Shown here: positions 1 to 50,264 of the stretch, one piece after another
How the letters are laid out: each line of letters starts with the position of its first letter
Numbering within the stretch: the first letter of the stretch is position 1
Virus record (IMG/VR): IMGVR_UViG_2925891887_000005
DNA length: 50,264 nucleotides
Origin: a virus
Lineage: Duplodnaviria; Heunggongvirae; Uroviricota; Caudoviricetes
Direction: 5' to 3' (one strand)
The notes under the pieces: generated by a model
The model's input: the letters and a program-made list of their open reading frames with translations, nothing else
The model's database searches: none
Told to the model about the DNA's origin: nothing
Made by a program: the position numbers and the translations under genes

Positions 1-1749
1 ATGACAGTGGCAAATTATAATTCTCTTGTCCAGAAAACTTTCTGCGAAAATGCAATTCGTTCCGTTGTCATGATTGATGACGATTTTCTGACGTATTCTG
101 AATCAATCAGGGCGTTGAATAACGAAGTTGATTTAGACTACAACAAAATTGACTCATCTAAACGAGCCGCTACTCTTGAGAGCTTTTTTCAATCTAAAAA
201 TATGATTTGTGATGTTGACAATGGTTCTGTTAATTTCGATGTGGATCGGATTAGAAAATCAGATCTTATTATTGTAGATTATCATCTTGATAATAATGCA
301 CCTGATAAAACACTTAAACTATTACAAGATTTGAAAGACTCCGATCATTTAAATATGATTGTAATATATACTAGAGAGAATTTAGAAACGGTTTGGATGC
401 AGATATCATCGACTCTCAAAGGTGCTCTGGATATCAACAGCTTGATCATTGACTACGATAATGAAGATGTCCAAAGTTATTGGGAAGACGTTGTATTACC
501 GAACTTAAATGATAATGGTAATAAAGCTCTCACAAGAGATGAAACAATAGCCTATATTAAAGACAGTAAGCCTTGTAGAAGAATTAAAAGATTAATACAT
601 GATGATGCTGTGTTGGAGGATCAAAAGGATAAAAACTTCATTGCAAAAATGATTGCAGAATATGCTGTGTCTAGAAATGCAATTATTTCTAGCAACACAT
701 CTGGCAATGTCATTCGGGGTGATGAAAGCGGAGTAAAATGGATTCAATGTGGTAATATCTTTGTCTCCCTATTTCATAAGGTTCAAGATGATCATGAAAA
801 CGATGGAGATAGGATTTGGCAAACTCTCAATGATTCTCTCATTGAATGGAAACCATCTTATTATCAGTTAATAAAATCTGAAATTCAGAATGCAATCGAA
901 GCTGAGGCTTTATCTTTTGTAAATCATTTGGCTAACGATCATTACGGTCAAGCTGCGTGGTTAAATGAGATATTAAAATCAGACTCGCCAGATATTAGAT
1001 GTAGAAATATTGACTTTGTATTTGGTAATTTATCAGAAGAGCTTTATCAAAGACTTAAAAATAATAATACGCTGGATGAATTTATCAAAAGTGTTTTTGA
1101 TAGCTATTCAAATGAATACGCTAACAGCGGAGTTGCTGCATTGCTCCAATATTGCTCTTCAAAAATGGATCTGCCATCAAATAATGATACTTATCACGAA
1201 ATGTATCATGCTTTAAATATGAATTTGTCTTCAAAGAATTTTGAAGATGGTCATATTTCTACTGGCACTATTTTCTTTGATACAGAGTCGAACAAATGGT
1301 ATTTATGTGTATCTGCGGCATGTGATTTGGTTCCTACTCAGGGTAACGACCCTCACCATGTAAGATTAAGTCCGCACAGGCTCATTAAAGTTCTGGAGCT
1401 TTTTAACGCCAGTCAGAGTAAAGCATTGCCATTTGCTGAACATTCGAAATATATATATGTAATGCATAAAAATCAAAGAAAATATCTCTCTATTTTCGAA
1501 GGGGATAAAACGCTTCCTGTTGTTGATTATATGGTGGTGTTGAATCATGGAACAACAGTTGATGGCGAAGAAAAAAATATTATTTCTGCCGTGTTTTTAA
1601 GTAATATGGATGGCAACGTGCAAAATGTTCCTGTCCGACTCAAACTTAAATCTCAACTGAGAACTGGTTATGCAGAAAGATATCAGGCTATAGCGTCTCA
1701 GTATAGCTCAAGGATTGGTGTGGATTATGTATCAATGATGCTACCATAA
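1..1749 (+). CDS. Hypothetical 582-aa protein with a CheY-like receiver (REC)-like N-terminus and a large uncharacterised C-terminal region
   Basis: Long ORF starting with ATG exactly at window position 1, so upstream context is unseen. N-terminal pattern VVMIDDDF ... DLIIVDYHLDNN ... MIVIYTRE fits the beta1 acidic pair, beta3 Asp and beta4 Thr of receiver domains. Visibly AT-rich compared with the phage core. Confidence 0.6.
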   Translation: MTVANYNSLVQKTFCENAIRSVVMIDDDFLTYSESIRALNNEVDLDYNKIDSSKRAATLESFFQSKNMICDVDNGSVNFDVDRIRKSDLIIVDYHLDNNAPDKTLKLLQDLKDSDHLNMIVIYTRENLETVWMQISSTLKGALDINSLIIDYDNEDVQSYWEDVVLPNLNDNGNKALTRDETIAYIKDSKPCRRIKRLIHDDAVLEDQKDKNFIAKMIAEYAVSRNAIISSNTSGNVIRGDESGVKWIQCGNIFVSLFHKVQDDHENDGDRIWQTLNDSLIEWKPSYYQLIKSEIQNAIEAEALSFVNHLANDHYGQAAWLNEILKSDSPDIRCRNIDFVFGNLSEELYQRLKNNNTLDEFIKSVFDSYSNEYANSGVAALLQYCSSKMDLPSNNDTYHEMYHALNMNLSSKNFEDGHISTGTIFFDTESNKWYLCVSAACDLVPTQGNDPHHVRLSPHRLIKVLELFNASQSKALPFAEHSKYIYVMHKNQRKYLSIFEGDKTLPVVDYMVVLNHGTTVDGEEKNIISAVFLSNMDGNVQNVPVRLKLKSQLRTGYAERYQAIASQYSSRIGVDYVSMMLP

Positions 1750-1820
1750 TTATTATATTTTAGGCGTGGTGATTTTTTTTCGCCATGCCTATTTTATATT
1801 TATCATCACAATGATGTTGT

Positions 1821-2237
1821 TTATTTTTGTTTAAGTCTTCTAAGCTTCATGCATTCTAATGAGAATAATAATAGAGTTGTGCTGTATATAAAGCCAGAGT
1901 TAGTTAATAACTTTAAATTTAATGCTTCAGGATTTTCACTGAGAAAGTGAAAGGCATAAACTAAGTATACAGCTAAAGTAGCCGTTCCAATTGTTGGTCC
2001 AATATCGCCTTGATCATGAGGTTCAAGGTTTACATTGAACTTGAAGATTAGCCATTCAAATCCCCAAGTAAAAAAAACAACTAATATCATGGCTGCGAAT
2101 AATTTCGCGATGTTATCTGCTGATGGATTCATCAGAACAGATTGTTTCTGAAAAAATTCACAAAGTGAGAGTCCGAAAAAAATAAAAAAAAGTGGTCTGG
2201 AACTAAATTTTTCAAAAACTTTGAATAGGGTTTCCAT
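1821..2237 (-). CDS. Small integral membrane protein (about 4 predicted TM helices), function unknown
   Basis: 138-aa ORF with four hydrophobic stretches (LFFIFFGLSL, AAMILVVFFTWGFEWLIF, TIGTATLAVYLVYAFHFL, GFIYSTTLLLFSL). AT-rich. Convergent with the 1-1749 ORF and directly downstream of the P4-like integrase. Confidence 0.5.
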   Translation of the reverse strand: METLFKVFEKFSSRPLFFIFFGLSLCEFFQKQSVLMNPSADNIAKLFAAMILVVFFTWGFEWLIFKFNVNLEPHDQGDIGPTIGTATLAVYLVYAFHFLSENPEALNLKLLTNSGFIYSTTLLLFSLECMKLRRLKQK

Positions 2238-2275
2238 TTTCTTTACCTTCAGGATTATATTAGCTATTCTGATAC

Positions 2276-3505
2276 TTAGGCTACCAGAGCATTTGATCTT
2301 TGAGCTTGAACGTAATCACTCCACCATTGCATCAAACTCTGTCGCTCTATCAGATATTCTGCACGATTGTATGCTGCGATAATTTCATCTTTTTTCGAGT
2401 GGGCAAGCGCTGCCTCAAGAACTTCAGCTCTGAATTTACCAGACTCCTCTGCCGCTGTTCGTGCAATAGAACGCATACCGTGAGCTACAAGCTCGCCTCC
2501 GAACCCCATTCGGATGATAGCTGCGTTGGCTGTTTGTTCATGCATATGATTAAGAGGCGCTTTTATGCTGGGGAAAACCCATTCTCTATGCCCACTTATT
2601 GATTTCATTAATTCAAGGATGCGCAAAGCTTCTTTACTCAAAGGAACTTTGTGAAGCTTTTTCATTTTCATGAAATCAGCAGGAATGTTCCAAATGCTGT
2701 TGGTTGTATCAATATCAGACCACCTTGCGCGAACGGCTTCACCCGGACGAACCCATGTCAACAATTGCCATTCAATTAGCATACGTGTTTCCAACCGGAT
2801 TGACGCATTCGTCAAAGATTCCATAAACCTTGGCAATTCGCTTGGGGGAAGGGCAGGCATATTTTGCTTTTTTGGTTTACTGAATCTTTGACCAAGGTTG
2901 TCAGCCGGGTTGAACTCAATAAGTTCTTCAGTAGCTGCCCACCGGAAGATTTCATTCAGACGTGAAATGATACGGCGTAGAGTTTCCAATACGCCTCGTT
3001 GCTCAATAGGATCAAGGTGTTGTTTTAAGAGCTTAGGTCGGATCTCATTGATAGGGACATTACCCAGACCGGGAAAGACATTTCTCTCTAAGCTGCGCCA
3101 GATGTCTGCTGCATGGTCTTGTGAGATACCTGATGTCTTTACCTTCTCATCTAACCATTTCCGCGCTACGGCTTGGAGAGTGTGCTCAGTAGCACTCTTT
3201 AATGCCTTCGCCTTATCGTTGTTATGGATTTGGGGATCAACACCATTTGCCAGAAAGGAGAGATATTCATCACGTAAGGCTCTGGCTCTTGCAAGGGTAA
3301 GGTGAGGATATGTCCCAAGGCTCATTTTGGTTCTTTTCTTGCTCACTGGTACTGCATACCTGAAATACCAATTTTTCTTGCCTCCTTTCGCCAAAGGAGC
3401 GATTCGTAGAATCAGACCATCACCGTCAAACAAGTTGATTTCTTTATCGGCTGGCTTGGTACTTTTGATTTCAGTGTCAGTGAGCTTCTTAGCGATTTTT
3501 GCCAT
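2276..3505 (-). CDS. int: P4-family tyrosine integrase (N-terminal DUF4102-type arm domain)
   Basis: N-terminus KKLTDTEIKSTKPADKEINLFDGDGLILRIAP...WYFRY is the signature of CP4-57/P4-type integrases; C-terminal catalytic region present. Start chosen at internal MAKIAKK (the track ORF extends to 3547). Lies beside the ssrA 3'-end remnant. Confidence 0.85.
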   Translation of the reverse strand: MAKIAKKLTDTEIKSTKPADKEINLFDGDGLILRIAPLAKGGKKNWYFRYAVPVSKKRTKMSLGTYPHLTLARARALRDEYLSFLANGVDPQIHNNDKAKALKSATEHTLQAVARKWLDEKVKTSGISQDHAADIWRSLERNVFPGLGNVPINEIRPKLLKQHLDPIEQRGVLETLRRIISRLNEIFRWAATEELIEFNPADNLGQRFSKPKKQNMPALPPSELPRFMESLTNASIRLETRMLIEWQLLTWVRPGEAVRARWSDIDTTNSIWNIPADFMKMKKLHKVPLSKEALRILELMKSISGHREWVFPSIKAPLNHMHEQTANAAIIRMGFGGELVAHGMRSIARTAAEESGKFRAEVLEAALAHSKKDEIIAAYNRAEYLIERQSLMQWWSDYVQAQRSNALVA

Positions 3506-3670
3506 TTTGGGACCCTCGGTTTTTGGACCCTTCTTAGTGGGTCCCATTCAGGGTGCCATAACTCGTAGTTCTCAGCAATTCTCACTGGACGACAATAGAC
3601 GTAAAAAAGCCCGCAGAGCTTGTGCTGTGTGGGCTTAGTAGACTTCATTGAACTTCAAACAACTAAAAAG

Positions 3671-3700
3671 TGGTGGAGCTGGCGGGAGTTGAACCCGCGT
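3671..3700. repeat. 30-bp direct repeat of the ssrA 3' end (attachment-site core; left prophage boundary)
   Basis: tggtggagctggcgggagttgaacccgcgt at 3671-3700 is identical to 49863-49892, the 3' terminus of intact ssrA; flanking sequence diverges on both sides. Confidence 0.85.
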
Positions 3701-3841
3701 ATGATTGAATTTATGTGTATGAAAAATAAAGTTTAATTTCTTCCTGCAATCTTTGCGTATCAAAAACGTGCACTTCGTCATTATTTTATAGTAATTTATT
3801 TTGCTCATTTTTGACTAGACAGATTTGGCTGAGGTGTCGCC

Positions 3842-4765
3842 ATGGAACTGTTGATTTCCCCAAAAAGATTGTGCCTTTATAATGATTCTGATCGCCGTGT
3901 TACAGCTAAGTTTTTGAACTCAGTTGATAACACCCTTGCGAGAGCATCTGGACAAGTGGTTATAGACTTTTCGACAGTAGAATATGCAGGTGCTGCAGCT
4001 AGCGTAAGGTTGTTTGCTATCATCAGTAGGGCTTATTTTATGGCATTCGGCACAAGTAGTCTTCGATTTATTTGGCCGAAAAAAGAAAATAATCCGTATG
4101 GGCATCGATATATTGTTGGGACGGGGTTATCGATTGCTCTAATGGCAAATACAGTTGATAAATTAGATGTTCTTACTAAGGAACGCAGGTACTTTCAGTC
4201 TGCTGTGGAACCGTATGAACATTGGGCTAAAACGATGGAATTTATTGATTCAAAAGCAATTCTCACATTTGAGCAATATCTTTTGGTCTCCTCAGCCCTT
4301 AGTGAGGCAATGCTGAATGTTTCATATCATGCATATGAACATCCAGACTTTGCTGGTGCTACAGAGCATATGCAAGGGAAACGATGGTGGCAGAGTTGTT
4401 GGTACAACCCTGACACAGACAAGGTTGTCTTTATTATTTATGATCTTGGGCTTGGCATACATAAATCATTTACTTCAGCCTCTCCGTTGTTTACTGGGTA
4501 TGACGACGTGACATCTGTGTCAACAGCCCTGACAGGAGGACAGTCCAGATATGTTAACGCTGGACGTGGTAATGGTTCTGAGGATATAAAGAGACCTATA
4601 GGGTCTGGCTGTGCGAATTCAGAATCACTTTTGGTGTTCACAGGGAATGTTAAGTACAGCTATAATTCAAGAAATGAGGTTCCCAAATGCGAGTGGATAC
4701 CTGAGTACATGCCGGGAACATTGATTGAATGGTCATTAGTTCCGAGGAGAGGAGAAGATGGTTAA
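3842..4765 (+). CDS. GHKL-type (histidine-kinase-like) ATPase-domain protein, possibly with an N-terminal STAS-like segment
   Basis: N-box-like SEAMLNVSYHAYEH, G1-like IIYDLGLGI and G2-like GRGNGS...IGSG motifs in the C-terminal half. N-terminal VVIDFSTVEYAGAAASVRLF resembles STAS-like folds. GAGG ribosome-binding site 8 nt upstream of the ATG. Confidence 0.6.
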   Translation: MELLISPKRLCLYNDSDRRVTAKFLNSVDNTLARASGQVVIDFSTVEYAGAAASVRLFAIISRAYFMAFGTSSLRFIWPKKENNPYGHRYIVGTGLSIALMANTVDKLDVLTKERRYFQSAVEPYEHWAKTMEFIDSKAILTFEQYLLVSSALSEAMLNVSYHAYEHPDFAGATEHMQGKRWWQSCWYNPDTDKVVFIIYDLGLGIHKSFTSASPLFTGYDDVTSVSTALTGGQSRYVNAGRGNGSEDIKRPIGSGCANSESLLVFTGNVKYSYNSRNEVPKCEWIPEYMPGTLIEWSLVPRRGEDG

Positions 4766-5099
4766 CATCGTCATAGCAAGGGATTTCTCAAAGATGCCAT
4801 TTGGAAGGTTCAAGTCTGACAGCCCGAACAGTGCTGAGCGTTTTCGTAAGGACTTTCTGGTTCCTGCATTAAAATCTGGTGAGCGTGAGGTTGTCGTAGA
4901 TTTTACGGGTATAAATCATGGGATTGGTTCTTCGTTTCTAGAGGAGGCCTTTGGAGGGCTTGTTAGGAAGGAAGGTGTACCTAAGGCTGACATTAAGGCA
5001 AAACTAATTATAAAAAGTGATTTGCCGTTCTATAAAGATCAAATTTTTAGATATATTGAAATGGCTAATCCAGAAAGGAAGCCTTTCCAAAGGAGTTGA
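4758..5099 (+). CDS. STAS-like (DUF4325-like) small protein, putative partner of the upstream GHKL ATPase
   Basis: 113 aa. Motif VVVDFTGINHGIGSSFLEEAFGGL matches the conserved core I recall for STAS-like/DUF4325 domains. ATG overlaps the upstream stop (translational coupling) and follows a GAGGAGAGGAG ribosome-binding site. Confidence 0.55.
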   Translation: MVNIVIARDFSKMPFGRFKSDSPNSAERFRKDFLVPALKSGEREVVVDFTGINHGIGSSFLEEAFGGLVRKEGVPKADIKAKLIIKSDLPFYKDQIFRYIEMANPERKPFQRS

Positions 5100-5100
5100 T

Positions 5101-5730
5101 TTGAACACCGTTGATATTAAGGACACCCTTGCAGGGGTGTCCACTTACGCATGGATGTTTAGTGTTGTGAGTATTATCTTAGTGTTTATTGGATGGTTTG
5201 TTACTTACAATAATTCACTGAAGATTGCTACTCGCTCTGAATCTAAATCGATTATAGATGCGATTGCTAAAATTTTAAACGAAATATCGGATTTGTCTCT
5301 GGATTACTGGGTTAATAAGTCAACACCACCAGATTCTAATCCATTTAAGAAAAAAAGTTTTAAGAACTCTAATGGATTGCATACTCAGTCGGCGAAAATA
5401 TATTTAACGGCAATTCATGGAAAAGCCATACAAATAAATAAATACATTAATCTTCTCGATGAGAGGGGGATAAAAATAACAATTTCGTATTTTTCTAATA
5501 TTATAGATGAAGCTACTATGGAATGTGAGAAATCATATTGTTTTAATAAGTCATATAGGGTTTTTCGCGCTCAGAATGTATCTAGTGCTTGTATCGATTT
5601 CATAATGCATTTATATGATTCTTTTCAAAAAAATCATCCTCCACGTAAGCCTGTATATGTATTGAAAACATTAAAACAATTGGATTGTTACTTGGATAAA
5701 TGGCATAATGAATTATGTGGGCGGCAATAA
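5101..5730 (+). CDS. Membrane-anchored protein (single N-terminal TM helix plus about 170-aa soluble domain), function unknown
   Basis: Track ORF is 5017-5730. AAGGAG sits 5 nt before an in-frame TTG at 5101, immediately after the upstream stop; alternative starts are ATG 5017 or ATG 5155. TM segment YAWMFSVVSIILVFIGWFVTY. Very AT-rich. Confidence 0.5.
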   Translation: MNTVDIKDTLAGVSTYAWMFSVVSIILVFIGWFVTYNNSLKIATRSESKSIIDAIAKILNEISDLSLDYWVNKSTPPDSNPFKKKSFKNSNGLHTQSAKIYLTAIHGKAIQINKYINLLDERGIKITISYFSNIIDEATMECEKSYCFNKSYRVFRAQNVSSACIDFIMHLYDSFQKNHPPRKPVYVLKTLKQLDCYLDKWHNELCGRQ

Positions 5731-5742
5731 ATGCCGCCATAA

Positions 5743-6909
5743 TCATTGTATAATGTATTTGATGGAGCTTTTTCCGTCGTATTCTTTGAGATATCGACCA
5801 TAGTGCCTGAAAAGCATCTCCGGCCCTTTATGCCCCATTTGAGCTGCAAGCCAAAACAGGTTTGCTCCTCGGCTGATATGGCTGGTGGCGAATGTATGCC
5901 TGGTTTGATATGGGTTTCTGTAACGAATACCTGCTTTTCGCAATGTTGGCACCCATGCTTTTTTCCTAATTGCATCAGCACTTGCCCAAGGCTTATTGGT
6001 CTTTGGATCTTCAAAGACAGTAGTATCCTTCATGAATGTAAATGGCTTCTGATTTATCAGCGCCAACATTGCCTCTTCTGTCAGTTCAACTTTCCGAGTA
6101 CCTGCTTTTGTCTTTGTCCCTTTGATAACACCGACAACACTTGCGCTCTGGACATAGGCAGTTTTTCCAACAAAGTCGATATCACGCCATCGAAGGGCAC
6201 ATAATTCAGAACTACGCAGGCCTGTATGTATAGCGAACCGGAACAGATTTTCCCATTGTTTGTTTCCGGCTGCTGCTAGTAATGCATCAACTTCTGCTGG
6301 TGATAGCGGATCAACTACGTAGCTGCTTTCTGCTTCTGACTTATCACTTTGGTAGCGCGAAGCTGTTACTAACGATACGGGGTTAATTTGAAGTACCCCA
6401 TCGGTCACGGCTTCATCAAGTGCTGACCGCAGGAAAGATAACTGGTTGCGAATTGTTTTTAAGGTCGTTTTCTGATTTTGAATCCACGCTTTCAGGGTTG
6501 CTGGTGTTAATTCACTTGCAGGGCAAATGTGAAGTGAGGCTAACGCACTACGGCATTTTTTATAGCCACCAATCGTAGAGGGTGAAAGTTTTCTTGTTTC
6601 GCAGATTTCAAGATATTCGTCCAGGTACATCTTTACCGTTTTGCCTGCAGCAGCATTACCAAAAATTTTCAAACGAGCAGAACGGGGAAAATATTCTGCA
6701 TAAATGAATGTTCCCCTTTCGATCTTATTATGGATTTCGCCGAGTGTACGCTCGGCGTATTTAATGTTCTTTGGTGTTACTTCCAGATTGGAAAGCGGCT
6801 CACGACATCTAACTCCTTTGTAGGTGAAAGTTATATTGATCGTTTCTCCCTGGCGGTGTTTCCTGATTGTTACGCCGCGCGGTAGTTTGAGCAGTTTTGT
6901 CTGGCCCAT
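5743..6909 (-). CDS. int: Prophage tyrosine integrase (lambda-type, arm-binding N-terminus)
   Basis: 388 aa with a catalytic C-terminus (R...HxxR...Y pattern: RHTFATS, LFRHYGRY) and an N-terminal arm-type domain. Immediately downstream of xis in the leftward operon. Confidence 0.9.
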   Translation of the reverse strand: MGQTKLLKLPRGVTIRKHRQGETINITFTYKGVRCREPLSNLEVTPKNIKYAERTLGEIHNKIERGTFIYAEYFPRSARLKIFGNAAAGKTVKMYLDEYLEICETRKLSPSTIGGYKKCRSALASLHICPASELTPATLKAWIQNQKTTLKTIRNQLSFLRSALDEAVTDGVLQINPVSLVTASRYQSDKSEAESSYVVDPLSPAEVDALLAAAGNKQWENLFRFAIHTGLRSSELCALRWRDIDFVGKTAYVQSASVVGVIKGTKTKAGTRKVELTEEAMLALINQKPFTFMKDTTVFEDPKTNKPWASADAIRKKAWVPTLRKAGIRYRNPYQTRHTFATSHISRGANLFWLAAQMGHKGPEMLFRHYGRYLKEYDGKSSIKYIIQ

Positions 6910-7076
6910 TTTGCAACCTCACTAAGATCAATCCACCTCTCCTTAACGCCTTCAACCTTTAAAACCTGAACACCTTCACGCCAAACACCGCGCTGTACAC
7001 GTTTGTTTATTGCTTCAGGAGTTTCGCCAGTTTCTTTGCAATAAGTTGAGATAGGAACACAATCGAGGTTCAGCAT
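6870..7076 (-). CDS. xis: Excisionase (Xis-like DNA-binding protein)
   Basis: Small basic ORF overlapping the int start; winged-helix-like TGETPEAINKRVQRGVWREG. Start placed at MLNLDC, which has GGAG 8 nt upstream; the track ORF extends to 7115. Confidence 0.65.
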   Translation of the reverse strand: MLNLDCVPISTYCKETGETPEAINKRVQRGVWREGVQVLKVEGVKERWIDLSEVAKWARQNCSNYRAA

Positions 7077-7117
7077 ACGTTTCTCCATTATCCCGTCTGC
7101 ACACGGGAGCAACATTA

Positions 7118-8008
7118 TTAACGAATAGTGTCGTTACTTTGAAGTACAGCAAATGCCATTAATACTTCTAAAGTATATCTTCTATAAAATTTAACAAAAC
7201 CAACATAGAAAACATAGACGAAGAAAAAGCTAAGCATTATTGAAAGTAAACTATAAAGATAATCACTATGAGTACATAATCGATAAATAAAGGTTGGAAC
7301 TGATACCCAAAATGAAATTATAAAGATTAAACATATGTTTCTGCAAAAACCATATAATGCAACATAGTTTTGAATTTTTGTTTGATGTTGTTTTGAAAAC
7401 TCATAAACATAATGATATGCCAATCTGAAGAGATCATCATCAAGTCCGTTTTTATCTTGTAATAATTGGCGATTTGTTATGAACTTTTTCTCATAACCTT
7501 CTTTGATCATTAACCATGTTGTATTAGCTAAATGAAATGGTAGAGATTGAGAATAACATAGTTTTTGTGTTATAAAATCCCATAGTATTATTGGGCATAA
7601 TACGCATTTGATTATGCGATTCTTTATTTTTGTTTTTTTATCAGCGCTTCTCTCATCGCATGATGGGCTACAAATGCTTTCTGAGGTATCTATCAATTTT
7701 TTAAATAGATATTTGGAAGGATATCCTAATTCTTTATTCATGTGTTTTTCGATAAAAAATGCTGACGTGATAGAAATAAAATGTCCAGCTATATAAGATA
7801 TAATAACTATTGAAGCGTAGTTCAAAATGCCAAAGATTTGACTTTGACCTCTGAGCAATTCACTTAAGTCAATAACAATATCTAGATCGAATGTCAAACC
7901 ACAGAAATACATTAATAGGATAAAAAAACCACCTGGTATTAAATATCCAAGAAAGTCATAGAATGAGAATGGATTTTGATTCATTGTTGCTCTCCAATAA
8001 TTGTTCAA
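7118..8008 (-). CDS. Polytopic membrane protein, unknown function (moron in the early-left operon)
   Basis: 296 aa with at least four hydrophobic helices at the N- and C-termini; extremely AT-rich, contrasting with flanking phage genes. Confidence 0.5.
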   Translation of the reverse strand: MNNYWRATMNQNPFSFYDFLGYLIPGGFFILLMYFCGLTFDLDIVIDLSELLRGQSQIFGILNYASIVIISYIAGHFISITSAFFIEKHMNKELGYPSKYLFKKLIDTSESICSPSCDERSADKKTKIKNRIIKCVLCPIILWDFITQKLCYSQSLPFHLANTTWLMIKEGYEKKFITNRQLLQDKNGLDDDLFRLAYHYVYEFSKQHQTKIQNYVALYGFCRNICLIFIISFWVSVPTFIYRLCTHSDYLYSLLSIMLSFFFVYVFYVGFVKFYRRYTLEVLMAFAVLQSNDTIR

Positions 8009-8092
8009 TTTGTAATATAACCTATATCTATATGTTAATAAATTACTTATATGTTCTTTTATGGCAGAGTTTGAATTCGTACGTGCTGATTT

Positions 8093-8617
8093 TTACGACT
8101 CAGTTAACTCTTTAAAGCGTTCCATAAACATCCCATAGGTATGGCCTGGCGACAGTGGAATAACTTTGAACATCTCTGTTGCCGGGATACCTTCCAGTAC
8201 GGGCCAGAAAGAGCCATCATCAAGCCCGAGATCGCGGCGTTCGGTTGCCAGCATGATGAGATCGGCATATTTCACGGGCGTACTCATAACCGGGGGTAAC
8301 CCGTATTTCTCACGGATTACGGCGTCTATTTTTTCTTCCATCCGTTTATAGTCAGGAAGAAGGCGTTTCAGTGGAGCCGGGATGTCCTGGCAATACGCTT
8401 CTGTTGCATCATGCATTAACGCTTCAAAAGCAAATTCCTGCGGTACCAGCTGGCTGCAAAGCACCGCATGTTGGGCGACGCTGTAGAAGTGTGAAAGATG
8501 GCCGGCAAAGCGACAGATATTTGAAAGGGAAACCGCGATATCGTTAATATCGATGTTGTCTTTATTTATCCTGTCATAATAAAAATGTTTCCCGGAAAAA
8601 GTTTTAATAAATGACAT
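8093..8617 (-). CDS. yfdR: HD-domain phosphohydrolase (YfdR-like)
   Basis: H...H (HLSHFYSVAQHAV) and HD (ALMHDATEAY) metal-binding motifs. ATG at 8617 is preceded by GGAG; the track ORF begins at GTG 8629. Confidence 0.75.
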   Translation of the reverse strand: MSFIKTFSGKHFYYDRINKDNIDINDIAVSLSNICRFAGHLSHFYSVAQHAVLCSQLVPQEFAFEALMHDATEAYCQDIPAPLKRLLPDYKRMEEKIDAVIREKYGLPPVMSTPVKYADLIMLATERRDLGLDDGSFWPVLEGIPATEMFKVIPLSPGHTYGMFMERFKELTES

Positions 8618-8745
8618 TTTATTCTCCACGTTATATGCGCTGCATCGCGCTGAATTTTGGTTAAAGAAAACCCTCGCCTTCAGGCGATTATTGAGTCAAT
8701 TACGTTTCCATAAATGCCCCCGCAGGGGCATTTGCAGTAATGAAA

Positions 8746-9570
8746 TCAGGCGGTGAAAGTCCCAATAAAGGTTTCTACTTTGCTGTCCTTGAATTTCTCA
8801 ACAAGCAGATCACGAAATTCGTTAGCCATTTCTTCCTGCACCGCCTCCAGCTGAATAATGCGCAGAACCAGTACAGGACGATCGCCAGTGATAATACTGA
8901 GGCGTAATTTAAACGGACGTTCTTTCAGACCTTCAAACGGAACGCATTTAAATTCAAATGCCACTGGCATAATGTCTTTGGTCTTCGCTTCGACAGACTC
9001 CATCAGGGAGCGTTTGCCGCTGAAGTCATTATCTTCAAAATCAGCGGTCTGGTTTGCTTCAATCGTGATTTTACGGACAGCCGCAGCCGCTTTTGTTGCC
9101 TGAATAGCGTCACCATTAGCATCAAAGCCCACAAGATAGTCGGCCCAGTCTTCAATCCATTCTGCTAGTGACTTCTGGGAGTTACGCTCGCCGTTAACAG
9201 ACAACAGAGCAGAGAACGGTGCTGTCTTTTTCAGTTTGAGTGTGGCGGTGTTATCTGCGTGACCTGGTTCATCAATAGTACCCAGGTTAAGCACACTGAC
9301 GGCACGCATATTATCAGCATCGATAAAGCAGCGGGTGCCTTCATCTGCAAGATCTTTAGAATAACGGGTAAAGTCATCGATGCTGGCAGTGGAAAGCGCA
9401 CCACGGAAACGGAAGCGATTTAAATTAAATTTTTCCAGATCATGAATGCGGAAATTCTCAGGCAATGCCACAGCATCGGCACCAATCTTACTGATAATTT
9501 CATTAACACCCTGAGCAGAAATAAGGGCATGGATTTGATTAATTGCGGTTGCGTCTAAGTTCTGAGACAT
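8746..9570 (-). CDS. yfdQ: YfdQ-family (DUF2303) prophage protein
   Basis: 274-aa ORF; length and sequence recalled as matching the CPS-53 YfdQ family. GAGGA ribosome-binding site upstream. Confidence 0.75.
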
Positions 9571-9635
9571 AATAAGTCCTCACTATATAAAGATATTCAG
9601 TGATGAGATAAATAATTAGTTAATTAAGAACGATA

Positions 9636-9998
9636 TTAATGACCTGCTGCGCGAAGTTTTCCGTCAGGTTCACCGGCAAGAGTCAGTAATTGTCCCTGGT
9701 CTTCCTGCAGAATAGTCAGGCGACCACCGCGATTGACATACATCGGTGTTTCGGTGGTGTCTTCTTCAGAAATTTTCCCGCGGTTAGTCGGGCGAACATA
9801 TGAGAGTTTGTGTTTGATTTTCACACGGTTCTCATCAAACGGTTCGATTTCCAGGTTGAGCGAGACCTTACCTTTGGTTTTCGTGTTCATCACACCGGAA
9901 GCGACTTCACTGAGAACAGCGCCGATTTTGGTTTCAAATACGCCGCCGTCCAGCTCCCCGATAAATGCCTGCACATCAGTACTGCGTTCGCTAGCCAT
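9636..9998 (-). CDS. YfdP-like small prophage protein
   Basis: Start set at MASERS, which has GAGGAG 7 nt upstream; the track's 197-aa form carries an unlikely N-terminal extension. Confidence 0.55.
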   Translation of the reverse strand: MASERSTDVQAFIGELDGGVFETKIGAVLSEVASGVMNTKTKGKVSLNLEIEPFDENRVKIKHKLSYVRPTNRGKISEEDTTETPMYVNRGGRLTILQEDQGQLLTLAGEPDGKLRAAGH

Positions 9999-10595
9999 TT
10001 TGCTGCTCCTCATCATATCGACCCTGCAAGGTCGGTTGGTTTCTCCACAAAACAGAGAAGAACACCTGCGGTGACTGCCGCCCGGATGGATTGGGTTATG
10101 AGCCCGTCGTCCGGTGATGCTCTTCTCTGTTTTGTAAAAAGAGCGGTACCAGCCGGAAGCAAGGGTACAAACTGGTACCGCCAAAGCAGTGGCTGTTGTG
10201 GTGGGGTTGTCACTCAGGCGTATGGTCAACCTGACAATCCGGTGTCCTCAACGGGGAAAGAGTAACCCCGCCATACTTACCGCCGCGCCATTTCGCGGAT
10301 TACCACAACGCTGAGAGCACTTAGCCAGTTACGGCACCACACTTTGTCGCGGCTCCATAAATGCCCTCATCGTTGCACCCTGGTCTCTTCCCAGGCGTCA
10401 AACCGAATCGCCACGCTGGTTAGGCGTCTTATCAGCATCATCATTGACTTGCACATTCCGGCTACCTGGTTTGTTTGCTCGAGCAAGGAGTGGATTGTCC
10501 CCTTTAACGTCACCAGACCGCTAACGACGCATGTGCCATACGCCGTGTTACAACCAAATTTTGTTTTAATCTTGCCTGTGTTATGTTTCTTTTAG

Positions 10596-10626
10596 ATACA
10601 TTATGTATCTCATGGGTACATTGTCA
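10596..10626. promoter_or_regulatory. Operator-like palindromes left of cI (candidate oL/pL region)
   Basis: ATACAT-T-ATGTAT palindrome at 10596-10608 followed by GGTACAttGTCAA; half-sites resemble those between cI and cro. Confidence 0.35.
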
Positions 10627-10655
10627 AGTATAAAAAAACCTGCCGAAGCAGGTTC
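10627..10655 (-). terminator. Rho-independent terminator downstream of cI
   Basis: Minus-strand hairpin AACCTGCTTCGGCAGGTT followed by TTTTTTTAT, directly after the cI stop codon. Confidence 0.6.
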
Positions 10656-10666
10656 ATAAATATTGA

Positions 10667-11341
10667 TTAGGCCTTTATTGTGTATCTTCTTGGTTTTCCC
10701 GAGAAAATCACTGTACCAATTATAGAGCAATTACCGTTAATCTTAATGTAAGGCTCAGGCCAGTTTGGGTTTAATGCTTTGAGATAACGCTGTGTTCCAT
10801 CTTCTATCAATCGCTTGAAGGTGGTTTCGCCTGTATCGTGCATCAATGCAATAACGTCGTCACCGTGGCAGGCAGGGACTTCGGGATCAACAAAAATCAT
10901 GTCTCCAGGGCGGTACTCATCAATCATTGAATCACCAATCACCCGCAAGATATAAGTCATTTCGCCACAGGGTACAGGGCAGGGATACGTTTCTGCTGTG
11001 CTCAAATCAACCTCAGAATAGCCAACTTCTTTCCATGCTCCGGCCTGTACCCATGATATGACAGGGACTAACGTTATTTGTTTGTTAGTGATTGAAACAT
11101 CAGGTTTTTTTGTGATGTTCGTTGTCTGGTGTTCTTGATCAAGCCATCCGACAGGCAGGTCGAAACATTTTTCGATGTGCCGTGCCATGCTGTCACCGAT
11201 ATTTTTAGTAGCGCCATCCCCCATAAACCTGCTGGTTTGGGTTGGCTCGCGATCAATCATGGTGGCAAAAGATGAATTTCCGCCAACACCATCTCTCAGT
11301 TTTCTGGCGTTAGACCGCCGGATGTCATGGATTGTTTTCAT
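10667..11341 (-). CDS. cI: CI-like prophage repressor (HTH plus S24 LexA-like peptidase domain)
   Basis: 224 aa; C-terminal S24 autopeptidase region (GDSMIDEYRPGDMIFVDP... with downstream Lys); divergent from a cro-like gene. Confidence 0.85.
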   Translation of the reverse strand: MKTIHDIRRSNARKLRDGVGGNSSFATMIDREPTQTSRFMGDGATKNIGDSMARHIEKCFDLPVGWLDQEHQTTNITKKPDVSITNKQITLVPVISWVQAGAWKEVGYSEVDLSTAETYPCPVPCGEMTYILRVIGDSMIDEYRPGDMIFVDPEVPACHGDDVIALMHDTGETTFKRLIEDGTQRYLKALNPNWPEPYIKINGNCSIIGTVIFSGKPRRYTIKA

Positions 11342-11357
11342 AACGAAATTAAAACCT

Positions 11358-11376
11358 TTGTACCGATAAGGTACAA
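11358..11376. promoter_or_regulatory. Operator-like inverted repeat in the cI-cro intergenic region (candidate oR)
   Basis: TTGTACC-N5-GGTACAA perfect 7-bp arms; a related GGTACAtaTTGTA element lies just upstream of the cro start. Confidence 0.45.
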
Positions 11377-11431
11377 GTATCTTGAAGGTTCATTTCAATC
11401 ATGTAATATGTATACCGGAGGTACATATTGT

Positions 11432-11632
11432 ATGAAAGCGTATTGGGACTCTTTAACCAAAGAACAGCAGGGCGAGTTGGCCGGAAAAGTTGGCTCAACA
11501 CCTGGCTACTTACGGCTGGTTTTCAATGGTTATAAAAAAGCCAGTTTTGTGCTGGCGAAAAAACTTGAGCAATGCACGTCAGGTGCAATTACGAAATCTG
11601 ACTTAAGACCGGATATCTATCCGAAAGATTAA
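11432..11632 (+). CDS. cro: Cro-like HTH regulator
   Basis: 66 aa, GGAGG ribosome-binding site; divergent from cI; HTH-like segment LAGKVGSTPGYLRLV. Confidence 0.6.
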   Translation: MKAYWDSLTKEQQGELAGKVGSTPGYLRLVFNGYKKASFVLAKKLEQCTSGAITKSDLRPDIYPKD

Positions 11633-11663
11633 CAGAACACCTTCAATTTTTAACCACAGAACG

Positions 11664-12227
11664 ATGAGGCTAACCGTGGGTAAGTATCACTGGAAAGTAG
11701 AAAAACAGCCTGAGTGGTACGTGAAAGCTGTCAGAAAAACTATCGCAGCGTTGCCGGGTGGTTACGCTGAAGCAGCTGACTGGCTGGATGTAACAGAGAA
11801 CGCATTATTTAACCGCCTTCGTGCCGATGGCGATCAGATTTTCCCGCTGGGATGGGCAATGGTTTTACAGCGCGCGGCTGGCACTCACTACATTGCGGAT
11901 GCTGTCGCACAGTCTGCTGGTGGGGTGTTCGTATCGCTTCCTGAAATTGAGGAAGTAGAGAACGCCGATATAAACCAGCGCCTGCTGGAAGTCATCGAAC
12001 AGATCGGGAATTACTCAAAGCAGATTCGTTCGGCAATCGAAGATGGGGTCGTGGAGCCACACGAGCAGACAGCAATTAATGATGAGTTGTATCTGTCAAT
12101 TTCGAAGCTCCAAGAGCATGCAGCACTGGTCTACAAAATCTTTTGCGCTCCAGAAAAGAGTGACGCCCGCGAGTGTGCAGCTCCGGGCGTCGTGGCGTTT
12201 TGTGTCTGTGGAGAAACTAACGCATGA
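11664..12227 (+). CDS. CII-like / YdaT-like early regulator
   Basis: 187-aa ORF immediately downstream of cro in the rightward early operon; family assignment is from position and general resemblance only. Confidence 0.45.
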   Translation: MRLTVGKYHWKVEKQPEWYVKAVRKTIAALPGGYAEAADWLDVTENALFNRLRADGDQIFPLGWAMVLQRAAGTHYIADAVAQSAGGVFVSLPEIEEVENADINQRLLEVIEQIGNYSKQIRSAIEDGVVEPHEQTAINDELYLSISKLQEHAALVYKIFCAPEKSDARECAAPGVVAFCVCGETNA

Positions 12228-13060
12228 ACAGTTTAACGGCAAATAACCGTTTGTCGCAACAGCTGGTGGTCAGCGTCGCTGAACACCTGTTGTTACGGCA
12301 TGAATGCAGATTACCAAATCACCTGGCTGTAAGTAACCACAGAGAACTTTACCTGACTGTGGGGGGCGAGTTGTGCAGGAACTTAACCGCTGGTTTCGTG
12401 ACGGAAGAGGACTTTATGTTCATGTTATTCGTTGGGAGCCAGAAACACAGCGCGTTATCTATCTTCGCAAAGACTACCCGCATGAGTGCTTTAGTCCTTT
12501 GTGGAAATTCAGGCGTGATTTTATTGAGTGTGAAGGACCACCAGCACATTGATTCTGCCATTCCGGGACGTTACACTGTTCAGGCACCTTATAAAGCGGG
12601 TGCCGGGATTGGCGTCCTGGAATTGATCAAGGCGATATATGACGCGCCAGCGTCTTTTTTATCGTCCGCATTTGCTCACATCAAAGTTATGGTGGGCTGG
12701 GCGGGGGCATCGAAAGATGCGCCGGTTTCCTTGATCACCGGTTACGCCAACCCCGTTCAGTTCACCACCAGCGAAATTGGCGTTTCCGGTGGTGGAAGTA
12801 TTTCACCGATCAAGGAGGCTGCCATCATGGCTACTGTCCCAGCCCTCACTCGTCTGAATGATGAAGACTTACATAAACTCAGTTATGTAACAACAGCACT
12901 ACGTGCTCTGCGCAAGGTAACTCTTTCAGATCCGCAGGCGCATCAACTTCTGGTAGAAACCCTTCTTAACTTGCAGGCTGAACGTATTCGTTTGGCGGAT
13001 AAGGCTAATCTTCATATTCACCGTCTCCTGAATATCAGCGGAGGGCATCGTCATGCTTAA
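12224..13060 (+). CDS. Hypothetical early protein(s); coding frame ambiguous
   Basis: ATG overlaps the upstream stop (ATGA). There is an internal AAGGAGG plus ATG at 12827, and an alternative-frame GTG ORF at 12373-12552; it may be one gene or several small ones. Confidence 0.35.
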   Translation: MNSLTANNRLSQQLVVSVAEHLLLRHECRLPNHLAVSNHRELYLTVGGELCRNLTAGFVTEEDFMFMLFVGSQKHSALSIFAKTTRMSALVLCGNSGVILLSVKDHQHIDSAIPGRYTVQAPYKAGAGIGVLELIKAIYDAPASFLSSAFAHIKVMVGWAGASKDAPVSLITGYANPVQFTTSEIGVSGGGSISPIKEAAIMATVPALTRLNDEDLHKLSYVTTALRALRKVTLSDPQAHQLLVETLLNLQAERIRLADKANLHIHRLLNISGGHRHA

Positions 13061-13289
13061 TCCGTTGATCCTCAATATTCACCGTTTACTTCAGCGTAAA
13101 AAAATATCAATTCCTACAGTTGGGCAGTGGTACACCACACCTGCAGGGCATGTTCTACGTGTTAGCCTGGTTGACCGTGAATGCCAGAAGGTGATTTGTG
13201 AACCGCTTGGCCGTAATTACCGCGTCAGTATGCCGCTTATAGCCTTTCGCTCCGGAAAAAACATGAAGCATCTCGGAGGTGCAGCATGA
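13053..13289 (+). CDS. Hypothetical small early protein
   Basis: 78 aa; start overlaps the upstream stop and the stop overlaps the O-like start (ATGA), indicating translational coupling. Confidence 0.45.
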   Translation: MLNPLILNIHRLLQRKKISIPTVGQWYTTPAGHVLRVSLVDRECQKVICEPLGRNYRVSMPLIAFRSGKNMKHLGGAA

Positions 13290-14104
13290 GTATGGAGCTG
13301 ATGGTTAAAGCGATGAAAATTCGAGTGGGTAATCCATTGCGAAAACTGGTTCTGATCAAGCTGGCTGATAATGCCAGCGATCAGGGTGAGTGTTGGCCCA
13401 GCTACCAGCATATTGCTGACCAGTGCGAGATTAGCAAACGTTCTGTGATGAATCATATTGCGGCCCTTTGTGAGTCCGGGCTGGTAAAAAAAGTCACCCG
13501 GAAAGGTGAAAAAGGTAACTCAAGTAATATCTATCTCCTTCATCTTGATGGTGCAGGAGATTCACTAGGGGGTAGTGCAAATAATTCACTATCTGGTGCA
13601 GCAAATTCACCAGGTAGTGCAGGAGTTGCACCAGGGGGTAGTGCAGGAGATTCACCCAGAACCAGTCACTCTTTTGAACCAGTCAAAGAACCAGTCAATG
13701 AACCAATAGCTGTTGGTGCATCAGTTGATGAGTCCGTGCGAGTTCGTTCAAACCGACCGGAATACTCTCCGGAGTTTGAGCAGGCATGGCTGGTATATCC
13801 CAAACGTGCTGGTGGCAATTCAAAATCTGCAGCCTTCAAAGCCTGGAAAGCCCGTTTGAATGAGGGGGTAAACCCCGAAACCATGCTGGAAGGTGTGAAA
13901 CGCTACGCGGGCTGGGTATCTGCGATGGGTAACAGCGGCACACAATTTGTGAAACAGGCTGTCACGTTCTTTGGTCCGGATCGTCATTTCGAAGAATCCT
14001 GGGAAGTTCCTGCGGTATCTGCAGCCAGACGCGAGGACCCGTACTTCAAAGCCAGTTACGACAACGTGGACTACAGCCAGATCCCGGCAGGATTCAGGGG
14101 GTGA
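13286..14104 (+). CDS. Replication initiator (O-like, N-terminal HTH) with internal iterons
   Basis: N-terminal HTH replisome-organiser-like region; a Gly/Ser/Ala-rich linker is encoded by DNA direct repeats; position matches lambda O. Confidence 0.65.
   Translation: MSMELMVKAMKIRVGNPLRKLVLIKLADNASDQGECWPSYQHIADQCEISKRSVMNHIAALCESGLVKKVTRKGEKGNSSNIYLLHLDGAGDSLGGSANNSLSGAANSPGSAGVAPGGSAGDSPRTSHSFEPVKEPVNEPIAVGASVDESVRVRSNRPEYSPEFEQAWLVYPKRAGGNSKSAAFKAWKARLNEGVNPETMLEGVKRYAGWVSAMGNSGTQFVKQAVTFFGPDRHFEESWEVPAVSAARREDPYFKASYDNVDYSQIPAGFRG
13549..13705. repeat. Iteron-like direct repeats (candidate ori) inside the O-like gene
   Basis: GTGCAGGAGATTCAC occurs twice, with related GGTAGTGCA/GGTGCAGCA units between, then GAACCAGTCA repeated three times. 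Confidence 0.5.
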
Positions 14105-14595
14105 TCATGAGTCTTTTGAATGAAGTTCAGAAATACATTGAAGCCCATCCGGGGTGTACTTCCGGAGACATTGCGGATGCTTTTGCAGGTTACTCACGGC
14201 AGCGCGTTCTGCAGTCAGCAAGCAAGTTACGTCAGAGTGGTCGTGTGGCTCACCGTTGTGAAGGGGATACACGCAGACATTTCCCGCGCCTGACTGAGAG
14301 AGCGCAGGAGGCGGAACCGCAACCAGTTCGTGAAACCAGACCTGTGCGCAATTTCTATGTCGGCACTAACGATCCCCGGGTGATTTTGTGCCTGACCCGC
14401 CAGGCGGAAGAACTGGAGTCGAGGGGCTTATACCGTCGTGCTGCAACGGTGTGGATGGCGGCATTCCGTGAAAGCCACTCCCAGCCAGAGCGAAACAATT
14501 TTCTTGCGCGTCGTGAGCGGTGTTTACGGAAAAGCAGCAAGCGCGCTGCATCGGGTGAAGAGTGGTATCTGTCAGGGAATTACGTGGGGGCTTAA
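14101..14595 (+). CDS. Hypothetical early protein (winged-helix-like N-terminus)
   Basis: 164 aa, translationally coupled to flanking genes; function not assignable from sequence. Confidence 0.45.
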   Translation: MIMSLLNEVQKYIEAHPGCTSGDIADAFAGYSRQRVLQSASKLRQSGRVAHRCEGDTRRHFPRLTERAQEAEPQPVRETRPVRNFYVGTNDPRVILCLTRQAEELESRGLYRRAATVWMAAFRESHSQPERNNFLARRERCLRKSSKRAASGEEWYLSGNYVGA

Positions 14596-15248
14596 TGAGT
14601 AATAAATATTGCCAGGCGCTGGTGGAGCTGCGGAACAAACCAGCCCATGAACTGAAGGAAGTGGGCGATCAGTGGCGCACGCCGGATAACATTTTCTGGG
14701 GAATTAACACCCTGTTTGGCCCGTTTGTTCTGGATCTGTTCACTGATGGTGATAACGCCAAATGTGCCGCTTATTACACTGCGGAAGACAACGCGCTGGC
14801 GCATGACTGGTCTGAACGTCTTGCGGAGCTTAAAGGTGCTGCCTTTGGTAATCCCCCGTACAGCCGCGCCAGTCAGCATGAAGGGCAATACATCACCGGC
14901 ATGCGTTACATCATGAAGCATGCCAGTGCCATGCGTGATAAGGGCGGACGCTATGTTTTCCTGATCAAAGCTGCCACCAGCGAAGTGTGGTGGCCGGAAG
15001 ATGCAGATCATATTGCTTTTATTCGCGGGCGTATTGGTTTTGAACTGCCTGCCTGGTTTATCCCGAAGGACGAGAAGCAGGTGCCGACAGGCGCTTTCTT
15101 CGCTGGTGCTATTGCTGTTTTCGACAAGACCTGGAAGGGACCGGCAATCAGCTACATCGGGCGCGATGAACTTGAGGCATGTGGTGAGGCGTTTCTGGCG
15201 CAGGTTCGCCAGCAGGCAGAAAAACTGGTCAGGGAGATGGCGGCATGA
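14595..15248 (+). CDS. Phage Dam-like DNA N6-adenine methyltransferase
   Basis: Contains the NPPY catalytic motif (FGNPPYS); start overlaps the upstream stop (TAATG). Confidence 0.75.
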   Translation: MSNKYCQALVELRNKPAHELKEVGDQWRTPDNIFWGINTLFGPFVLDLFTDGDNAKCAAYYTAEDNALAHDWSERLAELKGAAFGNPPYSRASQHEGQYITGMRYIMKHASAMRDKGGRYVFLIKAATSEVWWPEDADHIAFIRGRIGFELPAWFIPKDEKQVPTGAFFAGAIAVFDKTWKGPAISYIGRDELEACGEAFLAQVRQQAEKLVREMAA

Positions 15249-15571
15249 CGACGTTAACTCAATGCCAGCAGCAGGTGCTGGATATGCTGATTTCTTATCA
15301 GAAAGAACGTGGCTTCCCGCCAACCAATCAGGAGGTGGCAACCATGCTGGGATACCGTTCGGTGAATGCAGCGGTGGAGCATCTTCGCGCACTGGAGAAA
15401 AAAGGCGTCATCACGATAAAGCGTGGCGTGGCCCGGGGGATAACGCTTCATACCGCGGTGAAGGACGACGACAGCGAGGCGGTCGGGATTATCCGCTCAC
15501 TGCTTGCCGGTGAGGAAAACGCAAGGCTGCGTGCAGCCCACTGGTTACATGAGAGGGGGCTGAAAGTATGA
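15245..15571 (+). CDS. LexA-N-terminal-like DNA-binding protein
   Basis: 108 aa; resembles the LexA winged-helix DNA-binding domain (GFPPTNQEVATMLGYRSVNAAVEHLRALEKKG). Confidence 0.55.
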   Translation: MTTLTQCQQQVLDMLISYQKERGFPPTNQEVATMLGYRSVNAAVEHLRALEKKGVITIKRGVARGITLHTAVKDDDSEAVGIIRSLLAGEENARLRAAHWLHERGLKV

Positions 15572-15957
15572 AGCTGATTCTGCCTTTTCCACCCAGCGTG
15601 AACACCTACTGGCGACACCCCAACAAAGGGGCATTTGCTGGTAAGAGCCTGATAAGCGCGGCGGGGCGAAAATTCCAAAGTGCGGCGTGCACAGCAATAG
15701 TTGAGCAGTTACGTCGTCTGCCGAAACCAACGTCGGCACCTGCTTCAGTGGAGATCGTGTTGTTTCCTCCGGATAACCGGATCCGCGATCTGGACAACTA
15801 TAACAAGGCGCTGTTTGACGCCCTGACCCACGCGGGTGTGTGGGAAGACGACAGCCAGGTGAAAAGAATGCTGGTGGAGTGGGGACCGGTTATCCCGGAA
15901 GGGAAGGTCGAGATCACTATCAGTAAGTACGAGAAAACGGCGGGTGCAGCCGCCTGA
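15568..15957 (+). CDS. rusA: RusA Holliday-junction resolvase
   Basis: MKLILPFPPSVNTYWRH...DLDNYNKALFDALTHAGVWEDD matches the RusA family signature. Confidence 0.85.
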   Translation: MKLILPFPPSVNTYWRHPNKGAFAGKSLISAAGRKFQSAACTAIVEQLRRLPKPTSAPASVEIVLFPPDNRIRDLDNYNKALFDALTHAGVWEDDSQVKRMLVEWGPVIPEGKVEITISKYEKTAGAAA

Positions 15958-15976
15958 TCAAGAGGAGAAACGAAGT

Positions 15977-16786
15977 ATGAATAATCTGATGGTCATTGAT
16001 GGTATTGAAGTTCGTCGTGATGCTTATGGGCGTTACAGCCTGAACGATCTGCACAGGGCAGCCGGGGGAGAACAAAAAAACCGCCCGAAATACTGGCTCT
16101 CCAATAAGCAAACCTGTGAATTGATTGAACAACTTTTCACCGAGGGTGGAATTCCGCCTCTGGAACAAAATCAACCAGTTAGCGTCATTAATGGCGGAAA
16201 TAACCAGGGGACGTATGTCTGCAAAGAACTGGTGTATGCCTATGCAATGTGGATCAGCCCGTCATTCCATCTGAAGGTGATCCGTACTTTCGACATGGTA
16301 ACCAGCGCGCCGGAAAAATTATCCGGACAGGCTGCTGACAAGATGCAGGCTGGTGTGATTCTGCTGGACTTTATGCGCCGGGAATTAAACCTGTCTAACT
16401 CTTCAGTGCTTGGTGCCTGTCAGAAACTCCAGGAGGCTGTTGGCTTACCGAATCTGGCACCGCGCTATGCCATTGATGCTCCTGCTGACGCGCCTGATGG
16501 CTCAAGCCGCCCCACGCTGTCACTGAGTGCACTGCTGAAGCAGTATGGTATCCGCCTGACAGCTAATCAGGCATATCACCAGATGGCGAAGCTGGGGATC
16601 GTTGAACAACGTGAACGATACAGCCGCACTGCGATTAACAACATCAAAAAATTCTGGTCGCTGACGGCGAAAGGCTGCATGTTCGGCAAGAACATCACCA
16701 GTCCCGCAAATCCGCGCGAGACGCAGCCGCATTTCTTCGAATCCCGGTTCCCTGAGCTGTTAAAGCTGCTCGATACCGTTCATTGA
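15977..16786 (+). CDS. KilA-N-domain protein (antirepressor-like)
   Basis: N-terminal KilA-N-like region (IDGIEVRRDAYGRYSLNDLHRAAG); AGGAGA ribosome-binding site before ATG 15977. Confidence 0.6.
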   Translation: MNNLMVIDGIEVRRDAYGRYSLNDLHRAAGGEQKNRPKYWLSNKQTCELIEQLFTEGGIPPLEQNQPVSVINGGNNQGTYVCKELVYAYAMWISPSFHLKVIRTFDMVTSAPEKLSGQAADKMQAGVILLDFMRRELNLSNSSVLGACQKLQEAVGLPNLAPRYAIDAPADAPDGSSRPTLSLSALLKQYGIRLTANQAYHQMAKLGIVEQRERYSRTAINNIKKFWSLTAKGCMFGKNITSPANPRETQPHFFESRFPELLKLLDTVH

Positions 16787-16787
16787 G

Positions 16788-17783
16788 GTGACCGTGAGAG
16801 CGCTACTGACCCCTGAAATTGCCCCGCGTATGGGGATCGTATTGTTCAGGCCAGGTTCAGAGCTGATGCCCCTGTTTATGCAGGGGCGTGTCCTGCTGGA
16901 GCCTGAGCCGGAACGTTATTCATCTTTCGCCAGTGGTGCCGTTCCGGCGGCATCACAACCGCTGGCGGATGATCCTGCCGTTCGGGCCGTGTTCCGCAAT
17001 GAGGCAGTGATTCGTCGTGCTGGTGGAGTGGAATGTCTTGAACGCTGGTTACTTCGTGAAAAAGGTTGCCAGTGGCCTCATTCCGACTGGCACAGCGAGA
17101 ACATGACCACAATGCGACACACGCCGGGCGCAATCCGTCTGTGCTGGCACTGCGATAACCAGCTGCGCGATCAGTTCACGGAACGGCTGGAATCAATGGC
17201 AACGGATAACTGTACCCGCTGGGTGTTGTCTGTTGTGCGTCGGGATCTCGGTTTTGATGACAGTCACGTTGTGACAATGCCGGAACTGTGCTGGTGGCTG
17301 ATTCGTAATGACCTGGCGGATGCCTTACCGGAAAGTGCAGCCCGTAAGGCACTGAGATTACCGAAGCCTGTTGTGCCGTCTGTCACCCGGGAAAGTGACC
17401 TTGTGCCTTCGGTTCCTGCCACCAGCATCATCCAGGATAAAGCGAAAAAGGTGCTGGCGCTGAAAGTGGATCCGGAGTCGCCGGAGTCTTTTATGTTACG
17501 CCCAAAACGTCGCCGCTGGGTTAATGAAAAGTACACGCGCTGGGTTAAGACACAGCCGTGTGCATGTTGTGGAAAGCCTGCTGATGATCCCCACCACCTG
17601 ATAGGTCACGGTCAGGGTGGAATGGGAACAAAAGCGCATGACCTTTTTGTGTTGCCTTTGTGCAGAAAGCATCACGACGAGCTGCATGCGGATACCGTGG
17701 CATTTGAAGAGAAGTATGGCTCCCAGCTGGAGCTGATATTTCGTTTTATCGATCGTGCGCTGGCAATTGGCGTGCTGGCCTGA
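16788..17783 (+). CDS. DUF968-family prophage protein (Cys/His-rich C-terminus)
   Basis: C-terminal [18 protein letters not shown]...CRKHHDELH pattern, as recalled for Rac/Qin prophage DUF968 proteins; GTG start. Confidence 0.55.
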
Positions 17784-17800
17784 TTTTGTGGAGAAAGTTG

Positions 17801-18166
17801 ATGCGTGATATTCAGATGGTTCTTGAACGTTGGGGGGCATGGGTGGCAAATAATCACGAGGATGTCACCTGGTCGTCTATTGCTGCAGGATTTAAAGGAC
17901 TAATCCCTTCAAAAGTAAAATCCCGCCCGCAATGTTGTGACGATGACGCGATGATCATTTGTGGGTGCATGGCTCGCCTGAAAAAGAACAACAGCGATTT
18001 GCACGATTTATTAGTGGATTATTATGTAGGTGGTATGACGTTTATGGCGCTTGCCCGTAAACATGGGCGTTCTGATTGCTGGGTTGGGCGTTTATTGCAA
18101 AAGGCTGAAGGTGTAGTTGATGGCATGTTAATGATGTTAGAAATTGAGCTAGAGATGGATCGTTAG
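17801..18166 (+). CDS. Q: Late-gene antiterminator Q-like protein
   Basis: Position immediately upstream of the late/lysis region; Cys-rich small protein; ATG with GGAG ribosome-binding site. Confidence 0.55.
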
Positions 18167-18208
18167 AAGACCTCTTATTGAGGGGGTAATTGAATCAGTT
18201 TAATGTGT

Positions 18209-18240
18209 GGGGAGTCGATTTATTCTCCCCATTTTATTTA
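18209..18240 (+). terminator. Terminator-like hairpin downstream of Q
   Basis: GGGGAG-loop-CTCCCC followed by ATTTTATTT. Confidence 0.45.
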
Positions 18241-18250
18241 ATTAATTTAC

Positions 18251-18697
18251 TTAAGGTTTTAATTCATCAAGACGTTGTTGGATAGTGTTTTTGCTTGCGT
18301 TGTCTGTTATAGCCATTTGTTGTACTTGCCCCATTGCCATTTGAGTTTCCATCCACATATCGGCCCACACTTTTGTATCGTTATTAACTTGAGCGATAGT
18401 AAATCTGACTTTTGATACCGGGGTTGTTGAATAGGCATTTCCGATTAACATTTGTCCAAAAACAGCAGAGCCGCCTTCCAGTTCTTTACCACATATAACA
18501 CTGCTGTTATCCGCTTTGTAAATTATCAACCCTCTACTATTGCAGTAATTCACAAGGGCATCTTTGACTTTATCTTTTGTCGTATTTTGATAAACCCCCT
18601 CAGGTTTTCCTGATTGAGTTTTCTTTATCAATGGTACGGAAGAAGTACAACCTGAAATGATAGTTGCGCTAAGTAATAGTACAGTCATTTTATTCAT
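18251..18697 (-). CDS. Lipoprotein (moron), function unknown
   Basis: Signal peptide with lipobox IISGC; AT-rich; antisense to the surrounding late operon. Confidence 0.6.
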   Translation of the reverse strand: MNKMTVLLLSATIISGCTSSVPLIKKTQSGKPEGVYQNTTKDKVKDALVNYCNSRGLIIYKADNSSVICGKELEGGSAVFGQMLIGNAYSTTPVSKVRFTIAQVNNDTKVWADMWMETQMAMGQVQQMAITDNASKNTIQQRLDELKP

Positions 18698-18943
18698 GTT
18701 TCTTATCCATTGTTAAGGGTATACCCACACAATTATTTTTATTGGAGATGAATAATCAACCGTTTACAATCGTAAAAAATCAAATATGCTGTTAAGAGTG
18801 GTTACTTCGCCACACAACTTAAACCCGCCGCTGAGCGGTTTTTTTGTACCTGTAAACTTGGTGCAGTACAGTAAACACGCTGGTGGTCGTGAATACTGAC
18901 TTTTTATCTTGCTGGCTTTTTAGACAAGAGTTATTGGTATGTC

Positions 18944-19171
18944 ATGTTAACCAGAAGGGAAAAAGACATGCTAAAACAGCAAGATATGACAGAAACCGCC
19001 GCCGCAGTCCTTCATTTCTTACCTGCTGACAAGTGGGTAACGCCACGCATGATGACGAGAACTACCGGAGTAAGCGAAGCCCGGTGCCAGTTAATACTGA
19101 CTCAGTTAGTTCTGGCGGGTCTGGCGAAGGATAACGGCGGGTACGGGAATAAATTCAGACGCTGCCAGTAA
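18944..19171 (+). CDS. Hypothetical small protein
   Basis: ORF only; weak ribosome-binding site; alternative start at 18968. Confidence 0.3.
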   Translation: MLTRREKDMLKQQDMTETAAAVLHFLPADKWVTPRMMTRTTGVSEARCQLILTQLVLAGLAKDNGGYGNKFRRCQ

Positions 19172-19321
19172 TGGCGGTTTCCTGCTGTGAAAATGGGCGG
19201 CTGGTGGGTGTTGGTAGCACCTGCCAGCCATTCGCTCATGCTTACTGGTCACAAGCGAACCACGGCCCACTGCTTTAGCGCAAAAGCAGAGTGAGCCTAC
19301 CAGAGTTACGCTTACTGATCC

Positions 19322-20374
19322 ATGAAAAATACTGTAAAAATAAACAGTGTTGATTTAATCAACGCTGATTGCCTGCATTTTATTCAGTCCCTGCCTGATG
19401 ATTCCATTGACCTGATTGTTACCGATCCGCCGTACTTCAAGGTGAAACCCAACGGCTGGGACAATCAGTGGAAAGGGGACGAAGATTACCTTAAGTGGCT
19501 GGACCACTGTCTGGCCCAGTTCTGGCGGGTGTTAAAACCTGCCGGAAGCCTTTACCTGTTCTGTGGGCATCGCCTGGCATCTGATATTGAGATCATGATG
19601 CGTGAACGTTTCAACGTGCTTAACCATATCATCTGGGCGAAGCCGTCCGGACGTTGGAATGGGTGTAATAAAGAAAGTCTGCGTGCATATTTTCCTGCCA
19701 CAGAGCGCGTTCTGTTTGCTGAACATTACCAGGGGCCATATCGTGGCAAAAGTGACGGCTATGCGGCAAAAGAAAGGGAACTCAAACAGCACATAATGGC
19801 ACCGCTGATATCGTATTTCAGGAATGCTCGTGCCGAACTGGGTATAACGGCAAAACAAATTGCCGAAGCCACAGGTAAGAAAAATATGGTTTCCCACTGG
19901 TTTGGTGCCAGTCAGTGGCAGTTGCCGAATGAGGCTGACTATCGGAAGTTACAGGCACTGTTTTCCCGTATAGCGGCAGAGAAGTTTCAGGAACAACAAC
20001 TGGAACAACCACACCACCAGCTGGTGGCAGCTTATGATTCACTGAATCGCAAATATTCTGAATTGCTGGATGAGTTTAAATCTCTCCGGCGCTATTTCTC
20101 CGTATCAGTCTCCGTGCCTTATACCGATGTCTGGATGCATAAACCCGTTCAGTTCTACCCGGGGAAACATCCGTGTGAGAAACCGGCGGATATGCTCAGG
20201 CAAATAATCAATGCCAGTAGTCGACCAGGTGATCTGGTTGCTGATTTTTTTATGGGATCCGGTTCCACAATAAAAGCAGCAATGGCGCTGGGGCGTCGGG
20301 CCTTAGGTGTTGAGCTTGAGTCAGAGCGGTTTAACCAGACAGTGAAAGAGATAAACGAGCTGGTGGGGAAATAA
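19322..20374 (+). CDS. Orphan DNA methyltransferase (DPPY motif; N6-adenine or N4-cytosine class)
   Basis: Motif IV TDPPYF near the N-terminus and AdoMet-binding FFMGSGST near the C-terminus; no adjacent endonuclease. Confidence 0.8.
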
Positions 20375-20441
20375 TCTGGTGGCCACGTCAGGTGGCCTTT
20401 TTATTTCCATTACACAGCACCCGCATCTGCGAGGTGGGGTT

Positions 20442-20657
20442 ATGAAATCCATGGATAAGTTAACAACGGGTGTCGCCTATGGCACCTCAGCAGGTAGTGC
20501 CGGGTACTGGTTTTTACAGTTGCTCGATAAAGTCACGCCCTCACAGTGGGCGGCAATAGGTGTGCTGGGTAGTCTGGTATTTGGCTTGCTGACGTATCTG
20601 ACTAACCTGTATTTCAAAATCAGAGAGGACCGTCGTAAGGCGGCACGGGGAGAGTAA
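20442..20657 (+). CDS. S: Phage-21-type class II holin (pinholin S21-like) with dual start
   Basis: [29 protein letters not shown]...[15 protein letters not shown] is near-identical to the phage 21 S holin as I recall it; the track ORF 20379 carries an N-terminal extension. Confidence 0.85.
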
Positions 20658-20661
20658 TTCA

Positions 20662-21012
20662 ATGACTCAAAACTATGAACTGATTGTGAAAGGGATCCGC
20701 AATTTTGAGAATAAAGTTACGGTAACTTTAGCGTTACGGGACAAAAAACGCTTTGACGGTGAAATTTTTGACCTGGACATCTCGCTGGACCGTGTTGAAG
20801 GTGCCGCGCTGGAGGTTTATGAGGCAGCAGCCAGAAGGAGCATCAGACAGGTCTTCCTGGATGTTGCTGCCGGGTTATGTGAAGGGGATGAGCAGTCGCC
20901 GGAAAAGCGCTCCGTAATTTTAGATGCGCAGAATGTTTGGATAACCTACAAAGGAAAGCTACCAGGAAGAATTACTGGTTCTCTGAAGACTCCTCCGGAA
21001 TCACAACCTTAA
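20662..21012 (+). CDS. Hypothetical protein inserted between holin and endolysin
   Basis: 116-aa soluble ORF tightly packed between S and R; no recognised motifs. Confidence 0.45.
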   Translation: MTQNYELIVKGIRNFENKVTVTLALRDKKRFDGEIFDLDISLDRVEGAALEVYEAAARRSIRQVFLDVAAGLCEGDEQSPEKRSVILDAQNVWITYKGKLPGRITGSLKTPPESQP

Positions 21013-21075
21013 GTCACTGACCGGAACAGATAAACCTGTCCGTGGGCAGAAACCGATAAATCCTGATAAATATCC

Positions 21076-21609
21076 ATGAACGCAAAAATCAGATACGGCC
21101 TGTCGGCTGCCGTTCTGGCACTGATTGCCGTCGGTGCGCCCGCGCCTGATATTCTCGACCAGTTTCTGGATGAAAAAGAAGGTAACCACACAACGGCATA
21201 CCGCGATGGGTCCGGCATCTGGACCATCTGTCGGGGTGCCACGATGGTGGATGGAAAACCCGTTTTTCCCGGTATGAAACTGTCGAAGGAAAAATGCGAC
21301 CAGGTCAACGCCATTGAGCGTGATAAGGCGCTGGCATGGGTGGAGCGCAATATTAAAGTACCACTGACCGAGCCACAAAAAGCGGGTATCGCGTCATTTT
21401 GTCCCTATAACATTGGCCCCGGTAAGTGTTTTCCGTCGACGTTTTATAAGCGGCTGAATGCTGGTGATCGTAAAGGTGCATGCGAGGCGATTCGCTGGTG
21501 GATAAAAGATGGTGGGCGCGATTGCCGCATACGTTCAAATAACTGCTATGGACAGGTTATTCGTCGTGACCAGGAAAGCGCATTAGCCTGTTGGGGGATA
21601 GATCAGTGA
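21076..21609 (+). CDS. R: SAR endolysin (lysozyme with N-terminal signal-anchor-release domain)
   Basis: N-terminal hydrophobic SAR segment ([15 protein letters not shown]) followed by a lysozyme-like domain; partner of the pinholin. Confidence 0.85.
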
Positions 21610-22073
21610 GCAGAGTCGCCGCGATTATTTATGCTCTGGTTATCTGCATCATCGTCTGCCTGTCGTGGGCGGTCAATCATTACCGTGATAACGCCATCGC
21701 CTACAAAGAACAGCGTGATAAAAAAGTCAGTGAGCTGAAGCAGGCGACCGCCACCATTACTGACATGCAGCAACGCCAGCGTGCTGCTGATGTACTCGAT
21801 GCTAAATACACGAAGGAGTTGGCTGATGCGAAAGCTGAAAATGATGCTCTTCGGCGCAAGCTTGATAATGGTGGTCGGGTGCTCGTCAAAGGAAAATGCT
21901 CTGTGCCATCCTCAGCCGAAACCTCCAGCGCCTCCGGCATGGGCAATGATGCCACCGTCGAACTCTCTCCAGTTGCTGGACGAAACGTTCTCGGTATCCG
22001 GGACGGAATCATCAGAGACCAGACAGCACTGAGAACGCTTCAGGAATATATCAGGACGCAATGCCTTCGATGA
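21606..22073 (+). CDS. Rz: i-spanin Rz
   Basis: Near-identical to the lambda Rz N-terminus ([30 protein letters not shown]); GTG start overlapping the endolysin stop. Confidence 0.8.
21826..22032 (+). CDS. Rz1: o-spanin Rz1 (lipoprotein embedded in Rz in the +1 frame)
   Basis: [21 protein letters not shown]... with a lipobox and a Pro-rich tail, nested within Rz. Confidence 0.7.
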
Positions 22074-22898
22074 TAGCGATAATTTTACTCATCATCCTTC
22101 ACATTTGGCTCTGTAGACAGGGTGGTGATCACTTCTGGAGTGAATCCAGATTAAACATCTCATTGCTGATGCTTGAAGTTGAGCATCTGGCGCGCGGTAA
22201 GGGGCTGCGTTGAAATAAGAGCCAGTCATTAAAAATACCTGGATTTAGCCTCGCATTCGCGGGGTTTTTTATTGCCATTACAAAAGCCACTCCCTACAGA
22301 GTGGCTTTGATAATGGCTTATACCCTACACGGGATAACTTAACTGATATCCCTTTTAACGGATAAAGGTATTCAAGCCTGACACATTATGCGCTGTATCG
22401 TCGCCGTATTCCCGTATTAACAGAGACCGTAGCCCGACGGGGAACTCCTTCTGCGAGAGTGTGCGGGAATAATCAAAAACGATGCACACCGGGTTTTTAC
22501 CGCGTTTATGGTTCGCGGGTTTGTCCCTCATGCTCGCCAGTCCTGTGCGGGGGTGGAAGAAACAGGATACTCACACAGATTCTTGTGGGCACGATGCTAT
22601 TCCTTTCTGGATTATCCCGATGCCATTCATGCAAGGCGCTGTATCAGACGTTCGTCATGGCTGTCAGGCTGACGGGTCCTCCCGGTGGGGTGGCCTGCCA
22701 CGGGGCGGGAGCGGCGCGGAAAAAGGCTAGTTTTTGCATTTTCATTCGTCATCATCATCTTCATATTGTATTGAATTTTAAGTATTTTTATTTTTGGTAT
22801 GTTGATTTTGCTTGTTTTATGCTCAACATATAGCGCATTTTTTGACCTCTTCTGAAAGTTGTTCGCAAGATGCATGTTTAAAACATTCTGGAGCGGGT

Positions 22899-23390
22899 AT
22901 GGATCGAGAACTGAAAAATCTGATGCTGAACATTAATCAACTGGCGGCGATAGCGGGAATATGTCGTCAGACTGCGGCGGCAAGGCTGAAAAACATCCAG
23001 CCAGCCGGAGGGCATGACAAGCTGAAACTCTATCGGGTGACTGACATTCTGACCTGTTTTCTTGATCTTCCCGTTCCGGCATCACTGGAAGAAATGGAGC
23101 CACATGACCGTAAGGCCTGGTATCAGTCTGAACGTGAGCGTCTTAAGTTCGAACAGGAAACGGCACAACTCATTCCGGCCAGTGATGTCAGACGGGAGTT
23201 TGCCATCTGGGCAAAAGCGGTCGTGCAGGTGCTGGAGACATTACCGGATATTCTTGAACGTGACTGCGGTCTGCAGCCTGCCGCTGTGAGCCGTGTTCAG
23301 TCCATTATTGATGATCTGCGCGATCAGATAGCCCTGCGGGTGACTGAAGCAGGTGCGGATGATGAGGAGGAATTACAGCAGGAGGAGTAA
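22899..23390 (+). CDS. nu1: Terminase small subunit (Nu1-like)
   Basis: N-terminal HTH (LMLNINQLAAIAGICRQTAAARL); directly precedes the terminase large subunit, with stop/start overlap. Confidence 0.75.
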   Translation: MDRELKNLMLNINQLAAIAGICRQTAAARLKNIQPAGGHDKLKLYRVTDILTCFLDLPVPASLEEMEPHDRKAWYQSERERLKFEQETAQLIPASDVRREFAIWAKAVVQVLETLPDILERDCGLQPAAVSRVQSIIDDLRDQIALRVTEAGADDEEELQQEE

Positions 23391-25492
23391 TGCTGAATCA
23401 GGAAACCGCAAAGGCAGCACGAACCGATTCAGGTTATATCCTTCGCGCACCGAGACGAATGCGGGTTGCTGATGCCGTTGCTCAGTATATGCGGGTGCCC
23501 ATGGGGGCAGGGAACTCAGTCCCGTGGGATCCGCTGGTGGCACCGTATGTTATTGAGCCGATGAACTGCCTGGCCTCGCGTGAATACGACGCAGTGATAT
23601 TTGTTGGCCCGGCACGAACCGGCAAGACTATCGGCCTGATTGACGGCTGGGTGATTTACAACGTGATTTGCGATCCTGCTGATATGCTGATTATTCAGAT
23701 GACGGAGGAAAAAGCCCGCGAACACTCCAAAAAACGACTCGCCAGAACGTTTCGCGTCAGCCCGGAAGTGGTCAGTCGCCTGAGTCCGAACAAAAATGAC
23801 AACAACGTTTATGACAGAACATTCCTTGCTGGTAACTACCTGAAAATCGGCTGGCCGTCAGTCAATATCATGTCCTCATCAGATTATAAATGCGTCGCGC
23901 TGACGGATTATGACCGTTTTCCGGAAGATATTGATGGCGAGGGGGATGCTTTCTCTCTTGCCTCAAAACGTACCACAACATTTATGTCCAGTGGTATGAC
24001 GCTGGTGGAGAGTTCCCCCGGCAGGGATGTGAAGGATGTGAAATGGCGAAGGACTTCACCGCATGAGGCTCCACCAACCACGGGGATACTGTCGCTCTAT
24101 AACCGTGGCGATCGCCGTCGCTGGTACTGGCCCTGTCCACACTGTGGTGAGTATTTTCAGCCCTGCGGCGATGTGGTTGCTGGTTTCCGTGATATTGCCG
24201 ATCCCGTGCTGGCAAGTGAGGCGGCTTATATTCAGTGTCCTTCCTGTTCAGGACGGATTATGCCTGAACAAAAACGTGAGCTGAACGGACGTGGGGTCTG
24301 GTTGCGGGATGGTGAATCCATCAATGCGGATGGCAGTCGTTATGGTGATCCCCGACGCTCACGTATTGCGTCATTCTGGATGGAGGGTCCGGCAGCTGCT
24401 TACCAGACACTCTCGCAACTCGTTTACAAACTGCTTACTGCAGAACAGGAATACGAGACAACCGGAAGTGAAGAAACACTCAAGACGGTTATCAATACCG
24501 ACTGGGGATTACCTTATCTTCCCCGCGCCAGCATGGAGCAACGAAAAAGTGAACTGCTTGAGCAGCGGGCAGAGCCAGTTCCTTCCCGCAGTGTGCCGGA
24601 TGGCGTTAATTTCCTTGTGGCGACAGTGGATGTGCAGGCGGGACGTCATCGCCGTTTTGTGGTTCAGGTAACGGGCTATGGCAGCCGTGGCGAACGCTGG
24701 ATTATTGATCGTTACAACATCACGCAGTCATTGCGCGGTGACAGCGACGGGGAGAGCCAGCGAATTGATCCGGCCAGCTATCCGGAAGACTGGGATGTCC
24801 TGCTGACGGATGTTTTTCATAAAAGCTGGCCGCTGGCCTCCGATCCTTCTCAACAAATGCGACTGATGGCAATGGCGGTGGACTCCGGCGGTGAAGACGG
24901 GGTCACTGATAATGCCTATAAATTCTGGCGTCGTTGCCGTCGTGATGGCCTTGGTAAACGTATTTACCTGTTTAAGGGCGACAGCATCCGGCGCGCAAAA
25001 CTGATCACCCGTACATTCCCTGATAACACCGGACGAACGGGCCGACGGGCGCAGGCCGCAGGTGATGTGCCGCTCTGGCTTCTTCAGACGGATGCACTGA
25101 AAGACCGGGTGAATAACGCGTTATGGCGTGACTCGCCAGGTCCCGGCTATGTGCATTTCCCTGACTGGCTGGGGAGCTGGTTTTACGACGAACTGACGTA
25201 TGAAGAGCGGAGCAGTGACGGGAAATGGAGTAAGCCGGGTCGCGGTGCCAACGAAGCTTTTGACCTGATGGTGTATGCCGAGGCTCTGGTCATTCTGCAT
25301 GGATACGAAAAGATCCGCTGGCCGGATGCACCGGAGTGGGCGAGCCGGGAAACCTGGCTGGAGTGTGTCCCGGACAGTATCGAACCGTCACCCTCACCGG
25401 AACCGGTATCCACGCCTGTTAAAAAACAAAAACGGAAGAAAACAGTAACTGACGATGTTAACCCCTGGCTGACTTCCGGAGGATGGTTATGA
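23390..25492 (+). CDS. A: Terminase large subunit (gpA-like)
   Basis: 700 aa; Walker A-like VGPARTGKT; lambda gpA-type architecture. Confidence 0.9.
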   Translation: MLNQETAKAARTDSGYILRAPRRMRVADAVAQYMRVPMGAGNSVPWDPLVAPYVIEPMNCLASREYDAVIFVGPARTGKTIGLIDGWVIYNVICDPADMLIIQMTEEKAREHSKKRLARTFRVSPEVVSRLSPNKNDNNVYDRTFLAGNYLKIGWPSVNIMSSSDYKCVALTDYDRFPEDIDGEGDAFSLASKRTTTFMSSGMTLVESSPGRDVKDVKWRRTSPHEAPPTTGILSLYNRGDRRRWYWPCPHCGEYFQPCGDVVAGFRDIADPVLASEAAYIQCPSCSGRIMPEQKRELNGRGVWLRDGESINADGSRYGDPRRSRIASFWMEGPAAAYQTLSQLVYKLLTAEQEYETTGSEETLKTVINTDWGLPYLPRASMEQRKSELLEQRAEPVPSRSVPDGVNFLVATVDVQAGRHRRFVVQVTGYGSRGERWIIDRYNITQSLRGDSDGESQRIDPASYPEDWDVLLTDVFHKSWPLASDPSQQMRLMAMAVDSGGEDGVTDNAYKFWRRCRRDGLGKRIYLFKGDSIRRAKLITRTFPDNTGRTGRRAQAAGDVPLWLLQTDALKDRVNNALWRDSPGPGYVHFPDWLGSWFYDELTYEERSSDGKWSKPGRGANEAFDLMVYAEALVILHGYEKIRWPDAPEWASRETWLECVPDSIEPSPSPEPVSTPVKKQKRKKTVTDDVNPWLTSGGWL

Positions 25493-25701
25493 ACCAGAAT
25501 GATATCGAAGCCATGATTCAGCGTTATACGGAAGCTGAAATGGCGGTGCTGGACGGAAAATCCGTCACCTTTAATGGTCAGCAGATGACCATGGAAAACT
25601 TATCTGAGATCCGGCAGGGACGGCAGGAGTGGGAGCGCCGCCTTGCGGCTCTGATTACACGACGACGGGGGCATCCCGGGTACCGGCTGGCGAGGTTCTG
25701 A
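25489..25701 (+). CDS. W: Head-tail joining protein W-like
   Basis: About 70 aa between the terminase and portal genes; GGAGG ribosome-binding site; overlaps flanking genes. Confidence 0.65.
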   Translation: MNQNDIEAMIQRYTEAEMAVLDGKSVTFNGQQMTMENLSEIRQGRQEWERRLAALITRRRGHPGYRLARF

Positions 25702-27209
25702 TGGCAATTCTTGATGATGTGATTGGCGTTTTTTCACCAGGATGGAAAGCGGCAAGGCTGCGTTCCCGTGTGGTGATCCAGGCTTATGAGGCCGTAAAAA
25801 CGACGCGGACACACAAAGCCCGGCGGGAAAACCGAACTGCCGACCAGTTAAGCCAGTACGGGGCCGTGTCGTTACGTGAGCAGGCCCGTTACCTTGATAA
25901 CAACCACGATCTGGTTATTGGTGTATTTGACAAGCTGGAAGAACGGGTGGTGGGGAAAAACGGGATTATTGTCGAGCCACATCCGGTATTACGCAATGGG
26001 GCCATTGCCCGTGACCTGGCTGCGGAGATTCGCACCCGATGGAGTGAATGGTCTGTCAGCCCGGAAGTCACCGGGCAGTTTACCCGTCCGATGCTGGAAC
26101 GTCTGATGCTGCGTACCTGGCTGCGCGATGGTGAGGTGTTTGCCCAGATGGTTTCCGGGCGCATAAACAGCCTGACGCCTTCTGCCGGTGTTCATTTCTG
26201 GCTGGAGGCGCTCGAGCCGGACTTTATTCCCATGACCAGTGATGAGAGCAACAGGCTGAATCAGGGCGTGTTTGTTGATGACTGGGGGCGTCCCGAAAAA
26301 TATCTGGTGTATAAAAGCCGTCCCGTATCCGGACGGCAGATGGAAACCAAAGAAGTGGATGCAGAGCGAATGCTGCATCTTAAATTTGTTCGCCGTCTGC
26401 ACCAGATGCGCGGGACGTCTTTGTTGTCCGGTGTGTTGATCCGCCTCAGTGCCCTGAAAGAGTATGAAGATTCTGAGCTGACTGCAGCAAGGATCGCCGC
26501 TGCTCTGGGGATGTACATCCGCAAAGGCGACGGGCAGAGCTATGAACCGGATGGTAATGGCAGCAAGGATAAGGAACGCGAGCTTACCATTCAGCCAGGC
26601 ATTATTTACGACGATCTGAAACCCGGCGAAGAAATCGGAATGGTGAAGTCGGATCGCCCCAATCCTAATCTTGAAACTTTTCGTAATGGTCAGTTGCGTG
26701 CAGTGGCGGCTGGCAGTCGTCTGAGTTTTTCCAGTACTGCGCGCAACTATAACGGCACTTACAGCGCCCAGCGTCAGGAGCTGGTTGAATCCACTGATGG
26801 CTACCTGATCCTGCAGGACTGGTTTATTGGTGCCGTCACCCGCCCGATGTATCGTGCCTGGCTGAAACAGGCTGTGGCATCCGGTGTTATCAGGCTACCC
26901 CGCGATCTTGACCGTTCTTCACTGTATACCGCGGTGTATTCCGGACCGGTGATGCCGTGGATTGACCCTGTTAAGGAGGCTGAGGCCTGGAAAATCCAGA
27001 TTCGTGGTGGAGCGGCGACAGAATCAGACTGGGTACGTGCTGGTGGTCGTAATCCGGATGATGTCAAACGTCGGCGCAAGGCCGAAATTGATGAAAACCG
27101 CAAGCTGGATCTGGTATTTGATACCGATCCGGCCAGTGATAAAGGAGGCAGCAGTGCCGCAACGAAACGACAGGAGCCGCAGCACACCGACGACCAGTCC
27201 GAAGAATAA
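25701..27209 (+). CDS. B: Portal protein (gpB-like)
   Basis: 502 aa; position and size match lambda-type portal; ATG overlaps the W stop. Confidence 0.85.
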   Translation: MAILDDVIGVFSPGWKAARLRSRVVIQAYEAVKTTRTHKARRENRTADQLSQYGAVSLREQARYLDNNHDLVIGVFDKLEERVVGKNGIIVEPHPVLRNGAIARDLAAEIRTRWSEWSVSPEVTGQFTRPMLERLMLRTWLRDGEVFAQMVSGRINSLTPSAGVHFWLEALEPDFIPMTSDESNRLNQGVFVDDWGRPEKYLVYKSRPVSGRQMETKEVDAERMLHLKFVRRLHQMRGTSLLSGVLIRLSALKEYEDSELTAARIAAALGMYIRKGDGQSYEPDGNGSKDKERELTIQPGIIYDDLKPGEEIGMVKSDRPNPNLETFRNGQLRAVAAGSRLSFSSTARNYNGTYSAQRQELVESTDGYLILQDWFIGAVTRPMYRAWLKQAVASGVIRLPRDLDRSSLYTAVYSGPVMPWIDPVKEAEAWKIQIRGGAATESDWVRAGGRNPDDVKRRRKAEIDENRKLDLVFDTDPASDKGGSSAATKRQEPQHTDDQSEE

Positions 27210-27222
27210 TTCCTGGTTCAGG

Positions 27223-29181
27223 ATGCAGGCTGGTCACCAGAGTGACGCGGATATTTATATTTATGACGAGATTGGTTTCTGGGGTGTTACAGCGAAGCAG
27301 TTTATCAGTGATCTGAATACACTGGGCGATATCACCCACATTAATCTCCATATTAATTCACCGGGTGGCGATGTCTTTGAAGGCATCGCCATTTTTAATG
27401 CGCTGAAAACACATGGTGCGTCCATTACCGTTTATGTCGACGGTGTGGCGGCGTCAATGGCGTCGGTCATTGCGATGGTGGGAAACCCGGTCATTATGCC
27501 GGAAAACACCTTCATGATGATTCATAAACCATTTGGCTTTACGGGCGGTGATGCGGAGGACATGCGCACCTATGCCGACCTGCTCGATAAGGTTGAGGCG
27601 GTTCTGTTACCCGCTTATGCACAGAAAACCGGGAAAACCACCGATGAAATTGCTGCCATGCTGGCGGATGAGACCTGGATGTCCGGTGCCGAATGTCTGG
27701 CACAGGGATTTGCTGATCAGGTGACGCCAGCCGTTAAGGCAATGGCATGTATTCAGTCAAAACGTACAGAGGAATTTAAAAAGATGCCGGAATCCATTCG
27801 AAACATGATTACTCCGCCACGCAACAGTGCTCCACGCGTACAGGATGATGAACCTGCAGCCTCCCGGACGCCAGTGCAGGCAGCAGCACCCGTGGTGGAT
27901 GAAAACAGTATCCGTGCGCAGGTACTGGCAGAGCAAAAAGCGCGTGTAAACGGTATTAATGATCTGTTTGCCATGTTTGGCGGGCGTTATCAGACGCTGC
28001 AGGCTCAGTGTCTTGCCGATCCTGAATGTTCGCTGGATCAGGCCCGCGAAAAGCTGTTGAACGAGATGGGGCGCGAGTCCACGCCATCCAATAAAAATAC
28101 CCCGGCTCATATTTATGCCGGAAACGGTAATTTTGTGGGGGACGGGATCCGCCAGGCGCTGATGGCGCGTGCCGGATTTGAAAAAACCGAACGTGATAAT
28201 GTCTACAACGGGATGACCCTGCGTGAATATGCCCGTATGTCACTGACTGAACGGGGTATTGGGGTTTCCGGTTATAACCCGATGCAGATGGTCGGTGCGG
28301 CGTTCACACACAGTACGTCTGACTTCGGTAATATTCTGCTGGATGTTGCGAACAAAGCCATTCTGCAGGGCTGGGAAGATGCCCCTGAAACCTATGAACA
28401 GTGGACGCGGAAAGGTCAGTTGTCTGATTTTAAAATTGCCCATCGTGTGGGTATGGGGGGCTTCAGTGCTCTGCGTCAGGTGCGTGAAGGGGCGGAATAT
28501 AAATACGTCACCACCGGAGATAAACAGGCCACTATTGCACTGGCGACCTATGGCGAGCTGTTCAGTATCACCCGTCAGGCCATTATCAATGATGATCTGA
28601 ATATGCTGACCGATGTCCCGATGAAACTGGGCCGTGCGGCGAAATCCACTATTGCCGATCTGGTTTATGCCATTCTGACGTCTAACCCGAAAATCTCCAC
28701 AGATAATGTAAGTCTGTTCGATAAAGCGAAACATGCAAACGTACTGGAGAGCGCGGCAATGGACGTGGCATCGCTGGATAAAGCCCGCCAGTTGATGCGC
28801 GTTCAGAAAGAGGGGGAGCGTCATCTGAATATTCGTCCTGCGTTCGTACTGGTACCGACGGCGATGGAGTCTGTTGCTAACCAGGTCATTCGCTCCTCAA
28901 GTGTCAAGGGGGCTGACATTAACGCCGGTATTATTAACCCGGTGAAAGATTTTGCGACCGTTATTGCAGAGCCTCGTCTTGATGATAACAGCCAGACCAC
29001 CTTCTACCTGGCTGCGTCAAAAGGCTCCGATACGATTGAAGTGGCTTATCTCAACGGTGTGGATACGCCATATATTGATCAGATGGAGGGCTTCAGTGTG
29101 GATGGCGTGACAACGAAAGTGCGTATTGACGCCGGTGTCGCGCCAGTTGATCACCGCGGTCTGGTGAAATGTACGGCGTAA
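27223..29181 (+). CDS. Prohead protease (ClpP/S49-like) fused to major capsid protein
   Basis: N-terminal ClpP-like region (HINSPGGDVFEGIAIFNAL...VDGVAASMASVIAM) with a capsid-like C-terminal half in one ORF. Confidence 0.8.
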   Translation: MQAGHQSDADIYIYDEIGFWGVTAKQFISDLNTLGDITHINLHINSPGGDVFEGIAIFNALKTHGASITVYVDGVAASMASVIAMVGNPVIMPENTFMMIHKPFGFTGGDAEDMRTYADLLDKVEAVLLPAYAQKTGKTTDEIAAMLADETWMSGAECLAQGFADQVTPAVKAMACIQSKRTEEFKKMPESIRNMITPPRNSAPRVQDDEPAASRTPVQAAAPVVDENSIRAQVLAEQKARVNGINDLFAMFGGRYQTLQAQCLADPECSLDQAREKLLNEMGRESTPSNKNTPAHIYAGNGNFVGDGIRQALMARAGFEKTERDNVYNGMTLREYARMSLTERGIGVSGYNPMQMVGAAFTHSTSDFGNILLDVANKAILQGWEDAPETYEQWTRKGQLSDFKIAHRVGMGGFSALRQVREGAEYKYVTTGDKQATIALATYGELFSITRQAIINDDLNMLTDVPMKLGRAAKSTIADLVYAILTSNPKISTDNVSLFDKAKHANVLESAAMDVASLDKARQLMRVQKEGERHLNIRPAFVLVPTAMESVANQVIRSSSVKGADINAGIINPVKDFATVIAEPRLDDNSQTTFYLAASKGSDTIEVAYLNGVDTPYIDQMEGFSVDGVTTKVRIDAGVAPVDHRGLVKCTA

Positions 29182-29203
29182 ACGTCGCAGACAACAACTC
29201 TGA

Positions 29204-29254
29204 TGGCCCGTAAGGGCTTTTTTTGTACCTGAAATCAGCCCCTGAACGGGGCTG
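29204..29254 (+). terminator. Hairpins downstream of the capsid gene (terminator or attenuator)
   Basis: GCCCGTAAGGGC followed by TTTTTTTGT, then CAGCCCCTGAACGGGGCTG. Confidence 0.5.
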
Positions 29255-29267
29255 TGCGGAGACAGTT

Positions 29268-29591
29268 ATGGCAAAGAATTTTGTAGAAGAAGGAAAAACG
29301 GTGGCGATTGTTGCCAGTGCAGCCATCAGCAGCGGAGATCTGGTGCAGGTGGGTGATGTTTTTGCGGTGGCGCTGACCGATATTCCACAGGGTGAAACAG
29401 GCGACGGCATGACCGAAGGTGTGTTTATCCTGCCTAAACTGAAAACGGATGACATGAAAACGGGTAAGAAGGTTTATCTGAAGTCCGGAAAAGTTCAGCT
29501 GACTAACAGCGGCTCTGATCCGCTGGTCGGGGTTGTCTGGGCAGATGCCGGAACCAGTGCAGAAGAAGTGCCGGTAAAACTCAATGTCTGA
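29268..29591 (+). CDS. Head-associated small protein (DUF2190-like; FI/FII position)
   Basis: GGAGA ribosome-binding site; position between the capsid and tail-completion genes. Confidence 0.5.
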   Translation: MAKNFVEEGKTVAIVASAAISSGDLVQVGDVFAVALTDIPQGETGDGMTEGVFILPKLKTDDMKTGKKVYLKSGKVQLTNSGSDPLVGVVWADAGTSAEEVPVKLNV

Positions 29592-29859
29592 TCCCTTTTC
29601 CCGGCTGGCAGCGCGTATGGATGCGATCACGGTCAGAAAGATGGGAAAGACAGCCTCGATTAATGATGCCGATATGACTGTGATCCCGGGAGAAACACTG
29701 GCAGAGCTGAATGCTCTGTCCGGACCTGCGGTCTCTCTGGTGGTGTTTTCTTCGGGATACCGCCCACGGCGCGGGGATCGCGTTGTTTATGACGGACAAC
29801 AATGGACGGTCACACGGCATGAACGTTTTAACGGTAAGCCAATGATCTTTATTGAGTAA
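29584..29859 (+). CDS. Head-tail adaptor / head completion protein
   Basis: 91 aa; position immediately upstream of gpZ. Confidence 0.5.
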   Translation: MSDPFSRLAARMDAITVRKMGKTASINDADMTVIPGETLAELNALSGPAVSLVVFSSGYRPRRGDRVVYDGQQWTVTRHERFNGKPMIFIE

Positions 29860-29870
29860 AGAGGTGTGGG

Positions 29871-30449
29871 ATGAAGGGGCTTGAGAATGCCATCCGTAAT
29901 CTGAACAGCCTTGATACCCGTATGGTGCCACAGGCCAGCGCATGGGCGATAAACCGTGTGGCACAGAAAGCGGTCTCGGTCGCCACCCGGCAGGTTGCCG
30001 GGAATACCGTTGCGGGAGATAACCAGGTGAAAGGGATCCCCCTGAAACTGGTACGTCAGCGTGTCCGGGTGTTTAAAGCCAGTCCGTCAGGAAAAATGAC
30101 GGCCAGGATCCGCGTTAACCGGGGCAATCTGCCCGCTATTAAGCTGGGGACAACCCAGGTCAGACTGGCCCGGCGTGGTGGAAAACTGCAGTACCGTGGC
30201 AGTGTGCTGAAGGTGGGTAAATATCTTTTCCGGGATGCGTTTATTCAGCAACTGGCGAATGGTCGCTGGCATGTGATGCGGCGTATTGATGGCAAAAATC
30301 GTTACCCCATTGATGTGGTGAAAGTCCCGCTGTCCGGACCGCTGACACAGGCATTTGAAGATGCCCGCGACCGCATTATTGCTGCGGAAATGCCGAAACA
30401 GCTGGGGTATGCACTGAAACAACAACTGAGGTTATGGCTGACCCGATGA
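29871..30449 (+). CDS. Z: Minor tail protein Z
   Basis: Strong similarity to lambda gpZ (RWHVMRRIDGKNRYPIDVVKVP, PKQLGYALKQQLR). Confidence 0.85.
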   Translation: MKGLENAIRNLNSLDTRMVPQASAWAINRVAQKAVSVATRQVAGNTVAGDNQVKGIPLKLVRQRVRVFKASPSGKMTARIRVNRGNLPAIKLGTTQVRLARRGGKLQYRGSVLKVGKYLFRDAFIQQLANGRWHVMRRIDGKNRYPIDVVKVPLSGPLTQAFEDARDRIIAAEMPKQLGYALKQQLRLWLTR

Positions 30450-30847
30450 ACCGACATACACAAATCCGCCAGGCCGTACTGGCACGCCTTCGGGAACAGT
30501 GTGGAGACAGCGCCACGTTTTTTGACGGGCTTCCGGCATTTATTGATGCGCAGGAACTGCCTGCCGTGGCGGTGTGGCTGAGTGATGCTCAGTACACCGG
30601 AAAAATGACGGATGAAGATGACTGGCAGGCTGTTCTGCATATTGCTGTCTTCATCCGGGCACAGGCACCGGATTCAGAGCTGGATATGTGGATGGAGAGC
30701 ACCATTTTCCCGGCTCTGAATGATATACCGGCACTTTCCGGACTCATCGACACCCTGATCCCTCTCGGTTTTAACTATCAACGTGATAATGAGATGGCCA
30801 CCTGGGCGATGGCGGAAATCACGTACCAGATCACGTACACGAATTAA
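30446..30847 (+). CDS. U: Tail terminator protein U
   Basis: Lambda gpU-like (ATFFDGLPAFIDAQELPAVAVWLSDAQYTG...PDSELDMWMES); ATGA overlap with Z. Confidence 0.85.
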   Translation: MNRHTQIRQAVLARLREQCGDSATFFDGLPAFIDAQELPAVAVWLSDAQYTGKMTDEDDWQAVLHIAVFIRAQAPDSELDMWMESTIFPALNDIPALSGLIDTLIPLGFNYQRDNEMATWAMAEITYQITYTN

Positions 30848-30858
30848 AGGAGGTGGCA

Positions 30859-31602
30859 ATGACCACACCAAATCCACTGGCAAAAACGAAAGGTGCGGGA
30901 ACGACGTTCTGGATGTACACCGGCAAGGGCGATGCGTTTGCGAACCCTTTATCGGACACTGACTGGCTGCGTCTTGCGATGGTGAAGGATCTGCAACCTG
31001 GCGAAATGACCGCTGATGCAGAAGATGACACTTATCTCGATGATGAAGATGCAGACTGGAAAACGACAACCCAGGGGCAGAAATCCGTCGGTGATACTTC
31101 GGCGACGCTGGCCTGGCGTCCGGGTGACAGCGGGCAGAAAAAACTGGTTCAGTTGTTCGACTCCGGTGAAGTCTGCGCGTTTCGTATCAAATATCCCAAC
31201 GGCACTGTTGATGTTTTCCGTGGCTGGCTGAGCTCACTGGGTAAAACCATTGCCTCAAAAGACGTGATGACCCGCACAGTGAAAATCAGCGGTGTGGGGC
31301 GTCCGCATCTGGCAGAGGAAGGCACTGAAACAGTGAGCGTTACCGGGCTGACGGTGGCACCGGCATCTGCCAGTGTAAAAGTGGGAGCAACCACCACGCT
31401 GACCTTTACAGTAAAACCTGACGGAGCCAGTGACAAAGCGATCAGTGTGCATTCGACAGATCCACAGACTGCCACGGTGACCCTGAACGGGCTTGTGGCC
31501 ACGGTGAAAGGCGTGAAGCAGGGCAGTGTCAGCATTGTGGGCATGACTTCTGACGGCGATTTTGTGGCCGTGGCTGCGGTGGCTGTCAGCGCCGCAGGTT
31601 AA
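30859..31602 (+). CDS. V: Major tail protein V (with C-terminal Ig-like domain)
   Basis: Close to lambda gpV (KGAGTTFWMY...ANPLSD...YLDDEDADW...FRGW); AAGGAGG ribosome-binding site. Confidence 0.9.
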   Translation: MTTPNPLAKTKGAGTTFWMYTGKGDAFANPLSDTDWLRLAMVKDLQPGEMTADAEDDTYLDDEDADWKTTTQGQKSVGDTSATLAWRPGDSGQKKLVQLFDSGEVCAFRIKYPNGTVDVFRGWLSSLGKTIASKDVMTRTVKISGVGRPHLAEEGTETVSVTGLTVAPASASVKVGATTTLTFTVKPDGASDKAISVHSTDPQTATVTLNGLVATVKGVKQGSVSIVGMTSDGDFVAVAAVAVSAAG

Positions 31603-31659
31603 CAGGACGATACTCATCATTTGCCCCGGTTATCCGGGGCTTTTTTGCAGGTGGAGAAC

Positions 31660-32049
31660 ATGATGTTTCTGAAACAGGGCTCGTTTAATTATGAAAAGCA
31701 GTCCGTGGTGCTCAGTGAGCTGTCCGGGCTGCAGAGAATTGAATATCTGGCGTTTGTTCAGCAGCGAACGGCAAAGTTTGATGCCGAAGAGGGAGAACTG
31801 CCGGAGGCTGAACGACAGATTGCTTTTCTGCGGATGGGGATGGATATCAATGCCTGGCTGGTTTCCCGCTCACTGTGGAATGCGGAACAGTCTCAGGATG
31901 TTGAGACGCTTTGCGCATCCGTTATTACAACATGGTCGTATGATGCCCTGGGAGCGGGGGCGGAGATGGTTCTGTCGCTGAGCGGTATGGGAGCCATTGA
32001 GAATGCCGGGGATTTGGAGCATGAGGTGCTGACGCCGGAAAAGTCCTGA
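31660..32049 (+). CDS. G: Tail assembly chaperone G
   Basis: Lambda gpG-like (MFLK...SELSGLQRIEYLAF). Confidence 0.85.
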   Translation: MMFLKQGSFNYEKQSVVLSELSGLQRIEYLAFVQQRTAKFDAEEGELPEAERQIAFLRMGMDINAWLVSRSLWNAEQSQDVETLCASVITTWSYDALGAGAEMVLSLSGMGAIENAGDLEHEVLTPEKS

Positions 32050-32387
32050 CGCGGGAAATGCAGTTTGTCATGCGGCTTGCCCGGGAGTTCCGGCGGGCAG
32101 ACTGGCGGCGGATGCTGTCGGAAATGTCGGCCACTGAGCTTGGTGAATGGGGCGATTATTTCCGGATGCAGAGCTTCAGTGATGTGTGGATGGATGCGCA
32201 GTTTGCCTCGCTGAAGGCATTGATCGTGAGAATGGTGTCCGGTAGCAGTGATGCTGCGGTGGCTGATTTCAGCCTTTTACCGGAAGAGAACGGGATACCG
32301 GAGCGAACGGACGAAGAACTGATGCATCTTGGGGAAGGTATTTCCGGAGGTGTGCGTTATGGACCAGATAGCCAACCTGGTCATTGA
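32025..32387 (+). CDS. T: Tail assembly chaperone T segment, expressed as a G-T fusion by -1 programmed frameshift
   Basis: The -1 frame is open from 32025 and encodes lambda gpT-like sequence (EFRRADWRRML...GISGGVRYGPD). Slippery-like CCGGAAAAG lies just before the G stop. Confidence 0.7.
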   Translation, partial: GADAGKVLTREMQFVMRLAREFRRADWRRMLSEMSATELGEWGDYFRMQSFSDVWMDAQFASLKALIVRMVSGSSDAAVADFSLLPEENGIPERTDEELMHLGEGISGGVRYGPDSQPGH

Positions 32388-35300
32388 TTTGGGGATTGAT
32401 GCGGCAGAGTTTAAAAATGAAATTCCCCGTATCAAAAACCTTCTGAATGGTGCAGCCAGCGATGCAGAACGGTCTTCTGCCCGTATGCAGCGTTTTATGG
32501 AGCGTCAGACTCAGGCCGCCCGGCAGACAATGCAGGCGGCTTCTTCGGCTGCAACAGCCGCATCCGTCCATGCGCAGACGGTGGAGAAGAGCGCACAGGC
32601 TCATGAACGCATGGCCCGCGAGGTGGAGCAAACCCGCCAGCGTATGGAGGCACTGAGCCAGAAAATGCGCGAGGAACAGGCGCAGGCCATGGCTCTGGCG
32701 GAGGCTCAGGATAAAGCGGCTGCCGCGTTTTATCGTCAGATTGACAGTGTGAAACAGGCCAGTGCGGGACTGCAGGAATTACAGCGTATTCAGCAGCAGA
32801 TCCGACAGGCCAGAAACAGTGGCGGGATTGGTCAGCAGGATTATCTGGCGCTGATTTCTGAGGTTACGGCGAAAACCGGTGTTCTTACGCAGGCTGAGGC
32901 AGAGGCTACCCGACAGAAAGTGGCGTTTATCCGTCAGCTTAAAGAGCAGGCAACCCGCCAGAATCTTTCTTCTTCTGAGTTGCTTCGTGCTAAGGCTGCC
33001 CAGCTGGGGGTAAGCAGTGCTGCAGAAGTGTATATCCGCAAAATGGAGCAGGCAGGAAAAGCCACGCATTCGCTGGGTCTGAAAAGTGCAGCGGCCCGCC
33101 AGGAGATAGGCGTTCTGATAGGTGAACTGGCTCGCGGCAATTTAGGTGCGCTGAGGGGATCCGGGATAACGCTGGCTAACCGTGCCGGATGGATAGACAC
33201 ACTGATGTCACCGAAAGGCATGATGCTGAGCGGGGTTATTGGCGGTATTGCCGCGGCCGTCTATGGTCTGGGTAAAGCCTGGTATGATGGTCAGAAGGAG
33301 GGGGAAGAATTTAACCGCCAGTTGTCGCTGACGGGGCATTATGCCGGAGTCACTGCCGGGCAGCTGTGGACGCTCAGTCGTGCTATTTCCGGGAATGGTA
33401 TTACGCAACATGCTGCAGCCGGTGCGCTGGCTCAGGTGGTGGGGAGTGGTGCATTTCGTGGAAACGATATCGGTATGGTGGCGAGAGCTGCCGCACAGAT
33501 GGAGCGATCGGTTGGCCAGTCGGTCAGCGATACCATAAATCAGTTTAAGCGGCTGAAGGATGATCCTGTAAATGCCGCGAAGGCTCTGGACAATGAGCTG
33601 CATTTTCTTACTGCCACTCAGCTTGAGCAGATACGCGTCCTTGGGGAACAGGGGCGGTCCAGTGATGCGGCACGGATAGCCATGTCTGCACTGGCAGAGG
33701 AAACCGGTCGGCGTACTGCGGATATTGATAATAACCTCAATGCGCTGGGCAGTACGCTGAAGTATCTGTCTGATTTATGGAGTCGTTTCTGGGATGCGGC
33801 CATGAATATTGGTCGTGAAGACTCGCTGGATGAACAGATTTCCGCTTTACAGGAGAAAGTGTCGCGGGCGAAAAGACTCCCCTGGACGGCATCATCTTCT
33901 CAGGTTGAGTACGATCAGCAGCGTCTTAACGAGCTTCAGGAGAAAAAACGCCAGAAGGATTTGCAGGATGCAAAAGAGCAGGCAGAGCGGAATTATCAGG
34001 AGCAACAGAAACGCCGTAATGCTGAAAATGCTGCACTGAACCGGATGAATGAAACGGAAGCAGCACGACATCAGCGTGAAATTGCGCGTATTAATTCCAT
34101 GCAGTACGCCGATCAGGCTGTCAGGGATGCGGCGATACAACGTGAAAATGAACGTTACGAGAAAGCCCTGGCATCCGGTAAGAAAAAAACACGCGACCCC
34201 CGTAATGATGAGGCCACCCGGTTATTGCTGCAGTACAGTCAGCAACAGGCACAGGTGGAAGGACAGATTGCTGCTGCCAGACAGTCAGCAGGCATTGCCA
34301 CGGAAAGGATGACAGAAGCGCATAAACAGCTTCTGGCTCTGCAGCAGCGCATCAGCGACCTGGACGGGAAAAAACTGACGGCAGATGAAAAGAGTGTGCT
34401 GGCCCGTAAAGATGAACTGATTCAGGCACTGACGCTGCTGGATGTAAAACAGCAGGAGCTTCAGAAACAGACGGCACTCAACGAGCTGAAGAAAAAAACA
34501 ATTCAGCTGACCAGTCAACTGGCTGAAGAAGAGCGCGCTCAGCGTCAGCAACATGACCTGGATATCGCCACGGTGGGTATGGGTGATCAGCAGCGGCAGC
34601 GATATCAGGTACAACTGAGTCTTCGCCAGAAATACCAGCAACAGCTGGAGCAGTTGAGGCGGGATAGTGAGCAGAAAGGAACATATAACACGGATGACTA
34701 CAGAAAGGCCGAGCAGGCGCTGACGGAGAGCCTGAACCGACAACTGAATGAGAATCGCCGTTACTGGCAACAGCTTGAAGTTGTGCAGGGTAACTGGAAA
34801 AACGGAGTCCTGCGTGCATTTCAGGATTTTACCGTGGATGCAGATAATACGGCAGGAACAGCAGAACAGGTGTTCTCGTCAGCCTTCAGCAACATGGGAA
34901 ATGGCCTGGCAACTTTTGTCACTACCGGCAAACTCAATTTCAAATCCTTCACCTCTTCTGTGCTGTCAGATATGGCGAAAATCCTGGCGCAGGCAACCAT
35001 GATGAAATCGATAAAAGGGATTGGCAGTGTACTGGGATTTGATCTCAGCAGCCTTTCCCTGAATGCCAATGGGGGGATTTATCAGTCTGCTGATTTGAGT
35101 CGTTACAGTGGCACGGTGGTTAACCGTCCGACGTTTTTTGCTTTTGCAAAAGGCGCGGGTGTGATGGGGGAAGCGGGACCTGAAGCCATTCTGCCACTGC
35201 GTCGTGGTGCTGACGGTAAGCTGGGGGTTGTGGCGGATATTGGTGGTTCAGGTATGGCGATGTTTGCCCCGCAGTACAACATCGAGATCAATAACGATGG

Positions 35301-35424
35301 CACGAACGGGCAGATAGGTCCGGCTGCCCTGAAGGTGGTTTATGACCTCGGGAAAAAAGCGGCAGCGGACTTTATGCAACAGCAGGCCCGTGATGGTGGT
35401 CGGTTAAGTGGAGCATATCGGTAA
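32359..35424 (+). CDS. H: Tail tape measure protein H
   Basis: About 1020 aa, coiled-coil rich; C-terminus INNDGTNGQIGPAALKVVYDLGKKAAADF matches lambda gpH. Confidence 0.9.
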   Translation: MDQIANLVIDLGIDAAEFKNEIPRIKNLLNGAASDAERSSARMQRFMERQTQAARQTMQAASSAATAASVHAQTVEKSAQAHERMAREVEQTRQRMEALSQKMREEQAQAMALAEAQDKAAAAFYRQIDSVKQASAGLQELQRIQQQIRQARNSGGIGQQDYLALISEVTAKTGVLTQAEAEATRQKVAFIRQLKEQATRQNLSSSELLRAKAAQLGVSSAAEVYIRKMEQAGKATHSLGLKSAAARQEIGVLIGELARGNLGALRGSGITLANRAGWIDTLMSPKGMMLSGVIGGIAAAVYGLGKAWYDGQKEGEEFNRQLSLTGHYAGVTAGQLWTLSRAISGNGITQHAAAGALAQVVGSGAFRGNDIGMVARAAAQMERSVGQSVSDTINQFKRLKDDPVNAAKALDNELHFLTATQLEQIRVLGEQGRSSDAARIAMSALAEETGRRTADIDNNLNALGSTLKYLSDLWSRFWDAAMNIGREDSLDEQISALQEKVSRAKRLPWTASSSQVEYDQQRLNELQEKKRQKDLQDAKEQAERNYQEQQKRRNAENAALNRMNETEAARHQREIARINSMQYADQAVRDAAIQRENERYEKALASGKKKTRDPRNDEATRLLLQYSQQQAQVEGQIAAARQSAGIATERMTEAHKQLLALQQRISDLDGKKLTADEKSVLARKDELIQALTLLDVKQQELQKQTALNELKKKTIQLTSQLAEEERAQRQQHDLDIATVGMGDQQRQRYQVQLSLRQKYQQQLEQLRRDSEQKGTYNTDDYRKAEQALTESLNRQLNENRRYWQQLEVVQGNWKNGVLRAFQDFTVDADNTAGTAEQVFSSAFSNMGNGLATFVTTGKLNFKSFTSSVLSDMAKILAQATMMKSIKGIGSVLGFDLSSLSLNANGGIYQSADLSRYSGTVVNRPTFFAFAKGAGVMGEAGPEAILPLRRGADGKLGVVADIGGSGMAMFAPQYNIEINNDGTNGQIGPAALKVVYDLGKKAAADFMQQQARDGGRLSGAYR

Positions 35425-35753
35425 TGGAGACGTTTCACTGGAAAGTGCGCCCGGATATGAATGTGGTATCAGAGCCGAAAGTGGTGACAGTGAAGCTGGG
35501 CGATGGTTATGAACAGCGTCGTGCGGCGGGACTGAATAACCAGTTGTCGATTTACAGCGTGACGATACGTGTTCGTAAATGTGAACACCCATCTTTAAAA
35601 GCCTTTCTGGAACGGCACGGTGGCGTCCGCGCATTTCAGTGGACGCCACCTTATGACTGGAAGCCGATCAGGGTGGTTTGTCGTAAATGGTCGGCAAGCG
35701 TGGGGGCGCTGTGGATAACCATAACGGCAGATTTTGAACAGGTCGTGGCATAG
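35424..35753 (+). CDS. M: Minor tail protein M
   Basis: Lambda gpM-like; TAATG overlap with H. Confidence 0.9.
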   Translation: METFHWKVRPDMNVVSEPKVVTVKLGDGYEQRRAAGLNNQLSIYSVTIRVRKCEHPSLKAFLERHGGVRAFQWTPPYDWKPIRVVCRKWSASVGALWITITADFEQVVA

Positions 35754-35762
35754 GAGGCTCTG

Positions 35763-36461
35763 ATGCAGGATATTCCACAGGAAACACATCATGAGACGAC
35801 ACGCCTCACTCAGTCAGCCCAGGTGGTGCTCTGGGAAATCGATCTGACAGAGGTCGGTGGTGAACGTTATTTTTTCTGTAATGAGCAGAACGAAAAAGGT
35901 GAGCCGGTTACCTGGCAGGGGCGGCAGTATCAGGCATACCCCATTCAGGGGACGGGATTTGAACTGAATGGCAAGGGCAGTGCTGCCCGTCCGACACTGA
36001 CGGTTTCTAACCTGCACGGCATGGTCACCGGGATGGCGGAAGACCTGCAGAGTCTGGTCGGCGGAACGGTGGTCCGGCGTAAGGTTTACGCCCGTTTTCT
36101 GGATGCGGTGAACTTCGTCAACGGAAACAGTGACGCCGATCCGGAGCAGGAGGTGATCAGCCGCTGGCGCATCGAGCAGTGCAGCGAACTGAGCGCGGTG
36201 AGTGCCTCTTTTGTACTGTCCACGCCGACGGAAACGGATGGCGCTGTTTTTCCGGGACGTATCATGCTGGCCAACACCTGCACCTGGACCTATCGCGGTG
36301 ATGAGTGCGGTTATCACGGTCCGGCAGTCGCGGATGAATATGACCAGCCGACGTCCGATATCACGAAGGATAAATGCAGCAAATGCCTGAGCGGCTGTAA
36401 GTTTCGCAATAACGTCGGCAACTTTGGCGGCTTCCTTTCCATTAACAAACTTTCGCAGTAA
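35763..36461 (+). CDS. L: Minor tail protein L
   Basis: Lambda gpL-like with a C-terminal Cys cluster. Confidence 0.9.
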   Translation: MQDIPQETHHETTRLTQSAQVVLWEIDLTEVGGERYFFCNEQNEKGEPVTWQGRQYQAYPIQGTGFELNGKGSAARPTLTVSNLHGMVTGMAEDLQSLVGGTVVRRKVYARFLDAVNFVNGNSDADPEQEVISRWRIEQCSELSAVSASFVLSTPTETDGAVFPGRIMLANTCTWTYRGDECGYHGPAVADEYDQPTSDITKDKCSKCLSGCKFRNNVGNFGGFLSINKLSQ

Positions 36462-36465
36462 TCCC

Positions 36466-37209
36466 ATGACAGAGACAGAATCAGCGATTCTGGCGCACGC
36501 CCGGCGATGTGCGCCAGCGGAGTCGTGCGGCTTCGTGGTGAGAACGCCGGAGGGGGAAAGATATTTTCCCTGCGTGAATATCTCCGGTGAGCCGGAGGAT
36601 TATTTCCGGATGTCGCCGGAGGACTGGCTGAGTGCAGAAATGCAGGGAGAGATTGTGGCGCTGGTCCACAGCCACCCCGGTGGTCTGCCCTGGCTGAGTG
36701 AGGCCGACCGGCGGCTGCAGGTGCAGAGTGATTTGCCGTGGTGGCTGGTCTGCCGGGGGGCGATTCATAAATTCCGCTGTGTGCCGCATCTCACCGGGCG
36801 GCGCTTTGAGCACGGGGTGACGGACTGTTACACGCTGTTCCGGGACGCTTACCATCTGGCGGGAATTGAGATGCCGGATTTGCATCGCGGGGATGACTGG
36901 TGGCGTCACGGCCAGAATCTCTATCTTGACAATATGGAGGCAACGGGTTTTTACCGTGTCCCACTGACAGAGGCGCAGCCTGGCGACGTGCTGCTGTGCT
37001 GTTTTGGTTCATCGGTGCCGAATCATGCCGCCATTTACTGTGGCGACGGCGAGCTGCTGCACCATATTCCTGAACAACTGAGTAAACGAGAGAGGTACAC
37101 CGACAAATGGCAGCGACGCACACACTCCCTCTGGCGTCACCGGGCATGGCACGCATCTGCCTTTACGGGGATTTGCAACGATTTGGTCGCCGTATCGACC
37201 TTCGTGTGA
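36466..37209 (+). CDS. K: Tail assembly protein K (JAB/MPN plus NlpC/P60 domains)
   Basis: Lambda gpK-like (HSHPGG metal site; later Cys/His pair). Confidence 0.9.
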   Translation: MTETESAILAHARRCAPAESCGFVVRTPEGERYFPCVNISGEPEDYFRMSPEDWLSAEMQGEIVALVHSHPGGLPWLSEADRRLQVQSDLPWWLVCRGAIHKFRCVPHLTGRRFEHGVTDCYTLFRDAYHLAGIEMPDLHRGDDWWRHGQNLYLDNMEATGFYRVPLTEAQPGDVLLCCFGSSVPNHAAIYCGDGELLHHIPEQLSKRERYTDKWQRRTHSLWRHRAWHASAFTGICNDLVAVSTFV

Positions 37210-37754
37210 AAACGGGGGCTGAAGCCATCCGGGCACTGGCCACACAGCTCCCGGCGTTTCGTCAGAAACTGAGCGACGGCTGGTATCAGGTACGGATTGC
37301 CGGGCGTGATGCAGGCGAAAATGAATTATCTGCCCGTCTTAATGAGCCGCTGGCAAATGGTGCCGTGATCCACATCGTGCCGCGTCTGGCGGGAGCTAAA
37401 AGTGGCGGTGTGTTTCAGGTGGTGCTTGGGGCGGCGCTGATTGCGGTGGCATGGTGGAACCCTGTGGGCTGGCTGGGGGCCGCGGCTGTATCGGGCATGT
37501 ATGCGGCAGGGGCCAGTATGATCCTGGGCGGAGTGGCGCAGATGCTGGCACCGAAAGCCAGGACGCCCACGGCAGCCAGTACAGATAACGGCAAACAGAA
37601 CACCTATTTCTCCTCACTGGATAACATGGTTGCCCAGGGCAATGTTCTGCCTGTTCTGTACGGTGAAATGCGCGTGGGGTCTCGCGTGGTTTCTCAGGAG
37701 ATCAGCACGGCAGACGAAGGGGACGGTGGTCAGGTTGTGGTGATTGGTCGCTGA
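37107..37754 (+). CDS. I: Tail assembly protein I
   Basis: N- and C-termini nearly identical to lambda gpI as recalled; overlaps the 3' end of K. Confidence 0.85.
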   Translation: MAATHTLPLASPGMARICLYGDLQRFGRRIDLRVKTGAEAIRALATQLPAFRQKLSDGWYQVRIAGRDAGENELSARLNEPLANGAVIHIVPRLAGAKSGGVFQVVLGAALIAVAWWNPVGWLGAAAVSGMYAAGASMILGGVAQMLAPKARTPTAASTDNGKQNTYFSSLDNMVAQGNVLPVLYGEMRVGSRVVSQEISTADEGDGGQVVVIGR

Positions 37755-37814
37755 TGCAAAATGTTTTATGTGAAACCGCCTGCGGGCGGTTTTGTCATTT
37801 ATGGAGCGTGAGGA

Positions 37815-40800
37815 ATGGGTAAAGGCAGCAGTAAGGGGCATACCCCGCGCGAAGCGAAGGACAACCTGAAGTCCACGCAGCTGCTGAGTGTGATCGATGC
37901 CATCAGCGAAGGGCCGGTTGAAGGTCCGGTGGATGGATTAAAAAGCGTGCTGCTGAACAGTACGCCGGTGCTGGACACTGAGGGGAATACCAACATCTCC
38001 GGTGTCACGGTGGTGTTCCGGGCAGGTGAGCAGGAGCAGACACCGCCGGAGGGGTTTGAATCCTCCGGCTCCGAGACGGTGCTGGGTACGGAAGTGAAAT
38101 ATGACACGCCGATCACCCGCACCATTACGTCTGCAAACATCGACCGTCTGCGCTTTACCTTCGGCGTGCAGGCACTGGTGGAAACCACCTCAAAGGGGGA
38201 CCGGAATCCGTCGGAAGTCCGCCTGCTGGTTCAGATCCAGCGTAATGGTGGCTGGGTGACGGAAAAAGACATCACCATTAAGGGCAAAACCACCTCGCAG
38301 TATCTGGCCTCGGTGGTGGTGGGTAACCTGCCGCCGCGCCCGTTCAATATACGGATGCGCAGGATGACGCGGGACAGCACCACAGACCAGCTGCAGAACA
38401 AAACGCTCTGGTCGTCATACACCGAAATCATCGATGTGAAACAGTGCTACCCGAACACGGCACTGGTCGGCGTGCAGGTGGATTCGGAGCAGTTCGGCAG
38501 CCAGCAGGTGAGCCGTAATTATCATCTGCGCGGGCGCATTCTGCAGGTGCCGTCGAACTATAACCCGCAGACGCGGCAATACAGCGGTATCTGGGACGGA
38601 ACGTTTAAGCCAGCATACAGCAACAACATGGCCTGGTGTCTGTGGGATATGCTGACCCATCCGCGCTACGGCATGGGGAAACGTCTTGGTGCGGCGGATG
38701 TGGACAAATGGGCGCTGTATGTCATCGGCCAGCATTGCGATCAGTCGGTGCCGGACGGTTTTGGCGGCACGGAGCCGCGCATCACCTGTAATGCCTGGCT
38801 GACCACACAGCGCAAGGCGTGGGATGTGCTCAGTGATTTCTGCTCTGCGATGCGCTGTATGCCGGTATGGAACGGGCAGACGCTGACGTTCGTGCAGGAC
38901 CGACCGTCGGATAAGGTGTGGACCTATAACCGCAGTAATGTGGTGATGCCGGATGATGGTGCGCCGTTCCGCTACAGCTTCAGCGCCCTGAAGGACCGCC
39001 ATAATGCCGTTGAGGTGAACTGGATTGACCCGAATAACGGCTGGGAGACGGCGACAGAGCTTGTGGAGGACACGCAGGCCATTGCCCGTTACGGTCGTAA
39101 CGTCACGAAGATGGATGCTTTTGGCTGTACCAGCCGGGGGCAGGCACACCGCGCCGGGCTGTGGCTGATTAAAACAGAACTGCTGGAAACGCAGACCGTG
39201 GACTTCAGCGTGGGTGCCGAAGGGCTTCGCCATGTACCGGGCGATGTCATTGAAATCTGCGATGATGACTATGCCGGTATCCGCACCGGCGGGCGCGTGC
39301 TGGCGGTAAACAGCCAGACCCGGACGCTGACGCTCGACCGTGAAATCACGCTGCCATCTTCCGGCACCACGCTGATAAGCCTGGTTGACGGGCAGGGGAG
39401 TCCGGTCAGCGTGGAGGTTCAGTCCGTCACCGACGGCGTGAAGGTGAAAGTGAGCCGTGTTCCTGACGGCGTTGCTGAATACAGCGTATGGGGGCTGAAG
39501 CTGCCGACGTTGCGCCAGCGCCTGTTCCGCTGCGTGAGTATCCGTGAGAACGACGACGGCACGTATGCCATCACCGCCGTGCAGCATGTACCGGAAAAAG
39601 AGGCCATCGTGGATAACGGGGCGCACTTTGACGGCGACCAGAGCTGCACGGTAAATGGTGTCACGCCGCCAGCGGTGCAGCACCTGACCGCAGAAGTCAC
39701 CGCAGACAGCGGGGAATACCAGGTGCTGGCCCGCTGGGACACGCCGAAGGTGGTGAAGGGCGTGAGCTTCCTGCTTCGCCTGACCGTGGCAGCGGATGAC
39801 GGCCGTGAGCGGCTGGTCAGCACGGCCCGGACGACGGAAACCACATACCGCTTCACACAACTGGCGCTGGGGAACTACAGGCTGACAGTCCGGGCAGTAA
39901 ATGCGTGGGGGCAGCAGGGCGATCCGGCGTCGGTATCGTTCCGGATTGCCGCACCGGCAGCGCCGTCGCGGATTGAGCTGACGCCGGGCTATTTTCAGAT
40001 AACCGCCACGCCGCATCTTGCGGTTTATGACCCGACGGTACAGTTTGAGTTCTGGTTCTCGGAAAAACGGATTGCGGATATCAGGCAGGTTGAAACCAGC
40101 GCGCGTTATCTTGGTACGGCACTGTACTGGATAGCCGCCAGTATCAATATCAAACCGGGCCATGATTATTATTTTTACGTTCGCAGTGTGAACACCGTTG
40201 GCAAATCGGCATTCGTGGAGGCTGTCGGTCAGCCGAGTGATGATGCATCAGGCTATCTGGATTTTTTCAAAGGCGAGATAGGGAAAACCCATCTGGCTCA
40301 GGAGCTGTGGACGCAGATTGATAACGGTCAGCTTGCGCCTGACCTGACTGAAATCAGGACGTCCATAACGGATGTCAGCAATGAAATAACACAGACCGTC
40401 AATAAGAAACTGGAAGACCAGAGTGCAGCGATCCAGCAGATACAGAAGGTTCAGGTTGATACAAATAATAACCTGAACAGCATGTGGGCAGTGAAGCTGC
40501 AGCAGATGCAGGACGGACGCCTTTATATTGCGGGTATCGGTGCCGGTATTGAGAACACCCCTGACGGCATGCAGAGTCAGGTGCTGCTGGCAGCAGACAG
40601 GATTGCGATGATTAATCCTGCGAATGGCAACACAAAGCCGATGTTTGTTGGTCAGGGCGATCAGATATTCATGAATGAAGTGTTCCTGAAACGCCTGACG
40701 GCCCCCACCATTACCAGCGGCGGTAATCCTCCGGCATTTTCCCTGACATCAGACGGGAGACTGACGGCGAAAAATGCGGATATCAGTGGCAGTGTGAATG

Positions 40801-41312
40801 CGAACTCAGGAACGCTCAACAATGTCACGATTAACCAGAACTGTACGATTAAGGGCATGCTGGAGGCGACCCAGGTCAGAGGAGATTTCGTTAAAGCTGT
40901 ATCAAAAGCCTTCCCGAAAAAAGTCGGTACGTGGGGTAACACGGAAACACCAAACGGTACGGTTACAGTCACCATCAGCGATGATCATAACTTTGACCGC
41001 CAGATTATTATTCCGCCCATTATTTTTAACGGTATAGCGTATGACGATCCGGGGAGCGGAAATAACCCAGGAGGCACGCGATACACGGGTTATGGTTTTG
41101 AAGTTCGCAAAAACGGCGTATTAATCGCATCCAGAGAAACTAAAGGGGCCATTCCCGGTAGTTACAGTGCGGTTATTGATATGCCGAGTGGCAGGGGAAG
41201 CGTCACTCTGGAGTTTAAGATTTTCCAGAAAGGCAATCAGGGGGCAGGCAATATCACCGACTGTACGGTGATTGTGACCAAAAAAGCCGCTTCCGGCATC
41301 AGTATTCGTTGA
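37815..41312 (+). CDS. J: Central tail fibre / host specificity protein J
   Basis: About 1000 aa near-identical to lambda gpJ; the C-terminal ~150 aa (receptor-binding region) diverge. Confidence 0.9.
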
Positions 41313-41333
41313 AATATTTATAACCCCAATAAA

Positions 41334-41360
41334 GGGCGTCAGGAATGACGCCTTTTTTAT
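41334..41360 (+). terminator. Rho-independent terminator after J
   Basis: GGCGTCAGGAATGACGCC followed by TTTTTTTATT. Confidence 0.6.
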
Positions 41361-41382
41361 TGCAGAAAAGCGAGAGGTAATT

Positions 41383-41982
41383 ATGCGTAAAGTTTGTGCA
41401 GCCATTTTGTCCGCAGCCATTTGTCTGGCCGTATCCGGTGCGCCTGCATGGGCGTCTGAACATCAGTCCACGCTGAGCGCGGGGTATCTTCATGCCTCGA
41501 TGAACGTCCCCGGCAGTGATGATCTGAACGGGATTAACGTGAAATACCGTTATGAGTTTACGGACACACTGGGGCTGGTGACGTCATTCAGCTATGCAGG
41601 AGACAAGAATCGCCAGCTGACCCGTTACAGCGATACCCGCTGGCATGAAGATTCCGTTCGTAACCGCTGGTTCAGCGTAATGGCGGGGCCGTCTGTGCGC
41701 GTGAATGAATGGTTCAGCGCGTATGCGATGGCGGGTGTGGCTTACAGCCGTGTGTCGACTTTCTCCGGGGATTATCTGCAGGTGACCGACAATACGGGGA
41801 AAACGCACGATGTGCTGACCGGAAGTGATGACGGTCGCCACAGCAACACGTCTCTGGCGTGGGGGGCTGGCGTGCAGTTTAACCCGACCGAATCCGTGGC
41901 CGTTGATGTCGCTTATGAAGGCTCCGGCAGCGGTGACTGGCGCACTGACGGGTTCATCGTGGGTGTTGGTTATAAATTCTGA
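41383..41982 (+). CDS. lom: Lom outer-membrane protein (Ail/Lom family)
   Basis: Signal peptide plus C-terminus ...YEGSGSGDWRTDGFIVGVGYKF, identical to the lambda Lom end. Confidence 0.85.
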   Translation: MRKVCAAILSAAICLAVSGAPAWASEHQSTLSAGYLHASMNVPGSDDLNGINVKYRYEFTDTLGLVTSFSYAGDKNRQLTRYSDTRWHEDSVRNRWFSVMAGPSVRVNEWFSAYAMAGVAYSRVSTFSGDYLQVTDNTGKTHDVLTGSDDGRHSNTSLAWGAGVQFNPTESVAVDVAYEGSGSGDWRTDGFIVGVGYKF

Positions 41983-42007
41983 TTAGCCAGGTAACACAGT
42001 GTTATGA

Positions 42008-42036
42008 CAGCCCGCCGGTTCAGGCGGGCTTTTTTG
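42008..42036 (+). terminator. Rho-independent terminator after lom
   Basis: CAGCCCGCCggttcaGGCGGGCT followed by TTTTTTG. Confidence 0.6.
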
Positions 42037-42046
42037 TGGGGTGAAT

Positions 42047-45000
42047 ATGGCAGTAAAAATTTCAGGTGTACTGAAAGACGGCACAGGAAAACCGGTACAG
42101 AACTGCACAATCCAGCTGAAAGCAAAACGTAACAGTACCACGGTGGTGGTGAACACGCTGGCATCTGAAAATCCGGATGAAGCCGGGCGTTACAGTATGG
42201 ACGTTGAGTACGGTCAGTACAGCGTTATTCTGTTGGTGGAAGGATTCCCGCCGTCACATGCCGGGACCATCACAGTGTATGAAGATTCCCGACCCGGTAC
42301 GCTGAATGATTTTCTCGGTGCCATGACGGAGGATGATGCCCGTCCGGAGGCACTGCGCCGTTTTGAGCTGATGGTGGAAGAGGTGGCGCGTAACGCGTCC
42401 GTGGTGGCACAGAACACGGCAGCCGCGAAGAAGTCAGCCAGTGATGCCAGCACATCAGCCCGTGAGGCGGCAACCCATGCGACTGATGCTGCAGGCTCAG
42501 CACGCGCAGCCAGCACGTCAGCCGGACAGGCCGCGTCGTCGGCTCAGTCAGCGACTTCCAGCGCAGGAACGGCATCAACAAAGGCCACTGAAGCATCAAA
42601 AAGTGCTGCCGCTGCAGAGTCCTCAAAAAGCGCGGCAGCTACCAGTGCCAGTGCCGCGAAAACGTCAGAAACGAATGCTGCAGCGTCACAACAATCAGCA
42701 GCCACTTCTGCATCCACCGCGACCACGAAAGCGTCAGAAGCTGCCACTTCAGCCCGGGATGCGGCGGCTTCAAAAGAGGCGGCAAAATCATCAGAAACGA
42801 ACGCATCCTCGAGCGCCAGTAGCGCAGCTTCCTCGGCAACAGCGGCAGGAAATTCCGCGAAGGCGGCAAAAACGTCAGAGACGAACGCCAGGTCTTCTGA
42901 AACGGCAGCGGGACAGAGCGCCTCGGCTGCGGCAGGCTCAAAAACAGCGGCTGCGTCGTCTGCCAGTGCAGCGTCAACAAGTGCCGGGCAGGCCTCAGCC
43001 AGTGCCACCGCCGCCGGAAAATCGGCAGAAAGCGCCGCATCGTCTGCTTCAACAGCCACAACGAAGGCTGGCGAAGCCACTGAACAGGCCAGCGCAGCAG
43101 CGAGGTCTGCTTCCGCAGCGAAGACATCCGAAACGAACGCGAAAGCGTCGGAAACCAGCGCAGAATCCTCAAAAACGGCTGCCGCATCGTCAGCCAGTTC
43201 GGCGTCGTCATCGGCATCATCTGCGTCTGCTTCAAAAGATGAGGCGACCAGACAGGCGTCAGCAGCGAAGGGTAGCGCCACGACGGCATCCACGAAGGCG
43301 ACAGAGGCTGCTGGTAGTGCGACGGCTGCAGCTCAGAGCAAAAGTACGGCGGAATCTGCAGCAACGCGCGCTGAGACAGCGGCAAAACGGGCAGAGGATA
43401 TTGCATCCGCCGTGGCGCTTGAGGATGCGAGCACGACGAAAAAGGGGATAGTACAGCTCAGCAGTGCGACCAACAGCACTTCCGAGTCACTGGCGGCAAC
43501 GCCAAAAGCCGTTAAGGCCGCGTATGACCTGGCTAACGGGAAATACACCGCACAGGATGCAACGACAGCACAGAAAGGGATAATCCAGCTAAGCAGCGCG
43601 ACCAACAGCACGTCTGAAACGCTGGCGGCAACGCCAAAGGCAGTAAAAGCAGCCAATGACAATGCTGAGAAACGTCTGCAGAAAGATCAGAACGGTGCGG
43701 ATATCCCTGGCAAAGACACCTTTACGAAAAATATTGGTGCCTGCCGTGCCTTCGGTGGGTCAGTAAGCACAACAACAGGAAACTGGACGACTGCACAGTT
43801 TATCGAGTGGCTGGATTCTCAGGGAGCATTTAACCATCCCTACTGGATGTGCAAGGGTTCCTGGTCTTATGGCAATAATAAAATCATTACTGATACTGGC
43901 TGCGGTAATATTCATCTCGCCGGAGCTGTCATTGAAATAATGGGGATAAAGTCAGCGATGACGATCCGCATTACCACACCGACCACCTCCACTGGTGGTG
44001 GAACAACTAACGCCCAGTTTACCTATATTAATCACGGAACAGATTATTCACCTGGCTGGCGAAGGGACTATAACTCCAGAAATAAGCCAACGGCATCAGA
44101 GATCGGGGCGTTACCGTCAGGTGGAACAGCAGTATCATCAGTTAATCTGTCTTCAAAAGGTCGGGTAACCGCGCTGACAGACAATACGCAGGGGGCAACA
44201 GGTCTTGAGTTATACGAGGTGTATAACAACGGATATCCAACAGCGTATGGAAATATCATTCACCTGAAAGGGATGACAGCCGTTGGCGAAGGTGAGTTAC
44301 TCATCGGCTGGAGTGGTACAAGCGGTGCTCATGCTCCGGCATTTATTCGTTCACGACGGGATACGACCGACGCAAACTGGTCGCCGTGGGCGCAGCTTTA
44401 CACCTCGGCTCATCCTCCTGCAGAGTTTTATCCAGTCGGTGCACCAATCCCGTGGCCATCAGATACCGTTCCGTCTGGTTATGCCCTGATGCAGGGGCAG
44501 ACTTTTGACAAATCTGCTTACCCGAAACTTGCAGCCGCTTATCCGTCAGGCGTGATCCCTGATATGCGTGGCTGGACGATTAAGGGCAAGCCCGCCAGTG
44601 GTCGTGCCGTATTGTCTCAGGAACAGGATGGCATTAAATCGCACACCCACAGCGCCAGCGCATCCAGTACGGATTTGGGGACGAAAACCACATCGTCGTT
44701 TGATTACGGCACTAAATCCACGAATAACACTGGTGCGCATACCCATAGTTTAAGTGGCAGCACGAATGCAGCTGGTAATCACAGCCATAGAGATGGCCGT
44801 CGATTTAACCCCAGTGTTTTTAAAGATACTTATCAATATGGTTATACAAGCTCAGGTCAAAATACCTGGGGTGTACAAGGCTCAGTAGGTATGTCTACGG
44901 GGTGGTTAGCGAATACCAGTACAGATGGTAATCATAGCCATTCACTGTCCGGCACAGCAGCATCTGCAGGTGCACACGCGCATACTGTCGGTATTGGTGC

Positions 45001-45118
45001 TCATACGCACTCCGTTGCGATTGGTTCACATGGACACACCATCACCGTTAACGCTGCTGGTAACGCGGAAAACACCGTCAAAAACATCGCATTTAACTAT
45101 ATTGTGAGGCTTGCATAA
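42047..45118 (+). CDS. stf: Side tail fibre protein Stf
   Basis: N-terminus [30 protein letters not shown] near-identical to lambda Stf; long Ala/Ser/Thr-rich repeat region; C-terminal His-rich fibre-tip region. Confidence 0.85.
42420..43450 (+). repeat. Imperfect tandem coding repeats (Ala/Ser/Thr-rich, recurring KTSETNA units) within stf
   Basis: Repeated GCxAAAACGTCAGAAACGAAyGC-like units; these generate long spurious ORFs in other frames and on the opposite strand. Confidence 0.6.
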
Positions 45119-45702
45119 TGGCATTCAGAATGAGTGAACAACCACGGACCATAACAATTTATAATCTGCTGGCCGGAACTAATGAATTTATTGGTGAAGG
45201 TGATGCATATATTCCGCCTCATACAGGTCTGCCAGCAAACAGTACCGATATTGCACCACCAGATATTCCTGCTGGCTTTGTGGCTGTTTTCAACAGTGAT
45301 GAGGCATCGTGGCATCTCGTTGAAGACCATCGGGGTAAAACGGTTTATGACGTGGCTTCCGGCGACGCGTTATTTATTTCTGAACTCGGTCCGTTACCGG
45401 AAAATGTTACCTGGTTGTCGCCGGGAGGGGAGTATCAGAAGTGGAACGGCACAGCCTGGGGGAAGGATACGGAAGCAGAAAAACTGTTCCGGATCCGGGA
45501 GGCAGAAGAAACAAAAAACAGCCTGATGCAGGTAGCCAGTGAGCATATTGCGCCACTTCAGGATGCTGTAGATCTGGAAATCGCAACGGAGGAAGAAAAC
45601 TCGTTGCTGGAAGCCTGGAAGAAGTATCGGGTGTTGCTGAACCGTGTTGATACATCAACTGCACCGGATATTGAGTGGCCAGAAGAACCAGACACCGTGT
45701 AA
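45118..45702 (+). CDS. tfa: Tail fibre assembly protein Tfa
   Basis: Lambda Tfa-like; TAATG overlap with stf. Confidence 0.85.
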
Positions 45703-45749
45703 GCAAAAAAGAAAAACCGCAGACACGACGTATGCATGACGTGCTGCGG
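45703..45749 (-). terminator. Bidirectional terminator between tfa and the GIY-YIG gene
   Basis: CCGCAG...CTGCGG hairpin flanked by an A-run on the plus strand and TTTTTCTTTTTT on the minus strand. Confidence 0.55.
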
Positions 45750-45771
45750 TTTATGCTTATCACTTAAAGAC

Positions 45772-46590
<819 letters not shown>

Positions 46591-46951
46591 TCATTGCAAG
46601 GGCTCACAACCAGTAGTGTTGAGAAAACCATCGGAGAAATGAGGCTAAGCCTTTGAATTTACATAGTACAAAAAAGATACTTTTCCTCATAATGTGAGCT
46701 AATTTTATGTTTCGTTTGATGATTGGACCGGTCTCGAAAACCGTAGACACATAGTATGCGTTAATTTATGAACAAACTACTTGTCTGCTGTTTTTCTGTC
46801 ATTAGTCGTATATAGAATGATTCTCTATGCCTAACAAAGCATCACCAGTGCTAGATTACGTTGTAGTCACTGTTTAAATATCCAGATAAAACATTTCCTT
46901 CTGGGTTGAATGAGTGATAAAGTTTCACCCATTAGACCCCTTGGAGGAATT

Positions 46952-48385
46952 ATGTCTGAATTTGAAGTGTTGGCACAGCATCTGCTGAAGGAAGCCGAGG
47001 CGGAAGAAAAGCTGCGACAGGAAAATGATAAAAAGCTTATCGAGAAAGTGCTGGAAATCTATGATCAGAAGTATGTGGCTGAATTACTGAGAAAAGTCGG
47101 AAAAAATGAGTGGAGCCGTGAAACCATTAACCGCTGGATTAATGGCAAGTGTTTACCAAAATCGTTGACTTCAGTAGAAGAGTCTCTTCTGCGTAAGATG
47201 CTACCAGAACCACCTGCAAACCATCCGGAATATGCTTTCCGCTTCATTGACTTATTTGCTGGAATTGGAGGGATACGGAAAGGTTTTGAGGCCATTGGAG
47301 GCCAGTGTGTTTTTACCAGTGAATGGAATAAAGATGCTGTGCGTACATACAAGGCCAACTGGTTTAACGATGAACAGGTGCATAAATTCAATCTCGATAT
47401 TCGGGAAGTCACGCTGAGTGATAAAACCGATGTATTGGAAACGGATGCTTATGCATATATTGATGAGCATGTGCCGGATCATGATGTGCTTCTTGCGGGG
47501 TTCCCGTGCCAGCCATTTAGCCTTGCTGGTGTTAGTAAGAAAAACTCACTTGGTCGTGCGCATGGTTTTGAATGTGAAGCACAAGGAACACTTTTTTTTG
47601 ACGTGGCACGTATTATACGAGCAAAAAAACCGGCAATTTTTGTGCTGGAAAATGTCAAAAATCTGAAGAGCCATGATAAGGGTAAAACTTTCAAAGTCAT
47701 TATGGAGACCCTTGACGAGCTGGGCTACGAAGTTGCCGATGCTGCAGAAATGGGAAAAAACGATCCAAAGATTATCGATGGGAAGCATTTTTTGCCTCAG
47801 CATCGTGAACGCATTGTTCTGGTCGGATTTAGACGAGATCTGAATATTCACAAGGGGTTTACCTTGCGTGATATCAGTCGTTTTTATCCGGAACACCGCC
47901 CATCATTTGGTGAATTGCTGGAGCCTGTAGTCGACAGTAAATATATACTTACGCCAAAACTATGGGAGTACCTTTATAACTACGCCAAAAAGCATGCAGC
48001 CAAGGGGAATGGTTTTGGCTTTGGGTTGGTCAATCCTGAGAATAAGGAAAGCATTGCACGCACACTTTCTGCCAGATATCACAAAGACGGATCAGAAATT
48101 CTTATTGATCGTGGTTGGGATATGGCAACGGGAGAGGCTGACTTTATGAATGAGAGTAATCAGGCTCGTCGACCACGCAGGCTGACTCCCCGAGAGTGCG
48201 CACGCCTTATGGGATTTGAAAAACCTGGAGGGAAACCATTCCGTATTCCGGTTTCAGATACTCAGTCATATCGGCAGTTCGGTAACTCAGTTGTGGTGCC
48301 AGTATTTGAAGCTGTTGCCAGACTTCTGGAACCCTATATCCTCAAAGCTGTTTCTGCTGATGCTGGTAAGACTGGGCAGCCTTGA
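46952..48385 (+). CDS. dcm: C5-cytosine DNA methyltransferase, Dcm / M.EcoRII-like (CCWGG)
   Basis: [17 protein letters not shown] (motif I), GFPCQPFS (motif IV), ENV (motif VI), QFGNSV; near-identical to Dcm/M.EcoRII as recalled. Start at MSEFE with a GGAGG ribosome-binding site; the track ORF starts at 46910. Confidence 0.9.
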
Positions 48386-48391
48386 GAACAT

Positions 48392-48414
48392 CTCCCGGCC
48401 TTTTAAGCCGGGAG
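48392..48414. terminator. Hairpin between the convergent methyltransferase and endonuclease genes
   Basis: CTCCCGGCcttttaaGCCGGGAG inverted repeat. Confidence 0.4.
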
Positions 48415-48419
48415 TCAGC

Positions 48420-49634
48420 CTATGATAGTTCAGCGTAAAGCTCTATCAGCTCAGTAATGAATGCTCCGAGCGTTATTAATTCTTCTCTAACTGCTTCTGG
48501 GTATTTTTTATGTAAAGTTGATGGTACAACGAGTCTGACACCCGCATCTTTCATTTCTCGGTATTGTGCTGAAGAAACACCTTCTTGCAGTGTAAATAAA
48601 TGTACCTGATGGATTTTATCTGCTTCATTCAGTATCTGACGCCAGCGATCTTTGCAGGTGGTCTTTACTGCCAGCATACGTAAGTTTTCTACAGGAAATT
48701 CAACGTTATGATATGCCTCTGCTGAAGGAAACAGGAAATCTGGTTTTTTATTACCTTCAGTAACTGCCTGAGTGGAGAAATGCCGTAGTCCGTGCTCGAT
48801 AAAAAGCTTCTCTAGGTGAAGTTCAAGTGATTTGCCTGCCCTTGATTTACGTCGATTACTGACAGAGTTGGCTAATGCAATAAACTCATCTACAGAATCG
48901 AATCCTTTCTTAATAATATCAAGAACATGTAATTCCTCGACGAGTAGAAAAATATCATACTCGACACGCCGACGGTCAATCAGTTGCTCATCTGGATCCT
49001 TGGAGTTTTTAGCATAATGGCCAGCAGCATATTGAATAATTTCGTTTCCAGAAGGAAAACGCTTCTTCCAGTCTTCAGGAATAACATATTTATGATTTAC
49101 TGGAGTTTGCTGAAGAGACAATCCGCCCAAAATTTGTCCGGCAGGGCCGGAAATTAGGGTTCCAGGTATGATTTCGCCAATAGCAGACTCGATGATATCC
49201 TCTTCATCGGGATTGACGCAGACCCATATATCTACCTCGGAACAGTCAGTGTTCTGTTCGTTTAACCTGAAAGCAAGAATTGTGAGGGCTCCTGTATTTT
49301 CAGGGTTCTGTAATGGACTTCCTCTCCCCCAGCGCGTAATTCTTTTTTCGTTTCGGGTCTTACCAAAATAACGGTTGTTGTAATAAATTGCGCGTGCTTG
49401 GGTATCAGGGCAATCATGGGATGATACATGCGCAGTAAGGAAGACTGAAGGGTTCAGTTCGCGAGTATGATTGATAGATGGAAAAAGCTTTTCAACGATA
49501 TTTGAGGGGATATAAAGTCCGACCTGATGGCCACCTGTTGCGCCTGTGTCGTTTGCAGAAAGGCGTTTGATGTAGATAAAGTAATTCCCGCTTGCGATAT
49601 CAAGCAGCCAGTTATGAAAAACCGACATATACAT
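48420..49634 (-). CDS. ecoRIIR: Type IIE restriction endonuclease, EcoRII-like
   Basis: 404 aa; N-terminus SVFHNWLL...YIKRLSANDTGATGGHQVGLYIP matches the EcoRII effector domain as recalled; convergent with the methyltransferase. Confidence 0.85.
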   Translation of the reverse strand: MYMSVFHNWLLDIASGNYFIYIKRLSANDTGATGGHQVGLYIPSNIVEKLFPSINHTRELNPSVFLTAHVSSHDCPDTQARAIYYNNRYFGKTRNEKRITRWGRGSPLQNPENTGALTILAFRLNEQNTDCSEVDIWVCVNPDEEDIIESAIGEIIPGTLISGPAGQILGGLSLQQTPVNHKYVIPEDWKKRFPSGNEIIQYAAGHYAKNSKDPDEQLIDRRRVEYDIFLLVEELHVLDIIKKGFDSVDEFIALANSVSNRRKSRAGKSLELHLEKLFIEHGLRHFSTQAVTEGNKKPDFLFPSAEAYHNVEFPVENLRMLAVKTTCKDRWRQILNEADKIHQVHLFTLQEGVSSAQYREMKDAGVRLVVPSTLHKKYPEAVREELITLGAFITELIELYAELS

Positions 49635-49711
49635 CCCTTTGTTAACATACAGTCAGGGTTAACATTTTTCCATAGTTATAGATAAGCGGCTAGGAACTTA
49701 AGGGAAAAACA

Positions 49712-49735
49712 AAAAGCCCGCATAAGCGGGCTTTT
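49712..49735 (-). terminator. Rho-independent terminator downstream of ssrA (within attR-proximal prophage DNA)
   Basis: Minus-strand AAAGCCCGCTTATGCGGGCTTT followed by TTGTTTTT. Confidence 0.55.
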
Positions 49736-49862
49736 GTGTCACTCGAGAGCCGCGGCTCCTTTGCGTATCCTTTTTTGTCTCCTCACCGTCTGGTCGGTGT
49801 CCTGCTGAGACTGCTAACTTCCTGTTTTTGTTGGTGTTGTCCTTACACCGTCCAATCATGAT

Positions 49863-49892
49863 TGGTGGAGCTGGCGGGAGTTGAACCCGCGT
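49863..49892. repeat. attR core: 3' end of ssrA, identical to the repeat at 3671-3700
   Basis: Exact 30-bp identity with 3671-3700. Confidence 0.85.
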
Positions 49893-50225
49893 CCGAAATT
49901 CCTACATCCTCGGTACTACATGCTTAGTCAGTCTTTACATTCGCTTGCCAACTGCGGACGGACACGCCACTAACAAACTAGCCTGATTAAGTTTTAACGC
50001 TTCAACCCCAGGCAGGGCTTCCACGCGATCTCTTTTGGGTTTGACCTCTCTTGATCCCCGTCCTAAGAGCGGAGGCTAGGGAGAGAGGGCTCTAAGCAGG
50101 TTATTAAGCTGCTAAAGCGTAGTTTTCGTCGTTTGCGACTATTTTTTGCGGCTTTTTACGAGGCCAACCGCCCCTCGGCATGCACCTTGGGTTTCGCAAA
50201 TCCCGTCGAATCCAGAATCAGCCCC
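49863..50225 (-). ncRNA. ssrA: tmRNA (SsrA), complete 363-nt gene
   Basis: Reverse complement reads GGGGCTGATTCTGGATTCGACGGG ... tag ORF GCAAACGACGAAAACTACGCTTTAGCAGCTTAA (ANDENYALAA) ... GGTTCAACTCCCGCCAGCTCCACCA; a TATACT -10 element lies just upstream at about 50240. Confidence 0.95.
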
Positions 50226-50264
50226 AATGTGTAAAGGTAAGTATACCAGATTTATGAGCGCCAT

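Follow-up and report, generated by a model that had tools for sequence, protein, structure and literature searches.

A receiver-domain protein in the Escherichia coli ssrA island as the probable output component of a decayed, restriction-like two-component system

The stretch of viral DNA analysed here, referred to as the window, is 50,264 nucleotides long (IMGVR_UViG_2925891887_000005) and starts with a gene for a response-regulator-like protein of 582 residues, which runs convergent with a gene for a small hydrophobic protein of 138 residues (Table 1). Both open reading frames were confirmed, including the opening of the long one on an ATG at base 1, and both are AT-rich as had been noted, with a GC content of 0.343 (582-residue protein, further called the REC gene) and 0.321 (138-residue protein), compared to 0.45 for the neighbouring integrase gene and 0.493 for the window as a whole. 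The coincidence of the window start with an ATG has no biological meaning; in a matching genome a kinase gene stops 2 nt upstream. The 582-residue protein is identical to WP_000214990.1, which in NZ_CP031134 is annotated as 'response regulator receiver domain' (100% identity). Just past the stop codon of its gene, a consensus scan returned a terminator-like hairpin with a stem of 12 pairs, 6 of which are GC, this being a pattern match only.

The integrase was assigned to the P4 type by NCBIfam model NF007246 (440 bits with a cut-off of 434, E=4.8e-132) and by the domains Arm-DNA-bind_3, Phage_int_M and Phage_integrase, and in many E. coli genomes its gene lies directly beside ssrA. The original prediction of AT-rich cargo next to a P4-type integrase was thus borne out, the cargo being a horizontally acquired island at ssrA. 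The 3' end of ssrA is repeated exactly near the integrase gene, with 0 such repeats expected by chance, and in genomes lacking the 46 kb in between, similarity to the window stops at base 3700. The repeat marks the former junction between the island and ssrA. An open reading frame at 48420-49634 was considered as a second integrase and ruled out, its Pfam match being to an EcoRII endonuclease.

Table 1. Features of the window, with positions, strand and the evidence on which each call is based
Feature	Position	Strand	Basis
582-residue response-regulator-like gene, Response_reg_2 family	1..1749	+	ORF call, PF19192
REC domain, residues ~19-285	55..855	+	D26/D27 acidic pair, predicted phospho-acceptor D93, T124, K260
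All-helical bundle, residues 286-410, with conserved HALN motif	856..1230	+	AlphaFold models, pLDDT about 86
Beta-rich module and C-terminal helix, residues 411-582, candidate effector	1231..1746	+	conserved motifs
Terminator-like hairpin and T-run	1761..1791	+	consensus scan
138-residue small hydrophobic protein, co-directional with the integrase gene and 38 nt downstream of it	1821..2237	-	ORF call
P4-type tyrosine integrase, 423-residue ORF (annotated 409 residues)	2276..3547	-	NF007246 and Pfam
Copy of the 3' end of ssrA, 30 bp, forming the core of the attachment site	3671..3700	.	exact repeat of 49863-49892
ssrA (tmRNA), into which the island and later the prophage integrated	49863..50225	-	ARAGORN, tag peptide ANDENYALAA

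The N-terminus of the 582-residue protein had been proposed to be a CheY-like receiver, and both profile and structural analysis agree with this. Pfam family PF19192 (Response_reg_2) matches residues 19-175 with an E-value of 3.6e-31 and 109.1 bits, above the gathering score of 27, and the region has the (beta-alpha)5 receiver fold. An alignment of 113 sequences sharing 21-51% identity shows no variation at D93 (in IIVDYHL), T124 (in IVIYTRE) or K260, and at least 90% of the sequences share D26, while in a set of 45 sequences D26 and D27 are both invariant. All residues of the phospho-chemistry, being the acidic pair of beta1, the aspartate of beta3, the threonine of beta4 and the lysine of beta5, have consequently been kept, and the domain is a genuine and apparently phosphorylatable receiver. 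The kinship to canonical CheY-like receivers (PF00072, Response_reg) is visible at the level of the fold only, a Pfam profile search yielding no PF00072 match at E<=1. A helical insertion of about 90 residues (residues ~145-235) probably separates alpha4 from beta5. Homologues with full-length coverage number 111.

Beyond the receiver, the protein continues with the helical bundle, in which N406 of the HALN motif is invariant in the 113 sequences, and with the beta-rich C-terminal module, which is characterized by the motifs TGT(I/V)F, CV(S/T)PAC(D/E)xVP, QLRxxYAxR and RIGVDF. Within this module C441 and R571 are invariant, and C436 and D575 are also conserved. The remark that the remainder of the protein carries no recognizable motif stands, since some 300-450 residues fall into no known family: the helical bundle has no sequence match in Pfam or the PDB, and searches with the whole protein and with its C-terminal 297 residues against the PDB (phmmer and profile), Pfam, NCBIfam and PADLOC gave nothing convincing beyond PF19192. 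Shuffling of the C-terminal module as an effector into other architectures was rejected, as it holds the same position of proteins of about 560-680 residues throughout the best 150 of 647 representative cluster matches, and all five long proteins with the module that were checked carry a REC domain of the 582-residue type. A likeness between its 'QLRT..' motif and the 'QIRT..' motif of MazF is unsupported by hhalign, which returned probabilities of 0.2% for MazF, Kid and EndoA and 0.05% for CcdB (the E. coli MazF sequence, alone of the four, having been checked in the PDB), and by a Foldseek search of the module against the PDB, which found nothing. None of 22 family members has a PemK or CcdB match in Pfam, and C436, C441, R571 and D575 have no established counterpart in the MazF/Kid/CcdB toxin fold, which serves here as a lead only.

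The original prediction also placed a possible kinase partner upstream, beyond the window. Extending the sequence in a genome with 100% identity revealed this gene directly upstream of base 1, its stop codon lying 2 nt before it. The encoded protein of 572 residues matches HEF_HK (PF19191, E=1.2e-5, 26.1 bits with a cut-off of 24.1) and HATPase_c (PF02518, E=1.8e-11), and aligns at 73% identity with residues 417-988 of a 988-residue Enterobacter protein, of which residues 1-416, including HATPase_c_3, find no counterpart in this alignment. Coding homology runs on for about 40 codons upstream of the 572-residue frame, up to the exact end of an IS3 copy. The H-box, N-box and G-box are conserved and the DHp/CA part of the remnant is intact, but the locus has no C5 cytosine methylase gene, the IS3 lying upstream of the kinase remnant. 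A deletion in this E. coli lineage, ending at the IS3 copy in this genome, has taken the methylase together with kinase codons 1 to ~378.

The identical truncation junction occurs in 484 complete E. coli genomes, and in AJ304858 (GenBank, 2005) the kinase is cut at the same nucleotide with no IS3 at that place, the entry being annotated as 'remnant integrative element'. The missing methylase and kinase N-terminus of this lineage were found in 0 of 5426 complete E. coli genomes. The REC gene is present in 573 of these 5426, always in the ssrA island beside the integrase gene, with an intact open reading frame of at least 99% identity in about 560. Signs of decay are nevertheless seen: copies split by IS1 exist, and a partial form of 453 residues is abundant in assemblies.

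By sequence and gene neighbourhood, the 582-residue protein belongs to a published family and does not represent a new module. The Response_reg_2 (PF19192)/HEF_HK (PF19191) family was described in silico in 2021 by Bellieny-Rabelo, Pretorius and Moleleki (PMC8011034), who, in a data set that included E. coli strains, reported 91.6% linkage between the two families over 644 regions, an enrichment of C5 methylases, HATPase_c_3 (paraMORC) at the kinase N-terminus in 83% of the family members and HNH_2 nucleases beside some of the systems, proposing a regulatory role only and leaving the C-terminal module of about 300 residues unanalysed. Of this published module, the E. coli locus retains neither the methylase nor the HATPase_c_3 half of the kinase. 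Clustered at 50% identity, the family amounts to at least 647 protein clusters, and in other taxa it travels on Tn7, integrase islands and ICE-like elements.

In its intact, mobile form the operon has the order C5 methylase, kinase, REC protein, the REC start codon following 2 nt past the kinase stop. The kinase is a soluble protein of about 990 residues that combines HATPase_c_3 (a paraMORC-type GHKL domain), a long coiled region, the HEF_HK phospho-acceptor helices and a C-terminal HATPase_c. Intact operons were found in the ssrA islands L006 and L009, where a kinase of about 1000 residues is followed by a REC protein of 581 or 582, and also in Salmonella and Enterobacter; HATPase_c_3 is present in the kinases of relatives L004, L006, L008, L019 and L021, and every intact relative sampled has the C5 methylase. 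Distant metagenomic relatives (~25% identity) have an intact operon with no additional nuclease gene. In Acinetobacter (L021) the intact operon is cargo of Tn7, with an HTH controller-like gene and the methylase convergent with the kinase and REC genes, a gene layout like that of classical type II restriction-modification (R-M) systems. Domain searches of the ssrA-island lineage detected no nuclease family, whether in the REC and kinase proteins or in conserved neighbouring genes, so that no recognizable restriction endonuclease is paired with the methylase as in type II R-M. An HNH_2 endonuclease gene does adjoin the system in a divergent lineage, e.g. in E. coli SE15, and enterobacterial islands contain upstream of the methylase a poorly conserved gene of about 200 codons in which no domain was found.

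The 138-residue protein had been put forward as a membrane partner with four hydrophobic helices. Its hydropathy profile does show four peaks, centred at about residues 20, 55, 91 and 120, but the second alone exceeds a Kyte-Doolittle value of 1.6, making the number of transmembrane segments plausible and not firm. It is a genuine conserved protein, with no Pfam match and with homologues (52 clusters with 60-99% identity) confined to Enterobacterales. In islands L008-L012 its gene lies beside the REC system, whereas in L014-L017 it occurs without the REC protein, where it neighbours a BamHI-type R-M system or, in Photorhabdus, sits within a phage/Abi region. Moreover, it is absent from the intact island L006 and from all non-enterobacterial systems sampled. 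The partnership is rejected on this gene context; the 138-residue protein is a separate accessory gene of the island and not an obligate part of the REC system.

Searching the cargo against known defence systems in PADLOC-DB v2.0.0 gave no convincing model for either protein: the REC protein matched weakly only (E=0.0028, a 'trans-membrane' candidate model), the 138-residue protein not at all and the truncated kinase with E=0.026. The full-length kinase of a relative is matched through its GHKL N-terminus by the REBASE-derived PADLOC model for type II restriction endonucleases (E=8.7e-10), and DefenseFinder labels AbrB of the Ambrosia system, a probable homologue of the kinase, likewise as a type II restriction endonuclease. 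Ambrosia (AbrR-AbrA-AbrB-AbrC-AbrD) protects Pseudomonas aeruginosa from phage and requires the phosphorylation site of its REC protein (bioRxiv 10.1101/2025.09.30.679545). It shares with the present family the combination in one operon of a DNA methylase, a soluble HATPase_c_3/HATPase_c histidine kinase and a REC protein, and in a comparison of domains AbrB has the same Pfam composition as the kinases of the intact relatives. Ambrosia differs, however, in having an N6-adenine instead of a C5 methylase, in the presence of an XRE regulator and of an HNH nuclease encoded on its own, neither of which is found in the ssrA-island lineage, and in its REC protein AbrC, which with 209 residues has no counterpart of the long C-terminal module. 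AbrC was rejected as an orthologue of the 582-residue protein, BLASTP giving E=6.9 and Pfam no PF19192 match. HATPase_c_3-type GHKL ATPase genes adjoining DNA methylases on mobile defence loci are also a feature of the paraMORC/MORC proteins of R-M operons (Iyer, Abhiman & Aravind 2008, PMC2292703). There the GHKL domain is coupled, directly or within the operon, to helicases or PD-(D/E)xK nucleases, whereas in the Response_reg_2 module it is fused to a histidine-kinase core that would signal to a separate REC protein. The paraMORC3-type Shedu protein VcSduA (PMC12137116) shows that a defence nuclease can be placed under the control of such a GHKL domain. In the DefensePredictor paper, HATPase/REC systems are named in a figure legend only.

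We favour, with somewhat better than even confidence, the interpretation that the 582-residue protein is the phosphorylation-gated effector of a restriction-like system, inactivated here by decay. In the intact system the methylase would mark host DNA, and the GHKL/kinase protein would sense foreign or unmodified DNA, or infection, and autophosphorylate on the H-box histidine (SHELEE motif). The phosphate would be received by D93 of the REC domain, which would then release or activate the C-terminal part (the helical bundle and the beta-rich domain with invariant C441 and R571) to execute a restriction or toxic step. The one ground for giving this last step to the C-terminal module is the absence of any other conserved nuclease from the operon. 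The defensive two-component system Detocs reportedly follows the same working principle, an infection-sensing kinase phosphorylating a REC domain fused to an effector. The kinase of Detocs is built differently and its effector is of the PNP type; the system further includes a REC protein that acts as a buffer and is not known to include a methylase. For the intact relatives a defence or restriction-like function is most reasonable, in line with the defence role originally suggested for the cargo. This would not extend to the E. coli copy, which has decayed and is left without the methylase and the N-terminal half of the kinase; as the output protein of a disabled system, this remnant is most probably without a defensive function. 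A more speculative version of the effector interpretation, to which we would give a low probability, holds that the C-terminal module, a helical bundle and a beta-barrel with weak MazF/CcdB resemblance, is an unrecognized phosphorylation-gated toxic or nucleolytic domain, that is, the missing 'R' of a widespread methylase/GHKL-kinase/REC immune system that relies on His-Asp phosphotransfer instead of on direct competition between nuclease and methylase.

Alternatively, the REC protein might be a regulator, its phosphorylated C-terminal module binding DNA or protein and thereby controlling the methylase or an unlinked nuclease, at the level of expression or of activity. A regulatory role was proposed for the family (PMC8011034) and likewise for AbrC of Ambrosia, whose authors report infection-induced expression and a wHTH in AbrC and prefer a model in which this protein acts on transcription (bioRxiv 10.1101/2025.09.30.679545), and HNH_2 nucleases adjoin some of the long-REC systems, as in E. 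coli SE15 and in the published survey. In such HNH_2-bearing lineages execution need not fall to the REC protein, which could instead regulate or serve as an adaptor. The ~200-codon gene upstream of the methylase in enterobacterial islands could hide a missing activity. We consider regulation a minority possibility. At the other end of the scale, the 582-residue protein could be an ordinary housekeeping response regulator of E. coli, as its genuine REC fold and complete set of phospho-chemistry residues would allow. Its presence in only 573 of the 5426 complete genomes, its constant position in the ssrA island, its GC content of 0.34, the lack of NCBIfam and PF00072 matches and the carriage of relatives on Tn7, integrase islands and ICE-like elements make this extremely improbable, and distribution and context together effectively refute it.

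Finally, the E. coli remnant might still work, the sensor-less kinase fragment (DHp and catalytic domain) and the REC-effector forming a self-contained toxin-like or abortive-infection pair, possibly with the 138-residue protein as a partner. Both the REC frame and the DHp/CA portion of the kinase have remained intact, H-box, N-box and G-box being conserved, the pair is kept at 99% identity or more in roughly 10% of complete E. coli genomes, and several enterobacterial islands have the 138-residue gene next to the system. An IS3 element could supply an outward promoter, which counts in favour of this explanation as well. However, near-identity combined with one and the same junction in 484 genomes fits recent common descent better than selection, REC copies that are truncated or disrupted by IS1 occur, and the fact that cells stay viable after losing the methylase suggests that the restriction arm is off. 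Neither the 138-residue gene, which is missing from the intact L006 and found elsewhere without the system, nor the PADLOC models lend support, and we consider a working remnant unlikely. The identity of at least 99% across about 560 genomes, which fits recent clonal spread, is also compatible with a retained function of kinase fragment and REC protein, and the pair might still be active in about 10% of E. coli genomes.

For the annotation of E. coli ssrA islands, the 582-residue gene, belonging to an already annotated and published family, is best treated as a relic. The family is of more interest than the window: its mobile, methylase-linked module combines a histidine kinase that bears a MORC-like GHKL ATPase with a REC protein whose output domain of about 300 residues is unassigned, and phage defence has meanwhile been demonstrated for the related but distinct Ambrosia system. 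If this output domain is indeed the effector, two-component phosphotransfer would gate a methylation-based discrimination between self and non-self, and the domain would represent a new effector fold. D93, C436, C441, R571 and D575 are the residues singled out for mutation, and intact operons have been identified.

The AT-rich receiver ORF, the ORF convergent with it and the P4-type integrase of the original prediction were confirmed by the ORF table and by direct translation (see the table below). Both cargo genes are AT-rich, with a GC fraction of 0.343 for the REC gene and 0.321 for the 138-aa gene compared to 0.45 for the integrase and 0.493 for the whole window. A match to NCBIfam NF007246 (440 bits) marks the integrase as P4-type, and it also matches Arm-DNA-bind_3, Phage_int_M and Phage_integrase. 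Of the interpretation attached to this layout, three points stood: a receiver domain, cargo on a mobile element and a kinase outside the window. The 138-aa partner did not. The window REC protein already bears an annotation and belongs to a published family, and the copy here is decayed, which leaves little novelty.

Features of the window and of the compared loci
Feature	Coordinates	Strand	Description
REC gene	1..1749	+	582 codons, ATG = base 1
138-codon ORF	1821..2237	-	convergent with REC gene
P4-type integrase	2276..3547	-	423 codons
30-bp copy of ssrA 3' end	3671-3700		exact match to original
Lambdoid prophage	3701-49862		~46 kb
Three-gene cassette	3842-5730		between att copy and prophage integrase
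Cassette gene 1			307 aa; weak HATPase_c_2 / anti-sigma-F-kinase-like match, E about 0.03-0.05
Cassette gene 2			113 aa; DUF4325 STAS-like, E=8e-15
Cassette gene 3			~210-237 aa, AT-rich; weak PADLOC '2TM effector' match, E=0.0055
Prophage integrase	5743-6909	-	about 2 kb from att copy
GIY-YIG protein	45772-46545	-	257 aa; end-to-end PADLOC match to PD-T4-3, E=7.6e-140
C5 methylase	46910-48385	+	with DNA_meth_N, E=4.7e-78
Endonuclease	48420-49634	-	EcoRII-N + EcoRII-C, E about 1e-61 to 1e-71
ssrA (tmRNA)	49863-50225		original 30-bp 3' end at 49863-49892
Region of kinase remnant start, CFSAN064035 locus (L001)	13131-13282		IS3 upstream
Region of kinase remnant start, AJ304858 locus (L018)	2600-2860		without IS3; same nucleotide
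E. coli SE15 locus (L013), NC_013654.1	4539140-4555787		C5 methylase, 989-aa kinase, 607-aa REC protein, HNH_2 gene

The claimed receiver signature is real. Pfam assigns residues 19-175 to Response_reg_2 (PF19192, E=3.6e-31) and, among 113 homologues with 21-51% identity to the window protein, D93, T124 and K260 are invariant and D26 is at least 90% conserved; the REC domain is apparently phosphorylation-competent. In a confident AlphaFold model of the REC protein (pLDDT 86, pTM 0.78, 45 homologues as input) DSSP assigns no strand to residues 125-238, and isolated REC domains align to the protein across 105-119 residues, from which the fifth strand is inferred to lie at 253-259, ending at invariant K260. 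With the strand placed there, the domain probably carries a helical insertion of about 90 residues.

The window comes from an E. coli chromosome, and its first 3800 bases (1-3800) match strain CFSAN064035 and hundreds of other genomes at 100% identity. In many genomes the integrase directly adjoins ssrA and similarity to the window ends at base 3700, which makes the small REC-bearing island the older insertion; the prophage between the two 30-bp repeats so entered ssrA later, between ssrA and this island. The REC gene is mobile cargo, as proposed, of a P4-type integrase island at ssrA. The predicted kinase partner was found directly upstream in the matching genome, as a 572-aa 'ATP-binding protein' with HEF_HK (PF19191) and HATPase_c domains. 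Its stop codon falls 2 nt ahead of the start codon at base 1, and an IS3 copy precedes its gene.

By alignment, this kinase covers only residues 417-988 of its Enterobacter counterpart (988 aa), and coding homology runs about 40 codons farther upstream of its start, right up to the end of IS3. The junction between IS3 and the kinase recurs unchanged in 484 complete genomes. In the CP-1639 record AJ304858, of which the region was labelled 'remnant integrative element' by its depositors, the kinase fragment has the same first nucleotide, but no IS3 in front of it; either IS3 caused the deletion and was lost afterwards, or it landed at the end of a pre-existing deletion. No genome among the 5426 complete ones of E. 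coli carries the methylase and the kinase N-terminus that the window lineage lacks; 573 of them have the REC gene. Its identity of at least 99% in 559 of these fits a single ancestral deletion followed by descent. Copies of the REC gene split by IS1 occur in complete genomes. A 453-aa 'partial' form (cluster P0008), carrying S410F and stopping at residue 453, accounts for 1605 database sequences versus 1966 for the intact form, probably because contigs break at an IS insertion carried by a widespread lineage. The E. coli copy of the system is a remnant; with its methylase and sensor half gone, the module in the window is probably off.

The PF19192/PF19191 pair was defined by Bellieny-Rabelo et al. 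2021 (PMC8011034), who found both adjacent in 91.6% of 644 loci, with a C5 methylase upstream, HATPase_c_3 (paraMORC-type GHKL) at the N-terminus of 83% of the kinases and R-M genes enriched around the loci. We found the intact arrangement of methylase, ~990-aa kinase and ~580-aa REC protein in Enterobacter, in an ssrA island (L006) with an 87% identical REC protein, in Serratia-like and Salmonella islands, and in two metagenomic relatives at about 25% identity. On Acinetobacter contigs (L021-L023) the intact system is carried by a Tn7-like transposon (TnsB/C/D/E). The kinase and REC pair there faces a controller-like HTH gene (71 aa) and a C5 methylase in convergent orientation, as in classical type II R-M systems regulated by a controller. 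Intact copies of a second, divergent lineage occur in 212 complete E. coli genomes, such as SE15, where the REC protein has 24% identity to the window protein; this lineage adds the HNH_2 gene, a 'phosphorothioated DNA-binding restriction endonuclease', and adjoins ArdC/MobH genes of an integrative element. Linkage to a methylase and mobility on several kinds of elements characterize the system.

For the 138-aa protein, proposed as a membrane partner with four hydrophobic helices, four hydrophobic peaks were recovered, but only one exceeds the classical Kyte-Doolittle threshold. The protein is conserved, restricted to Enterobacterales, and encoded on the integrase strand, 38 nt downstream of the integrase. 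Its gene accompanies the methylase-kinase-REC system in several islands, but the partnership did not hold: the intact island L006 lacks the gene, and copies away from the system lie next to a BamHI-type R-M system in Klebsiella oxytoca and within a Photorhabdus phage/Abi region. The gene is accessory to variable regions, and its product is not a demonstrated partner of the system. K. oxytoca (L014-L016) and Enterobacter (L004/L005) share a hotspot with a SymE toxin, a glyoxalase and a 247-aa protein, filled by the BamHI-type system and a 140-aa membrane protein in the former and by the methylase-kinase-REC system in the latter, suggesting cassette exchange at one chromosomal site.

Residues 286-582 of the REC protein gave no match in Pfam or PDB sequences, even with a 22-sequence profile. 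In a separate AlphaFold model of this half (pLDDT 85.6), residues 286-410 form a bundle of six to seven helices, and a beta-rich module with a terminal helix spans 411-567. Its conserved motifs are HALN, TGT(I/V)F, CV(S/T)PAC(D/E)xVP, QLRxxYAxR and RIGVDF, with N406, G422, C441 and R571 invariant and C436, Y557, R560, G573 and D575 at least 90% conserved. A profile search matched 647 clusters among 1.84 billion representative proteins, and in the best 150 the module takes the same position in proteins of ~560-680 aa. Ten matches were scanned with Pfam: all five long ones contain PF19192, and the five short ones, without Pfam domain, are apparently fragments. No other architecture with the module was seen among these 150 clusters and ten scanned matches.

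The kinase gene is coupled to the REC gene with 2-nt spacing. In the mechanism we propose, the methylase would tag self DNA, the GHKL/kinase protein would act as sensor, and phosphotransfer to D93 would switch on the C-terminal module. The restricting or toxic step may then be carried out by this module, since most operons hold no other candidate. In models derived from REBASE, the GHKL protein already has the place of the 'R' gene. The same general design is found in Ambrosia of P. aeruginosa (methylase, HATPase_c_3 kinase, REC protein, HNH nuclease), which experimentally defends against phage and requires the REC phospho-site, although the REC proteins of Ambrosia and of the window show no sequence relationship. 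The Ambrosia authors favour transcriptional control by the REC protein, and such control is the main rival to the C-terminal module as executor. What still deserves attention is the uncharacterised output domain found in the intact family; models, invariant residues and intact operons for its study are now at hand.

Within the prophage, the cassette next to the integrase may be a partner-switching-type moron or a defence candidate. PD-T4-3, matched by the GIY-YIG protein, is a known defence gene (PADLOC model), and the ssrA-proximal end of the prophage carries a complete EcoRII-type R-M pair.

Follow-up and report, generated by a model that had tools for sequence, protein, structure and literature searches.

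The window, a stretch of 50,264 nucleotides of Escherichia coli chromosome (100% identity to strain 22AR0322), contains two integrase genes of different type and two copies of the 3' end of the tmRNA gene ssrA. This raises the question whether one composite element or two separate ones occupy ssrA and, in the latter case, which came first and which can still leave. A preliminary description had proposed two sequential integrations, with a lambda-like phage inserted between ssrA and a pre-existing island bearing a P4-type integrase. The results reported below lead us to conclude that a lambdoid phage of the LLS/phiNP type very probably integrated at the ssrA of a lineage that already carried a decayed P4-type island.

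The repeat at ssrA and the elements that it delimits

TGGTGGAGCTGGCGGGAGTTGAACCCGCGT was detected by pattern search and by reading of the letters at 3671-3700 and at 49863-49892, in both cases on the + strand and identical in 30 of 30 nucleotides. No further copy with up to three mismatches was present in the window by pattern search, and 100 dinucleotide-preserving shuffles yielded no match to the 30-mer; none is expected by chance. The borders of identity were sharp (g/t at 3670/49862 and a/c at 3701/49893). An intact, full-length ssrA was placed at 49863-50225 by ARAGORN and Rfam, and the 30-mer therefore represents the ssrA 3' end, comprising the T stem-loop, the 3' acceptor strand and CCA. 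The identity of the distant copy with the ssrA terminus, in the same orientation, from which the preliminary description had started, is thus exact. The principal features are given here with coordinates and strand.

1-1749, + strand: Response_reg_2 protein of the island, 582 aa (Pfam)
1821-2237, - strand: hypothetical protein of the island, 138 aa, no family match
2276-3547, - strand: P4-type integrase of the older island, ORF intact (RefSeq start at 3505)
3607-3621, - strand: terminator-like hairpin in the island flank (putative terminator), located just downstream of ssrA in island-only strains
3671-3700, - strand: displaced original ssrA 3' end; joins the int side of the prophage to the ssrA-proximal edge of the P4-type island
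3701-3841, + strand: int-side phage arm (equivalent of the P' arm), non-coding, with TTTGCGTATC at 3752-3761
3842-5730, + strand: three-gene cargo cassette of 1.9 kb between attP and int
5743-6909, - strand: lambda-type tyrosine integrase of the prophage (Pfam Arm-DNA-bind_2 and Phage_integrase)
6870-7076, - strand: excisionase gene, overlapping int at the int start; its product shares 93% identity with the Xis annotated in phage phiNP
7118-45702: prophage body according to the RefSeq annotation of the identical sequence, with early genes, CI-like repressor, replication, Q, lysis, terminase and portal genes and, further, protease-capsid fusion, tail, J, Lom and tail fiber genes
49708-49862, + strand: ssrA-side phage-borne arm (equivalent of the P arm), 155 bp, non-coding
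49712-49735: terminator hairpin in this arm, reading on the ssrA strand
49863-49892, - strand: ssrA-proximal 30-nt copy; ssrA-prophage junction, opposite the int end
49863-50225, - strand: ssrA, intact and full-length (ARAGORN, tag ANDENYALAA; Rfam RF00023, 294 bits)

Positions 3701-49862 are a complete lambdoid prophage, the boundaries of which are thereby fixed to the base, with one copy of the core to be added. Its integrase gene lies 2.04 kb to the right of the 3671-3700 copy, close to the 2 kb given previously, and the encoded protein is 86% identical to the integrase of phage LLS and 92% identical to that of phage phiNP. The adjoining excisionase had no match in Pfam. An integrase with N-terminal arm-binding domain and a neighboring excisionase are thus both present. 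Rfam matches within the prophage comprised isrK (64 bits) beside C4 antisense RNA (82 bits) in the early region (window 12584-12772, + strand) and the sRNA IS009 (224 bits) overlapping the tail-fiber assembly gene (window 45461-45659, + strand).

The integrase to the left of 3671 exhibits the Pfam domains Arm-DNA-bind_3, Phage_int_M and Phage_integrase and is 48% identical over its full length to IntA of CP4-57 from strain K-12. Its start is 123 bp away from the 30-nt copy when the longest ORF is considered and 165 bp when the RefSeq start is taken; a distance of about 120 bp had been stated. The orientation equals that of intA beside ssrA in K-12, just as had been described for CP4-57-type islands, and with a P4-type integrase directly downstream of ssrA and co-oriented with it the island is CP4-57-like in this respect. 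The 3671-3700 copy includes the terminal ~14 nt that are duplicated by islands of this type.

Beyond the window, the island goes on with a HEF_HK/HATPase_c protein, an IS3 element and a truncated ygaQ, followed by glaH. Its gene set therefore amounts to four genes, encoding the integrase, the 138-aa protein, the Response_reg_2 protein and the HEF_HK/HATPase_c protein, and an AlpA-type excision factor was not among them. The HEF_HK plus HATPase_c protein (572 aa; extract 35094-36812, + strand) and the Response_reg_2 protein (582 aa) have the look of a stand-alone two-component-like module. PADLOC gave no match for this pair, which several hundred E. coli genomes carry at the same place.

A distal ssrA fragment belonging to the island was not found within 40 kb beyond the 3671-3700 copy, when the 30-mer was searched with up to three mismatches, 15-mers and 14-mers with up to two and 12-mers with up to one; only chance matches inside gabD, lhgO and nrdE were obtained. 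Because there is no second ssrA fragment, the island is left without any pair of sites and has only the middle copy, which it shares with the phage. Although its integrase ORF is intact, it is fixed in place because its far end and the second ssrA fragment have been lost. The earlier statement that each integrase is restricted to a pair of sites of its own consequently applies to the phage and not to the island. For annotation it matters that the P4-type integrase is part of a separate, immobilized island and not of the phage.

Occupation of ssrA in other genomes and the order of integration

The prophage was excised virtually by deleting 3701-49892 in silico, and the resulting junction of 1173 nt was searched against 5426 complete E. 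coli genomes. The 23 best-matching genomes contained it in full and without a mismatch (100% identity), and it was covered to at least 80% in 958 of the 5426, a figure that includes related P4-type integrases of ~80% identity. An unoccupied site equal to the prophage-deleted sequence thus exists in related strains. Among them is AR_0019, in which the same four island proteins (by accession), IS3 and the ygaQ remnant abut ssrA. The converse was seen in strain G749, which harbors the same prophage at ssrA (identical EcoRII, Dcm and GIY-YIG accessions) and no island; here the int end of the prophage adjoins native chromosome beside glaH. Island and phage occurred together with the cargo of the window in four genomes and with other cargo in roughly 30-58 genomes. 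Roughly 145 further island-bearing genomes had no ssrA under the match, as estimated from 5 of 60 rows sampled evenly down 1718 ranked matches; strain 06_3235, the sole one of these that was examined, contained a more divergent lambdoid phage between island and ssrA. In the record of Klebsiella phage Kp4866-6 (OK490421, 4614-4783, - strand), the flank of an ssrA fragment was nearly identical to the ssrA-adjoining CP4-57 flank of K-12, which suggests the same stacking of a lambdoid phage and a P4-type island in Klebsiella.

Comparison of related ssrA loci, which had been named as a way of checking the proposal, therefore uncovered island-only, phage-only and doubly occupied sites in complete E. 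coli genomes. Each element breaks off exactly at the 30-mer, so that 3671-3700 is an independent boundary; neither an undivided larger element nor an otherwise identical prophage lacking the repeat was encountered. The three configurations, together with the attP of free phages described below, bear out the proposed succession of two integrations, with the phage between ssrA and the older island. The notion of a single composite element, with the 3671-3700 copy as an internal relic lacking a boundary of its own, has adjacency and nothing more in its favor and is already refuted by the island-only and phage-only genomes, in which either half stands alone at ssrA with break points exactly at the 30-mer, and by LLS, which like phiNP is a free phage consisting of the phage half only, with contiguous attP.

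The relative age of the two elements was deduced from the far end of the island. This truncated end, consisting of IS3 and the ygaQ remnant, was identical whether or not a strain carried the phage. Once truncated, an island cannot integrate at a later time. The island is therefore older than the phage. What could have happened otherwise is, first, that the array was imported ready-made from another strain by homologous recombination, through transduction or conjugation of the segment from smpB to gabD, or inherited in finished form, instead of arising by lysogenization of this strain. Exchange of such loci is common, the same arrangement with the same cargo was found in four genomes, and arrangements with other cargo occurred in unrelated isolates. 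Import would, however, change only the place of integration, as the junctions still call for site-specific integration into an island-bearing ssrA, and we regard it as an unlikely history for this strain. Still less probable is the reversed order, in which the phage came first and the island later entered the displaced 30-nt fragment. The order cannot be read from position alone, and the displaced fragment does hold the terminal 14 nt that are annotated in K-12 as the CP4-57 duplication, psaA. Yet the island end is cut alike with and without the phage (IS3, ygaQ remnant, no distal fragment), implying that the island was already immobile; several hundred genomes carry the island alone as opposed to tens with both elements; and several different phage variants adjoin an identical island.

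According to the preferred reading, that is, entry of the phage into an island-bearing ssrA, an E. coli lineage would have possessed, right after ssrA, an island that was small and decayed and encoded a P4-type integrase. A lambdoid phage with an integrase of the LLS/phiNP family would then have entered by Int-mediated site-specific recombination, its attP recombining with the T-loop region of ssrA. This attP consists of a copy of the last 30 nt of ssrA and an arm of ~155 bp resembling the downstream flank. The last ~25 nt of ssrA and the terminator would thereby have been replaced by phage copies and the originals displaced, such that the phage copy at 49863-49892 would now complete a functional ssrA and bring a terminator along. 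The original ssrA 3' end would have moved 46.2 kb away to 3671-3700, still abutting the island, and the two 30-nt copies would represent the attachment junctions of the prophage.

Attachment arms, crossover and flanking cargo

Two adjoining GCGKMTCYTTT-like motifs were present ~50-80 nt int-side of the core in all variants, and in related phages this tandem motif had the same distance from the core as TTTGCGTATC of the window. The ssrA-side arm contains a motif pair, GCGGCTCCTTTGCGTATCC (window 49744-49770), that resembles the int-side pair. The 10-mer TTTGCGTATC occurred exactly at 3752 and 49760, i.e. once per arm. When one mismatch was allowed, seven occurrences were found in the whole window and 3.7 were expected; this enrichment is not significant, and the position in both arms is therefore the sole suggestive point for arm-type sites. 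It is plausible that the motif pairs in the two phage arms are candidate arm-type Int sites.

The sequence that natively follows ssrA in the phage-free strains MNCRE44 and FDAARGOS_1268 turned out to share ~92% identity with the ssrA-side arm, and so did the K-12 flank after psaA. The native-flank homologues of window 49708-49862 are situated at 6005-6155, 6001-6152 and 23487-23637 of the locus extracts. Island-only strains did not possess the arm. Since the native flank resembles it, likeness alone is insufficient for assigning the arm to the phage. In strain G749, however, the ssrA-side arm was 100% identical to that of the window, whereas the strain's own native flank at the far junction showed 91.8% identity. 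On this comparison of sequences, the arm at 49708-49862 is phage-borne. An estimate that ~45% of E. coli genomes harbor this phage family at ssrA was rejected, because phage-free genomes share the ~155-bp flank at ~92%; counted by int, the family is present in a few hundred genomes. The ~92% identical native flank of phage-free E. coli also contains the same motif pair as the int-side arm of the phage. The likeness of the flanks can be read in two ways: either the phage captured host flank, or the "native" flank is the relic of an earlier related phage.

Homology between this attP and the virgin attB of E. coli extends over ~185 bp. The repeat in the window is just 30 nt long because the far flank is island DNA. 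In G749, where the phage occupies a virgin site, direct repeats of ~183 nt with 92% identity flank the prophage (extracts 5152-5333 and 8704-8896). Such repeats could support RecA-dependent loss of the prophage besides Int-mediated excision.

The place of strand exchange was narrowed down by substitutions in the 30-mer. Numbered from 3671, the phage-associated substitutions at far junctions and in attP were confined to positions 26-30: position 26 in phiNP, 28 in M10, WP2-S18 and G749, 28 and 30 in 06_3235, and 30 in LLS. Because of this restriction, the exchange is placed left of position 26. A perfect inverted repeat, GCGGG-AGTTGAA-CCCGC, spans positions 12-28 (3682-3698 in the 3671-3700 copy), and the crossover most likely took place in the 7-nt T-loop AGTTGAA between GCGGG and CCCGC. 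An inverted repeat with an overlap of 7 nt is the usual layout of a tyrosine-recombinase core. A T-loop sublocation, to which the presumed crossover region corresponds, was reportedly described by Williams in 2002. With a crossover at this place, the final ~25 nt of ssrA were probably supplied by the phage attP on integration.

The prophage is presumably competent for excision. Int and Xis should excise 3701-49892 or an equivalent segment, returning the displaced end to ssrA. Because the two 30-nt copies are identical, ssrA is predicted to be wild type thereafter; induction in the strain of the window, where the displaced copy is intact, is thus predicted to restore a normal gene. In other strains the displaced copy has decayed: strain C3 shows a G-to-A change at position 11 (extract 3870-3899), and 06_3235 has lost one TGG at the 3' end (extract 9668-9697). 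Excision in these two strains would give ssrA a mutant 3' end, comparable to the case of CP4-57 in K-12, the excision of which was shown experimentally to delete T357 of ssrA and to inactivate tmRNA (PMC10107115).

Both ends of the prophage carry cargo, itemized here.

3842-5730, + strand, gene 1 of the int-side cassette: 307-aa protein with STAS and RsbW/SpoIIAB-like kinase
Gene 2 of the cassette: 113-aa STAS-like DUF4325 protein
Gene 3 of the cassette: 209-aa protein with one N-terminal hydrophobic helix
45772-46545, - strand: PD-T4-3 (GIY-YIG; Pfam; PADLOC E 7.6e-140)
46910-48385, + strand: Dcm-type methyltransferase (Pfam; PADLOC E 3.8e-230)
48420-49634, - strand: EcoRII-type endonuclease, 404 aa (Pfam; PADLOC E 1.5e-233)

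Prophages that are otherwise similar differ in the entire content of the slot separating the int-side arm from int. Elsewhere it is filled with DarT and a NADAR partner, PD-Lambda-5, AbiLi/AbiLii, an OLD/Gabija-like ATPase (in phiNP) or unknown genes. The cassette of the window had no PADLOC or NCBIfam match, and a literature search on DUF4325 or partner-switching defense systems yielded nothing relevant. The grouping of its three genes recurs on a Pseudoalteromonas chromosome and in an unrelated prophage of Yersinia. Because of its location, the conservation of the operon and the predicted fold, the cassette is a candidate defense system. It is possible, if on balance doubtful, that it constitutes an undescribed prophage-borne anti-phage system acting by partner switching. 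In such a system, the fused STAS and RsbW/SpoIIAB-like serine kinase and the free DUF4325 protein would control a small membrane-anchored effector.

At the opposite end (45772-49634), PD-T4-3 and a complete EcoRII-type restriction-modification pair are located between the tail-fiber assembly gene and the attachment arm. As these fill the end opposite the int-side slot, both ends of the prophage can be regarded as defense cargo. The 404-aa ORF at 48420-49634 had been considered as a third integrase; this was rejected because Pfam and PADLOC identify it as an EcoRII-type endonuclease.

Comparison with known systems

The phage half of the array finds its counterparts in two free phages. In the annotation of Escherichia phage LLS (PQ299149), a tmRNA pseudogene and attP precede a cargo gene, int and xis, an order that agrees with the window. 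The circular record of Citrobacter phage phiNP (OR565852) is cut at the same core, with Int and Xis 92% and 93% identical, respectively. Both share the gene order of the window (arm, core, variable cargo, int, xis), and their attP combines an ssrA 3' copy with the arm that corresponds to window 49708-49862 (~125-155 bp). A contiguous attP of arm, core and arm is thus present in free phages of this family. They differ from the prophage of the window in the cargo of the slot and in the ssrA copy itself, which is a 30-nt match in the window, a 39-nt pseudogene with mismatches in LLS and a sequence with a mismatch at position 26 in phiNP. No sequenced free phage combined this exact attP, with both arms, and this cargo; the match to LLS is confined to the core and the ssrA-side arm.

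The island resembles CP4-57 of K-12, where a P4-type integrase gene of like orientation also follows directly on ssrA (the integrases being 48% identical). CP4-57, however, measures 22 kb, possesses alpA and a distal 14-nt ssrA fragment (psaA) and can excise, whereas the island of the window comprises ~4 genes with other cargo, no alpA-like gene and no distal fragment. IS3 and the truncated ygaQ occupy the place that in K-12 is taken by the far end of CP4-57, psaA, ypjA and ileY.

That elements stack in tandem at tRNA and tmRNA genes is textbook knowledge, and arrays of islands at these genes are said to be treated by Williams (2003) in "Traffic at the tmRNA gene." The Islander survey listed 125 tandems in 2168 genomes, with the tmRNA gene as the most enriched target (PMC4383910), and tandem prophages at one locus are routinely read as successive integrations (PMC8112680). 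As in tandem arrays of the Islander type, the locus described here exhibits an intact target gene at one end (ARAGORN, Rfam), stacked elements and 3' fragments in the same orientation at the boundaries. Direct repeats of the target 3' end (30/30 nt) border the prophage on both sides. The strict Islander definition assigns one fragment and one integrase to each member of an array (PMC4383910). Each member has its own integrase (lambda-type at 5743-6909, P4-type at 2276-3547); a displaced fragment of its own is present for the phage (3671-3700), and none was detected for the island within 40 kb. The stacked array is a well-resolved instance of an already known arrangement, and its value lies in providing a clean, fully resolved example and in pointing to a defense-rich cargo slot.

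Follow-up and report, generated by a model that had tools for sequence, protein, structure and literature searches.

We analyzed three genes, here called g1, g2 and g3, that lie at one end of a prophage in a viral sequence of 50,264 nucleotides (IMG/VR record IMGVR_UViG_2925891887_000005; this whole stretch is the window). The genes and their flanking features are as follows.

3671-3700, no strand assigned: att repeat, a 30-bp exact copy of the ssrA tmRNA 3' end at 49863-49892; distal prophage boundary
3842-4765, plus strand: g1, 307 aa, candidate sensor serine kinase, the "K" of the trio
4758-5099, plus strand: g2, 113 aa, STAS-like protein of the DUF4325 family, candidate antitoxin and substrate of the kinase, the "S" of the trio
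5101-5730, plus strand: g3, 209 aa, candidate effector, predicted to cross the membrane once and to carry a four-helix bundle on the cytoplasmic side
5743-6909, minus strand: prophage tyrosine integrase with Arm-DNA-bind_2 and Phage_integrase domains; context, outside the trio

The trio occupies the slot between the att repeat and int, as an earlier note on this DNA had recorded: g1 starts 141 bp inside the 30-bp ssrA repeat, and 13 bp separate g3 from the convergent integrase gene. Positions 3600-3700 of the window match the DNA that normally flanks ssrA, as seen in 1730 E. coli genomes, and the label attL for the repeat at 3671-3700 is arbitrary. The opposite end of the same E. coli prophage carries PD-T4-3 and an EcoRII restriction-modification (R-M) system, consistent with the proposal that the trio is prophage accessory cargo.

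The ORFs and both junctions agree with the earlier description of three codirectional, tightly packed genes. The start of g2 (ATG, 4758) overlaps the end of g1 (stop codon TAA, 4763-4765), within ATGGTTAA, and g3 begins one base past the g2 stop codon (TGA, 5097-5099). The g3 start codon is a TTG at 5101 and not an ATG; the AAGGAG that had been reported to precede it lies at 5089-5094, and RefSeq uses the same start. A longer g3 ORF from a GTG at 5017, present in a program-made ORF list, overlaps g2 and is unnecessary. Shine-Dalgarno sequences also precede g1 (GAGG) and g2 (GAGGAGAGGAG). The GC content is 41.8% in g1, 40.6% in g2 and 32.4% in g3, i.e., 38.5% for the operon, which is indeed AT rich relative to the prophage core at about 51% (50.9-52.8% across the prophage body). 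A promoter scan detected no sigma-70-like promoter in the 141 bp that separate the att repeat from g1. At the other end, a GGCGGC-N7-GCCGCC hairpin spans the g3 stop codon (5720-5738); it was not called a terminator because a T-tract is absent on both strands.

The trio is real, conserved and unnamed. It was found in the same order in all 55 related loci, representing 49 distinct trios, from Enterobacterales, Vibrio, Pseudoalteromonas, Colwellia and Oceanospirillaceae. The order of a kinase, a DUF4325 protein and a protein with an N-terminal transmembrane (TM) segment was also kept in 5 of 5 distant relatives, sampled from the 2,584 clusters at 50% identity that the g1 profile reaches. Divergence is correlated among the three proteins (r = 0.84-0.89 for g1-g2 and g1-g3, and 0.71 for g2-g3). 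The neighborhood comparison suggested in the earlier note thus revealed an order that is constant in 49 of 49 distinct loci and a setting that is mostly prophage borne.

The trio is overwhelmingly carried by prophages, with integrase, CI-type repressor or R-M genes as neighbors. IMG/VR contributed 37 loci, as against 8 from 100,044 species genomes, and the trio is rare in E. coli (10/5426). In the window and in 30 of the 55 loci, the end of g3 is followed within 69 bp, or overlapped, by an integrase gene belonging to one of two families; the trio is directly downstream of CI-type repressors in three loci (L017, L059 and L063) and adjoins type I R-M genes in another (L061). The phage backbones are unrelated, with two integrase families and positions near tail genes or beside cI, and in Pseudoalteromonas and Colwellia the trio also occupies chromosomal sites outside phages. 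A tblastn search of the INPHARED cultured phages gave no match to g1. No sigma factor was found in the operon or the conserved neighborhood, and no PP2C phosphatase among the Pfam-annotated neighbors in the 11 contexts looked up. In Pseudoalteromonas only, one unrelated ECF sigma gene lies upstream of the trio.

Two recently described types of kinase-STAS system are relevant here. [quoted passage not shown]

Four regions of g1 bear on its assignment.

3842-4216, plus strand: N-terminal STAS-like domain, aa 1 to about 125, with a beta-alpha-beta-alpha topology in the secondary structure of the model
4304-4333, plus strand: N box, E155-AMLN159-VSY-H163-A164, with the Mg-ATP ligand Asn; aligns with VapK E-IY-N-SFEHS
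4442-4456, plus strand: G1 box, D201-L-G203-L-G205; D201 and G203 are invariant, and G205 is kept in at least 90%
4565-4579, plus strand: G2-like box, R242-G-N-G-S246; lies in the ATP-lid loop, where model confidence is low

g1, annotated as "hypothetical" in RefSeq like g3 and assigned to PHROG 3364, is a two-domain protein: a STAS-like domain at the N-terminus is packed against a GHKL serine-kinase domain of the SpoIIAB type. Single-sequence searches were nearly blind, so that profiles were needed: g1 alone matched Pfam HATPase_c_2 only at E = 0.028, and searches with g1 and g2 gave nothing useful among PDB sequences and nothing in NCBIfam. At the family level, 57 of 59 g1 homologues matched HATPase_c_2. 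The AlphaFold2 (AF2) model of g1 has a pLDDT of 89.9 and a pTM of 0.90, and in a Foldseek search its C-terminal half superposed on SpoIIAB (1tid_C and 1l0o_A; TM score 0.70, probability 1.0); Hsp90, GyrB and other GHKL ATPases were also found for g1. Profiles and structure comparison therefore both gave g1 a GHKL fold of the SpoIIAB/RsbW type.

The Bergerat motifs that had been read from the g1 sequence (E-x3-N-x3-HA, D-x-G-x-G and a G-rich box) are present and their key residues do not vary: E155, N159, H163, A164, D201, G203, R242, G243, G245, S246, G292 and T293 are invariant among 49 distinct homologues, in at least 90% of which G205 and N244 are also kept. G292-T293 constitutes the G3 box. 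The model falls to a pLDDT below 50 at residues 238-243, as expected because the ATP lid is mobile. The invariance of the box residues argues for an active enzyme, and we predict that g1 is an active kinase. The earlier comparison with RsbW holds for the type of kinase domain; it does not extend to the whole protein, since g1 adds to the RsbW-like kinase an N-terminal STAS-like domain of its own, i.e., the CapK/VapK architecture. This domain shows a beta3-alpha2 signature, "VVIDFSTV..AAAS", in which an invariant Ala replaces the phospho-Ser. It aligns with the corresponding STAS region of VapK, gave weak STAS or STAS_2 matches in 10 of 59 homologues, and was weakly related to the g2 family by hhalign (E = 0.005).

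The feature of interest in g2 is a pair of serine codons.

4929-4934, plus strand: codons TCT TCG for Ser58-Ser59, predicted phosphorylation site at the start of STAS helix alpha2

The assignment of g2 to the STAS-like/DUF4325 proteins was borne out by a Pfam profile search (PF14213, E = 8e-15). It is the most conserved protein of the trio (61% mean pairwise identity), and its family is 104-118 aa long and has no conserved tail. In a search of the PDB with the family profile, VapS (9z7o_A) came first (E = 0.023), and RsbS was among the weak matches that followed. Ser58-Ser59 is invariant in 49 of 49 distinct homologues. In profile alignments the pair aligns with VapS Ser48, and by eye it corresponds to Ser53-Ser54 of the "DSSF" motif in the published CapS sequence.

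The membrane segment of g3 was located by hydropathy.

5149-5211, plus strand: predicted transmembrane helix of g3, aa about 17-37

This strongly hydrophobic N-terminal segment (KD 2.19) is the only one in g3 and is modeled as a helix. The K/R count is 3.65 after the helix versus 0.74 before it, and the positive-inside rule gives the same orientation in 45 of 46 homologues. g3 is thus predicted to have an N-out/C-in topology with a cytoplasmic soluble domain, which would be able to meet g1 and g2. The AF2 model is confident and all-alpha, with the TM helix and a cytoplasmic four-helix bundle. Hydropathy, model and charge distribution all agree with the single-pass membrane protein described before. 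Past the TM helix, a juxtamembrane motif is conserved, G31-W32...A-T-R45-S-E47-S-K49..D53..K57..E61. g3 has no known relatives and was assigned to no fold family. Pfam searches found no PIN domain in g3 or 17 homologues, and the possibility that g3 is a divergent PIN protein was rejected, as the hhalign probability against VapC was 0.1% and the model is all-alpha with a TM helix. A match to Phage_holin_6_1 over the TM region (E = 0.12) is far under the Pfam threshold and occurred in 1 of 18 homologues, and the match to the generic "2TM effector" model of PADLOC is weak (E = 0.007). PADLOC-DB v2.0.0 gave no match to g1 or g2 and called no system, in line with the earlier failure to match the locus to a named defense system.

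The closest relative of the trio is VapKSC. The two share gene order and coupling, and the proteins are of similar sizes (297/116/203 aa for VapKSC and 307/113/209 aa for the trio). VapK, like g1, consists of a STAS and a GHKL kinase domain in about 300 aa, without a helix-turn-helix (HTH). Full-length comparison of the g1 family with an alignment of 30 VapK members, STAS domain included, gave an hhalign probability of 86.8% and an E value of 4.2e-6 over 268 columns. VapS and g2 are both Pfam DUF4325 proteins (2.7e-17 and 8e-15), have the acceptor Ser at the same place, and align by hhalign with an E value of 1.3e-4. In E. coli, vapKSC is also found at a prophage end, and it likewise lacks a phosphatase. 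At the level of sequence, the similarity of g1 and g2 to VapK and VapS is nevertheless distant: VapK and g1 form separate clades, the g1 HMM scores VapK only 15.9 bits, and of the top 150 g1 relatives only 3 matched VapK by blastp, all of them weakly (E = 1e-5 to 6e-4).

The third genes differ altogether, VapC being a PIN RNase and g3 a four-helix-bundle membrane protein dissimilar to it. In addition, VapS has a C-terminal helix (residues 94-116) that reaches the toxin active site, whereas g2 ends about 20 residues earlier and lacks this helix; its mode of inhibition therefore cannot match that of VapS on VapC. Profile and architecture comparisons indicate that the trio is an uncharacterized sibling of VapKSC in which a predicted membrane protein replaces the nuclease toxin.

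Kinship with CapK-CapS is looser. In CapK, a STAS domain lies within a GHKL kinase whose phosphorylation target is a conserved Ser in helix alpha2 of the partner STAS domain, and the "PFG" and "DSSF" motifs of the published CapS sequence resemble "PFGR" and "GSSF" of g2, as judged by eye only. However, CapK has an N-terminal HTH and CapS a C-terminal winged HTH, whereas g1 starts with its STAS-like domain and g2 is a STAS domain only. CapKS lies upstream of a multigene immune operon and acts transcriptionally, CapS repressing the promoter, whereas the trio is followed only by the convergent integrase gene after g3. hhalign found no significant alignment between g2 and CapS, and the profile match between g1 and CapK is marginal. 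The nearest large relatives of g1 (340-390 aa) are not CapK, as determined by local BLAST and HMM comparison.

We favor the view, with a probability of roughly 0.55, that the trio is a CapK/VapK-type kinase switch expressed in the lysogen, acting as a triggered toxin-antitoxin or abortive-infection (exclusion) module with a membrane effector. In the resting lysogen, g2 would bind the cytoplasmic four-helix bundle of g3, the putative effector anchored in the inner membrane by its one N-terminal helix, and keep it inactive. g1 would sense an infection or damage cue, possibly ssDNA by analogy with CapK/VapK, and the activated kinase would phosphorylate g2 at Ser58 or Ser59. We infer that phospho-g2 would then release g3, and free g3 may disturb the membrane by oligomerization, depolarization or pore formation, with growth arrest or a block of the superinfecting phage as the outcome. 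The absence of PP2C from the trio loci examined counts in favor of a one-way switch, as in VapKSC. Several observations count against the mechanism. The sequence similarity to VapK and VapS is distant, g2 lacks the inhibitory C-terminal helix of VapS, no sigma-70-like promoter was detected, and INPHARED has no carrier. In addition, the g1 columns aligned near the ssDNA-contact aromatic residue of CapK/VapK (V20/F24, Y48 and F58) are only partly conserved, in a register that is uncertain because two hhalign runs placed the N domain differently and the published VapK F54/CapK W68 numbering mismatches the published sequence.

The earlier note had proposed an RsbW/RsbV-like partner-switching pair coupled to a membrane effector. 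The folds are as proposed; the closest relatives are VapKSC and CapK-CapS instead. Classical partner switching, in which g1 would sequester g3 or a host or phage protein, unphosphorylated g2 would compete for g1 and thereby release it, and phosphorylation of g2 would be the off-switch, is in our view unlikely. Like SpoIIAB-SpoIIAA and RsbW-RsbV, the trio pairs this kinase fold, including its N, G1 and G2 boxes, with a candidate substrate that consists of one STAS domain with an acceptor Ser, and RsbS appeared among the weak PDB matches of the g2 profile. However, the SpoIIAB/RsbW modules comprise a sigma factor and a PP2C phosphatase of the RsbU/SpoIIE type that would reset the switch, neither of which is present in the trio loci examined, and they lack the additional STAS-like domain of g1. 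They also control a chromosomal stress or sporulation regulon, whereas the trio is mobile prophage cargo. Moreover, in the nearest characterized systems it is the STAS protein that binds the output and the kinase that senses (PMC13373217).

An equally improbable alternative is that g3 is a non-toxic membrane sensor or blocker, e.g., of phage DNA entry, that reports to g1-g2 or is tuned by them, resulting in non-lethal exclusion.

Membrane-effector abortive-infection modules include lambda RexAB and the 1TM/2TM effectors of CBASS. They likewise combine a sensor expressed in the lysogen with a small membrane protein, beside cI or int, and the weak PADLOC match of g3 is to a 2TM effector model. 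No kinship of these effectors to g3 emerged in sequence or fold, and the predicted Ser phosphorylation of a STAS protein sets the trio apart from them.

The trio might instead serve the prophage itself, coupling DNA damage to its life cycle (e.g., lysis timing or membrane permeabilization on induction); g3 would then resemble a holin or antiholin. The response of CapK/VapK to DNA-damage-derived ssDNA (PMC13373217), the subthreshold holin match in the g3 TM region and the proximity of the trio to int/xis or cI would fit such a role. We nonetheless regard it as quite improbable, given that unrelated phage backbones with different integrases carry the trio, also near tail genes, that it occurs at non-phage chromosomal sites and beside R-M genes, that its rarity and AT richness are those of cargo rather than core, and that the holin match is confined to one homologue. 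Finally, the weak HATPase_c_2 match of g1 on its own and the "hypothetical" annotations might suggest unrelated neighbors or decaying remnants with fortuitous motif matches, a reading refuted by the conservation data: intact trios in 49 distinct loci from several orders of Gammaproteobacteria, invariant catalytic residues, translational coupling, codivergence and confident AF2 models.

The term "undescribed" in the earlier note is only half true. The version with a membrane protein is unnamed and was found neither in PMC13373217, in PADLOC v2 nor in the reachable literature, whereas its sibling VapKSC was named in 2026. Literature searches on DUF4325, on STAS with GHKL and anti-phage, on the RefSeq accessions of the trio and on VapKSC yielded only Chambers et al. 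as relevant, and the trio accessions are absent from the accessible part of the DefensePredictor supplement.

Kinase-STAS switches have been known as an immune signaling principle only since 2026, with two outputs, a transcriptional repressor and a PIN toxin. The trio would represent a third, in which the same sensor-substrate pair is wired to a small membrane protein, in slots where lysogens keep exclusion genes. With 2,584 kinase clusters at 50% identity, the family may be very large. A tentative extension is that the trio stands for a large unnamed family in which a phospho-STAS switch gates a novel membrane effector, or in which g3 is the sensor of a membrane-proximal infection event rather than of ssDNA. 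If this holds, the family would form a second and possibly commoner branch of the CapK/VapK systems, one whose output, and perhaps also input, is new. If our model is true, the locus would illustrate, within 1.9 kb, how effectors are swapped in bacterial immunity, would offer a new membrane effector and a route to asking whether all CapK-like kinases sense ssDNA, and would make a recognizable system of many Enterobacterales prophage genes now annotated as "hypothetical protein" or "STAS-like domain-containing protein".

ARAGORN placed the ssrA tmRNA gene at 49863-50225 (minus strand) in the window, a stretch of E. coli DNA, and because that gene's last 30 bases are repeated exactly at 3671-3700, the ~46-kb prophage spans about 3701-49862. 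Positions 3600-3700 are the usual ssrA flank, seen in 1730 complete E. coli genomes, and the whole region 3600-5800 was found in just 10 of 5426 such genomes. Between the att repeat and the cassette lie 141 bp, and 13 bp separate the cassette from the convergent integrase gene. RefSeq makes the same three gene calls for the cassette in strain CFSAN064035:

3842-4765, plus strand, g1 (GHKL kinase candidate)
4758-5099, plus strand, g2 (DUF4325 STAS protein)
5101-5730, plus strand, g3 (membrane protein)
5743-6909, minus strand, prophage integrase (Arm-DNA-bind_2 and Phage_integrase)

The g1 and g2 reading frames share 8 nt (ATGGTTAA). The sequence statements of the earlier note all stood except for the third start, which is TTG rather than ATG, one base past the g2 stop and six bases past AAGGAG. 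Its remark on AT-richness was also accurate, with a GC content of 38.5% for the operon and 32.4% for g3 versus ~51% for the prophage. A promoter scan detected no sigma-70-like promoter upstream of the cassette. The convergent g3/int junction carries a perfect 6-bp GC hairpin (GGCGGC-AATAAAT-GCCGCC, 5720-5738) across the g3 stop codon; as no T-tract follows it on either strand, it is not a canonical terminator.

The window holds other features of note. At its end nearest ssrA (45772-49634), the prophage carries known defense genes, and a second ssrA-linked island occupies 1-3547, left of the att repeat, extending past the window edge (682-4150 in L001, the E. coli reference locus):

1-1749, plus strand, 582-aa Response_reg_2 (PF19192) protein, second island
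1821-2237, minus strand, 138-aa membrane ORF, second island
2276-3547, minus strand, P4-type integrase, second island
7118-8008, minus strand, 296-aa multi-pass membrane ORF in a 30% GC patch between an excisionase-like gene and yfdR
18251-18697, minus strand, 148-aa ORF, oppositely oriented, where GC falls to 38% within the otherwise ~52% GC late region
45772-46545, minus strand, PD-T4-3, GIY-YIG protein (PADLOC E 6e-139)
46910-48385, plus strand, C5 cytosine methylase, EcoRII-type R-M pair
48420-49634, minus strand, EcoRII endonuclease of that pair

In CFSAN064035 a 572-aa HEF_HK + HATPase_c kinase precedes the Response_reg_2 protein of the second island; the DefensePredictor supplement labels both (WP_000577254, WP_000214990) "Predicted novel defense gene," and PADLOC matched no system in this island. 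The ORF at 7118-8008, which matched no Pfam family and weakly matched Csx27, a Cas13b-associated membrane protein, in PADLOC (E 2.8e-6), may be another moron. The ORF at 18251-18697 had neither a Pfam nor a PADLOC match.

As a single sequence, g1 gave marginal matches (Pfam HATPase_c_2, E 0.028; NCBIfam SpoIIAB, E 0.055). A search of 5.8 billion proteins returned 149 clusters of homologues of ~300 aa from Gammaproteobacteria, and 57 of 59 aligned homologues matched HATPase_c_2 (best 1.9e-5). Across this alignment and 49 distinct loci, the catalytic residues are invariant in the N box (E155, N159, H163-A164), the G1 box (D201, G203), the G2 box (R242, G243, G245, S246) and the G3 box (G292-T293), with G205 and N244 at least 90% conserved in G1 and G2, respectively. 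AlphaFold2 modeled g1 with high confidence (pLDDT 89.9, pTM 0.90), and Foldseek against the PDB ranked SpoIIAB first (1tid_C, 1l0o_A; target TM 0.70, probability 1.0), followed by Hsp90/Grp94, GyrB and Topo VI-B. These matches establish the GHKL/Bergerat fold proposed earlier and place the predicted kinase with the anti-sigma serine kinases. In the model, residues 1-125 fold as a beta-alpha domain of their own, with a STAS beta3-alpha2 pattern ('VVIDFSTVEYAGAAAS') in which invariant alanines A51 and A53 occupy the positions of phosphorylatable serines; weak STAS or STAS_2 matches were obtained for 10/59 homologues.

The assignment of g2 to the STAS-like DUF4325 family was borne out (Pfam E 8e-15). 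It is the most conserved protein of the trio (mean pairwise identity, 61%), with S11, P14-F15-G16-R17, D21, F29-R30, D48, S58-S59-F60, E62-E63, G66-G67-L68 and R70 invariant in 49 distinct trios. The C-terminal 100 residues of the 441-aa PHROG 5816 family are matched by g2 and its middle weakly by g1, which suggests that fused single-chain GHKL–DUF4325 forms exist in phages.

As had been noted, g3 is a single-pass membrane protein: its one strongly hydrophobic segment (residues ~17-37) lies in a long modeled helix (17-73), followed by a four-helix bundle (AF2, pLDDT 80). Because Lys/Arg concentrate past the hydrophobic helix (3.65 versus 0.74 before it; bias in 45/46 homologues), an N-out/C-in topology with a cytoplasmic bundle is predicted. 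Among homologues W32, R45 and E47 are invariant, and G31, T44, K49, D53, K57, W70, R122, E143 and P181 are at least 90% conserved; R45, K49, D53, K57 and E61 form a charged stripe with four-residue spacing on the juxtamembrane helix. No Pfam family covers g3. A rival reading would make g3 a sensor or an exclusion protein rather than an effector.

The trio is a genuine and strongly conserved feature. Scanned with an HMM for each protein, 55/55 related loci (L001, 9 protein look-ups, 8 GTDB, 37 IMG/VR) plus the window showed g1-g2-g3 in this order on one strand, representing 49 distinct trios. Pairwise divergences are correlated (Pearson: g1-g2, 0.89; g1-g3, 0.84; g2-g3, 0.71), and the three genes are inherited together. 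When the g1 profile was run with HMMER against all 1.84 billion representatives, it gave 2,584, 1,378 and 106 matches at E<=1e-3, <=1e-10 and <=1e-30, mostly end-to-end. In 5/5 distant relatives sampled (E 1e-55 to 1e-25), a DUF4325 gene with the serine motif follows (GSSFLEE.FGGLVR in 4/5; diverged PDSAFLGGSF in L062), then a gene for a 143- to 186-aa protein with a hydrophobic N-terminal helix, which the g3 HMM still recognizes in 3/5.

The earlier intuition of defense cargo fits the surroundings of the trio, namely integrases, CI-type repressors and R-M genes. In 30 of the 55 related loci, and in the window, g3 faces a convergent tyrosine integrase gene from either of two families, which overlaps the g3 end or is no more than 69 bp away on its 3' side; type I R-M genes precede the trio in one locus (L061), the Yersinia trio sits amid tail genes, and in Pseudoalteromonas and Colwellia the trio is a small insertion amid housekeeping genes. 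The family is rare, with 8 loci in 100,044 GTDB species genomes versus 37 IMG/VR contigs, and none among 50,697 cultured phage records. In three distant relatives, a CI-type (HTH + Peptidase_S24) repressor gene is directly upstream and co-oriented:

L017, 7288-7938
L059, 661-1332
L063, 387-1076

In lambda, rexAB occupies a like position, just 3' of the CI repressor gene, and the analogy suggests that lysogens express the trio. A role in the prophage life cycle is a further rival explanation.

No PADLOC v2 model covers the trio, in line with the earlier failure to match a named defense system, and neither PADLOC v2 nor the searchable literature gives it a name. Its closest counterparts are kinase–STAS systems (Chambers et al., EMBO J 2026; PMC13373217). 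CapK (HTH-STAS-GHKL) is an ssDNA-activated kinase of Ser54 in CapS (STAS-wHTH), whose phosphorylation de-represses immune operons; a related operon of three genes, vapKSC, encodes VapK (STAS-GHKL), the STAS antitoxin VapS (phospho-Ser48) and the PIN toxin VapC, and protects against phage Bas42 by about 2 logs (PMC13373217). With sequences from the appendix of that study, we could place VapS in DUF4325 (E 2.7e-17) and align it with g2 (hhalign, E 1.3e-4); all alignments made put VapS Ser48 on the predicted acceptor Ser58 of g2. In the whole PDB, VapS (9z7o_A, E 0.023) was the best match of the g2-family profile, above RsbS. An alignment of 30 VapK members, drawn from 833 clusters, matched the g1 family over 268 columns (residues 1 to 302; hhalign prob 86.8%, E 4.2e-6), and the two families' N, G1, G2 and G3 boxes coincided. 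The RsbW/RsbV-like framing of the earlier note should give way to a CapK/VapK one, with classical partner switching as a rival reading. E. coli vapKSC (297/116/203 aa) likewise lies at a prophage edge; however, g1 falls outside the VapK and CapK clades, g2 lacks the C-terminal helix of VapS, and g3 is unrelated to VapC. Its candidate effector sets the trio apart from VapKSC, and the most fitting description is therefore a variant kinase–STAS switch, of a kind described in 2026, whose effector is a membrane protein.

By analogy, the trio is best read as a toxin–antitoxin or abortive-infection switch gated by a kinase. No phosphatase was found in any trio locus examined, which fits a one-way switch. 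g1 would act as the sensor of a trigger, and phosphorylation of Ser58/59 would make g2, presumably in contact with g3, let it go; the released g3 would then act, probably as a toxin, at the inner membrane, and the phenotype may resemble that of vapKSC.

Follow-up and report, generated by a model that had tools for sequence, protein, structure and literature searches.

In a lambdoid prophage, the final gene of the leftward early operon encodes a protein of 288 amino acids that is predicted to span the inner membrane four times and that is remotely homologous to Csx27 as far as profile comparisons indicate; as its family occurs beside anti-phage defence genes, it is a good candidate for a defence gene. 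The gene occupies positions 7118 to 7984 (stop codon included, minus strand) of the 50,264-nucleotide stretch analysed here, hereafter called the window, which is 100% identical to the chromosome of Escherichia coli 22AR0322. Already known was the family, as PHROG 12528 and as system #3 of the P2 hotspot, profile-related to Csx27; what is new is the lambdoid allele that stands alone near xis, together with the evidence tying the prophage family to Csx27.

Gene model and integrity of the membrane-protein gene

A preliminary description of this DNA had reported an open reading frame of 296 residues at 7118 to 8008. The frame on the minus strand proved to be real, but its length had to be revised to 288 residues (WP_021530639.1), a model resting on the list of open reading frames, PHROG 12528, and RefSeq. 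Specifically, the start was moved from the TTG at 8008 to the ATG at 7984, because the PHROG 12528 alignment begins at residue 9 of the longer version, the RefSeq annotation comprises 867 nucleotides, all homologues begin with the residues MNQNPFS, and a ribosome-binding site, GGAG (7995-7992), is located 7 nucleotides before this ATG. The earlier TTG start falls within the −10/transcription start region of the promoter-like element described below.

The AT richness remarked upon earlier was borne out: the GC content is 0.285 for the cassette at 7108 to 8097, compared with 0.445 for int/xis and 0.458 for yfdR/yfdQ, and it runs at 0.28 to 0.31 across the open reading frame and at 0.44 to 0.50 on both sides. 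This extreme composition, the lack of a functional annotation, and the fact that the gene was missed by the original annotation of strain UTI89 could be taken to indicate a nonfunctional remnant or a spurious open reading frame in AT-rich junk DNA. We consider this exceedingly improbable. At the cassette's own base composition a stop codon is expected approximately every 13 codons, so that a chance frame of 288 stop-free codons is very unlikely (probability ~6e-11). The dN/dS ratio relative to variants of 85% and 78% identity is 0.16 to 0.24; the gene is thus under purifying selection. Full-length conservation across phyla (201 clusters at E ≤ 1e-30) and a confident AlphaFold model (pTM 0.85) likewise speak against a remnant, and together these four lines of evidence exclude it. 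The gene is annotated as intact in 204 complete E. coli genomes, UTI89 among them, and is intact in every genome listed; the exact protein was encountered on 354 contigs, and at least 1,000 carry a near-identical one.

In UTI89 (L103 3501-4615, corresponding to NC_007946 2938874-2939988), the gene, UTI89_RS27040, and the adjacent xis gene, RS27045, carry late-added locus tags, which means that both were missed by the original annotation. Older transcriptome and Tn-seq studies of this strain probably did not score the membrane-protein gene.

An exchangeable cargo slot between yfdR and xis

The leftward early operon consists, in this order, of a gene for a cI-like repressor, yfdP, yfdQ, yfdR, the membrane-protein gene, an excisionase-like gene, and the integrase gene, in agreement with the position just upstream of xis-int assigned in the preliminary description. 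The conserved right flank is formed by yfdR (8093-8617, minus strand; RefSeq), encoding a 5′-deoxynucleotidase, and the conserved left flank by the excisionase-like gene (6870-7076, minus strand), whose 68-residue product (WP_001331174.1) has no Pfam match and was labelled xis on account of its size and its position before int. The tyrosine integrase of the prophage, a site-specific recombinase, is encoded at 5743 to 6909 (minus strand; open reading frame and RefSeq).

The gene had been described as an insertion; the comparison with sibling prophages indicates a replacement instead. Siblings with near-identical int/xis and yfdR carry at this place a gene for a 120-residue DUF551 protein and one for a 71-residue protein (DUF551 as assigned by Pfam, sibling gene content as given in the annotations). 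In blastn against locus L004, homology breaks exactly at 7107 and 8098, which defines an exchanged unit of 990 bp (7108-8097) comprising the membrane-protein gene and 113 bp of its own upstream DNA; the last codon and the stop codon of yfdR fall within the swapped segment. This int/xis module was present in 395 of 5,426 complete E. coli genomes, about 180 of which (~46%) carry the membrane-protein gene. The slot is polymorphic, and the membrane-protein gene is one of its major alleles. That the gene is a moron, as had been proposed, is strongly supported: it forms a discrete, AT-rich, swapped cassette, and the same gene recurs in xis-proximal, P2 gpA-gpQ, nin-region, and integron slots.

Several further elements were observed in the window. 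A second cargo slot lies across int (3842-5730, plus strand) and holds a three-gene cassette with an AT-rich 3′ part (GC 0.29), encoding a 307-residue protein with no Pfam match, a 113-residue STAS-like DUF4325 protein, and a 209-residue protein with an N-terminal transmembrane (TM) helix. The 237-residue version of the latter, from a longer open reading frame, gave a weak PADLOC match to a "2TM effector" (E 0.0055). Siblings have one or two other genes in this second slot, and UTI89 has the three genes in diverged form; the cassette may be another candidate defence locus. The far end of the window carries the tmRNA gene ssrA (49863-50225, minus strand), and another integrase gene (~2276-3505, minus strand) lies upstream of the three-gene cassette; this suggests that mobile elements are arranged in tandem at ssrA, a hotspot of integration. 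Matches above the Rfam gathering score were obtained in the early-right region for isrK (12584-12660, plus strand, 64 bits) and for C4 antisense RNA (12685-12772, plus strand, 82 bits), which by these matches represent a P1/P7-type antisense immunity element within a lambdoid prophage; an Rfam match to IS009 RNA was found at 45461 to 45659.

A recurrent hairpin at the slot edge

Directly before the ribosome-binding site of xis lies a hairpin, UCCCGU-GUGCAG-ACGGGA (7091-7108, minus strand), which recurs in each of the four lambdoid xis backgrounds discussed below and whose 5′ edge coincides exactly with the left boundary of the cargo slot. The motif, an intercistronic one, combines an invariant G/UUGCAG loop with a covarying, variable stem of 5 to 8 bp (5 to 7 bp before xis). 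Further copies are located before yfdP (10019-10034, minus strand), before a KilA-N gene (15939-15954, plus strand), and at 5121 to 5142 (plus strand), giving four copies in the window versus 0.42 expected; three of the four, those preceding xis, yfdP, and the KilA-N gene, are followed by GGAG and ATG within approximately 10 nucleotides. The hairpin was also found in loci L003, L015 to L022, and L027 to L077. Compensatory changes were seen in five of five stem pairs, a count that is circular in that the set had been selected for pairing. The local fold was no more stable than that of shuffled sequence, and no Rfam family matched the hairpin. It could be a protein-binding site, a processing site, or a translational control element.

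Upstream region and expression signals

The 113 bp preceding the gene (7985-8097, minus strand) are AT-rich and travel with it, being conserved with the 85% and 78% variants elsewhere. Within this region, a promoter-like element stands out by its conservation (minus strand): a −35 hexamer TTTATT at 8042 to 8037 and a −10 hexamer TATATT at 8019 to 8014, separated by a 17-nucleotide spacer, which match the respective consensus in 3/6 and 5/6 positions. The arrangement is kept with the gene in other backgrounds, and a similar one is found in a third variant. A scan with the sigma-70 consensus returned no promoter upstream of the gene, this element being below the threshold; the conservation of the hexamers suggests that the element at 8042 to 8014 may nevertheless act as a promoter. 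Expression signals, whose lack had been named as a sign of a nonfunctional remnant, are thus present in the form of the ribosome-binding site and the conserved promoter-like element.

No terminator was predicted between yfdR and the membrane-protein gene. Copies in other phages bear on how the gene is expressed: in L089 and L090 the family gene points opposite to the phage genes on either side and would therefore need a promoter of its own, and in L087 the family gene and an adjacent AbiU gene are jointly inverted relative to the phage operon. From the inverted copies in other phages, independent expression of the family gene is likely, and the lambdoid gene is presumably expressed in the lysogen.

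Topology, structure model, and conserved residues

The clustering of TM helices at both ends of the protein, noted in the preliminary description, was reproduced by Kyte-Doolittle analysis combined with the helices of the AlphaFold model, which place TM1 at residues ~12-32, TM2 at ~52-78, TM3 at ~207-232, and TM4 at ~244-266, with a helical domain of about 130 residues between the two TM pairs. The model has a pLDDT of 84.7. Across 106 family members, the mean number of lysine and arginine residues is 17.2 in the central domain and 3.75 at the C terminus, compared with 0.9 and 0.4 in the two short loops, and this distribution points to both termini and the central domain being cytoplasmic. The protein is accordingly predicted to be a four-TM inner-membrane protein with N-in/C-in topology and a cytoplasmic central domain.

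Four conserved blocks were recognised, all of them on the predicted cytoplasmic side. The N-terminal motif NPFSxYDFLGYxxPG contains the invariant or near-invariant residues P5, F6, S7, Y9, D10, F11, G13, Y14, P17, and G18. The motif GHxxSxxSxxxE...YPS follows TM2, the conserved positions in TM2 and just beyond it being Y64, G67, H68, S74, and E79 as well as Y88, P89, and S90. The motif DxFRxxYHYxxExxxxHxxKxQNYVALYGFxR precedes TM3, with H191, E195, H200, N206, Y207, A209, G212, and R215 running into the helix, and FxKFYRRxxLE follows TM4, with F263, K265, R269, E273, and M276 located just past it. Conservation is lowest in the predicted periplasmic loops, with a mean column identity of 0.25 and 0.18 versus 0.87 for the N-terminal motif. 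In the central domain, a variable segment covers residues ~96-180.

The 288-residue protein showed no similarity in sequence or fold to characterised transporters or membrane enzymes, so that a match to a transporter, considered earlier as an argument against a cargo function, was not obtained. Fold comparison of the AlphaFold model gave no match that would support a pore and none that would indicate a mechanism. Among specific candidates, a CPBP/Abi-type intramembrane protease and a PAP2 phosphatase were rejected, as the His/Glu spacing, judged by eye, does not fit and no profile match was found; a lipoprotein was rejected for want of a lipobox at the N terminus.

Distribution and genomic contexts of the family

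The protein matches PHROG 12528 over its full length (E 7.4e-173, profile positions 1-288 of 288) and is thus a full-length member; this PHROG carries no functional annotation, so that no mechanism is gained from it. An exhaustive profile search retrieved at least 933 clusters (50% identity) at E ≤ 1e-3, almost all of them full-length at 260 to 320 residues. The statement in the preliminary description that no homologue could be recognised does not hold, as hundreds exist; named members come from Gammaproteobacteria, Betaproteobacteria, and Bacteroidota, every one of them annotated as hypothetical, and the relatives with a label are the Csx27 profile, PHROG 12528, and P2-hotspot system #3. Searches of Pfam, NCBIfam, and PDB sequences with the family gave no match.

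A family member is present in 491 of the 5,426 complete E. coli genomes (~9%), including the model uropathogen UTI89, and on 76 viral contigs of IMG/VR. In four unrelated lambdoid xis/int backgrounds, the family gene ends 43 to 58 bp before xis, on the same strand; elsewhere it occupies the P2 gpA-gpQ hotspot, nin-region slots, and an integron. In the integron (L012), the gene forms a single-gene cassette between attC-like repeats. The array itself is a chromosomal integron (L012 6300-16867) with attC-like repeats ending GGCGTTAG/T, and its further cassettes encode, among others, NADAR, RraB, NTP_transf_6, several acetyltransferases, and TfoX_C proteins.

Distant members adjoin genes for AbiU (PADLOC E 7e-112), a PIN_8 protein, and PDC-S06 with a type II restriction-modification (R-M) system, as well as a PD-T4-6-like kinase with PP2C, AbiH, and a BglII-like R-M system. 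The neighbourhoods at L008 and L009 are ordinary chromosomal ones and not defence-rich. In the Pseudomonas locus L009 (8343-8813), and also on the metagenome contigs L010 and L011, the family member is followed by a gene for a 156-residue protein with a weak Pfam match to 8xMP ("octameric membrane protein"), at 27 bits below the cutoff of 30.

Comparison with system #3 of the P2 hotspot

In P2-like phages, a family member is located between gpQ and gpA. The gpA-gpQ interval is the defence or diversity hotspot of P2 and holds mainly lysogen-expressed exclusion genes (Rousset et al. 2022). Table S5B of that study lists, as the third most frequent entry of the P2-hotspot catalogue, a "system #3" with the Pfam label DUF4760, 1,102 occurrences, and the description "1 TM in protein 1, 4 TM in protein 2" (Rousset et al. 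2022). Protein 2 of this entry is exactly the family member of locus L002, except for the annotated GTG start (V in the raw translation, M in the table). It is a full-length homologue of the lambdoid protein with the same motifs, 42% identical by tblastn and 43-44% over the full length. DUF4760 is absent from the tested-construct tables of Rousset et al. 2022, so that system #3 has apparently never been assayed.

Prophages carry both system #3 and the lambdoid gene as cargo, in slots recognised as variable or as sites of defence genes, and the two differ in the slot and in the partner. The P2-like system #3 is flanked by gpA and gpQ, the lambdoid gene by yfdR and xis; system #3 is always accompanied, 42 nucleotides upstream, by the DUF4760 gene, whereas the lambdoid gene stands without it. 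The partner of the P2-like phages is a 165-residue protein with one TM helix (L002 5464-5961; also L078 to L084, L100, and L101), and the pair often adjoins a ParM/StbB partition system. In tblastn, the DUF4760 protein matched P2-like loci only, and neither the window nor any of the lambdoid loci gave a match; a hidden DUF4760-like partner in lambdoid and chromosomal contexts was also sought by tblastn and by Pfam scans of the neighbours, with negative results. Either the DUF4760 partner is dispensable, or the P2-like and lambdoid versions work differently. The single-gene integron cassette, the inverted copies in L089 and L090, and the restriction of DUF4760 to P2-like phages suggest that the family gene can work alone.

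Relationship to Csx27

The 288-residue protein matches the PADLOC model of Csx27 (PDLC01605) weakly (E 2.8e-6, 25.9 bits; profile positions 4-188 of 206), a match that would be doubtful taken alone. In a set of 125 diverse family members, however, 90 (72%) match this model, the best with an E value of 2.2e-10, and 30 match a second type VI-B-associated TM model, tm_4, while none of 10 reversed-sequence controls matched anything. The controls rule out a compositional artefact as the source of the matches, and the similarity is thus sequence-specific and family-wide. It was established with PADLOC profiles. In a search for a genuine Csx27 sequence, the cas13b locus of B. zoohelcum was located via its direct repeat, with csx27 past the edge of the 8-kb stretch, and a metagenome scan with the N terminus of Cas13b gave no match.

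Csx27 has four predicted TM helices like the protein studied here, the profile similarity extends over nearly the whole length, and both Csx27 and the membrane-protein family are associated with defence loci. In contrast, Csx27 is approximately 200 residues long, and 263 residues of the 288-residue protein align to 185 profile positions, which places the roughly 80 additional residues in a larger cytoplasmic central domain. Csx27 sensu stricto adjoins cas13b and a type VI-B CRISPR array, whereas the present gene is flanked by yfdR and xis/int, no cas13b was found at the family loci examined, and the family, unlike Csx27, is carried solo on prophages and in an integron. With no cas13b neighbour and about 80 additional residues, the protein fails a narrow definition of Csx27; it should consequently be named Csx27-like and not Csx27. 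A wider Csx27 family was reportedly described by Makarova et al. in 2019. On the strength of the profile matches, the membrane-protein family appears to be remotely homologous to Csx27. Csx27 is encoded at type VI-B1 CRISPR-Cas13b loci as a membrane accessory protein; in E. coli, it reduced interference by Cas13b as much as 1e5-fold (Smargon et al.). Published analyses predict it to be a channel and link it bioinformatically to competence and ubiquitin-like genes.

Possible roles of the membrane protein

We consider it most likely, at modestly better than even probability, that the prophage expresses a membrane protein serving defence or superinfection exclusion, since the gene travels alone among slots that hold anti-phage genes. 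We count in favour of this reading the identity of the homologue with system #3 of the P2 hotspot and the Abi, R-M, PDC-S06, and PD-T4-6-like neighbours of other members. The earlier guess of a superinfection-exclusion or abortive-infection factor fits these neighbourhoods, but the evidence is one of association and tells neither of the two apart from the other or from a role that benefits the phage. Against defence we count that Csx27, the only studied relative, repressed Cas13b interference instead of defending; that a gene in the early-left location could be expressed in lytic growth only, for the phage's own benefit; that the promoter-like element is weak, L008 and L009 are not defence-rich, and no fold match supports a pore; and that the invariant His/Glu/Asp cluster could be the sign of an enzyme.

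Small polytopic inner-membrane proteins are familiar as accessory genes of temperate phages, examples being lambda RexB, which has four TM helices, P22 SieA and SieB, HK97 gp15, and T4 Imm. The 288-residue protein resembles them as polytopic inner-membrane prophage cargo and has no detectable sequence or profile similarity to them. PADLOC and Pfam, including their RexB, SieB, and Kiwa models, gave no such match, and no similarity to RexB, SieB, KwaA, or the TM effectors of CBASS and Pycsar was found; the PADLOC matches were confined to Csx27 and tm_4, and Pfam returned none. RexA+4TM entries were seen among the catalogued systems; unlike RexB, the family studied here has no RexA-like partner, and its taxonomic spread is far wider than that of the classical exclusion proteins. 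HepS, a prophage Abi protein reported in a 2026 Nature paper, is unrelated.

If the protein does act in defence or exclusion, the setting would be conflict between mobile elements, in which the prophage-expressed protein would protect the lysogen from other phages. In the mechanism we favour, either the conserved residues that face the cytoplasm or the central domain, which is variable, would sense a cytoplasmic trigger, whereupon the protein would oligomerise or open and compromise the membrane, resulting in abortive infection. Alternatively, it might keep incoming genomes from crossing the inner membrane, the loops lending specificity. The conserved cytoplasmic face and the variable periplasmic loops fit an abortive-infection effector and a genome-entry block alike; we put forward protection from phages, and its basis in a pore or in exclusion, as conjecture.

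Two other readings have to be weighed against this one. The protein could be an early phage product, made from the pL early-left transcript in lytic growth or upon induction, that would attenuate an immune effector or a membrane stress response of the host, in analogy to Csx27 and Cas13b, or condition the membrane. The gene is indeed the last of the early-left genes, co-oriented with yfdP-yfdQ-yfdR and xis and not separated from yfdR by a predicted terminator; lambdoid early-left regions classically hold host-takeover genes, and the repression of Cas13b interference by Csx27 would suit such a counter-defence role. Yet family members also occur at nonphage chromosomal sites, as neighbours of Abi and R-M genes, and within an integron array, settings whose usual cargo is host-protective genes, they are inverted relative to the phage operon in L089 and L090, and the P2 slot in which they recur is one of mainly lysogen-expressed exclusion genes. 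We regard a benefit to the phage as unlikely. Quite unlikely, too, is a membrane enzyme acting in lysogenic conversion, for which D10, H68, E79, H191, E195, H200, N206, and R215 would form a catalytic or metal-binding site and which would act on a lipid or envelope precursor, altering the surface or the membrane and perhaps causing exclusion indirectly. These residues are invariant or nearly so across 106 to 125 sequences at 25-35% identity and cluster at the predicted membrane-cytoplasm boundaries, and conversion genes are often located near int and att.

Significance

Extended to the family as a whole, the defence reading would describe a widespread, partnerless, single-protein membrane system for anti-phage defence or superinfection exclusion that is among the commonest cargo of lambdoid and P2-like hotspots in Enterobacteria and represents a free-living ancestor or relative of Csx27; we hold this view tentatively, with rather less than even confidence. 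The solo lambdoid allele is the simplest form in which it can be tested, being a single, partnerless gene that brings its own upstream DNA. Should it show a phenotype, the defence repertoire would gain a compact membrane system made of one gene, and an experimental handle on Csx27, the accessory protein of Cas13b systems, would be available; an absence of phenotype would bear on hotspot catalogues that equate location with defence.

Follow-up and report, generated by a model that had tools for sequence, protein, structure and literature searches.

A candidate replication origin within the HTH_36 initiator gene of an Stx2c phage

Does a cluster of short direct repeats inside the replication initiator gene of this phage serve as its origin of replication? 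In phage lambda the origin lies inside gene O, as iterons bound by the O protein, and an origin placed within the gene of its own initiator is a textbook principle. A sequence-only reading of the DNA analysed here (50,264 nucleotides, hereafter the window) had proposed the same for two repeat families within a gene that it called O-like. From comparison with related loci, we consider it quite probable that the phage replication origin has its core at 13551-13709, inside the gene of its own initiator, in an arrangement that parallels that of lambda in a different and widespread initiator family. We found no earlier description of this origin in the literature, where the repeat strings retrieved only unrelated primers from full texts; a mention may exist in the SfV genome paper.

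Dyad units inside a winged-helix initiator gene

The gene in question (13286-14104, plus strand, as are the domains, repeats and conserved element below) encodes a protein of 272 aa that matches PHROG phrog_270, "replication initiation protein" (E 7e-88). The same gene is called orf39 in SfV and sb42 in ST64B and is the "replication protein" gene of mEp460. At the DNA level it is 99.3% identical to its counterpart in Stx2c-converting phages, and of 5426 complete E. coli genomes, 896 contain it over at least 80% of its length. It follows cI, cro and cII, which is the slot of lambda O. The term O-like holds for the role and layout of the protein and fails for its family: an hmmscan of the initiator against Pfam-A (E <= 0.01) returned HTH_36 (PF13730; aa 17-67, 44.1 bits against a cut-off of 25, E 1.8e-11), DnaD_N (24.3 bits, under the cut-off of 27), B-block_TFIIIC and HTH_20 as the full list, with no match to Phage_rep_O, the lambda O family, or to RepA_N (PF06970). 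Judged by these profiles, the initiator is not homologous to lambda O. Of roughly 5,400 homologues found, the 120 among the matches listed all carry PF13730.

Pfam, AlphaFold and Foldseek agree in predicting an N-terminal winged-helix DNA-binding domain at aa 1-86 (13286-13543). The AlphaFold model (mean pLDDT 59) is confident in this domain alone, with pLDDT of 67-91 for aa 1-90, helices at residues 3-11, 17-28, 40-47 and 51-64, and a beta-hairpin at 67-73/79-85; the helix at aa 51-64, KRSVMNHIAALCES (13436-13477), is the predicted recognition helix. Foldseek matches of the domain are winged-helix DNA binders, including 4pql, 5kbj ("Structure of Rep-DNA complex") and the DnaD N-domain 2v79 (E 0.025), all of them weak (E 0.02-0.04), with many other winged helices scoring just as well. 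At aa 91-156 pLDDT falls below 50, as in a disordered linker, and helices of moderate confidence follow at 162-236. The C-terminal domain, from about aa 157 to 272 (13754-14101), is a proposed helicase- or loader-recruiting module, on the basis of these modelled helices, of PHROG matches over aa 145-249 ("DnaD-like helicase loader", "primosomal protein") and of its swapping among relatives; a sequence search of solved structures gave no meaningful match.

In the model, the repeats encode the segment between the winged helix (1-86) and the C-terminal helices that begin at 162. Both families lie inside the open reading frame where they had been reported, and Tandem Repeats Finder, in line with the repeat-finder check that had been suggested, detects periods of 21, 24 and 12. 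The first family consists of five 15-bp units, GTGCA-N5-T(T/G)CAC, at 13551-13655, all in a single orientation and spaced 24/21/21/24 bp from start to start. Units 1 (GTGCAGGAGATTCAC, 13551-13565), 2 (GTGCAAATAATTCAC, 13575-13589), 3 (GTGCAGCAAATTCAC, 13596-13610) and 5 (again GTGCAGGAGATTCAC, 13641-13655) match GTGCA-N5-TTCAC exactly, and unit 4 (GTGCAGGAGTTGCAC, 13617-13631) differs from it by one mismatch that makes it a perfect 5-N5-5 palindrome, matching on both strands. The motif at up to one mismatch occurs 15 times in the window against 4.4 +/- 2.0 in shuffled sequences, none of which reached 15, and the Poisson probability of five units within 105 bp is about 5e-13, for a pattern picked post hoc from the same data. 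We note that every 15-mer is itself a dyad, GTGCA against T(T/G)CAC with four or five of the five pairs complementary (all units but the fourth are imperfect, with TTCAC instead of TGCAC), a feature absent from the sequence-only reading.

The second family, GAACCAGTCA, is present in three exact copies at 13659, 13676 and 13688 (span 13659-13697) and nowhere else in the window; with a degenerate fourth copy, GAACCAATAG at 13700, it extends over 13659-13709. At up to one mismatch it has 8 matches in the window against 2.7 +/- 1.7 in shuffles. The peptide encoded by the repeats, aa 89-142 (GAGDSLGGSANNSLSGAANSPGSAGVAPGGSAGDSPRTSHSFEPVKEPVNEP), is indeed the Gly/Ser/Ala-rich linker that had been described.

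Conservation across the family and covariation with the recognition helix

The comparison set comprised 80 genome loci (prophages), selected by protein similarity of the N-domain alone in an alignment-based scan of species-representative genomes, together with 12 phages; a scan of IMG/VR with a single N-domain had yielded identical N-domains only. The prophages range from Enterobacterales to Pseudomonas, Shewanella, Vibrio and Pasteurellaceae, and nearly all of them carry 3-7 dyads of the 5-N5-5 form at the same position. Perfect 5-N5-5 dyads occur at 1.95 per 100 positions in the 125 bp before AGAACCAGTCAC across the 80 loci, compared with 0.25 where the N-domain is encoded, 0.14 where the C-domain is encoded and 0.10 in random sequence, a family-wide enrichment of some 8-14 times over the flanking coding DNA. 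In nearly all of the 80 loci and 12 phages the array is then followed by the AACCAGTCA element, 2 bp upstream of which the last dyad ends in nearly all relatives, as unit 5 does here. The repeats are thus conserved in homologous initiator genes, the point on which the proposal of an iteron cluster had been staked, and the conserved dyads, the covariation and DNA-level constraint described below and the gene neighbourhood together support a candidate origin.

The sequence of the dyads differs between phages, and the two half-sites of each shift jointly (GTGAC/GTCAC, GGGCA/TGCCC, GTGTA/TACAC, TGCCA/TGGCA), in step with residues 51-56 of the predicted recognition helix. The half-site type tracks the helix across 50 distinct helix variants, in a descriptive tally that ignores phylogeny and includes overlapping sub-windows in its counts: RSV[MI]x and RSAx pair with GTGCA/GTGAA, RSVMR and RTAMR with GTGAC, [KT]TAI with GTGTA, and STVK with GGGCA. 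A single residue, Asn56 or Arg56, separates SKRSVMNHI, which is paired with GTGCA, from SKRSVMRHI, which is paired with GTGAC. Such concerted change of dyad and predicted helix is what would be expected of iterons bound by their own initiator, and from this comparison we infer a match between the sequence of the repeats and the DNA-binding domain of the protein.

Unlike the phage-specific 15-mers, the GAACCAGTCA repeats form part of a stretch that, in the aligned loci, is almost invariant across the family. This stretch, AGAACCAGTCACTCTTTTGAACCAGTCAA (13658-13686), shows 61-100% conservation per position among loci that were selected by protein alone, and its codons agree at identical residues with a frequency of 0.96, against 0.42 in the N-domain. 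AGAACCAGTCAC is found at no more than two mismatches in 77 of the 80 loci, and the stretch is retained in other reading frames. We put forward, with slightly less than even confidence, that the 29-bp AGAACCAGTCAC-TCTTTT-GAACCAGTCAA, which comes after the iterons in essentially all initiator genes of this type across Gammaproteobacteria, is a universal second working part of this class of origin, which would make it a two-part origin: a variable address, in the helix/half-site pairs, and a constant engine. Some plasmid Rep proteins and DnaA read the repeats of unwinding elements as single-stranded DNA. If the proposal is true, the element could be the melted site or a helicase-loading site, or a conserved face of the initiator could recognise it, perhaps in single-stranded form, and the series of helices and half-sites would amount to a ready-made code for the specificity of a winged-helix initiator.

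Alternative readings of the repeats

The alternative that survives best, though we regard it as unlikely, concerns the element alone and is compatible with an origin in the dyads. The AGAACCAGTCAC...GAACCAGTCAA stretch could be kept as a homology junction for the shuffling of N- and C-modules, with no role in initiation. Mosaic lambdoid phages have short conserved boundary sequences, and the element sits exactly where the conserved N-module gives way to the swappable C-modules. Yet it is missing from initiators that share the same C-domain and differ in the N-domain, and it persists across hosts of very different base composition. It is also an internal direct repeat of variable copy number and spacing, and in the loci L257, L279/L289 and L288 both copies share the same substitution; these features argue against a mere junction.

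A still less probable reading grants the dyads to the initiator and takes them as sites for autoregulation or as a transcription roadblock, with replication starting elsewhere in the genome. Plasmid iterons serve control functions too, and no clear AT-rich unwinding element adjoins the array: no strongly AT-rich tract was found to the right of the iterons, where the conserved element has a GC content of 0.44 and, for instability, ranks only at the 20th percentile of the window. The cumulative GC skew follows gene orientation and carries no signal of an origin, and a search for a promoter inside the candidate origin, prompted by the analogy with transcriptional activation, found no sigma-70-like site in 12900-14700. 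Against this reading, the 50-kb window holds no second cluster of the 15-mer motif. Moreover, the array, the invariant element and the N-domain move as one block across hosts, C-domains and partner genes, as an initiator and its cognate origin would, and the known precedents of this layout are origins (PMC8022706, PMC5703833).

Very improbable, in our judgement, is that the repeats are a by-product of a flexible low-complexity linker, grown by slippage or unequal recombination, in DNA that has no function of its own. The encoded segment is predicted to be disordered, its peptide is Gly/Ser/Ala-rich, and the number of units ranges from 1 to 9 among alleles. This variation (1, 2, 5, 8 or 9 of the 15-mers among otherwise near-identical proteins) equally fits the expectation for binding sites arrayed in tandem within a dispensable linker; the GAACCAGTCA copies vary as well, from 2 to 4 across alleles (e.g. 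P0024, EPVNEP; P0018, EPVKEPVKEPVNEP). However, linker peptides as unrelated as GMPADST, STPPVPPE, PPSDRMSP and GGAGAA all derive from 5-N5-5 dyads spaced about 21-24 bp apart, and paired half-sites change jointly, tracking the recognition helix. Within one protein, a DNA unit may even be translated in two frames, as GSDTESP and GVVTQSH in mEp044 and as PSESPAL and LVNLLH in Shewanella L266. Among 67 near-identical alleles, 5 of 75 positions vary in the units against 8 of 30 in the spacers (P = 0.009), and the units are also less polymorphic than synonymous sites. Both the reading of one unit in two frames and the lower polymorphism of units relative to spacers place the constraint at the level of the DNA.

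That the dyads work by folding into hairpins or cruciforms, in mRNA or single-stranded DNA, instead of as protein sites in duplex DNA, is barely credible: each unit is a 5-base inverted repeat around a 5-base centre, but stems of 5 pairs with 5-base loops are weak, and the single-stranded fold of 13540-13715 (-20.6 kcal/mol) is no more stable than those of shuffles (-19.8 +/- 2.8; z = -0.27). A search for known RNA families over the repeats gave no Rfam family at threshold and a sub-threshold miRNA match only.

A model of initiation and its place among known systems

With the dyads taken as the core of an origin, we propose the following course of events. After loss of the cI-type repressor, the early rightward transcript would express the 272-aa initiator, whose N-terminal winged helices would bind the five GTGCA-N5-TKCAC dyads as dimers; since half-sites lie 10 bp apart from centre to centre, and units about two helical turns apart, the dimers would be arrayed roughly on one face of the DNA. 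The resulting nucleoprotein complex may then destabilise a flank, be it the AGAACCAGTCAC...GAACCAGTCAA element on the right, the segment 13500-13550 on the left, or both. Segment 13500-13550, directly left of the iterons, has the lowest duplex stability between 12.8 and 14.7 kb in a nearest-neighbour profile (-1.20 kcal/mol per step; mean -1.42, sd 0.08) and may be an unwinding region. Finally, the C-terminal domain, held on a disordered linker whose coding sequence is the origin itself, would recruit the replicative helicase, and the origin would fire.

The source of that helicase is suggested by the gene neighbourhood. In 57 of 76 genome loci of relatives, the gene directly after the initiator encodes a DnaC-like protein, DnaB, a Toprim-AAA primase-helicase or lambda P, and the C-domain is swapped among relatives along with this downstream partner. 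No helicase-loader, helicase or P gene lies next to the initiator in this phage, and we therefore propose that it uses the host DnaB-DnaC. The C-terminal peptide SQIPAGFRG (14075-14101) offers a lead in this respect: by BLASTP against MG1655 dnaT it is identical in eight of nine residues to the C-terminus of E. coli DnaT (primosomal protein I), SQIPPGFRG, with no further similarity to DnaT beyond this tail, and it may contact the host DnaB-DnaC. In the literature on DnaT we found no function for this peptide. In the host, dnaT is followed by dnaC, just as an initiator with a DnaT-like tail is followed by a DnaC-like gene in two Enterobacter prophages (L215 and L216). Having both tail and loader, these prophages contradict a rule by which a DnaT-like tail would mark the lack of a phage loader.

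Experimental precedent for the layout comes from lambda O and from gene 18 of phages P22 and L (PMC8022706). As seen or proposed here, the gene in these phages stands behind cI, cro and cII in the early right operon; the origin is situated mid-gene, in the linker region between an origin-binding N-domain and a partner-binding C-domain; and it consists of several direct repeats about 20 bp apart, with internal dyads, that are phage-specific and matched to the N-domain (PMC8022706). The present locus departs from lambda in that its units are 15 bp long (5-N5-5) instead of 19 bp, in that the conserved GAACCAGTCA repeat element stands in place of the 40-bp AT-rich tract on the right, in its initiator, which has HTH_36, no Phage_rep_O match and a DnaT-like tail, and in having no P gene.

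A second precedent is found in plasmids. The winged-helix N-domain of pSK41 Rep binds Rep boxes central in its own gene, the linker encoded by the ori is dispensable, and in RepA_N initiators such as this one the N-domain resembles DnaD and the C-domain contacts host replication proteins; in the chimeric initiator of pPR9, an N-domain of pfam13730 (HTH_36) with its own ori region supports autonomous replication (PMC5703833). In contrast to the present case, RepA_N plasmids are Gram-positive theta plasmids under antisense RNA control, and their Pfam domain is not matched here. The C-domain of pSK41 Rep binds DnaG primase, whereas our initiator is likened to it by layout and weak fold matches.

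Among Stx phages, Eru typing (Llarena et al. 2021; Fagerlund et al. 2022) provides a catalogue of non-lambda replication modules, in which HTH_36 proteins occur in Eru5, 6, 8, 11 and 13 and, in some of the types, Ash-domain proteins are encoded immediately downstream of cI (PMC8044961, PMC8951638). The window, as an Stx2c phage with an HTH_36 module, resembles these types. Its identification with Eru2, the type associated with Stx2c, is unsupported, since in Eru2 the initiator is followed by a gene for a DnaB-type helicase, which the window lacks. These surveys of "non-lambdoid" modules list proteins and no origins, and the word "iteron" occurs zero times in either paper (PMC8044961, PMC8951638).

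Stx2c and related Stx phages need replication to amplify their toxin genes after induction. A candidate origin is now placed for a module found, over at least 80% of the gene length, in about one sixth of complete E. coli genomes, and also in SfV, ST64B, mEp460 and cdtI phages. The five dyads, the invariant element and the DnaT-like tail provide three targets for experiments and for studies of incompatibility and interference, and the family-wide comparison constitutes a natural data set linking the residues of a recognition helix to its DNA half-sites.

Probable iterons within the initiator gene

We suggest that this lambdoid Stx2c-converting phage very probably carries an iteron origin of replication inside its own initiator gene (13286-14104, +, 272 aa), as the sequence-only reading had proposed from two families of short repeats, and comparative evidence supports that proposal well. 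Both families lie where they had been placed. GTGCA-N5-TTCAC occurs exactly at 13551, 13575, 13596 and 13641, with a perfect palindrome, GTGCAGGAGTTGCAC, at 13617, giving five 15-bp units with start-to-start spacings of 24, 21, 21 and 24 bp; GAACCAGTCA occurs exactly at 13659, 13676 and 13688, and nowhere else in the window, with a degenerate copy at 13700. Each 15-mer is also a dyad in itself, a point absent from the earlier reading. With one mismatch allowed, the unit pattern has 15 matches in the window versus 4.4 +/- 2.0 in shuffles, six of them in the 105-bp array (five units, one scored on both strands), and a Poisson estimate for five units per 105 bp is ~5e-13, for a pattern defined after the data were seen. 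A terminator-like hairpin and T-run just left of the iterons (13494-13509, -) is probably due to chance, since the regional count of such sites is the same as in shuffles.

Twelve records of Stx2c phages carry this gene at 99.3% identity, and the genes labelled 'replication protein' in mEp460, cdtI, SfV and others are 98.5-99.1% identical to it; among 5426 complete E. coli genomes, 896 contain at least 80% of its length. Upstream lie a cI-type repressor gene (10667-11341, -), a cro-like gene between it and the initiator, a CII/CP76-type gene (11664-12227) and then an Ash-domain ORF and a small ORF. Rfam matches above the gathering score to isrK (RF01394; 12584-12660, +; 64.2 bits) and C4 antisense RNA (RF01695; 12685-12772, +; 82.3 bits) both fall within a mechanically called ORF (12224-13060), the C-terminal half of which is a Phage_ASH domain. 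The stretch 12584-12772, between cII and the initiator, looks like an RNA-controlled antirepressor unit of the P1/P7 c4 or Gifsy isrK type, and the 5' end of the 278-aa ORF has probably been called too far upstream. Further left, positions 1-9000 have a GC content of 0.34-0.43, markedly below the remainder (0.45-0.61), which hints that this left-arm segment is mosaic or was acquired recently.

The label 'O-like' holds for the map position, which is that of lambda gene O, for the working arrangement, which is that of lambda ori, and for the two-domain logic, but not for the protein family: Pfam finds HTH_36 over aa 17-67 (44.1 bits, cut-off 25), a sub-threshold DnaD_N match and no Phage_rep_O match in the initiator. 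PHROGs assigns it to 'replication initiation protein' families, different ones for its N- and C-halves, and the protein is therefore modular. An AlphaFold model built on 22 input sequences, confident for aa 1-90 only, gives a winged helix there, with predicted helices at aa 3-11, 17-28, 40-47 and 51-64 and a beta-hairpin wing at 67-73/79-85; pLDDT is below 50 over aa 91-156 and helices resume from 162, so the linker encoded by the repeats is predicted to be disordered. The Foldseek matches are to winged-helix DNA binders only, with weak E-values, among them DnaD-N (2v79), 4pql and 5kbj ('Structure of Rep-DNA complex').

Conservation of the dyad arrays

A tblastn search returned 302 phage records, many of which have the N-half alone or the C-half alone in common with the window's protein. 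In twelve annotated phages the N-domain (aa 1-86) is 55-88% identical and the linker peptides are repetitive and mutually unrelated (GMPADST, STPPVPPE, PPSDRMSP, GGAGAA), followed by the peptide PRTSHSFEPVKEP and then by differing C-domains; the linker DNA is an array of 15-bp dyads in all twelve, such as GTGAC-N5-GTCAC (Vibrio phage D67, mEp044), GGGCA-N5-TGCCC (Stx2a_F403) or GCACA-N5-TGTGC (S107). The N-domain alignment was also scanned against one genome per bacterial species, the choice being made by protein to avoid selecting on DNA. This gave 80 loci, in Enterobacter, Proteus, Xenorhabdus, Erwinia, Pseudomonas, Marinomonas, Shewanella, Aeromonas, Aliivibrio, Vibrio, Haemophilus, Avibacterium and others. 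With up to two mismatches allowed, 77 of the 80 loci contain AGAACCAGTCAC. In the 125 bp upstream of it, perfect 5-N5-5 dyads occur at 1.95 per 100 positions, against 0.25 in N-domain coding sequence, 0.14 in C-domain coding sequence and 0.10 at random. Comparison with related initiator genes, the check originally proposed, thus finds the arrays kept at protein-selected loci, usually as three to seven units (C/G)(C/T)(A/G)GTGnn-N5-nnCAC(C/T), then CC, then AGAAYCAGTCAC TCTTYT GAAYCAGTCAW.

The array is constrained at the DNA level rather than the peptide level. Where inter-unit spacing is not a multiple of three, an identical unit is read in two frames in one protein, as GSDTESP and GVVTQSH in mEp044 and as PSESPAL and LVNLLH in a Shewanella locus (L266). 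The 67 distinct alleles of the window's gene differ at 5 of 75 positions within units, compared with 8 of 30 in spacers (Fisher P = 0.009); for third codon positions of the N-domain the polymorphic share is ~24%. Near-identical proteins have 1, 2, 5, 8 or 9 units and two to four copies of the GAACCAGTCAA repeat (varied copy number is seen in alleles P0042, P0028, P0003, P0001, P0024 and P0018); alleles with just one or two units may belong to prophages defective in replication. Frameshifts within the array shorten the initiator ORF in Pseudomonas bharatica (L218, 133 aa) and Erwinia tracheiphila (L247, 118 aa), and the array seems to be a hotspot of inactivating slippage in decaying prophages. 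We rejected a hairpin reading of the dyads: single-strand folding of the repeat region gives no signal (z = -0.27), and the dyads hence look like duplex binding sites.

In Stx2d phage Stx2_112808 the initiator (L294, 997-1905) combines the window's type of C-domain with an unrelated N-domain, and has GGGAAAACC-type units and then A-rich ACAGAGAATAC-type repeats of its own in mid-gene; the origin-in-linker plan would here recur with a different address.

Predicted recognition helix and near-invariant element

The left and right half-sites (outer 5-mers) of a unit vary jointly between phages, so that the dyad is preserved. Half-site type tracks residues 51-56 of the predicted recognition helix, in a descriptive comparison uncorrected for shared ancestry, with counts that include overlapping sub-windows: S[KR]RSV[MI]x and RSAx accompany GTGCA/GTGAA; SKRSVMR, DKRTAMR, DRRTAMR and SKRTAMR (the last in mEp044) GTGAC; S[RK][KT]TAI GTGTA; [SG]RSTVK GGGCA; DRSTVR TGTAGGC; and S[KR][ST]AVR and SHSSVR TGCCA. 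A single helix residue separates SKRSVMNHI (the window, GTGCA) from SKRSVMRHI (Erwinia and Izhakiella prophages, GTGAC). Reading of the repeats by the N-domain would be expected to give this pattern.

Right of the iterons lies a near-invariant element (13658-13686, +). At protein-selected loci, codon identity at identical residues is 42% in the N-domain versus 96% in the nine codons from AGA to GTC, and third-position major-allele frequency is 0.58 versus 0.96, figures that carry some ascertainment because the element was found by fuzzy match. The element is kept despite other reading frames, being translated as RTSHRTSQLEPVK in Aliivibrio, RTSHSINQSIN in Avibacterium, PEPVTLEPVNES in Shewanella and PNQSYITSKEN in mEp044. 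A few loci have an identical change in both copies: GAATCTATCA twice (L257), CTATCA twice (L279 and L289) and CCAATCA twice (L288). It is missing from the initiators of the Stx2d phage and phage Evi, which have the same C-domain, a different N-domain and repeats of their own; the element thus goes together with the module of N-domain and iterons, and is not simply a junction common to all partners of that C-domain. Its AT-richness is only mild (GC 0.44, 20th percentile of instability), and the 50 bp with the lowest duplex stability in the region (13500-13550) lie on the opposite side of the iterons. No promoter-like site or RNA family was found in the element region.

Replication partners and prior knowledge

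Initiators that share this N-domain and this origin plan precede differing replication genes: a DnaC-like loader and DnaB in AsXd-1, DnaB in phiV039C, a Toprim-AAA primase-helicase in S107 and Stx2a_F403, and a lambda-P homologue in S1249. The Stx2a_F403 primase-helicase gene (L004, 3388-5538) also has Hint and LAGLIDADG domains, an intein. In the genome sample, a DnaC-like or lambda-P-like gene directly follows 57 of 76 initiators of at least 200 aa and C-terminal tails group by partner type, those ending ..DPLI, ..W.DF[IL] or ..NF/NW having lambda-P-like or DnaC-like neighbours. By analogy with lambda O, the N-half would read the origin and the C-half bring in the helicase machinery.

The window's initiator lacks a phage-encoded partner: it is followed by a PerC-family regulator (14101-14595), then Dam methylase, a LexA-like protein and RusA, and no helicase or helicase-loader gene adjoins it. 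At its C-terminus stands SQIPAGFRG (14075-14101, +), identical at 8 of 9 positions to the end of E. coli DnaT (SQIPPGFRG), and the Evi initiator, with another N-domain and the same C-domain, ends SEPDTEIPPGFRG, where DnaT ends SEPDSQIPPGFRG. Besides the window, the loci in this comparison are L213 (4979-5518, -) and L295 (769-1839). In two Enterobacteriaceae/Enterobacter prophages (L215, L216) an initiator with a DnaT-like PxGFRG tail is directly followed by a DnaC-like gene, the order in which dnaT precedes dnaC in the E. coli host. The tail may be a docking peptide, common to these proteins, for the machinery with which the host loads its helicase, and we infer that it would contact the DnaC-DnaB loading system.

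The initiator genes of lambda, P22 and phage L are established to contain their own phage-specific iterons (PMC8022706). For pSK41 Rep the same layout has been established by experiment, the ori-encoded linker being dispensable, and the chimeric initiator of pPR9, whose N-terminal domain is of pfam13730, replicates autonomously (PMC5703833). Surveys of Stx phages with non-lambda replication modules record HTH_36 proteins and mention neither iterons nor origins (PMC8044961, PMC8951638), and in the literature open to our search we found neither this origin nor the near-invariant element described before. The features of most interest are the invariant AACCAGTCA element and the natural series of recognition helices and half-sites.

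Follow-up and report, generated by a model that had tools for sequence, protein, structure and literature searches.

The prophage described here is quite probably a standard lambdoid element of the mEp460/SfV/cdtI/1720a-02 type, which carries two orphan adenine methyltransferases that differ in timing and most likely in breadth. The window, i.e., the whole stretch of 50,264 nucleotides that was analyzed, is 100% identical to E. coli 22AR0322, and both methyltransferase ORFs match RefSeq CDSs of NZ_CP195467.1. The prophage spans 46.2 kb and is inserted in ssrA (tmRNA, 49863-50225, minus strand), flanked by a perfect 30-bp repeat, with the proximal att copy inside the 3' end of ssrA (49863-49892) and the distal copy of that 3' end at 3671-3700. 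Among the matches listed, the empty site runs through uninterrupted at 100% identity; coverage of at least 80% of the junction is seen in 967 genomes. A preliminary description had recognized the two orphans by their NPPY and DPPY motifs, one in the early operon and one between Q and S, here the holin gene essD. Translation, Pfam and the RefSeq CDSs agree on both positions and on intact catalytic motifs, and the two ORFs are family-level matches rather than chance motif hits. As had been claimed, neither gene adjoins a restriction endonuclease; the neighbors are genes for PerC-like, LexA-DNA-binding-domain, RusA, KilA-N, DUF968, Q, phrog_331 and holin proteins (Pfam, PHROGs, RefSeq).

The DPPY enzyme (19322-20374, plus strand, 350 aa) is encoded in the late operon and is matched end to end by PF01555 (N6_N4_Mtase, Pfam E = 2.7e-42). 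Its motifs follow the beta-class order, with DPPY (catalytic motif IV, 19424-19435, plus strand, aa 35-38) at the N terminus and FMGSG (the AdoMet-binding motif I, FxGxG, 20249-20263, plus strand, aa 310-314) at the C terminus. As judged from its sequence, it belongs to the M.EcoGII family of N6-adenine methyltransferases and most likely methylates adenine non-specifically. Identity is 80.5% to M.EcoGII over the full length with only 2 gaps, and 89.3%, 87.2% and 71.4% to the reconstructed ancestors Anc291, Anc289 and Anc284/SUPREM, percentages that may be off by a few residues because the M.EcoGII and ancestor references were machine-read from a supplement. The enzyme, about 20% diverged from M.EcoGII, is thus nearer to Anc291 (89%) than to M.EcoGII itself; it is also 99.4% identical to the methylase of phage cdtI. 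M.EcoGII and M.EcoGI, prophage methyltransferases of E. coli O104:H4 C227-11, are likewise lambdoid-prophage orphans of 349-350 aa with the order DPPY, target recognition domain and FxGxG, and M.EcoGII acts on adenine whatever the DNA sequence context (PMC5778455). All the reconstructed ancestors that were tested methylated both DNA and RNA (PMC11551740).

It would be very unlikely for the DPPY enzyme to be a conventional site-specific orphan, as the public annotation implies and as had been assumed in the preliminary description. NCBI names the exact protein and its cluster "site-specific DNA-methyltransferase," and a divergence of 20% from M.EcoGII could in principle alter specificity; furthermore, M.PflMI, the most distant named member of the wider cluster and the nearest named site-specific relative, does recognize a specific site (PMC11551740). 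The NCBI name, however, is a generic one. M.PflMI branches outside the ancestor nodes and is without the charged interdomain linker that, together with a helix-turn-helix-like target recognition domain, is described for the M.EcoGII family (PMC11551740). In a sequence alignment with M.EcoGII, residues 150-270 of the DPPY enzyme are gap-free, and the central region and linker as a whole align nearly without gaps. The close resemblance to Anc291 and Anc289 also argues for non-specificity: on RNA, no sequence motif was seen for M.EcoGII, Anc291 or SUPREM (PMC11551740). Methylome studies, moreover, list or describe homologs at 92-99% identity as being non-specific (PMC6602927; PMC4659465). The public label is probably wrong, and a non-specific enzyme, as this one most likely is, would therefore have no target motif to define.

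The DPPY gene is on the same strand as the surrounding late region, which runs in the order Q, a hairpin followed by seven T residues, a small ORF, the methyltransferase gene, a terminator and the holin gene, with the genes for lysis and morphogenesis next downstream of the methyltransferase gene. The antiterminator gene Q (17801-18166, plus strand; PF06530, Pfam 2.1e-51; RefSeq CDS) is separated from the late leader by a lipoprotein-like moron of phrog_3152 on the minus strand (18251-18697, in the low-GC 18-19 kb bin), near which a terminator-like hairpin is found at 18209-18228. A candidate late promoter, TTTACA-16-TATGCT (18763-18790, plus strand), is a weak consensus match (9/12). Downstream of it and upstream of the methyltransferase cassette is a tR'-like intrinsic terminator with a GC hairpin and a T7 run (18827-18846, plus strand), which folds modestly better than shuffled sequence (z = -1.65). 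The conserved small ORF of phrog_331 (18968-19171, plus strand, 67 aa) directly precedes the DPPY gene, and a terminator-like hairpin with a T-run (20381-20406, plus strand; -15.6 kcal/mol, z = -3.46) is located between the stop codon of the DPPY gene and essD, the first gene of the lysis cassette (20442-20657, plus strand; RefSeq annotation). Compared with phage 1720a-02, the late leader is conserved from about 18790 on, downstream of the shared Q gene, whereas the sequence upstream diverges; conservation thus begins only downstream of the putative -10 of the candidate promoter. At the tR'-like terminator, the flanks and the T-run are kept, whereas the central hairpin bases differ. DPPY-type genes are also located just before the lysis genes in Stx2_EH1910, Klebsiella phage NAR688 (59% identity) and Vibrio phage VHML (48%).

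By analogy with its characterized relatives, the DPPY gene is most likely silent in the lysogen and, on induction, would bring about broad methylation of progeny DNA. M.EcoGI and M.EcoGII are unexpressed in the lysogen and deleterious if constitutively expressed (PMC5778455), M.EcoMV, 99% identical to M.EcoGI, was predicted by RT-PCR to be inactive in EC958 (PMC4659465), and reviews describe M.EcoGII-type enzymes as silent in lysogens (PMC12707154) and outside phage development (PMC7736820). Under this scenario, transcription in the lysogen would stop at the tR'-like terminator, short of the DPPY gene, whereas after induction Q-modified RNA polymerase would read through and the enzyme would be made. 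It would then methylate adenines of the progeny phage DNA largely or wholly irrespective of sequence, which may blunt the many restriction systems of Types I, II and III that are sensitive to adenine methylation. Toxicity from genome-wide methylation would do no harm to this purpose, as the cell is about to lyse anyway.

Alternatively, one or both orphans might be active in the lysogen and regulate host or prophage genes epigenetically instead of protecting exported DNA, a reading that we regard as most improbable. Some phage-borne methyltransferases do reshape host expression, M.EcoGIII being an example (cited in PMC6602927). A weak promoter-like site lies inside the late region (19026-19053), and the Dam-like gene adjoins two regulator-like genes, those of the PerC-like and LexA-DNA-binding-domain proteins. 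Both methyltransferase genes, however, belong by strand and position to the operons that the prophage repressor or tR' shuts off. The harm done by constitutive M.EcoGII and the inactivity predicted by RT-PCR for one homolog speak against lysogenic activity as well, and M.EcoGI/GII homologs gave no lysogen methylome signal (PMC5778455; PMC4659465; PMC6602927). Because the M.EcoGII family is silent in lysogens and motif-free (PMC5778455; PMC4659465), a methylome of the lysogen would be expected to show no new motif, and the function of the DPPY enzyme cannot be tested in that way.

For the silent, induction-dependent enzyme that we favor, Mu Mom and the non-specific adenine methyltransferases Hia5/Hin1523 are functional analogs, which modify adenines of phage DNA broadly and whose genes are silent during lysogeny and toxic when misexpressed (PMC3299994; PMC12707154); Mom (acyltransferase fold) and Hia5 (alpha class, Dam-related) nevertheless belong to families unrelated to the DPPY enzyme (PMC3299994). 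Heavy methylation could harm infectivity, in which case the level in vivo would have to be partial. In the open-access literature, no paper was found that measures m6A in virion DNA of phages with an M.EcoGII-like gene, and no direct measurement was found of the cost of broad m6A against m6A-dependent Type IV restriction. The phrog_331 protein could act as a controller that delays or limits toxic non-specific methylation, or that steers methylation to phage DNA. A homologous ORF occupies the equivalent position in Stx2_EH1910, 1720a-02 and Klebsiella phage NAR688, and a phrog_331 member lies directly upstream of the methyltransferase gene in E. coli, Stx and Klebsiella phages, including cases in which the small proteins have no detectable pairwise similarity. 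That it is a dedicated partner of the M.EcoGII-like enzyme is an unlikely proposition at present.

The second orphan is a Dam-like N6-adenine methyltransferase of 217 aa (14595-15248, plus strand) in the rightward early operon. It is assigned by PF05869 (Dam; Pfam E = 9.7e-46, 156 bits vs. a cutoff of 28.1) and TIGR01712 (phage_N6A_met; 255.6 bits vs. a cutoff of 97.05), and its RefSeq CDS is WP_000066917.1. The translation places its NPPY catalytic motif IV at 14850-14861 (plus strand, aa 86-89). In an alignment with the Dam enzymes of VT2, T1 and HP1, NPPY(S) and an N-terminal D-x-W-x-T-P form invariant columns. These enzymes and the Dam-like protein are one Pfam/TIGRFAM family of small orphans encoded among phage early genes; the protein differs from the other three in length (217 aa against 173-237 aa), in an insert that follows NPPYS and in an extended C terminus. 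Its identity is 30% to M.EcoVT2Dam (VT2-Sakai orf32), 24% to T1 Dam and 25% to HP1 Dam. The reported target of M.EcoVT2Dam is GATC (PMC6602927). The Dam-like enzyme most probably targets GATC too, a family-level guess because it shares just 24-30% identity with the VT2, T1 and HP1 enzymes, all three taken as characterized GATC methyltransferases. No sequence-related solved structure was found for it. GATC occurs 158 times in the element against 179 expected and is not depleted, a count that says nothing about the target either way.

The Dam-like gene is one of a series of rightward early genes whose stop and start codons overlap (TAATG at 14593-14597, ATGA at 15245-15248), in the company of replication and recombination genes (a replication protein and RusA). 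From this location, the enzyme would be made earlier than the DPPY enzyme, during replication, and may methylate GATC sites, supplementing a limiting host Dam on fast-replicating phage DNA. A somewhat unlikely but credible alternative is that it has no anti-restriction role and either keeps replicating phage DNA GATC-methylated for phage-internal reasons or has a target other than GATC. With Dam already present in the host, a GATC enzyme would give little added protection in E. coli, and its low identity to GATC enzymes leaves room for another target. The replication and recombination genes around it fit such a role, and reviews see regulation of the viral cycle as a possible role of many orphan methyltransferases of phages, e.g., P1 Dmt (PMC12707154). 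On the other hand, PF05869 members are usually read as protective (e.g., bioRxiv 10.1101/2022.06.14.493971), and a P1-like role at a pac site is unlikely because the phage appears to have a lambda-type terminase. Candidate phage-internal reasons are avoidance of MutH nicking and the timing of replication, recombination or gene expression.

A third methyltransferase, Dcm-like and C5-cytosine-specific (46952-48385, plus strand; PF00145, 4.7e-78, and PF18284; NF007772, 927 bits), is convergent with an EcoRII-type restriction endonuclease (48420-49628, minus strand; EcoRII-N, 3.9e-61; EcoRII-C, 2.4e-71), and a GIY-YIG PD-T4-3 defense gene adjoins this complete pair. The EcoRII restriction-modification system is of Type IIE with the target CCWGG. 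The same endonuclease domain pair and a Dcm-type C5 methyltransferase are found here, with the difference that they are chromosomal prophage cargo near att. The preliminary description was right that the pair is real and, since the pair falls inside the att-bounded insertion, that one phage element encodes three methyltransferases. Its reading of these as layered anti-restriction self-methylation holds in part. For the DPPY enzyme's family, anti-restriction is the accepted role, short of direct demonstration (PMC5778455; PMC12707154). It is unsupported for the Dam-like enzyme, because a GATC target would duplicate host Dam. The Dcm-like enzyme is the modification half of an EcoRII cassette, and thus defense cargo of host or prophage rather than phage self-protection; in the lysogen it would serve defense or addiction.

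The two-gene methyltransferase layout is also present in phages 1720a-02, mEp460, SfV and cdtI; of 5426 complete E. coli genomes, 364 have it. In these four phages and PhiR40_1, the module has the shared order PerC-like, Dam-like, LexA-DNA-binding-domain protein, RusA, KilA-N, DUF968, Q, small ORF and DPPY methyltransferase, at 97-98% nucleotide identity to the prophage; the Dam-like proteins are 99.5-100% identical (100% for Escherichia phage PhiR40_1) and the DPPY proteins up to 99.4%. Two features set the prophage apart from these phages: the additional moron on the reverse strand, placed between Q and the late leader, and the EcoRII/Dcm and PD-T4-3 cargo block, which is absent from all phage records searched. 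The DPPY gene had also been thought to replace tRNA or toxin cargo, which is contradicted by Stx2_EH1910, where Q is followed by a small ORF, the methyltransferase gene and then the cargo (three tRNAs and stx2AB). Stx2_EH1910 has the DUF968/HNH-like gene too, although no Dam-like gene is annotated in the part of it that was examined, and 933W-like phages retain just a C-terminal remnant of the DPPY-type gene.

The literature and thousands of genome records already contain both genes, the order in which they lie and the function proposed for the family of the DPPY enzyme. As a discovery, the finding matters little, both genes being common in E. coli lambda-like prophages. If the phrog_331 protein did prove to be a partner and the Dam-like enzyme to have a target other than GATC, the two orphans would amount to a genuinely layered, regulated self-modification program. 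A prophage type this common would also be a convenient system for measuring m6A in induced phage DNA.

Both methyltransferase ORFs coincide with RefSeq CDSs and with Pfam or TIGR01712 matches, and their NPPY and DPPY catalytic motifs are present. The preliminary description overlooked the M.EcoGII-family identity of the DPPY enzyme (19322-20374, plus strand, 350 aa), which is the decisive identification. The enzyme matches PF01555 (N6_N4_Mtase) end to end (E = 2.7×10−42), with DPPY (residues 35-38) N-terminal of FMGSG (residues 310-314), the beta-class order. When compared with the M.EcoGII protein sequence given by the SUPREM paper (PMC11551740, Supplementary Table S1), it shows 80% full-length identity with two single-residue gaps (80.5% by global alignment). 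Its identity to the reconstructed ancestors is 89.3% for Anc291, 87.2% for Anc289, and 71.4% for Anc284 (SUPREM). M.EcoGII, a prophage-borne enzyme, methylates adenine irrespective of DNA context; it is unexpressed in the lysogen and deleterious under constitutive expression (PMC5778455). DNA and RNA were both substrates for every reconstructed ancestor, and RNA methylation by M.EcoGII, Anc291, and SUPREM followed no sequence motif. M.PflMI, the nearest site-specific relative named in the same paper, is more distant and has no charged linker (PMC11551740). The position of the DPPY enzyme within a clade of extant and ancestral non-site-specific members supports, but does not prove, non-specific activity. 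The DPPY enzyme is a member of the M.EcoGII family, probably non-specific and late-expressed. Its public name, “site-specific DNA-methyltransferase,” is generic, and the same label is widespread for M.EcoGII-like proteins.

The DPPY gene lies between the antiterminator gene Q (17801-18166, plus strand) and the holin gene (from 20442, plus strand). Upstream of it are a consensus-level promoter match (TTTACA-16-TATGCT, 18763-18790, plus strand), a GC hairpin with seven T (18827-18846, plus strand), and a small phrog_331 ORF (18968-19171, plus strand), and a strong terminator-like hairpin follows it (20381-20406, plus strand; z = −3.46). The leader from ~18790, with its terminator flanks and T-run, is conserved in phage 1720a-02 downstream of the same Q gene, and the hairpin centre differs there. 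The late-promoter assignment is tentative because the sequence upstream of ~18790 is not conserved in 1720a-02. We infer that expression of the DPPY enzyme is late and Q-dependent, which would agree with the reported silence of its homologues in lysogens (PMC5778455, PMC4659465, PMC6602927, PMC12707154, PMC7736820). A methylome of the lysogen, proposed earlier as a refuting test, would give a false negative. A further terminator-like hairpin (18209-18228) separates Q from a lipoprotein-like moron (18251-18697, minus strand, 148 aa; phrog_3152, no Pfam match). This moron, an insertion between Q and the late leader that phage 1720a-02 lacks at that position, falls in the 18-19 kb bin of low GC (0.38). 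It has a promoter-like site to itself and shares a bidirectional terminator-like hairpin.

An M.EcoGII-like gene just before the lysis cassette was also found in Stx2_EH1910, Klebsiella NAR688 (59% identity), and Vibrio VHML (48%). The DPPY gene had been described as taking the place of tRNA or toxin cargo. In Stx2_EH1910 the order is Q, small ORF, methyltransferase, three tRNAs, and stx2AB; the gene therefore coexists with such cargo and does not replace it. In 933W-like Stx2a phages (LC727862, JQ011318, KP682371, LC616071, LC616064), only the last ~35 codons of an M.EcoGII-like gene are left, with 66% identity, which suggests that the gene is ancestral at this position and was later partly deleted. 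The phrog_331 ORF lies directly 5′ of the M.EcoGII-like methyltransferase gene in E. coli, Stx, and Klebsiella phages (18968-19171 in the window, and 3152-3349, 12770-13000, and 2453-2683 in the phage loci L005, L006, and L009, respectively). The Klebsiella and E. coli small proteins have no BLAST-detectable similarity to each other, and both match phrog_331 at ~1×10−26. The phrog_331 protein may act specifically with the methyltransferase, as its partner or regulator.

The Dam-like enzyme (14595-15248, 217 aa) matches PF05869 “Dam” (E = 9.7×10−46) and TIGR01712 “phage N-6-adenine-methyltransferase” (255.6 bits; cutoff 97). NPPY occupies residues 86-89 (nt 14850-14861), and the N-terminal family motif D-x-W-x-T-P is conserved. 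As described previously, the gene belongs to the early operon, where rightward genes follow one another with their stop and start codons overlapping. Identity is 30% to the VT2 enzyme, 25% to HP1, and 24% to T1, and relative to these the Dam-like protein is extended at its C-terminus and carries an insertion after NPPYS. GATC is the target of the T1 and HP1 enzymes. It is also the reported target of M.EcoVT2Dam, the VT2-Sakai orf32 methyltransferase (PMC6602927), a member of the Dam-like enzyme's Pfam family. Membership in the non-specific Hia5/Hin1523 family was rejected, as Hia5 and Hin1523 are alpha-class, DPPY-type, and Dam/DpnM-related. No solved structure related by sequence to the Dam-like enzyme was found. 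A GATC target for the Dam-like enzyme is therefore a family-level guess. If it is right, the Dam-like enzyme duplicates host Dam and could bring the methylation of fast-replicating phage DNA to completion.

A link between the Dam-like enzyme and a characterised REBASE enzyme was sought. M.EcoVT2Dam shares the Pfam family at only ~30% identity, and for M.EcoGV the literature search yielded neither sequence nor locus; going by the description of prophage Phi14 in PMC6602927, its gene would probably be at the opposite prophage end. Dam-like homologues in RefSeq phage records (e.g., NC_019716, NC_003444, NC_009514, NC_004313) are named “phosphoadenosine phosphosulfate reductase,” likely a misannotation, whose source is probably phrog_33262, a 495-position family with the Dam domain as its C-terminal part. 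Elsewhere in the early operon, the ash/antirepressor region carries tandem Rfam matches above gathering score to the Hfq-binding sRNA isrK (12584-12660, plus strand) and to C4 antisense RNA of P1/P7-type immunity (12685-12772, plus strand). Two 39-nt direct repeats (13551-13589 and 13617-13655; 82% identical, 66-nt spacing) lie within the replication-protein gene (13286-14104) and may be origin iterons.

Both enzymes are orphans, as had been proposed. The neighbours of the two ORFs encode PerC-like, LexA-DNA-binding-domain, RusA, KilA-N, and DUF968 proteins, Q, the small ORF, and holin, and no restriction endonuclease is among them. DUF968/HNH and RusA were considered as a hidden restriction partner and rejected, since they are ordinary genes just upstream of Q and are also present in Stx2_EH1910, yet no Dam-like gene is annotated in the stretch of that phage examined.

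The locus of both methyltransferases is a lambdoid prophage. The window is identical to the chromosome of E. coli 22AR0322 (NZ_CP195467.1, from position 1216813), and the early-right and late-leader region of the prophage has 97-98% identity to phages PhiR40_1, PhiR55_1, mEp460, SfV, and cdtI. The last 30 nt of ssrA (tmRNA, 49863-50225, minus strand) are perfectly repeated at the distal att (3671-3700), and no third copy was found in the window even with 3 mismatches allowed. The empty site, 3200-3700 joined to 49893-50264, runs uninterrupted at 100% identity in the listed E. coli genomes, and the joined sequence is at least 80% covered in 967 genomes. Given the perfect ssrA repeat without another copy and the contiguous empty site, the 46.2-kb segment is one discrete insertion, and both orphan methyltransferases are inside it. 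A search for internal att repeats around the int-to-tail-fibre core alone found only chance 10-12-mers. Between the distal att and the prophage integrase lie three genes (3842-5730, plus strand) encoding phrog_3364, a DUF4325 STAS-like protein, and phrog_30059; none of the three matches PADLOC or occurs in phage records, and 2 kb of cargo separating att from int is unusual. At positions 1-3547 a second ssrA-associated island follows in tandem with the prophage: a P4-type integrase (2276-3547, minus strand) directly past the distal att copy, a response-receiver-domain protein (1-1749) beyond it, and an ATP-binding protein upstream of the window. This island directly adjoins ssrA in many other genomes.

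A Dcm-type methyltransferase (46952-48385) and EcoRII endonuclease (48420-49628) adjoin the ssrA-side att copy. The possibility that this cassette is a separate islet outside the prophage was excluded: with no third att copy and a precise empty-site join over 46.2 kb, it lies inside the inserted element. The claim of three methyltransferases in one prophage is thus correct for the element as integrated. Since a GIY-YIG protein gene (45772-46545, minus strand; Pfam LEM-3-like GIY-YIG), a full-length PADLOC match to the PD-T4-3 anti-phage defence model (7.6×10−140), adjoins the cassette, this prophage arm is a small defence-cargo block. The cargo block was in none of the phage records searched, so the cassette may not be packaged, and the order tail fibre, restriction-modification cassette, ssrA occurs in 114 genomes. 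A full-length IS009 Rfam match (223.7 bits; 45461-45659, plus strand) lies inside the tail fibre assembly gene, in its 3′ part.

Among 5426 complete E. coli genomes, the DPPY gene is in 1157 (coverage at least 80%) and the Dam-like gene in 1724; the 7-kb stretch with both is in 364. The exact Dam-like protein is on at least 1000 contigs and the DPPY protein on 155, and their 90%-identity clusters have 3007 and 4060 members, respectively. Both genes occur in the same order in phage 1720a-02, which Murray et al. cite for a very similar methyltransferase (PMC5778455). Nothing in the observation departs from published work. GATC and CCWGG occur in the element about as often as expected, which is uninformative, and a search of open-access papers turned up none that directly measures methylation of virion DNA in phages of this type. 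The interpretation first proposed is partly right: the genes are orphans, the methyltransferases number three, and protection of exported DNA is plausible. The Dcm-like enzyme supplies the modification activity of a complete restriction system and is therefore not a phage self-protection enzyme.

Follow-up and report, generated by a model that had tools for sequence, protein, structure and literature searches.

Outer-membrane protein Ib of Escherichia coli is OmpC in the established nomenclature, and OmpC is polymorphic. The tail-tip protein gpJ of phage lambda binds LamB, and the receptor of phage 434 was reported to be protein Ib by Hantke (1978, pmid 360042), as that report is cited in PMC7553319 and PMC7414163. 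The assignment of OmpC to 434 has been restated (PMC12502783), and lambda binds OmpC when it is equipped with the tail fibre gene of 434 (PMC11101478). The receptor-binding domains (RBDs) of 434, lambda and phi330 are 35-40% identical and descend from a common ancestor, although their receptors differ (PMC12502783). The correspondence between RBD cluster and receptor is not one-to-one, as phi330, with its 35-40% identical RBD, and A8, with a 44% identical one, use OmpC too. The A8 gpJ chimera provides a J tip shown to bind OmpC (PDB 9wca, and 9wcb with OmpC G17 of E. coli EDL933; PMC11338833), and J chimeras of this kind discriminate between OmpC alleles, A8 and 1A2 differing in the alleles they accept (PMC11338833).

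The window analysed here is the whole 50,264-nucleotide stretch of a Caudoviricetes virus record (IMGVR_UViG_2925891887_000005). Its positions 31800-50259 are 99.98% identical to the chromosome of E. coli THO-003 (3 mismatches in 18,460 nt), where the prophage end adjoins the ssrA tmRNA gene and the copy of J is annotated as gpJ, 'phage attachment tail tip protein J' (WP_029700815.1). The right end of the window also contains the tmRNA gene, which places the prophage beside ssrA, a known hotspot for integration. The J gene is divided into four blocks by its likeness to lambda and 434, and these features are located as follows:

37815..41312, plus strand: complete J gene (tip attachment protein / central tail fibre), 1165 amino acids plus stop, from the ORF list and translation
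37815..40229, plus strand: lambda-like body with the hub domains and two FNIII/Ig domains, residues 1-805, 97.8% identical to lambda
40230..40664, plus strand: variant shaft block, residues 806-950, unlike lambda and 434 in protein and nucleotide alignments
40665..40817, plus strand: conserved central-straight-fibre segment, residues 951-1001, common to lambda, 434 and the window
40818..41312, plus strand: 434-type receptor-binding block, residues 1002-1165 plus stop, comprising the fibre neck and the Ig-like RBD
49863-50225, minus strand: tmRNA gene ssrA with the tag peptide ANDENYALAA, at the right end of the window

The ORF of J is uninterrupted and intact over its full 1165 residues, and its translation carries, all above cutoff, the Pfam series FNIII-A_GpJ (residues 86-207), Phage-tail_3 (330-498), Ig_J (612-714), Ig_J_second (716-818), Phage_Tail_Tip (872-1000) and Ig_GpJ_C (1029-1164). 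This is the domain order characteristic of the lambda gpJ family, running from the hub to the C-terminal receptor-binding domain. The gene order is that of a gpJ locus as well, with tape measure, M, L, K and a homologue of I upstream of J and lom, stf and tfa downstream, as judged from the window ORFs, Pfam matches and, for the 99.98% identical region of THO-003, the RefSeq annotation, and the cluster M-L-K-I-J-lom-stf-tfa is intact. Lambda gpJ (PDB 8iyk, 8xck, 8xcj) has the same domain architecture and gene context. Three mechanically called ORFs that overlap 40850-41312 (40661-40975 on the minus strand, 40798-41037 on the plus strand and 41121-41420 on the minus strand) were rejected as lying inside or across this strongly supported gene.

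In a pairwise alignment with lambda J (NC_001416 15505-18903, NP_040600.1), J of the window was 82% identical over the whole length, and the identity was distributed in a strongly block-wise manner. Residues 1-805 differ from lambda at 18 amino acids and at 102 of 2415 nucleotides, and among the 96 codons that differ, 78 do so synonymously. Residues 806-950 are ~44% identical (66 identities in 150 alignment columns) and carry a 28-residue insertion, residues 951-1000 are 94% identical (47/50), and residues ~1002-1165 show ~36-40% identity with length differences in three segments. The sequence-only reading had described the first ~1000 residues as tracking lambda, which holds for residues 1-805 at 97.8% but not for residues 806-950, a separate diverged block. 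It had also described the C-terminus as much more diverged than the body, and this is borne out by the last ~165 residues, which stand at ~36-40% against 97.8%. The 12-residue peptide at which it had placed the switch is indeed present at residues 1025-1036 (nt 40887-40922), but the divergence from lambda starts slightly upstream, at residue 1002 (nt ~40818). The alignment with lambda J, which had been proposed as a check, recovered the diverged C-terminus and revealed in addition a second diverged block and a C-terminus that is homologous to that of lambda.

Phage 434 J (OL657226.1, UMO75286.1) matches the C-terminal block far more closely, with 97% identity over residues ~996-1165 and differences at 13 of 510 nucleotides and 5 of 170 amino acids (N1047D, R1127G, I1136V, Q1138H and G1143R). 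The window is essentially identical to 434 from nt ~40800 to the stop codon, and lambda and 434 J diverge from each other at exactly that same point. The N-terminal body of 434 J is ~98% identical to that of the window, whereas 434 J is 1137 residues long against 1165, is without the 28-residue insertion and differs from the window in the shaft and upper-fibre block (residues 806-950 of the window's J). The lambda h434 hybrids in GenBank carry the J type of the window. Among 243 phage records that matched the tip at the protein level, 74 did so at 90% identity or more and 169 at less than 60%, with none in between, and the RBD types are therefore discrete.

The last ~150 residues had been taken to be unrelated to the LamB-binding domain of lambda, and this claim is contradicted by sequence, family and fold. 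The C-terminus can be aligned with that of lambda J over its entire length. The last 150 residues find lambda J at 36% identity (E 2e-15; tblastn against the whole phage collection), and the last 215 residues retrieve the lambda gpJ chains of the PDB at E 4e-57, with A8 gpJ as the best-scoring match at E 3.5e-65 (phmmer). The Pfam family PF12421 (Ig_GpJ_C), described as 'Tip attachment protein J, C-terminal receptor binding domain', covers residues 1029-1164 with E 4e-25 and 88.9 bits against a cutoff of 26.2. Structure prediction of the C-terminal domain, which had likewise been proposed as a check, returned a gpJ-type RBD. The AF2 model of residues 1001-1165 is all-beta with pLDDT 77, for a monomer of a trimeric domain and from a shallow alignment, built on a homologue search with the C-terminal 165 residues that yielded mostly truncated or chimeric fragments. 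Its top four Foldseek matches in the PDB are 8xck, 9wca, 8xcj and 9wcb (E ~1e-13, TM 0.72-0.73), with 38% identity to the lambda central fibre (8xck, 8xcj; closed and open states) and 44% to A8 gpJ, and the next matches are nine orders of magnitude weaker (E > 1e-4). These structural matches and the near-identity to 434 place the C-terminal domain in the Ig-like receptor-binding fold of gpJ, as a diverged member that belongs to the 434 type. It has the beta-sandwich of the solved gpJ RBDs (AF2, Foldseek) and belongs to PF12421, and by sequence it falls within the discrete 434 group, differing from 434 J at 5 of 170 residues. The RBD of lambda gpJ shares this Ig-like fold and Pfam family, yet is only ~36-40% identical, and at 36% over the last 150 residues the domain lies outside the close identity that would mark a lambda-type LamB-binding RBD. 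A8 gpJ has the fold of the window's domain (TM 0.73) and is ~44% identical over residues 1001-1165; it is of a different RBD type and also uses OmpC.

Given 97% identity between the C-terminal block and its counterpart in 434 J, OmpC, and not LamB, is most likely the receptor of the J allele in the window. The host-range swap to a different outer-membrane receptor, which the sequence-only reading had proposed, thus finds support in the block shared with 434, a phage reported to use OmpC, but the swap is not new and is the classical h434 host-range type. The C-terminal domain might instead have diverged and still recognise LamB, with no change of receptor, as it is homologous to the LamB-binding domain of lambda and has the same fold. 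Such a retained receptor is very improbable, as the identity to lambda is only ~36-40% with three segments that differ in length, and the 97% identity is to 434 J, the host range of which is classically distinct from that of lambda and has been mapped to OmpC. The five substitutions relative to 434 J may, on the other hand, direct the tip to an outer-membrane protein that is neither OmpC nor LamB, such as OmpF or a different porin, or to particular OmpC alleles only. Precedents for this are the point mutations in lambda J that can add the use of OmpF (PMC11101478, PMC13190303) and the A8 and 1A2 chimeras with their differing OmpC alleles (PMC11338833). We consider a changed target of this kind improbable, as just 5 of 170 residues differ from 434 and nothing points to another receptor, and as mEp332, grown on K-12, and PhiR68_2, grown on ECOR13, have 100% identical RBDs. 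A literature search for receptor experiments on phages that share this RBD exactly (mEp332, PhiR68_2 and ev243), and on the PhiR phages and phiSTEC1575-Stx2k, returned none. We hold with good confidence that J of the window is a mosaic of a lambda-like body, a long-shaft block and a 434-type tip, and that this tip most likely docks on OmpC and not on LamB.

The likeness to 434 relative to lambda is not restricted to J. It starts at ~40800, covers lom and ends at ~42380, ~340 nt into stf. Two features lie directly downstream of the J stop codon:

41334..41360, plus strand: terminator-like hairpin GGCGTCA-GGAA-TGACGCC followed by a T-run, read in the sequence
41383..41982, plus strand: lom, coding for an Ail/Lom outer-membrane protein, 434-type allele (Pfam Ail_Lom, E 3e-121)

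The GC-rich hairpin is placed just past the J stop, where a scan gave the same hairpin on the minus strand, and its position agrees with that of an annotated terminator downstream of J in phage 434. Lom of the window is 95% identical to Lom of 434 and 45% identical to that of lambda, and across phages the window's lom allele is the common one and that of lambda the less common. The receptor-binding block of J and lom were considered as a single obligate cassette, and this was rejected, as the lom allele occurs in more than 100 records with other RBD types. In the phage collection, the tip and the lom allele occur together in 67 records and a few records have the tip but lack the allele, while in the more than 100 records that combine the lom allele with other tips the similarity to the window resumes in the last ~40 nt of J. 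As lom and the tip are separable across phages, the exchangeable tip module spans about nt 40800-41275, with conserved sequence at either edge, namely the fibre segment of residues 951-1001 to the left and the C-terminal end of J to the right.

The conserved segment on the left has a nucleotide identity of 53-57 in 60 to both lambda and 434, and is probably the left-hand recombination linker of the tip module. Besides, a peptide of lambda J, residues 902-933, has been reported as the trigger of the abortive-infection nuclease HepS, with F924 as the trigger residue (PMC13043305). The equivalent of this peptide lies at 40665-40760 of the window (J residues ~930-961), where several flanking residues differ and the critical phenylalanine is kept, F952 of the window's J corresponding to F924 of lambda.

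The shaft block upstream of this segment sets the window apart from both reference phages. Its 28-residue insertion (84 nt, the length of four heptads) lies at about 40320-40403 and is absent from lambda and 434. The alpha-helical shaft of lambda gpJ comprises residues 809-861 (PMC11101478), and the insertion sits in the region that matches it, the whole block spanning the shaft and the upper central straight fibre. The shaft block of lambda, a phage that binds LamB, is diverged from that of the window, which is the longer of the two. The insertion is predicted to be helical when shaft and fibre are modelled as a monomer with AF2, at low confidence (pLDDT 46), which hints at a helical extension of the shaft. 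The block is present at 90% identity or more in 65 phage records, and is not tied to the 434-type tip: phage 1H12 combines it with a lambda-type tip, its RBD being 40.6% identical to that of the window, and Lambda_ev087 is likewise given with a lambda-type tip, though it is not among the RBD matches listed. As the long-shaft block is found with other RBD types, shaft and tip assort independently. The shaft longer by 28 residues and the 434-type tip with its five substitutions could also be functionally tuned, so that shaft length and tip together determine the host range, for instance by reaching OmpC through a longer O-antigen layer or by recognising particular OmpC alleles; we regard such tuning as unlikely.

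The J gene of the window is widely shared. Over its full length it is 99.7% identical at the nucleotide level to that of vB_EcoS-569R4 and 99.6% to that of phiSTEC1575-Stx2k, and the J genes of PhiR42_1, ev243, Kati, mEp332, Ayreon, phi458 and cdtI are 95-99% identical. All these sequenced lambdoid phages, from vB_EcoS-569R4 to cdtI, have the same long shaft and 434-type RBD and show only point differences. Of 5426 complete E. coli genomes, 2113 (about 39%) have the 513-nt tip block, and 597 records contain it at 99% identity or more. Plaque-forming phages propagated on K-12 or ECOR13 carry J genes that are 97-99% identical to that of the window. With its ORF and the entire tail cluster unbroken, and with a near-identical J occurring in plaque-forming phages, J is likely a functional, mosaic lambdoid gene for the tail tip and central fibre, in an E. 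coli prophage beside ssrA. Many E. coli prophages are defective, and J could accordingly be a decaying remnant whose C-terminal divergence has no functional meaning. The near-identical phage record vB_EcoS-569R4 (ON470598.1, 6001-9496), with its J annotated as two CDS (6001-7221 and 7247-9496), speaks for this reading, the split suggesting a frameshift, a stop or a sequencing error. The copy in the window is intact, however, with an uninterrupted ORF in an unbroken M-L-K-I-J-lom-stf-tfa cluster, the differing codons of its lambda-like body are predominantly synonymous (the 78 of 96 given above), and its receptor-binding block is the same, or almost the same, as in plaque-forming phages. Decay is thus a highly improbable account of this locus, and the reading of J as a working mosaic gene is preferred. 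The finding is real but ordinary, as the J tip has long been known and the gene has already been sequenced and annotated many times.

Apart from J, the window encodes a second adsorption device of the virion, made up of stf and tfa (together matching Pfam phage_tail_N, Phage_fiber_2, Collar and Caudo_TAP), and further genes between tfa and the prophage end:

42041-45118, plus strand: side tail fibre gene stf, one uninterrupted 1025-residue ORF
45118-45702, plus strand: tail fibre assembly gene tfa, 94% identical to lambda in nucleotides
within 45772-49634, minus strand: GIY-YIG (LEM-3-like) gene, from the THO-003 RefSeq annotation
about 46952-48385, plus strand: DNA cytosine methyltransferase gene, from the THO-003 RefSeq annotation
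48420-49628, minus strand: type II restriction endonuclease gene, from the THO-003 RefSeq annotation

In the lambda reference record the stf region is annotated as two ORFs, orf-401 and orf-314, and the C-terminus of the window's Stf is 71% identical to orf-314, with indels in His-rich repeats. The Stf of Ur-lambda has been reported to bind OmpC (PMC11338833), and by analogy J and Stf of the window's phage might target the same porin. The three genes of 45772-49634, between tfa and the prophage end, are named as RefSeq annotates them in the near-identical region of THO-003, and together they look like a restriction-modification cargo module.

From the structures of lambda gpJ with LamB (PMC11101478) and the existence of the A8 gpJ-OmpC complex (9wcb), we infer by analogy how J of the window may trigger infection. 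The protein is assembled from at least three exchangeable segments, namely the body (residues 1-805), the long-shaft block (806-950) and the 434-type tip (~1002-1165). Its trimeric Ig-like tip would dock on a trimeric porin, OmpC for the 434 type, with the bottom loops inserted. Docking would open the tip and twist the beta-prism fibre, whereupon the alpha-helical shaft would flip and the FNIII domains would be released, and the opening of the tail tube would lead to DNA ejection.

The J tip matters little beyond its correct annotation, which predicts that a common E. coli prophage adsorbs through OmpC and not through LamB. This is of use in host-range prediction and in the choice of J modules for phage engineering. 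The locus is also a clean example of modular exchange within one gene, in which the combinations of shaft and tip vary and the tip is flanked by conserved sequence, and both this modular exchange and the OmpC-type tip are already established for the lambdoid phages.
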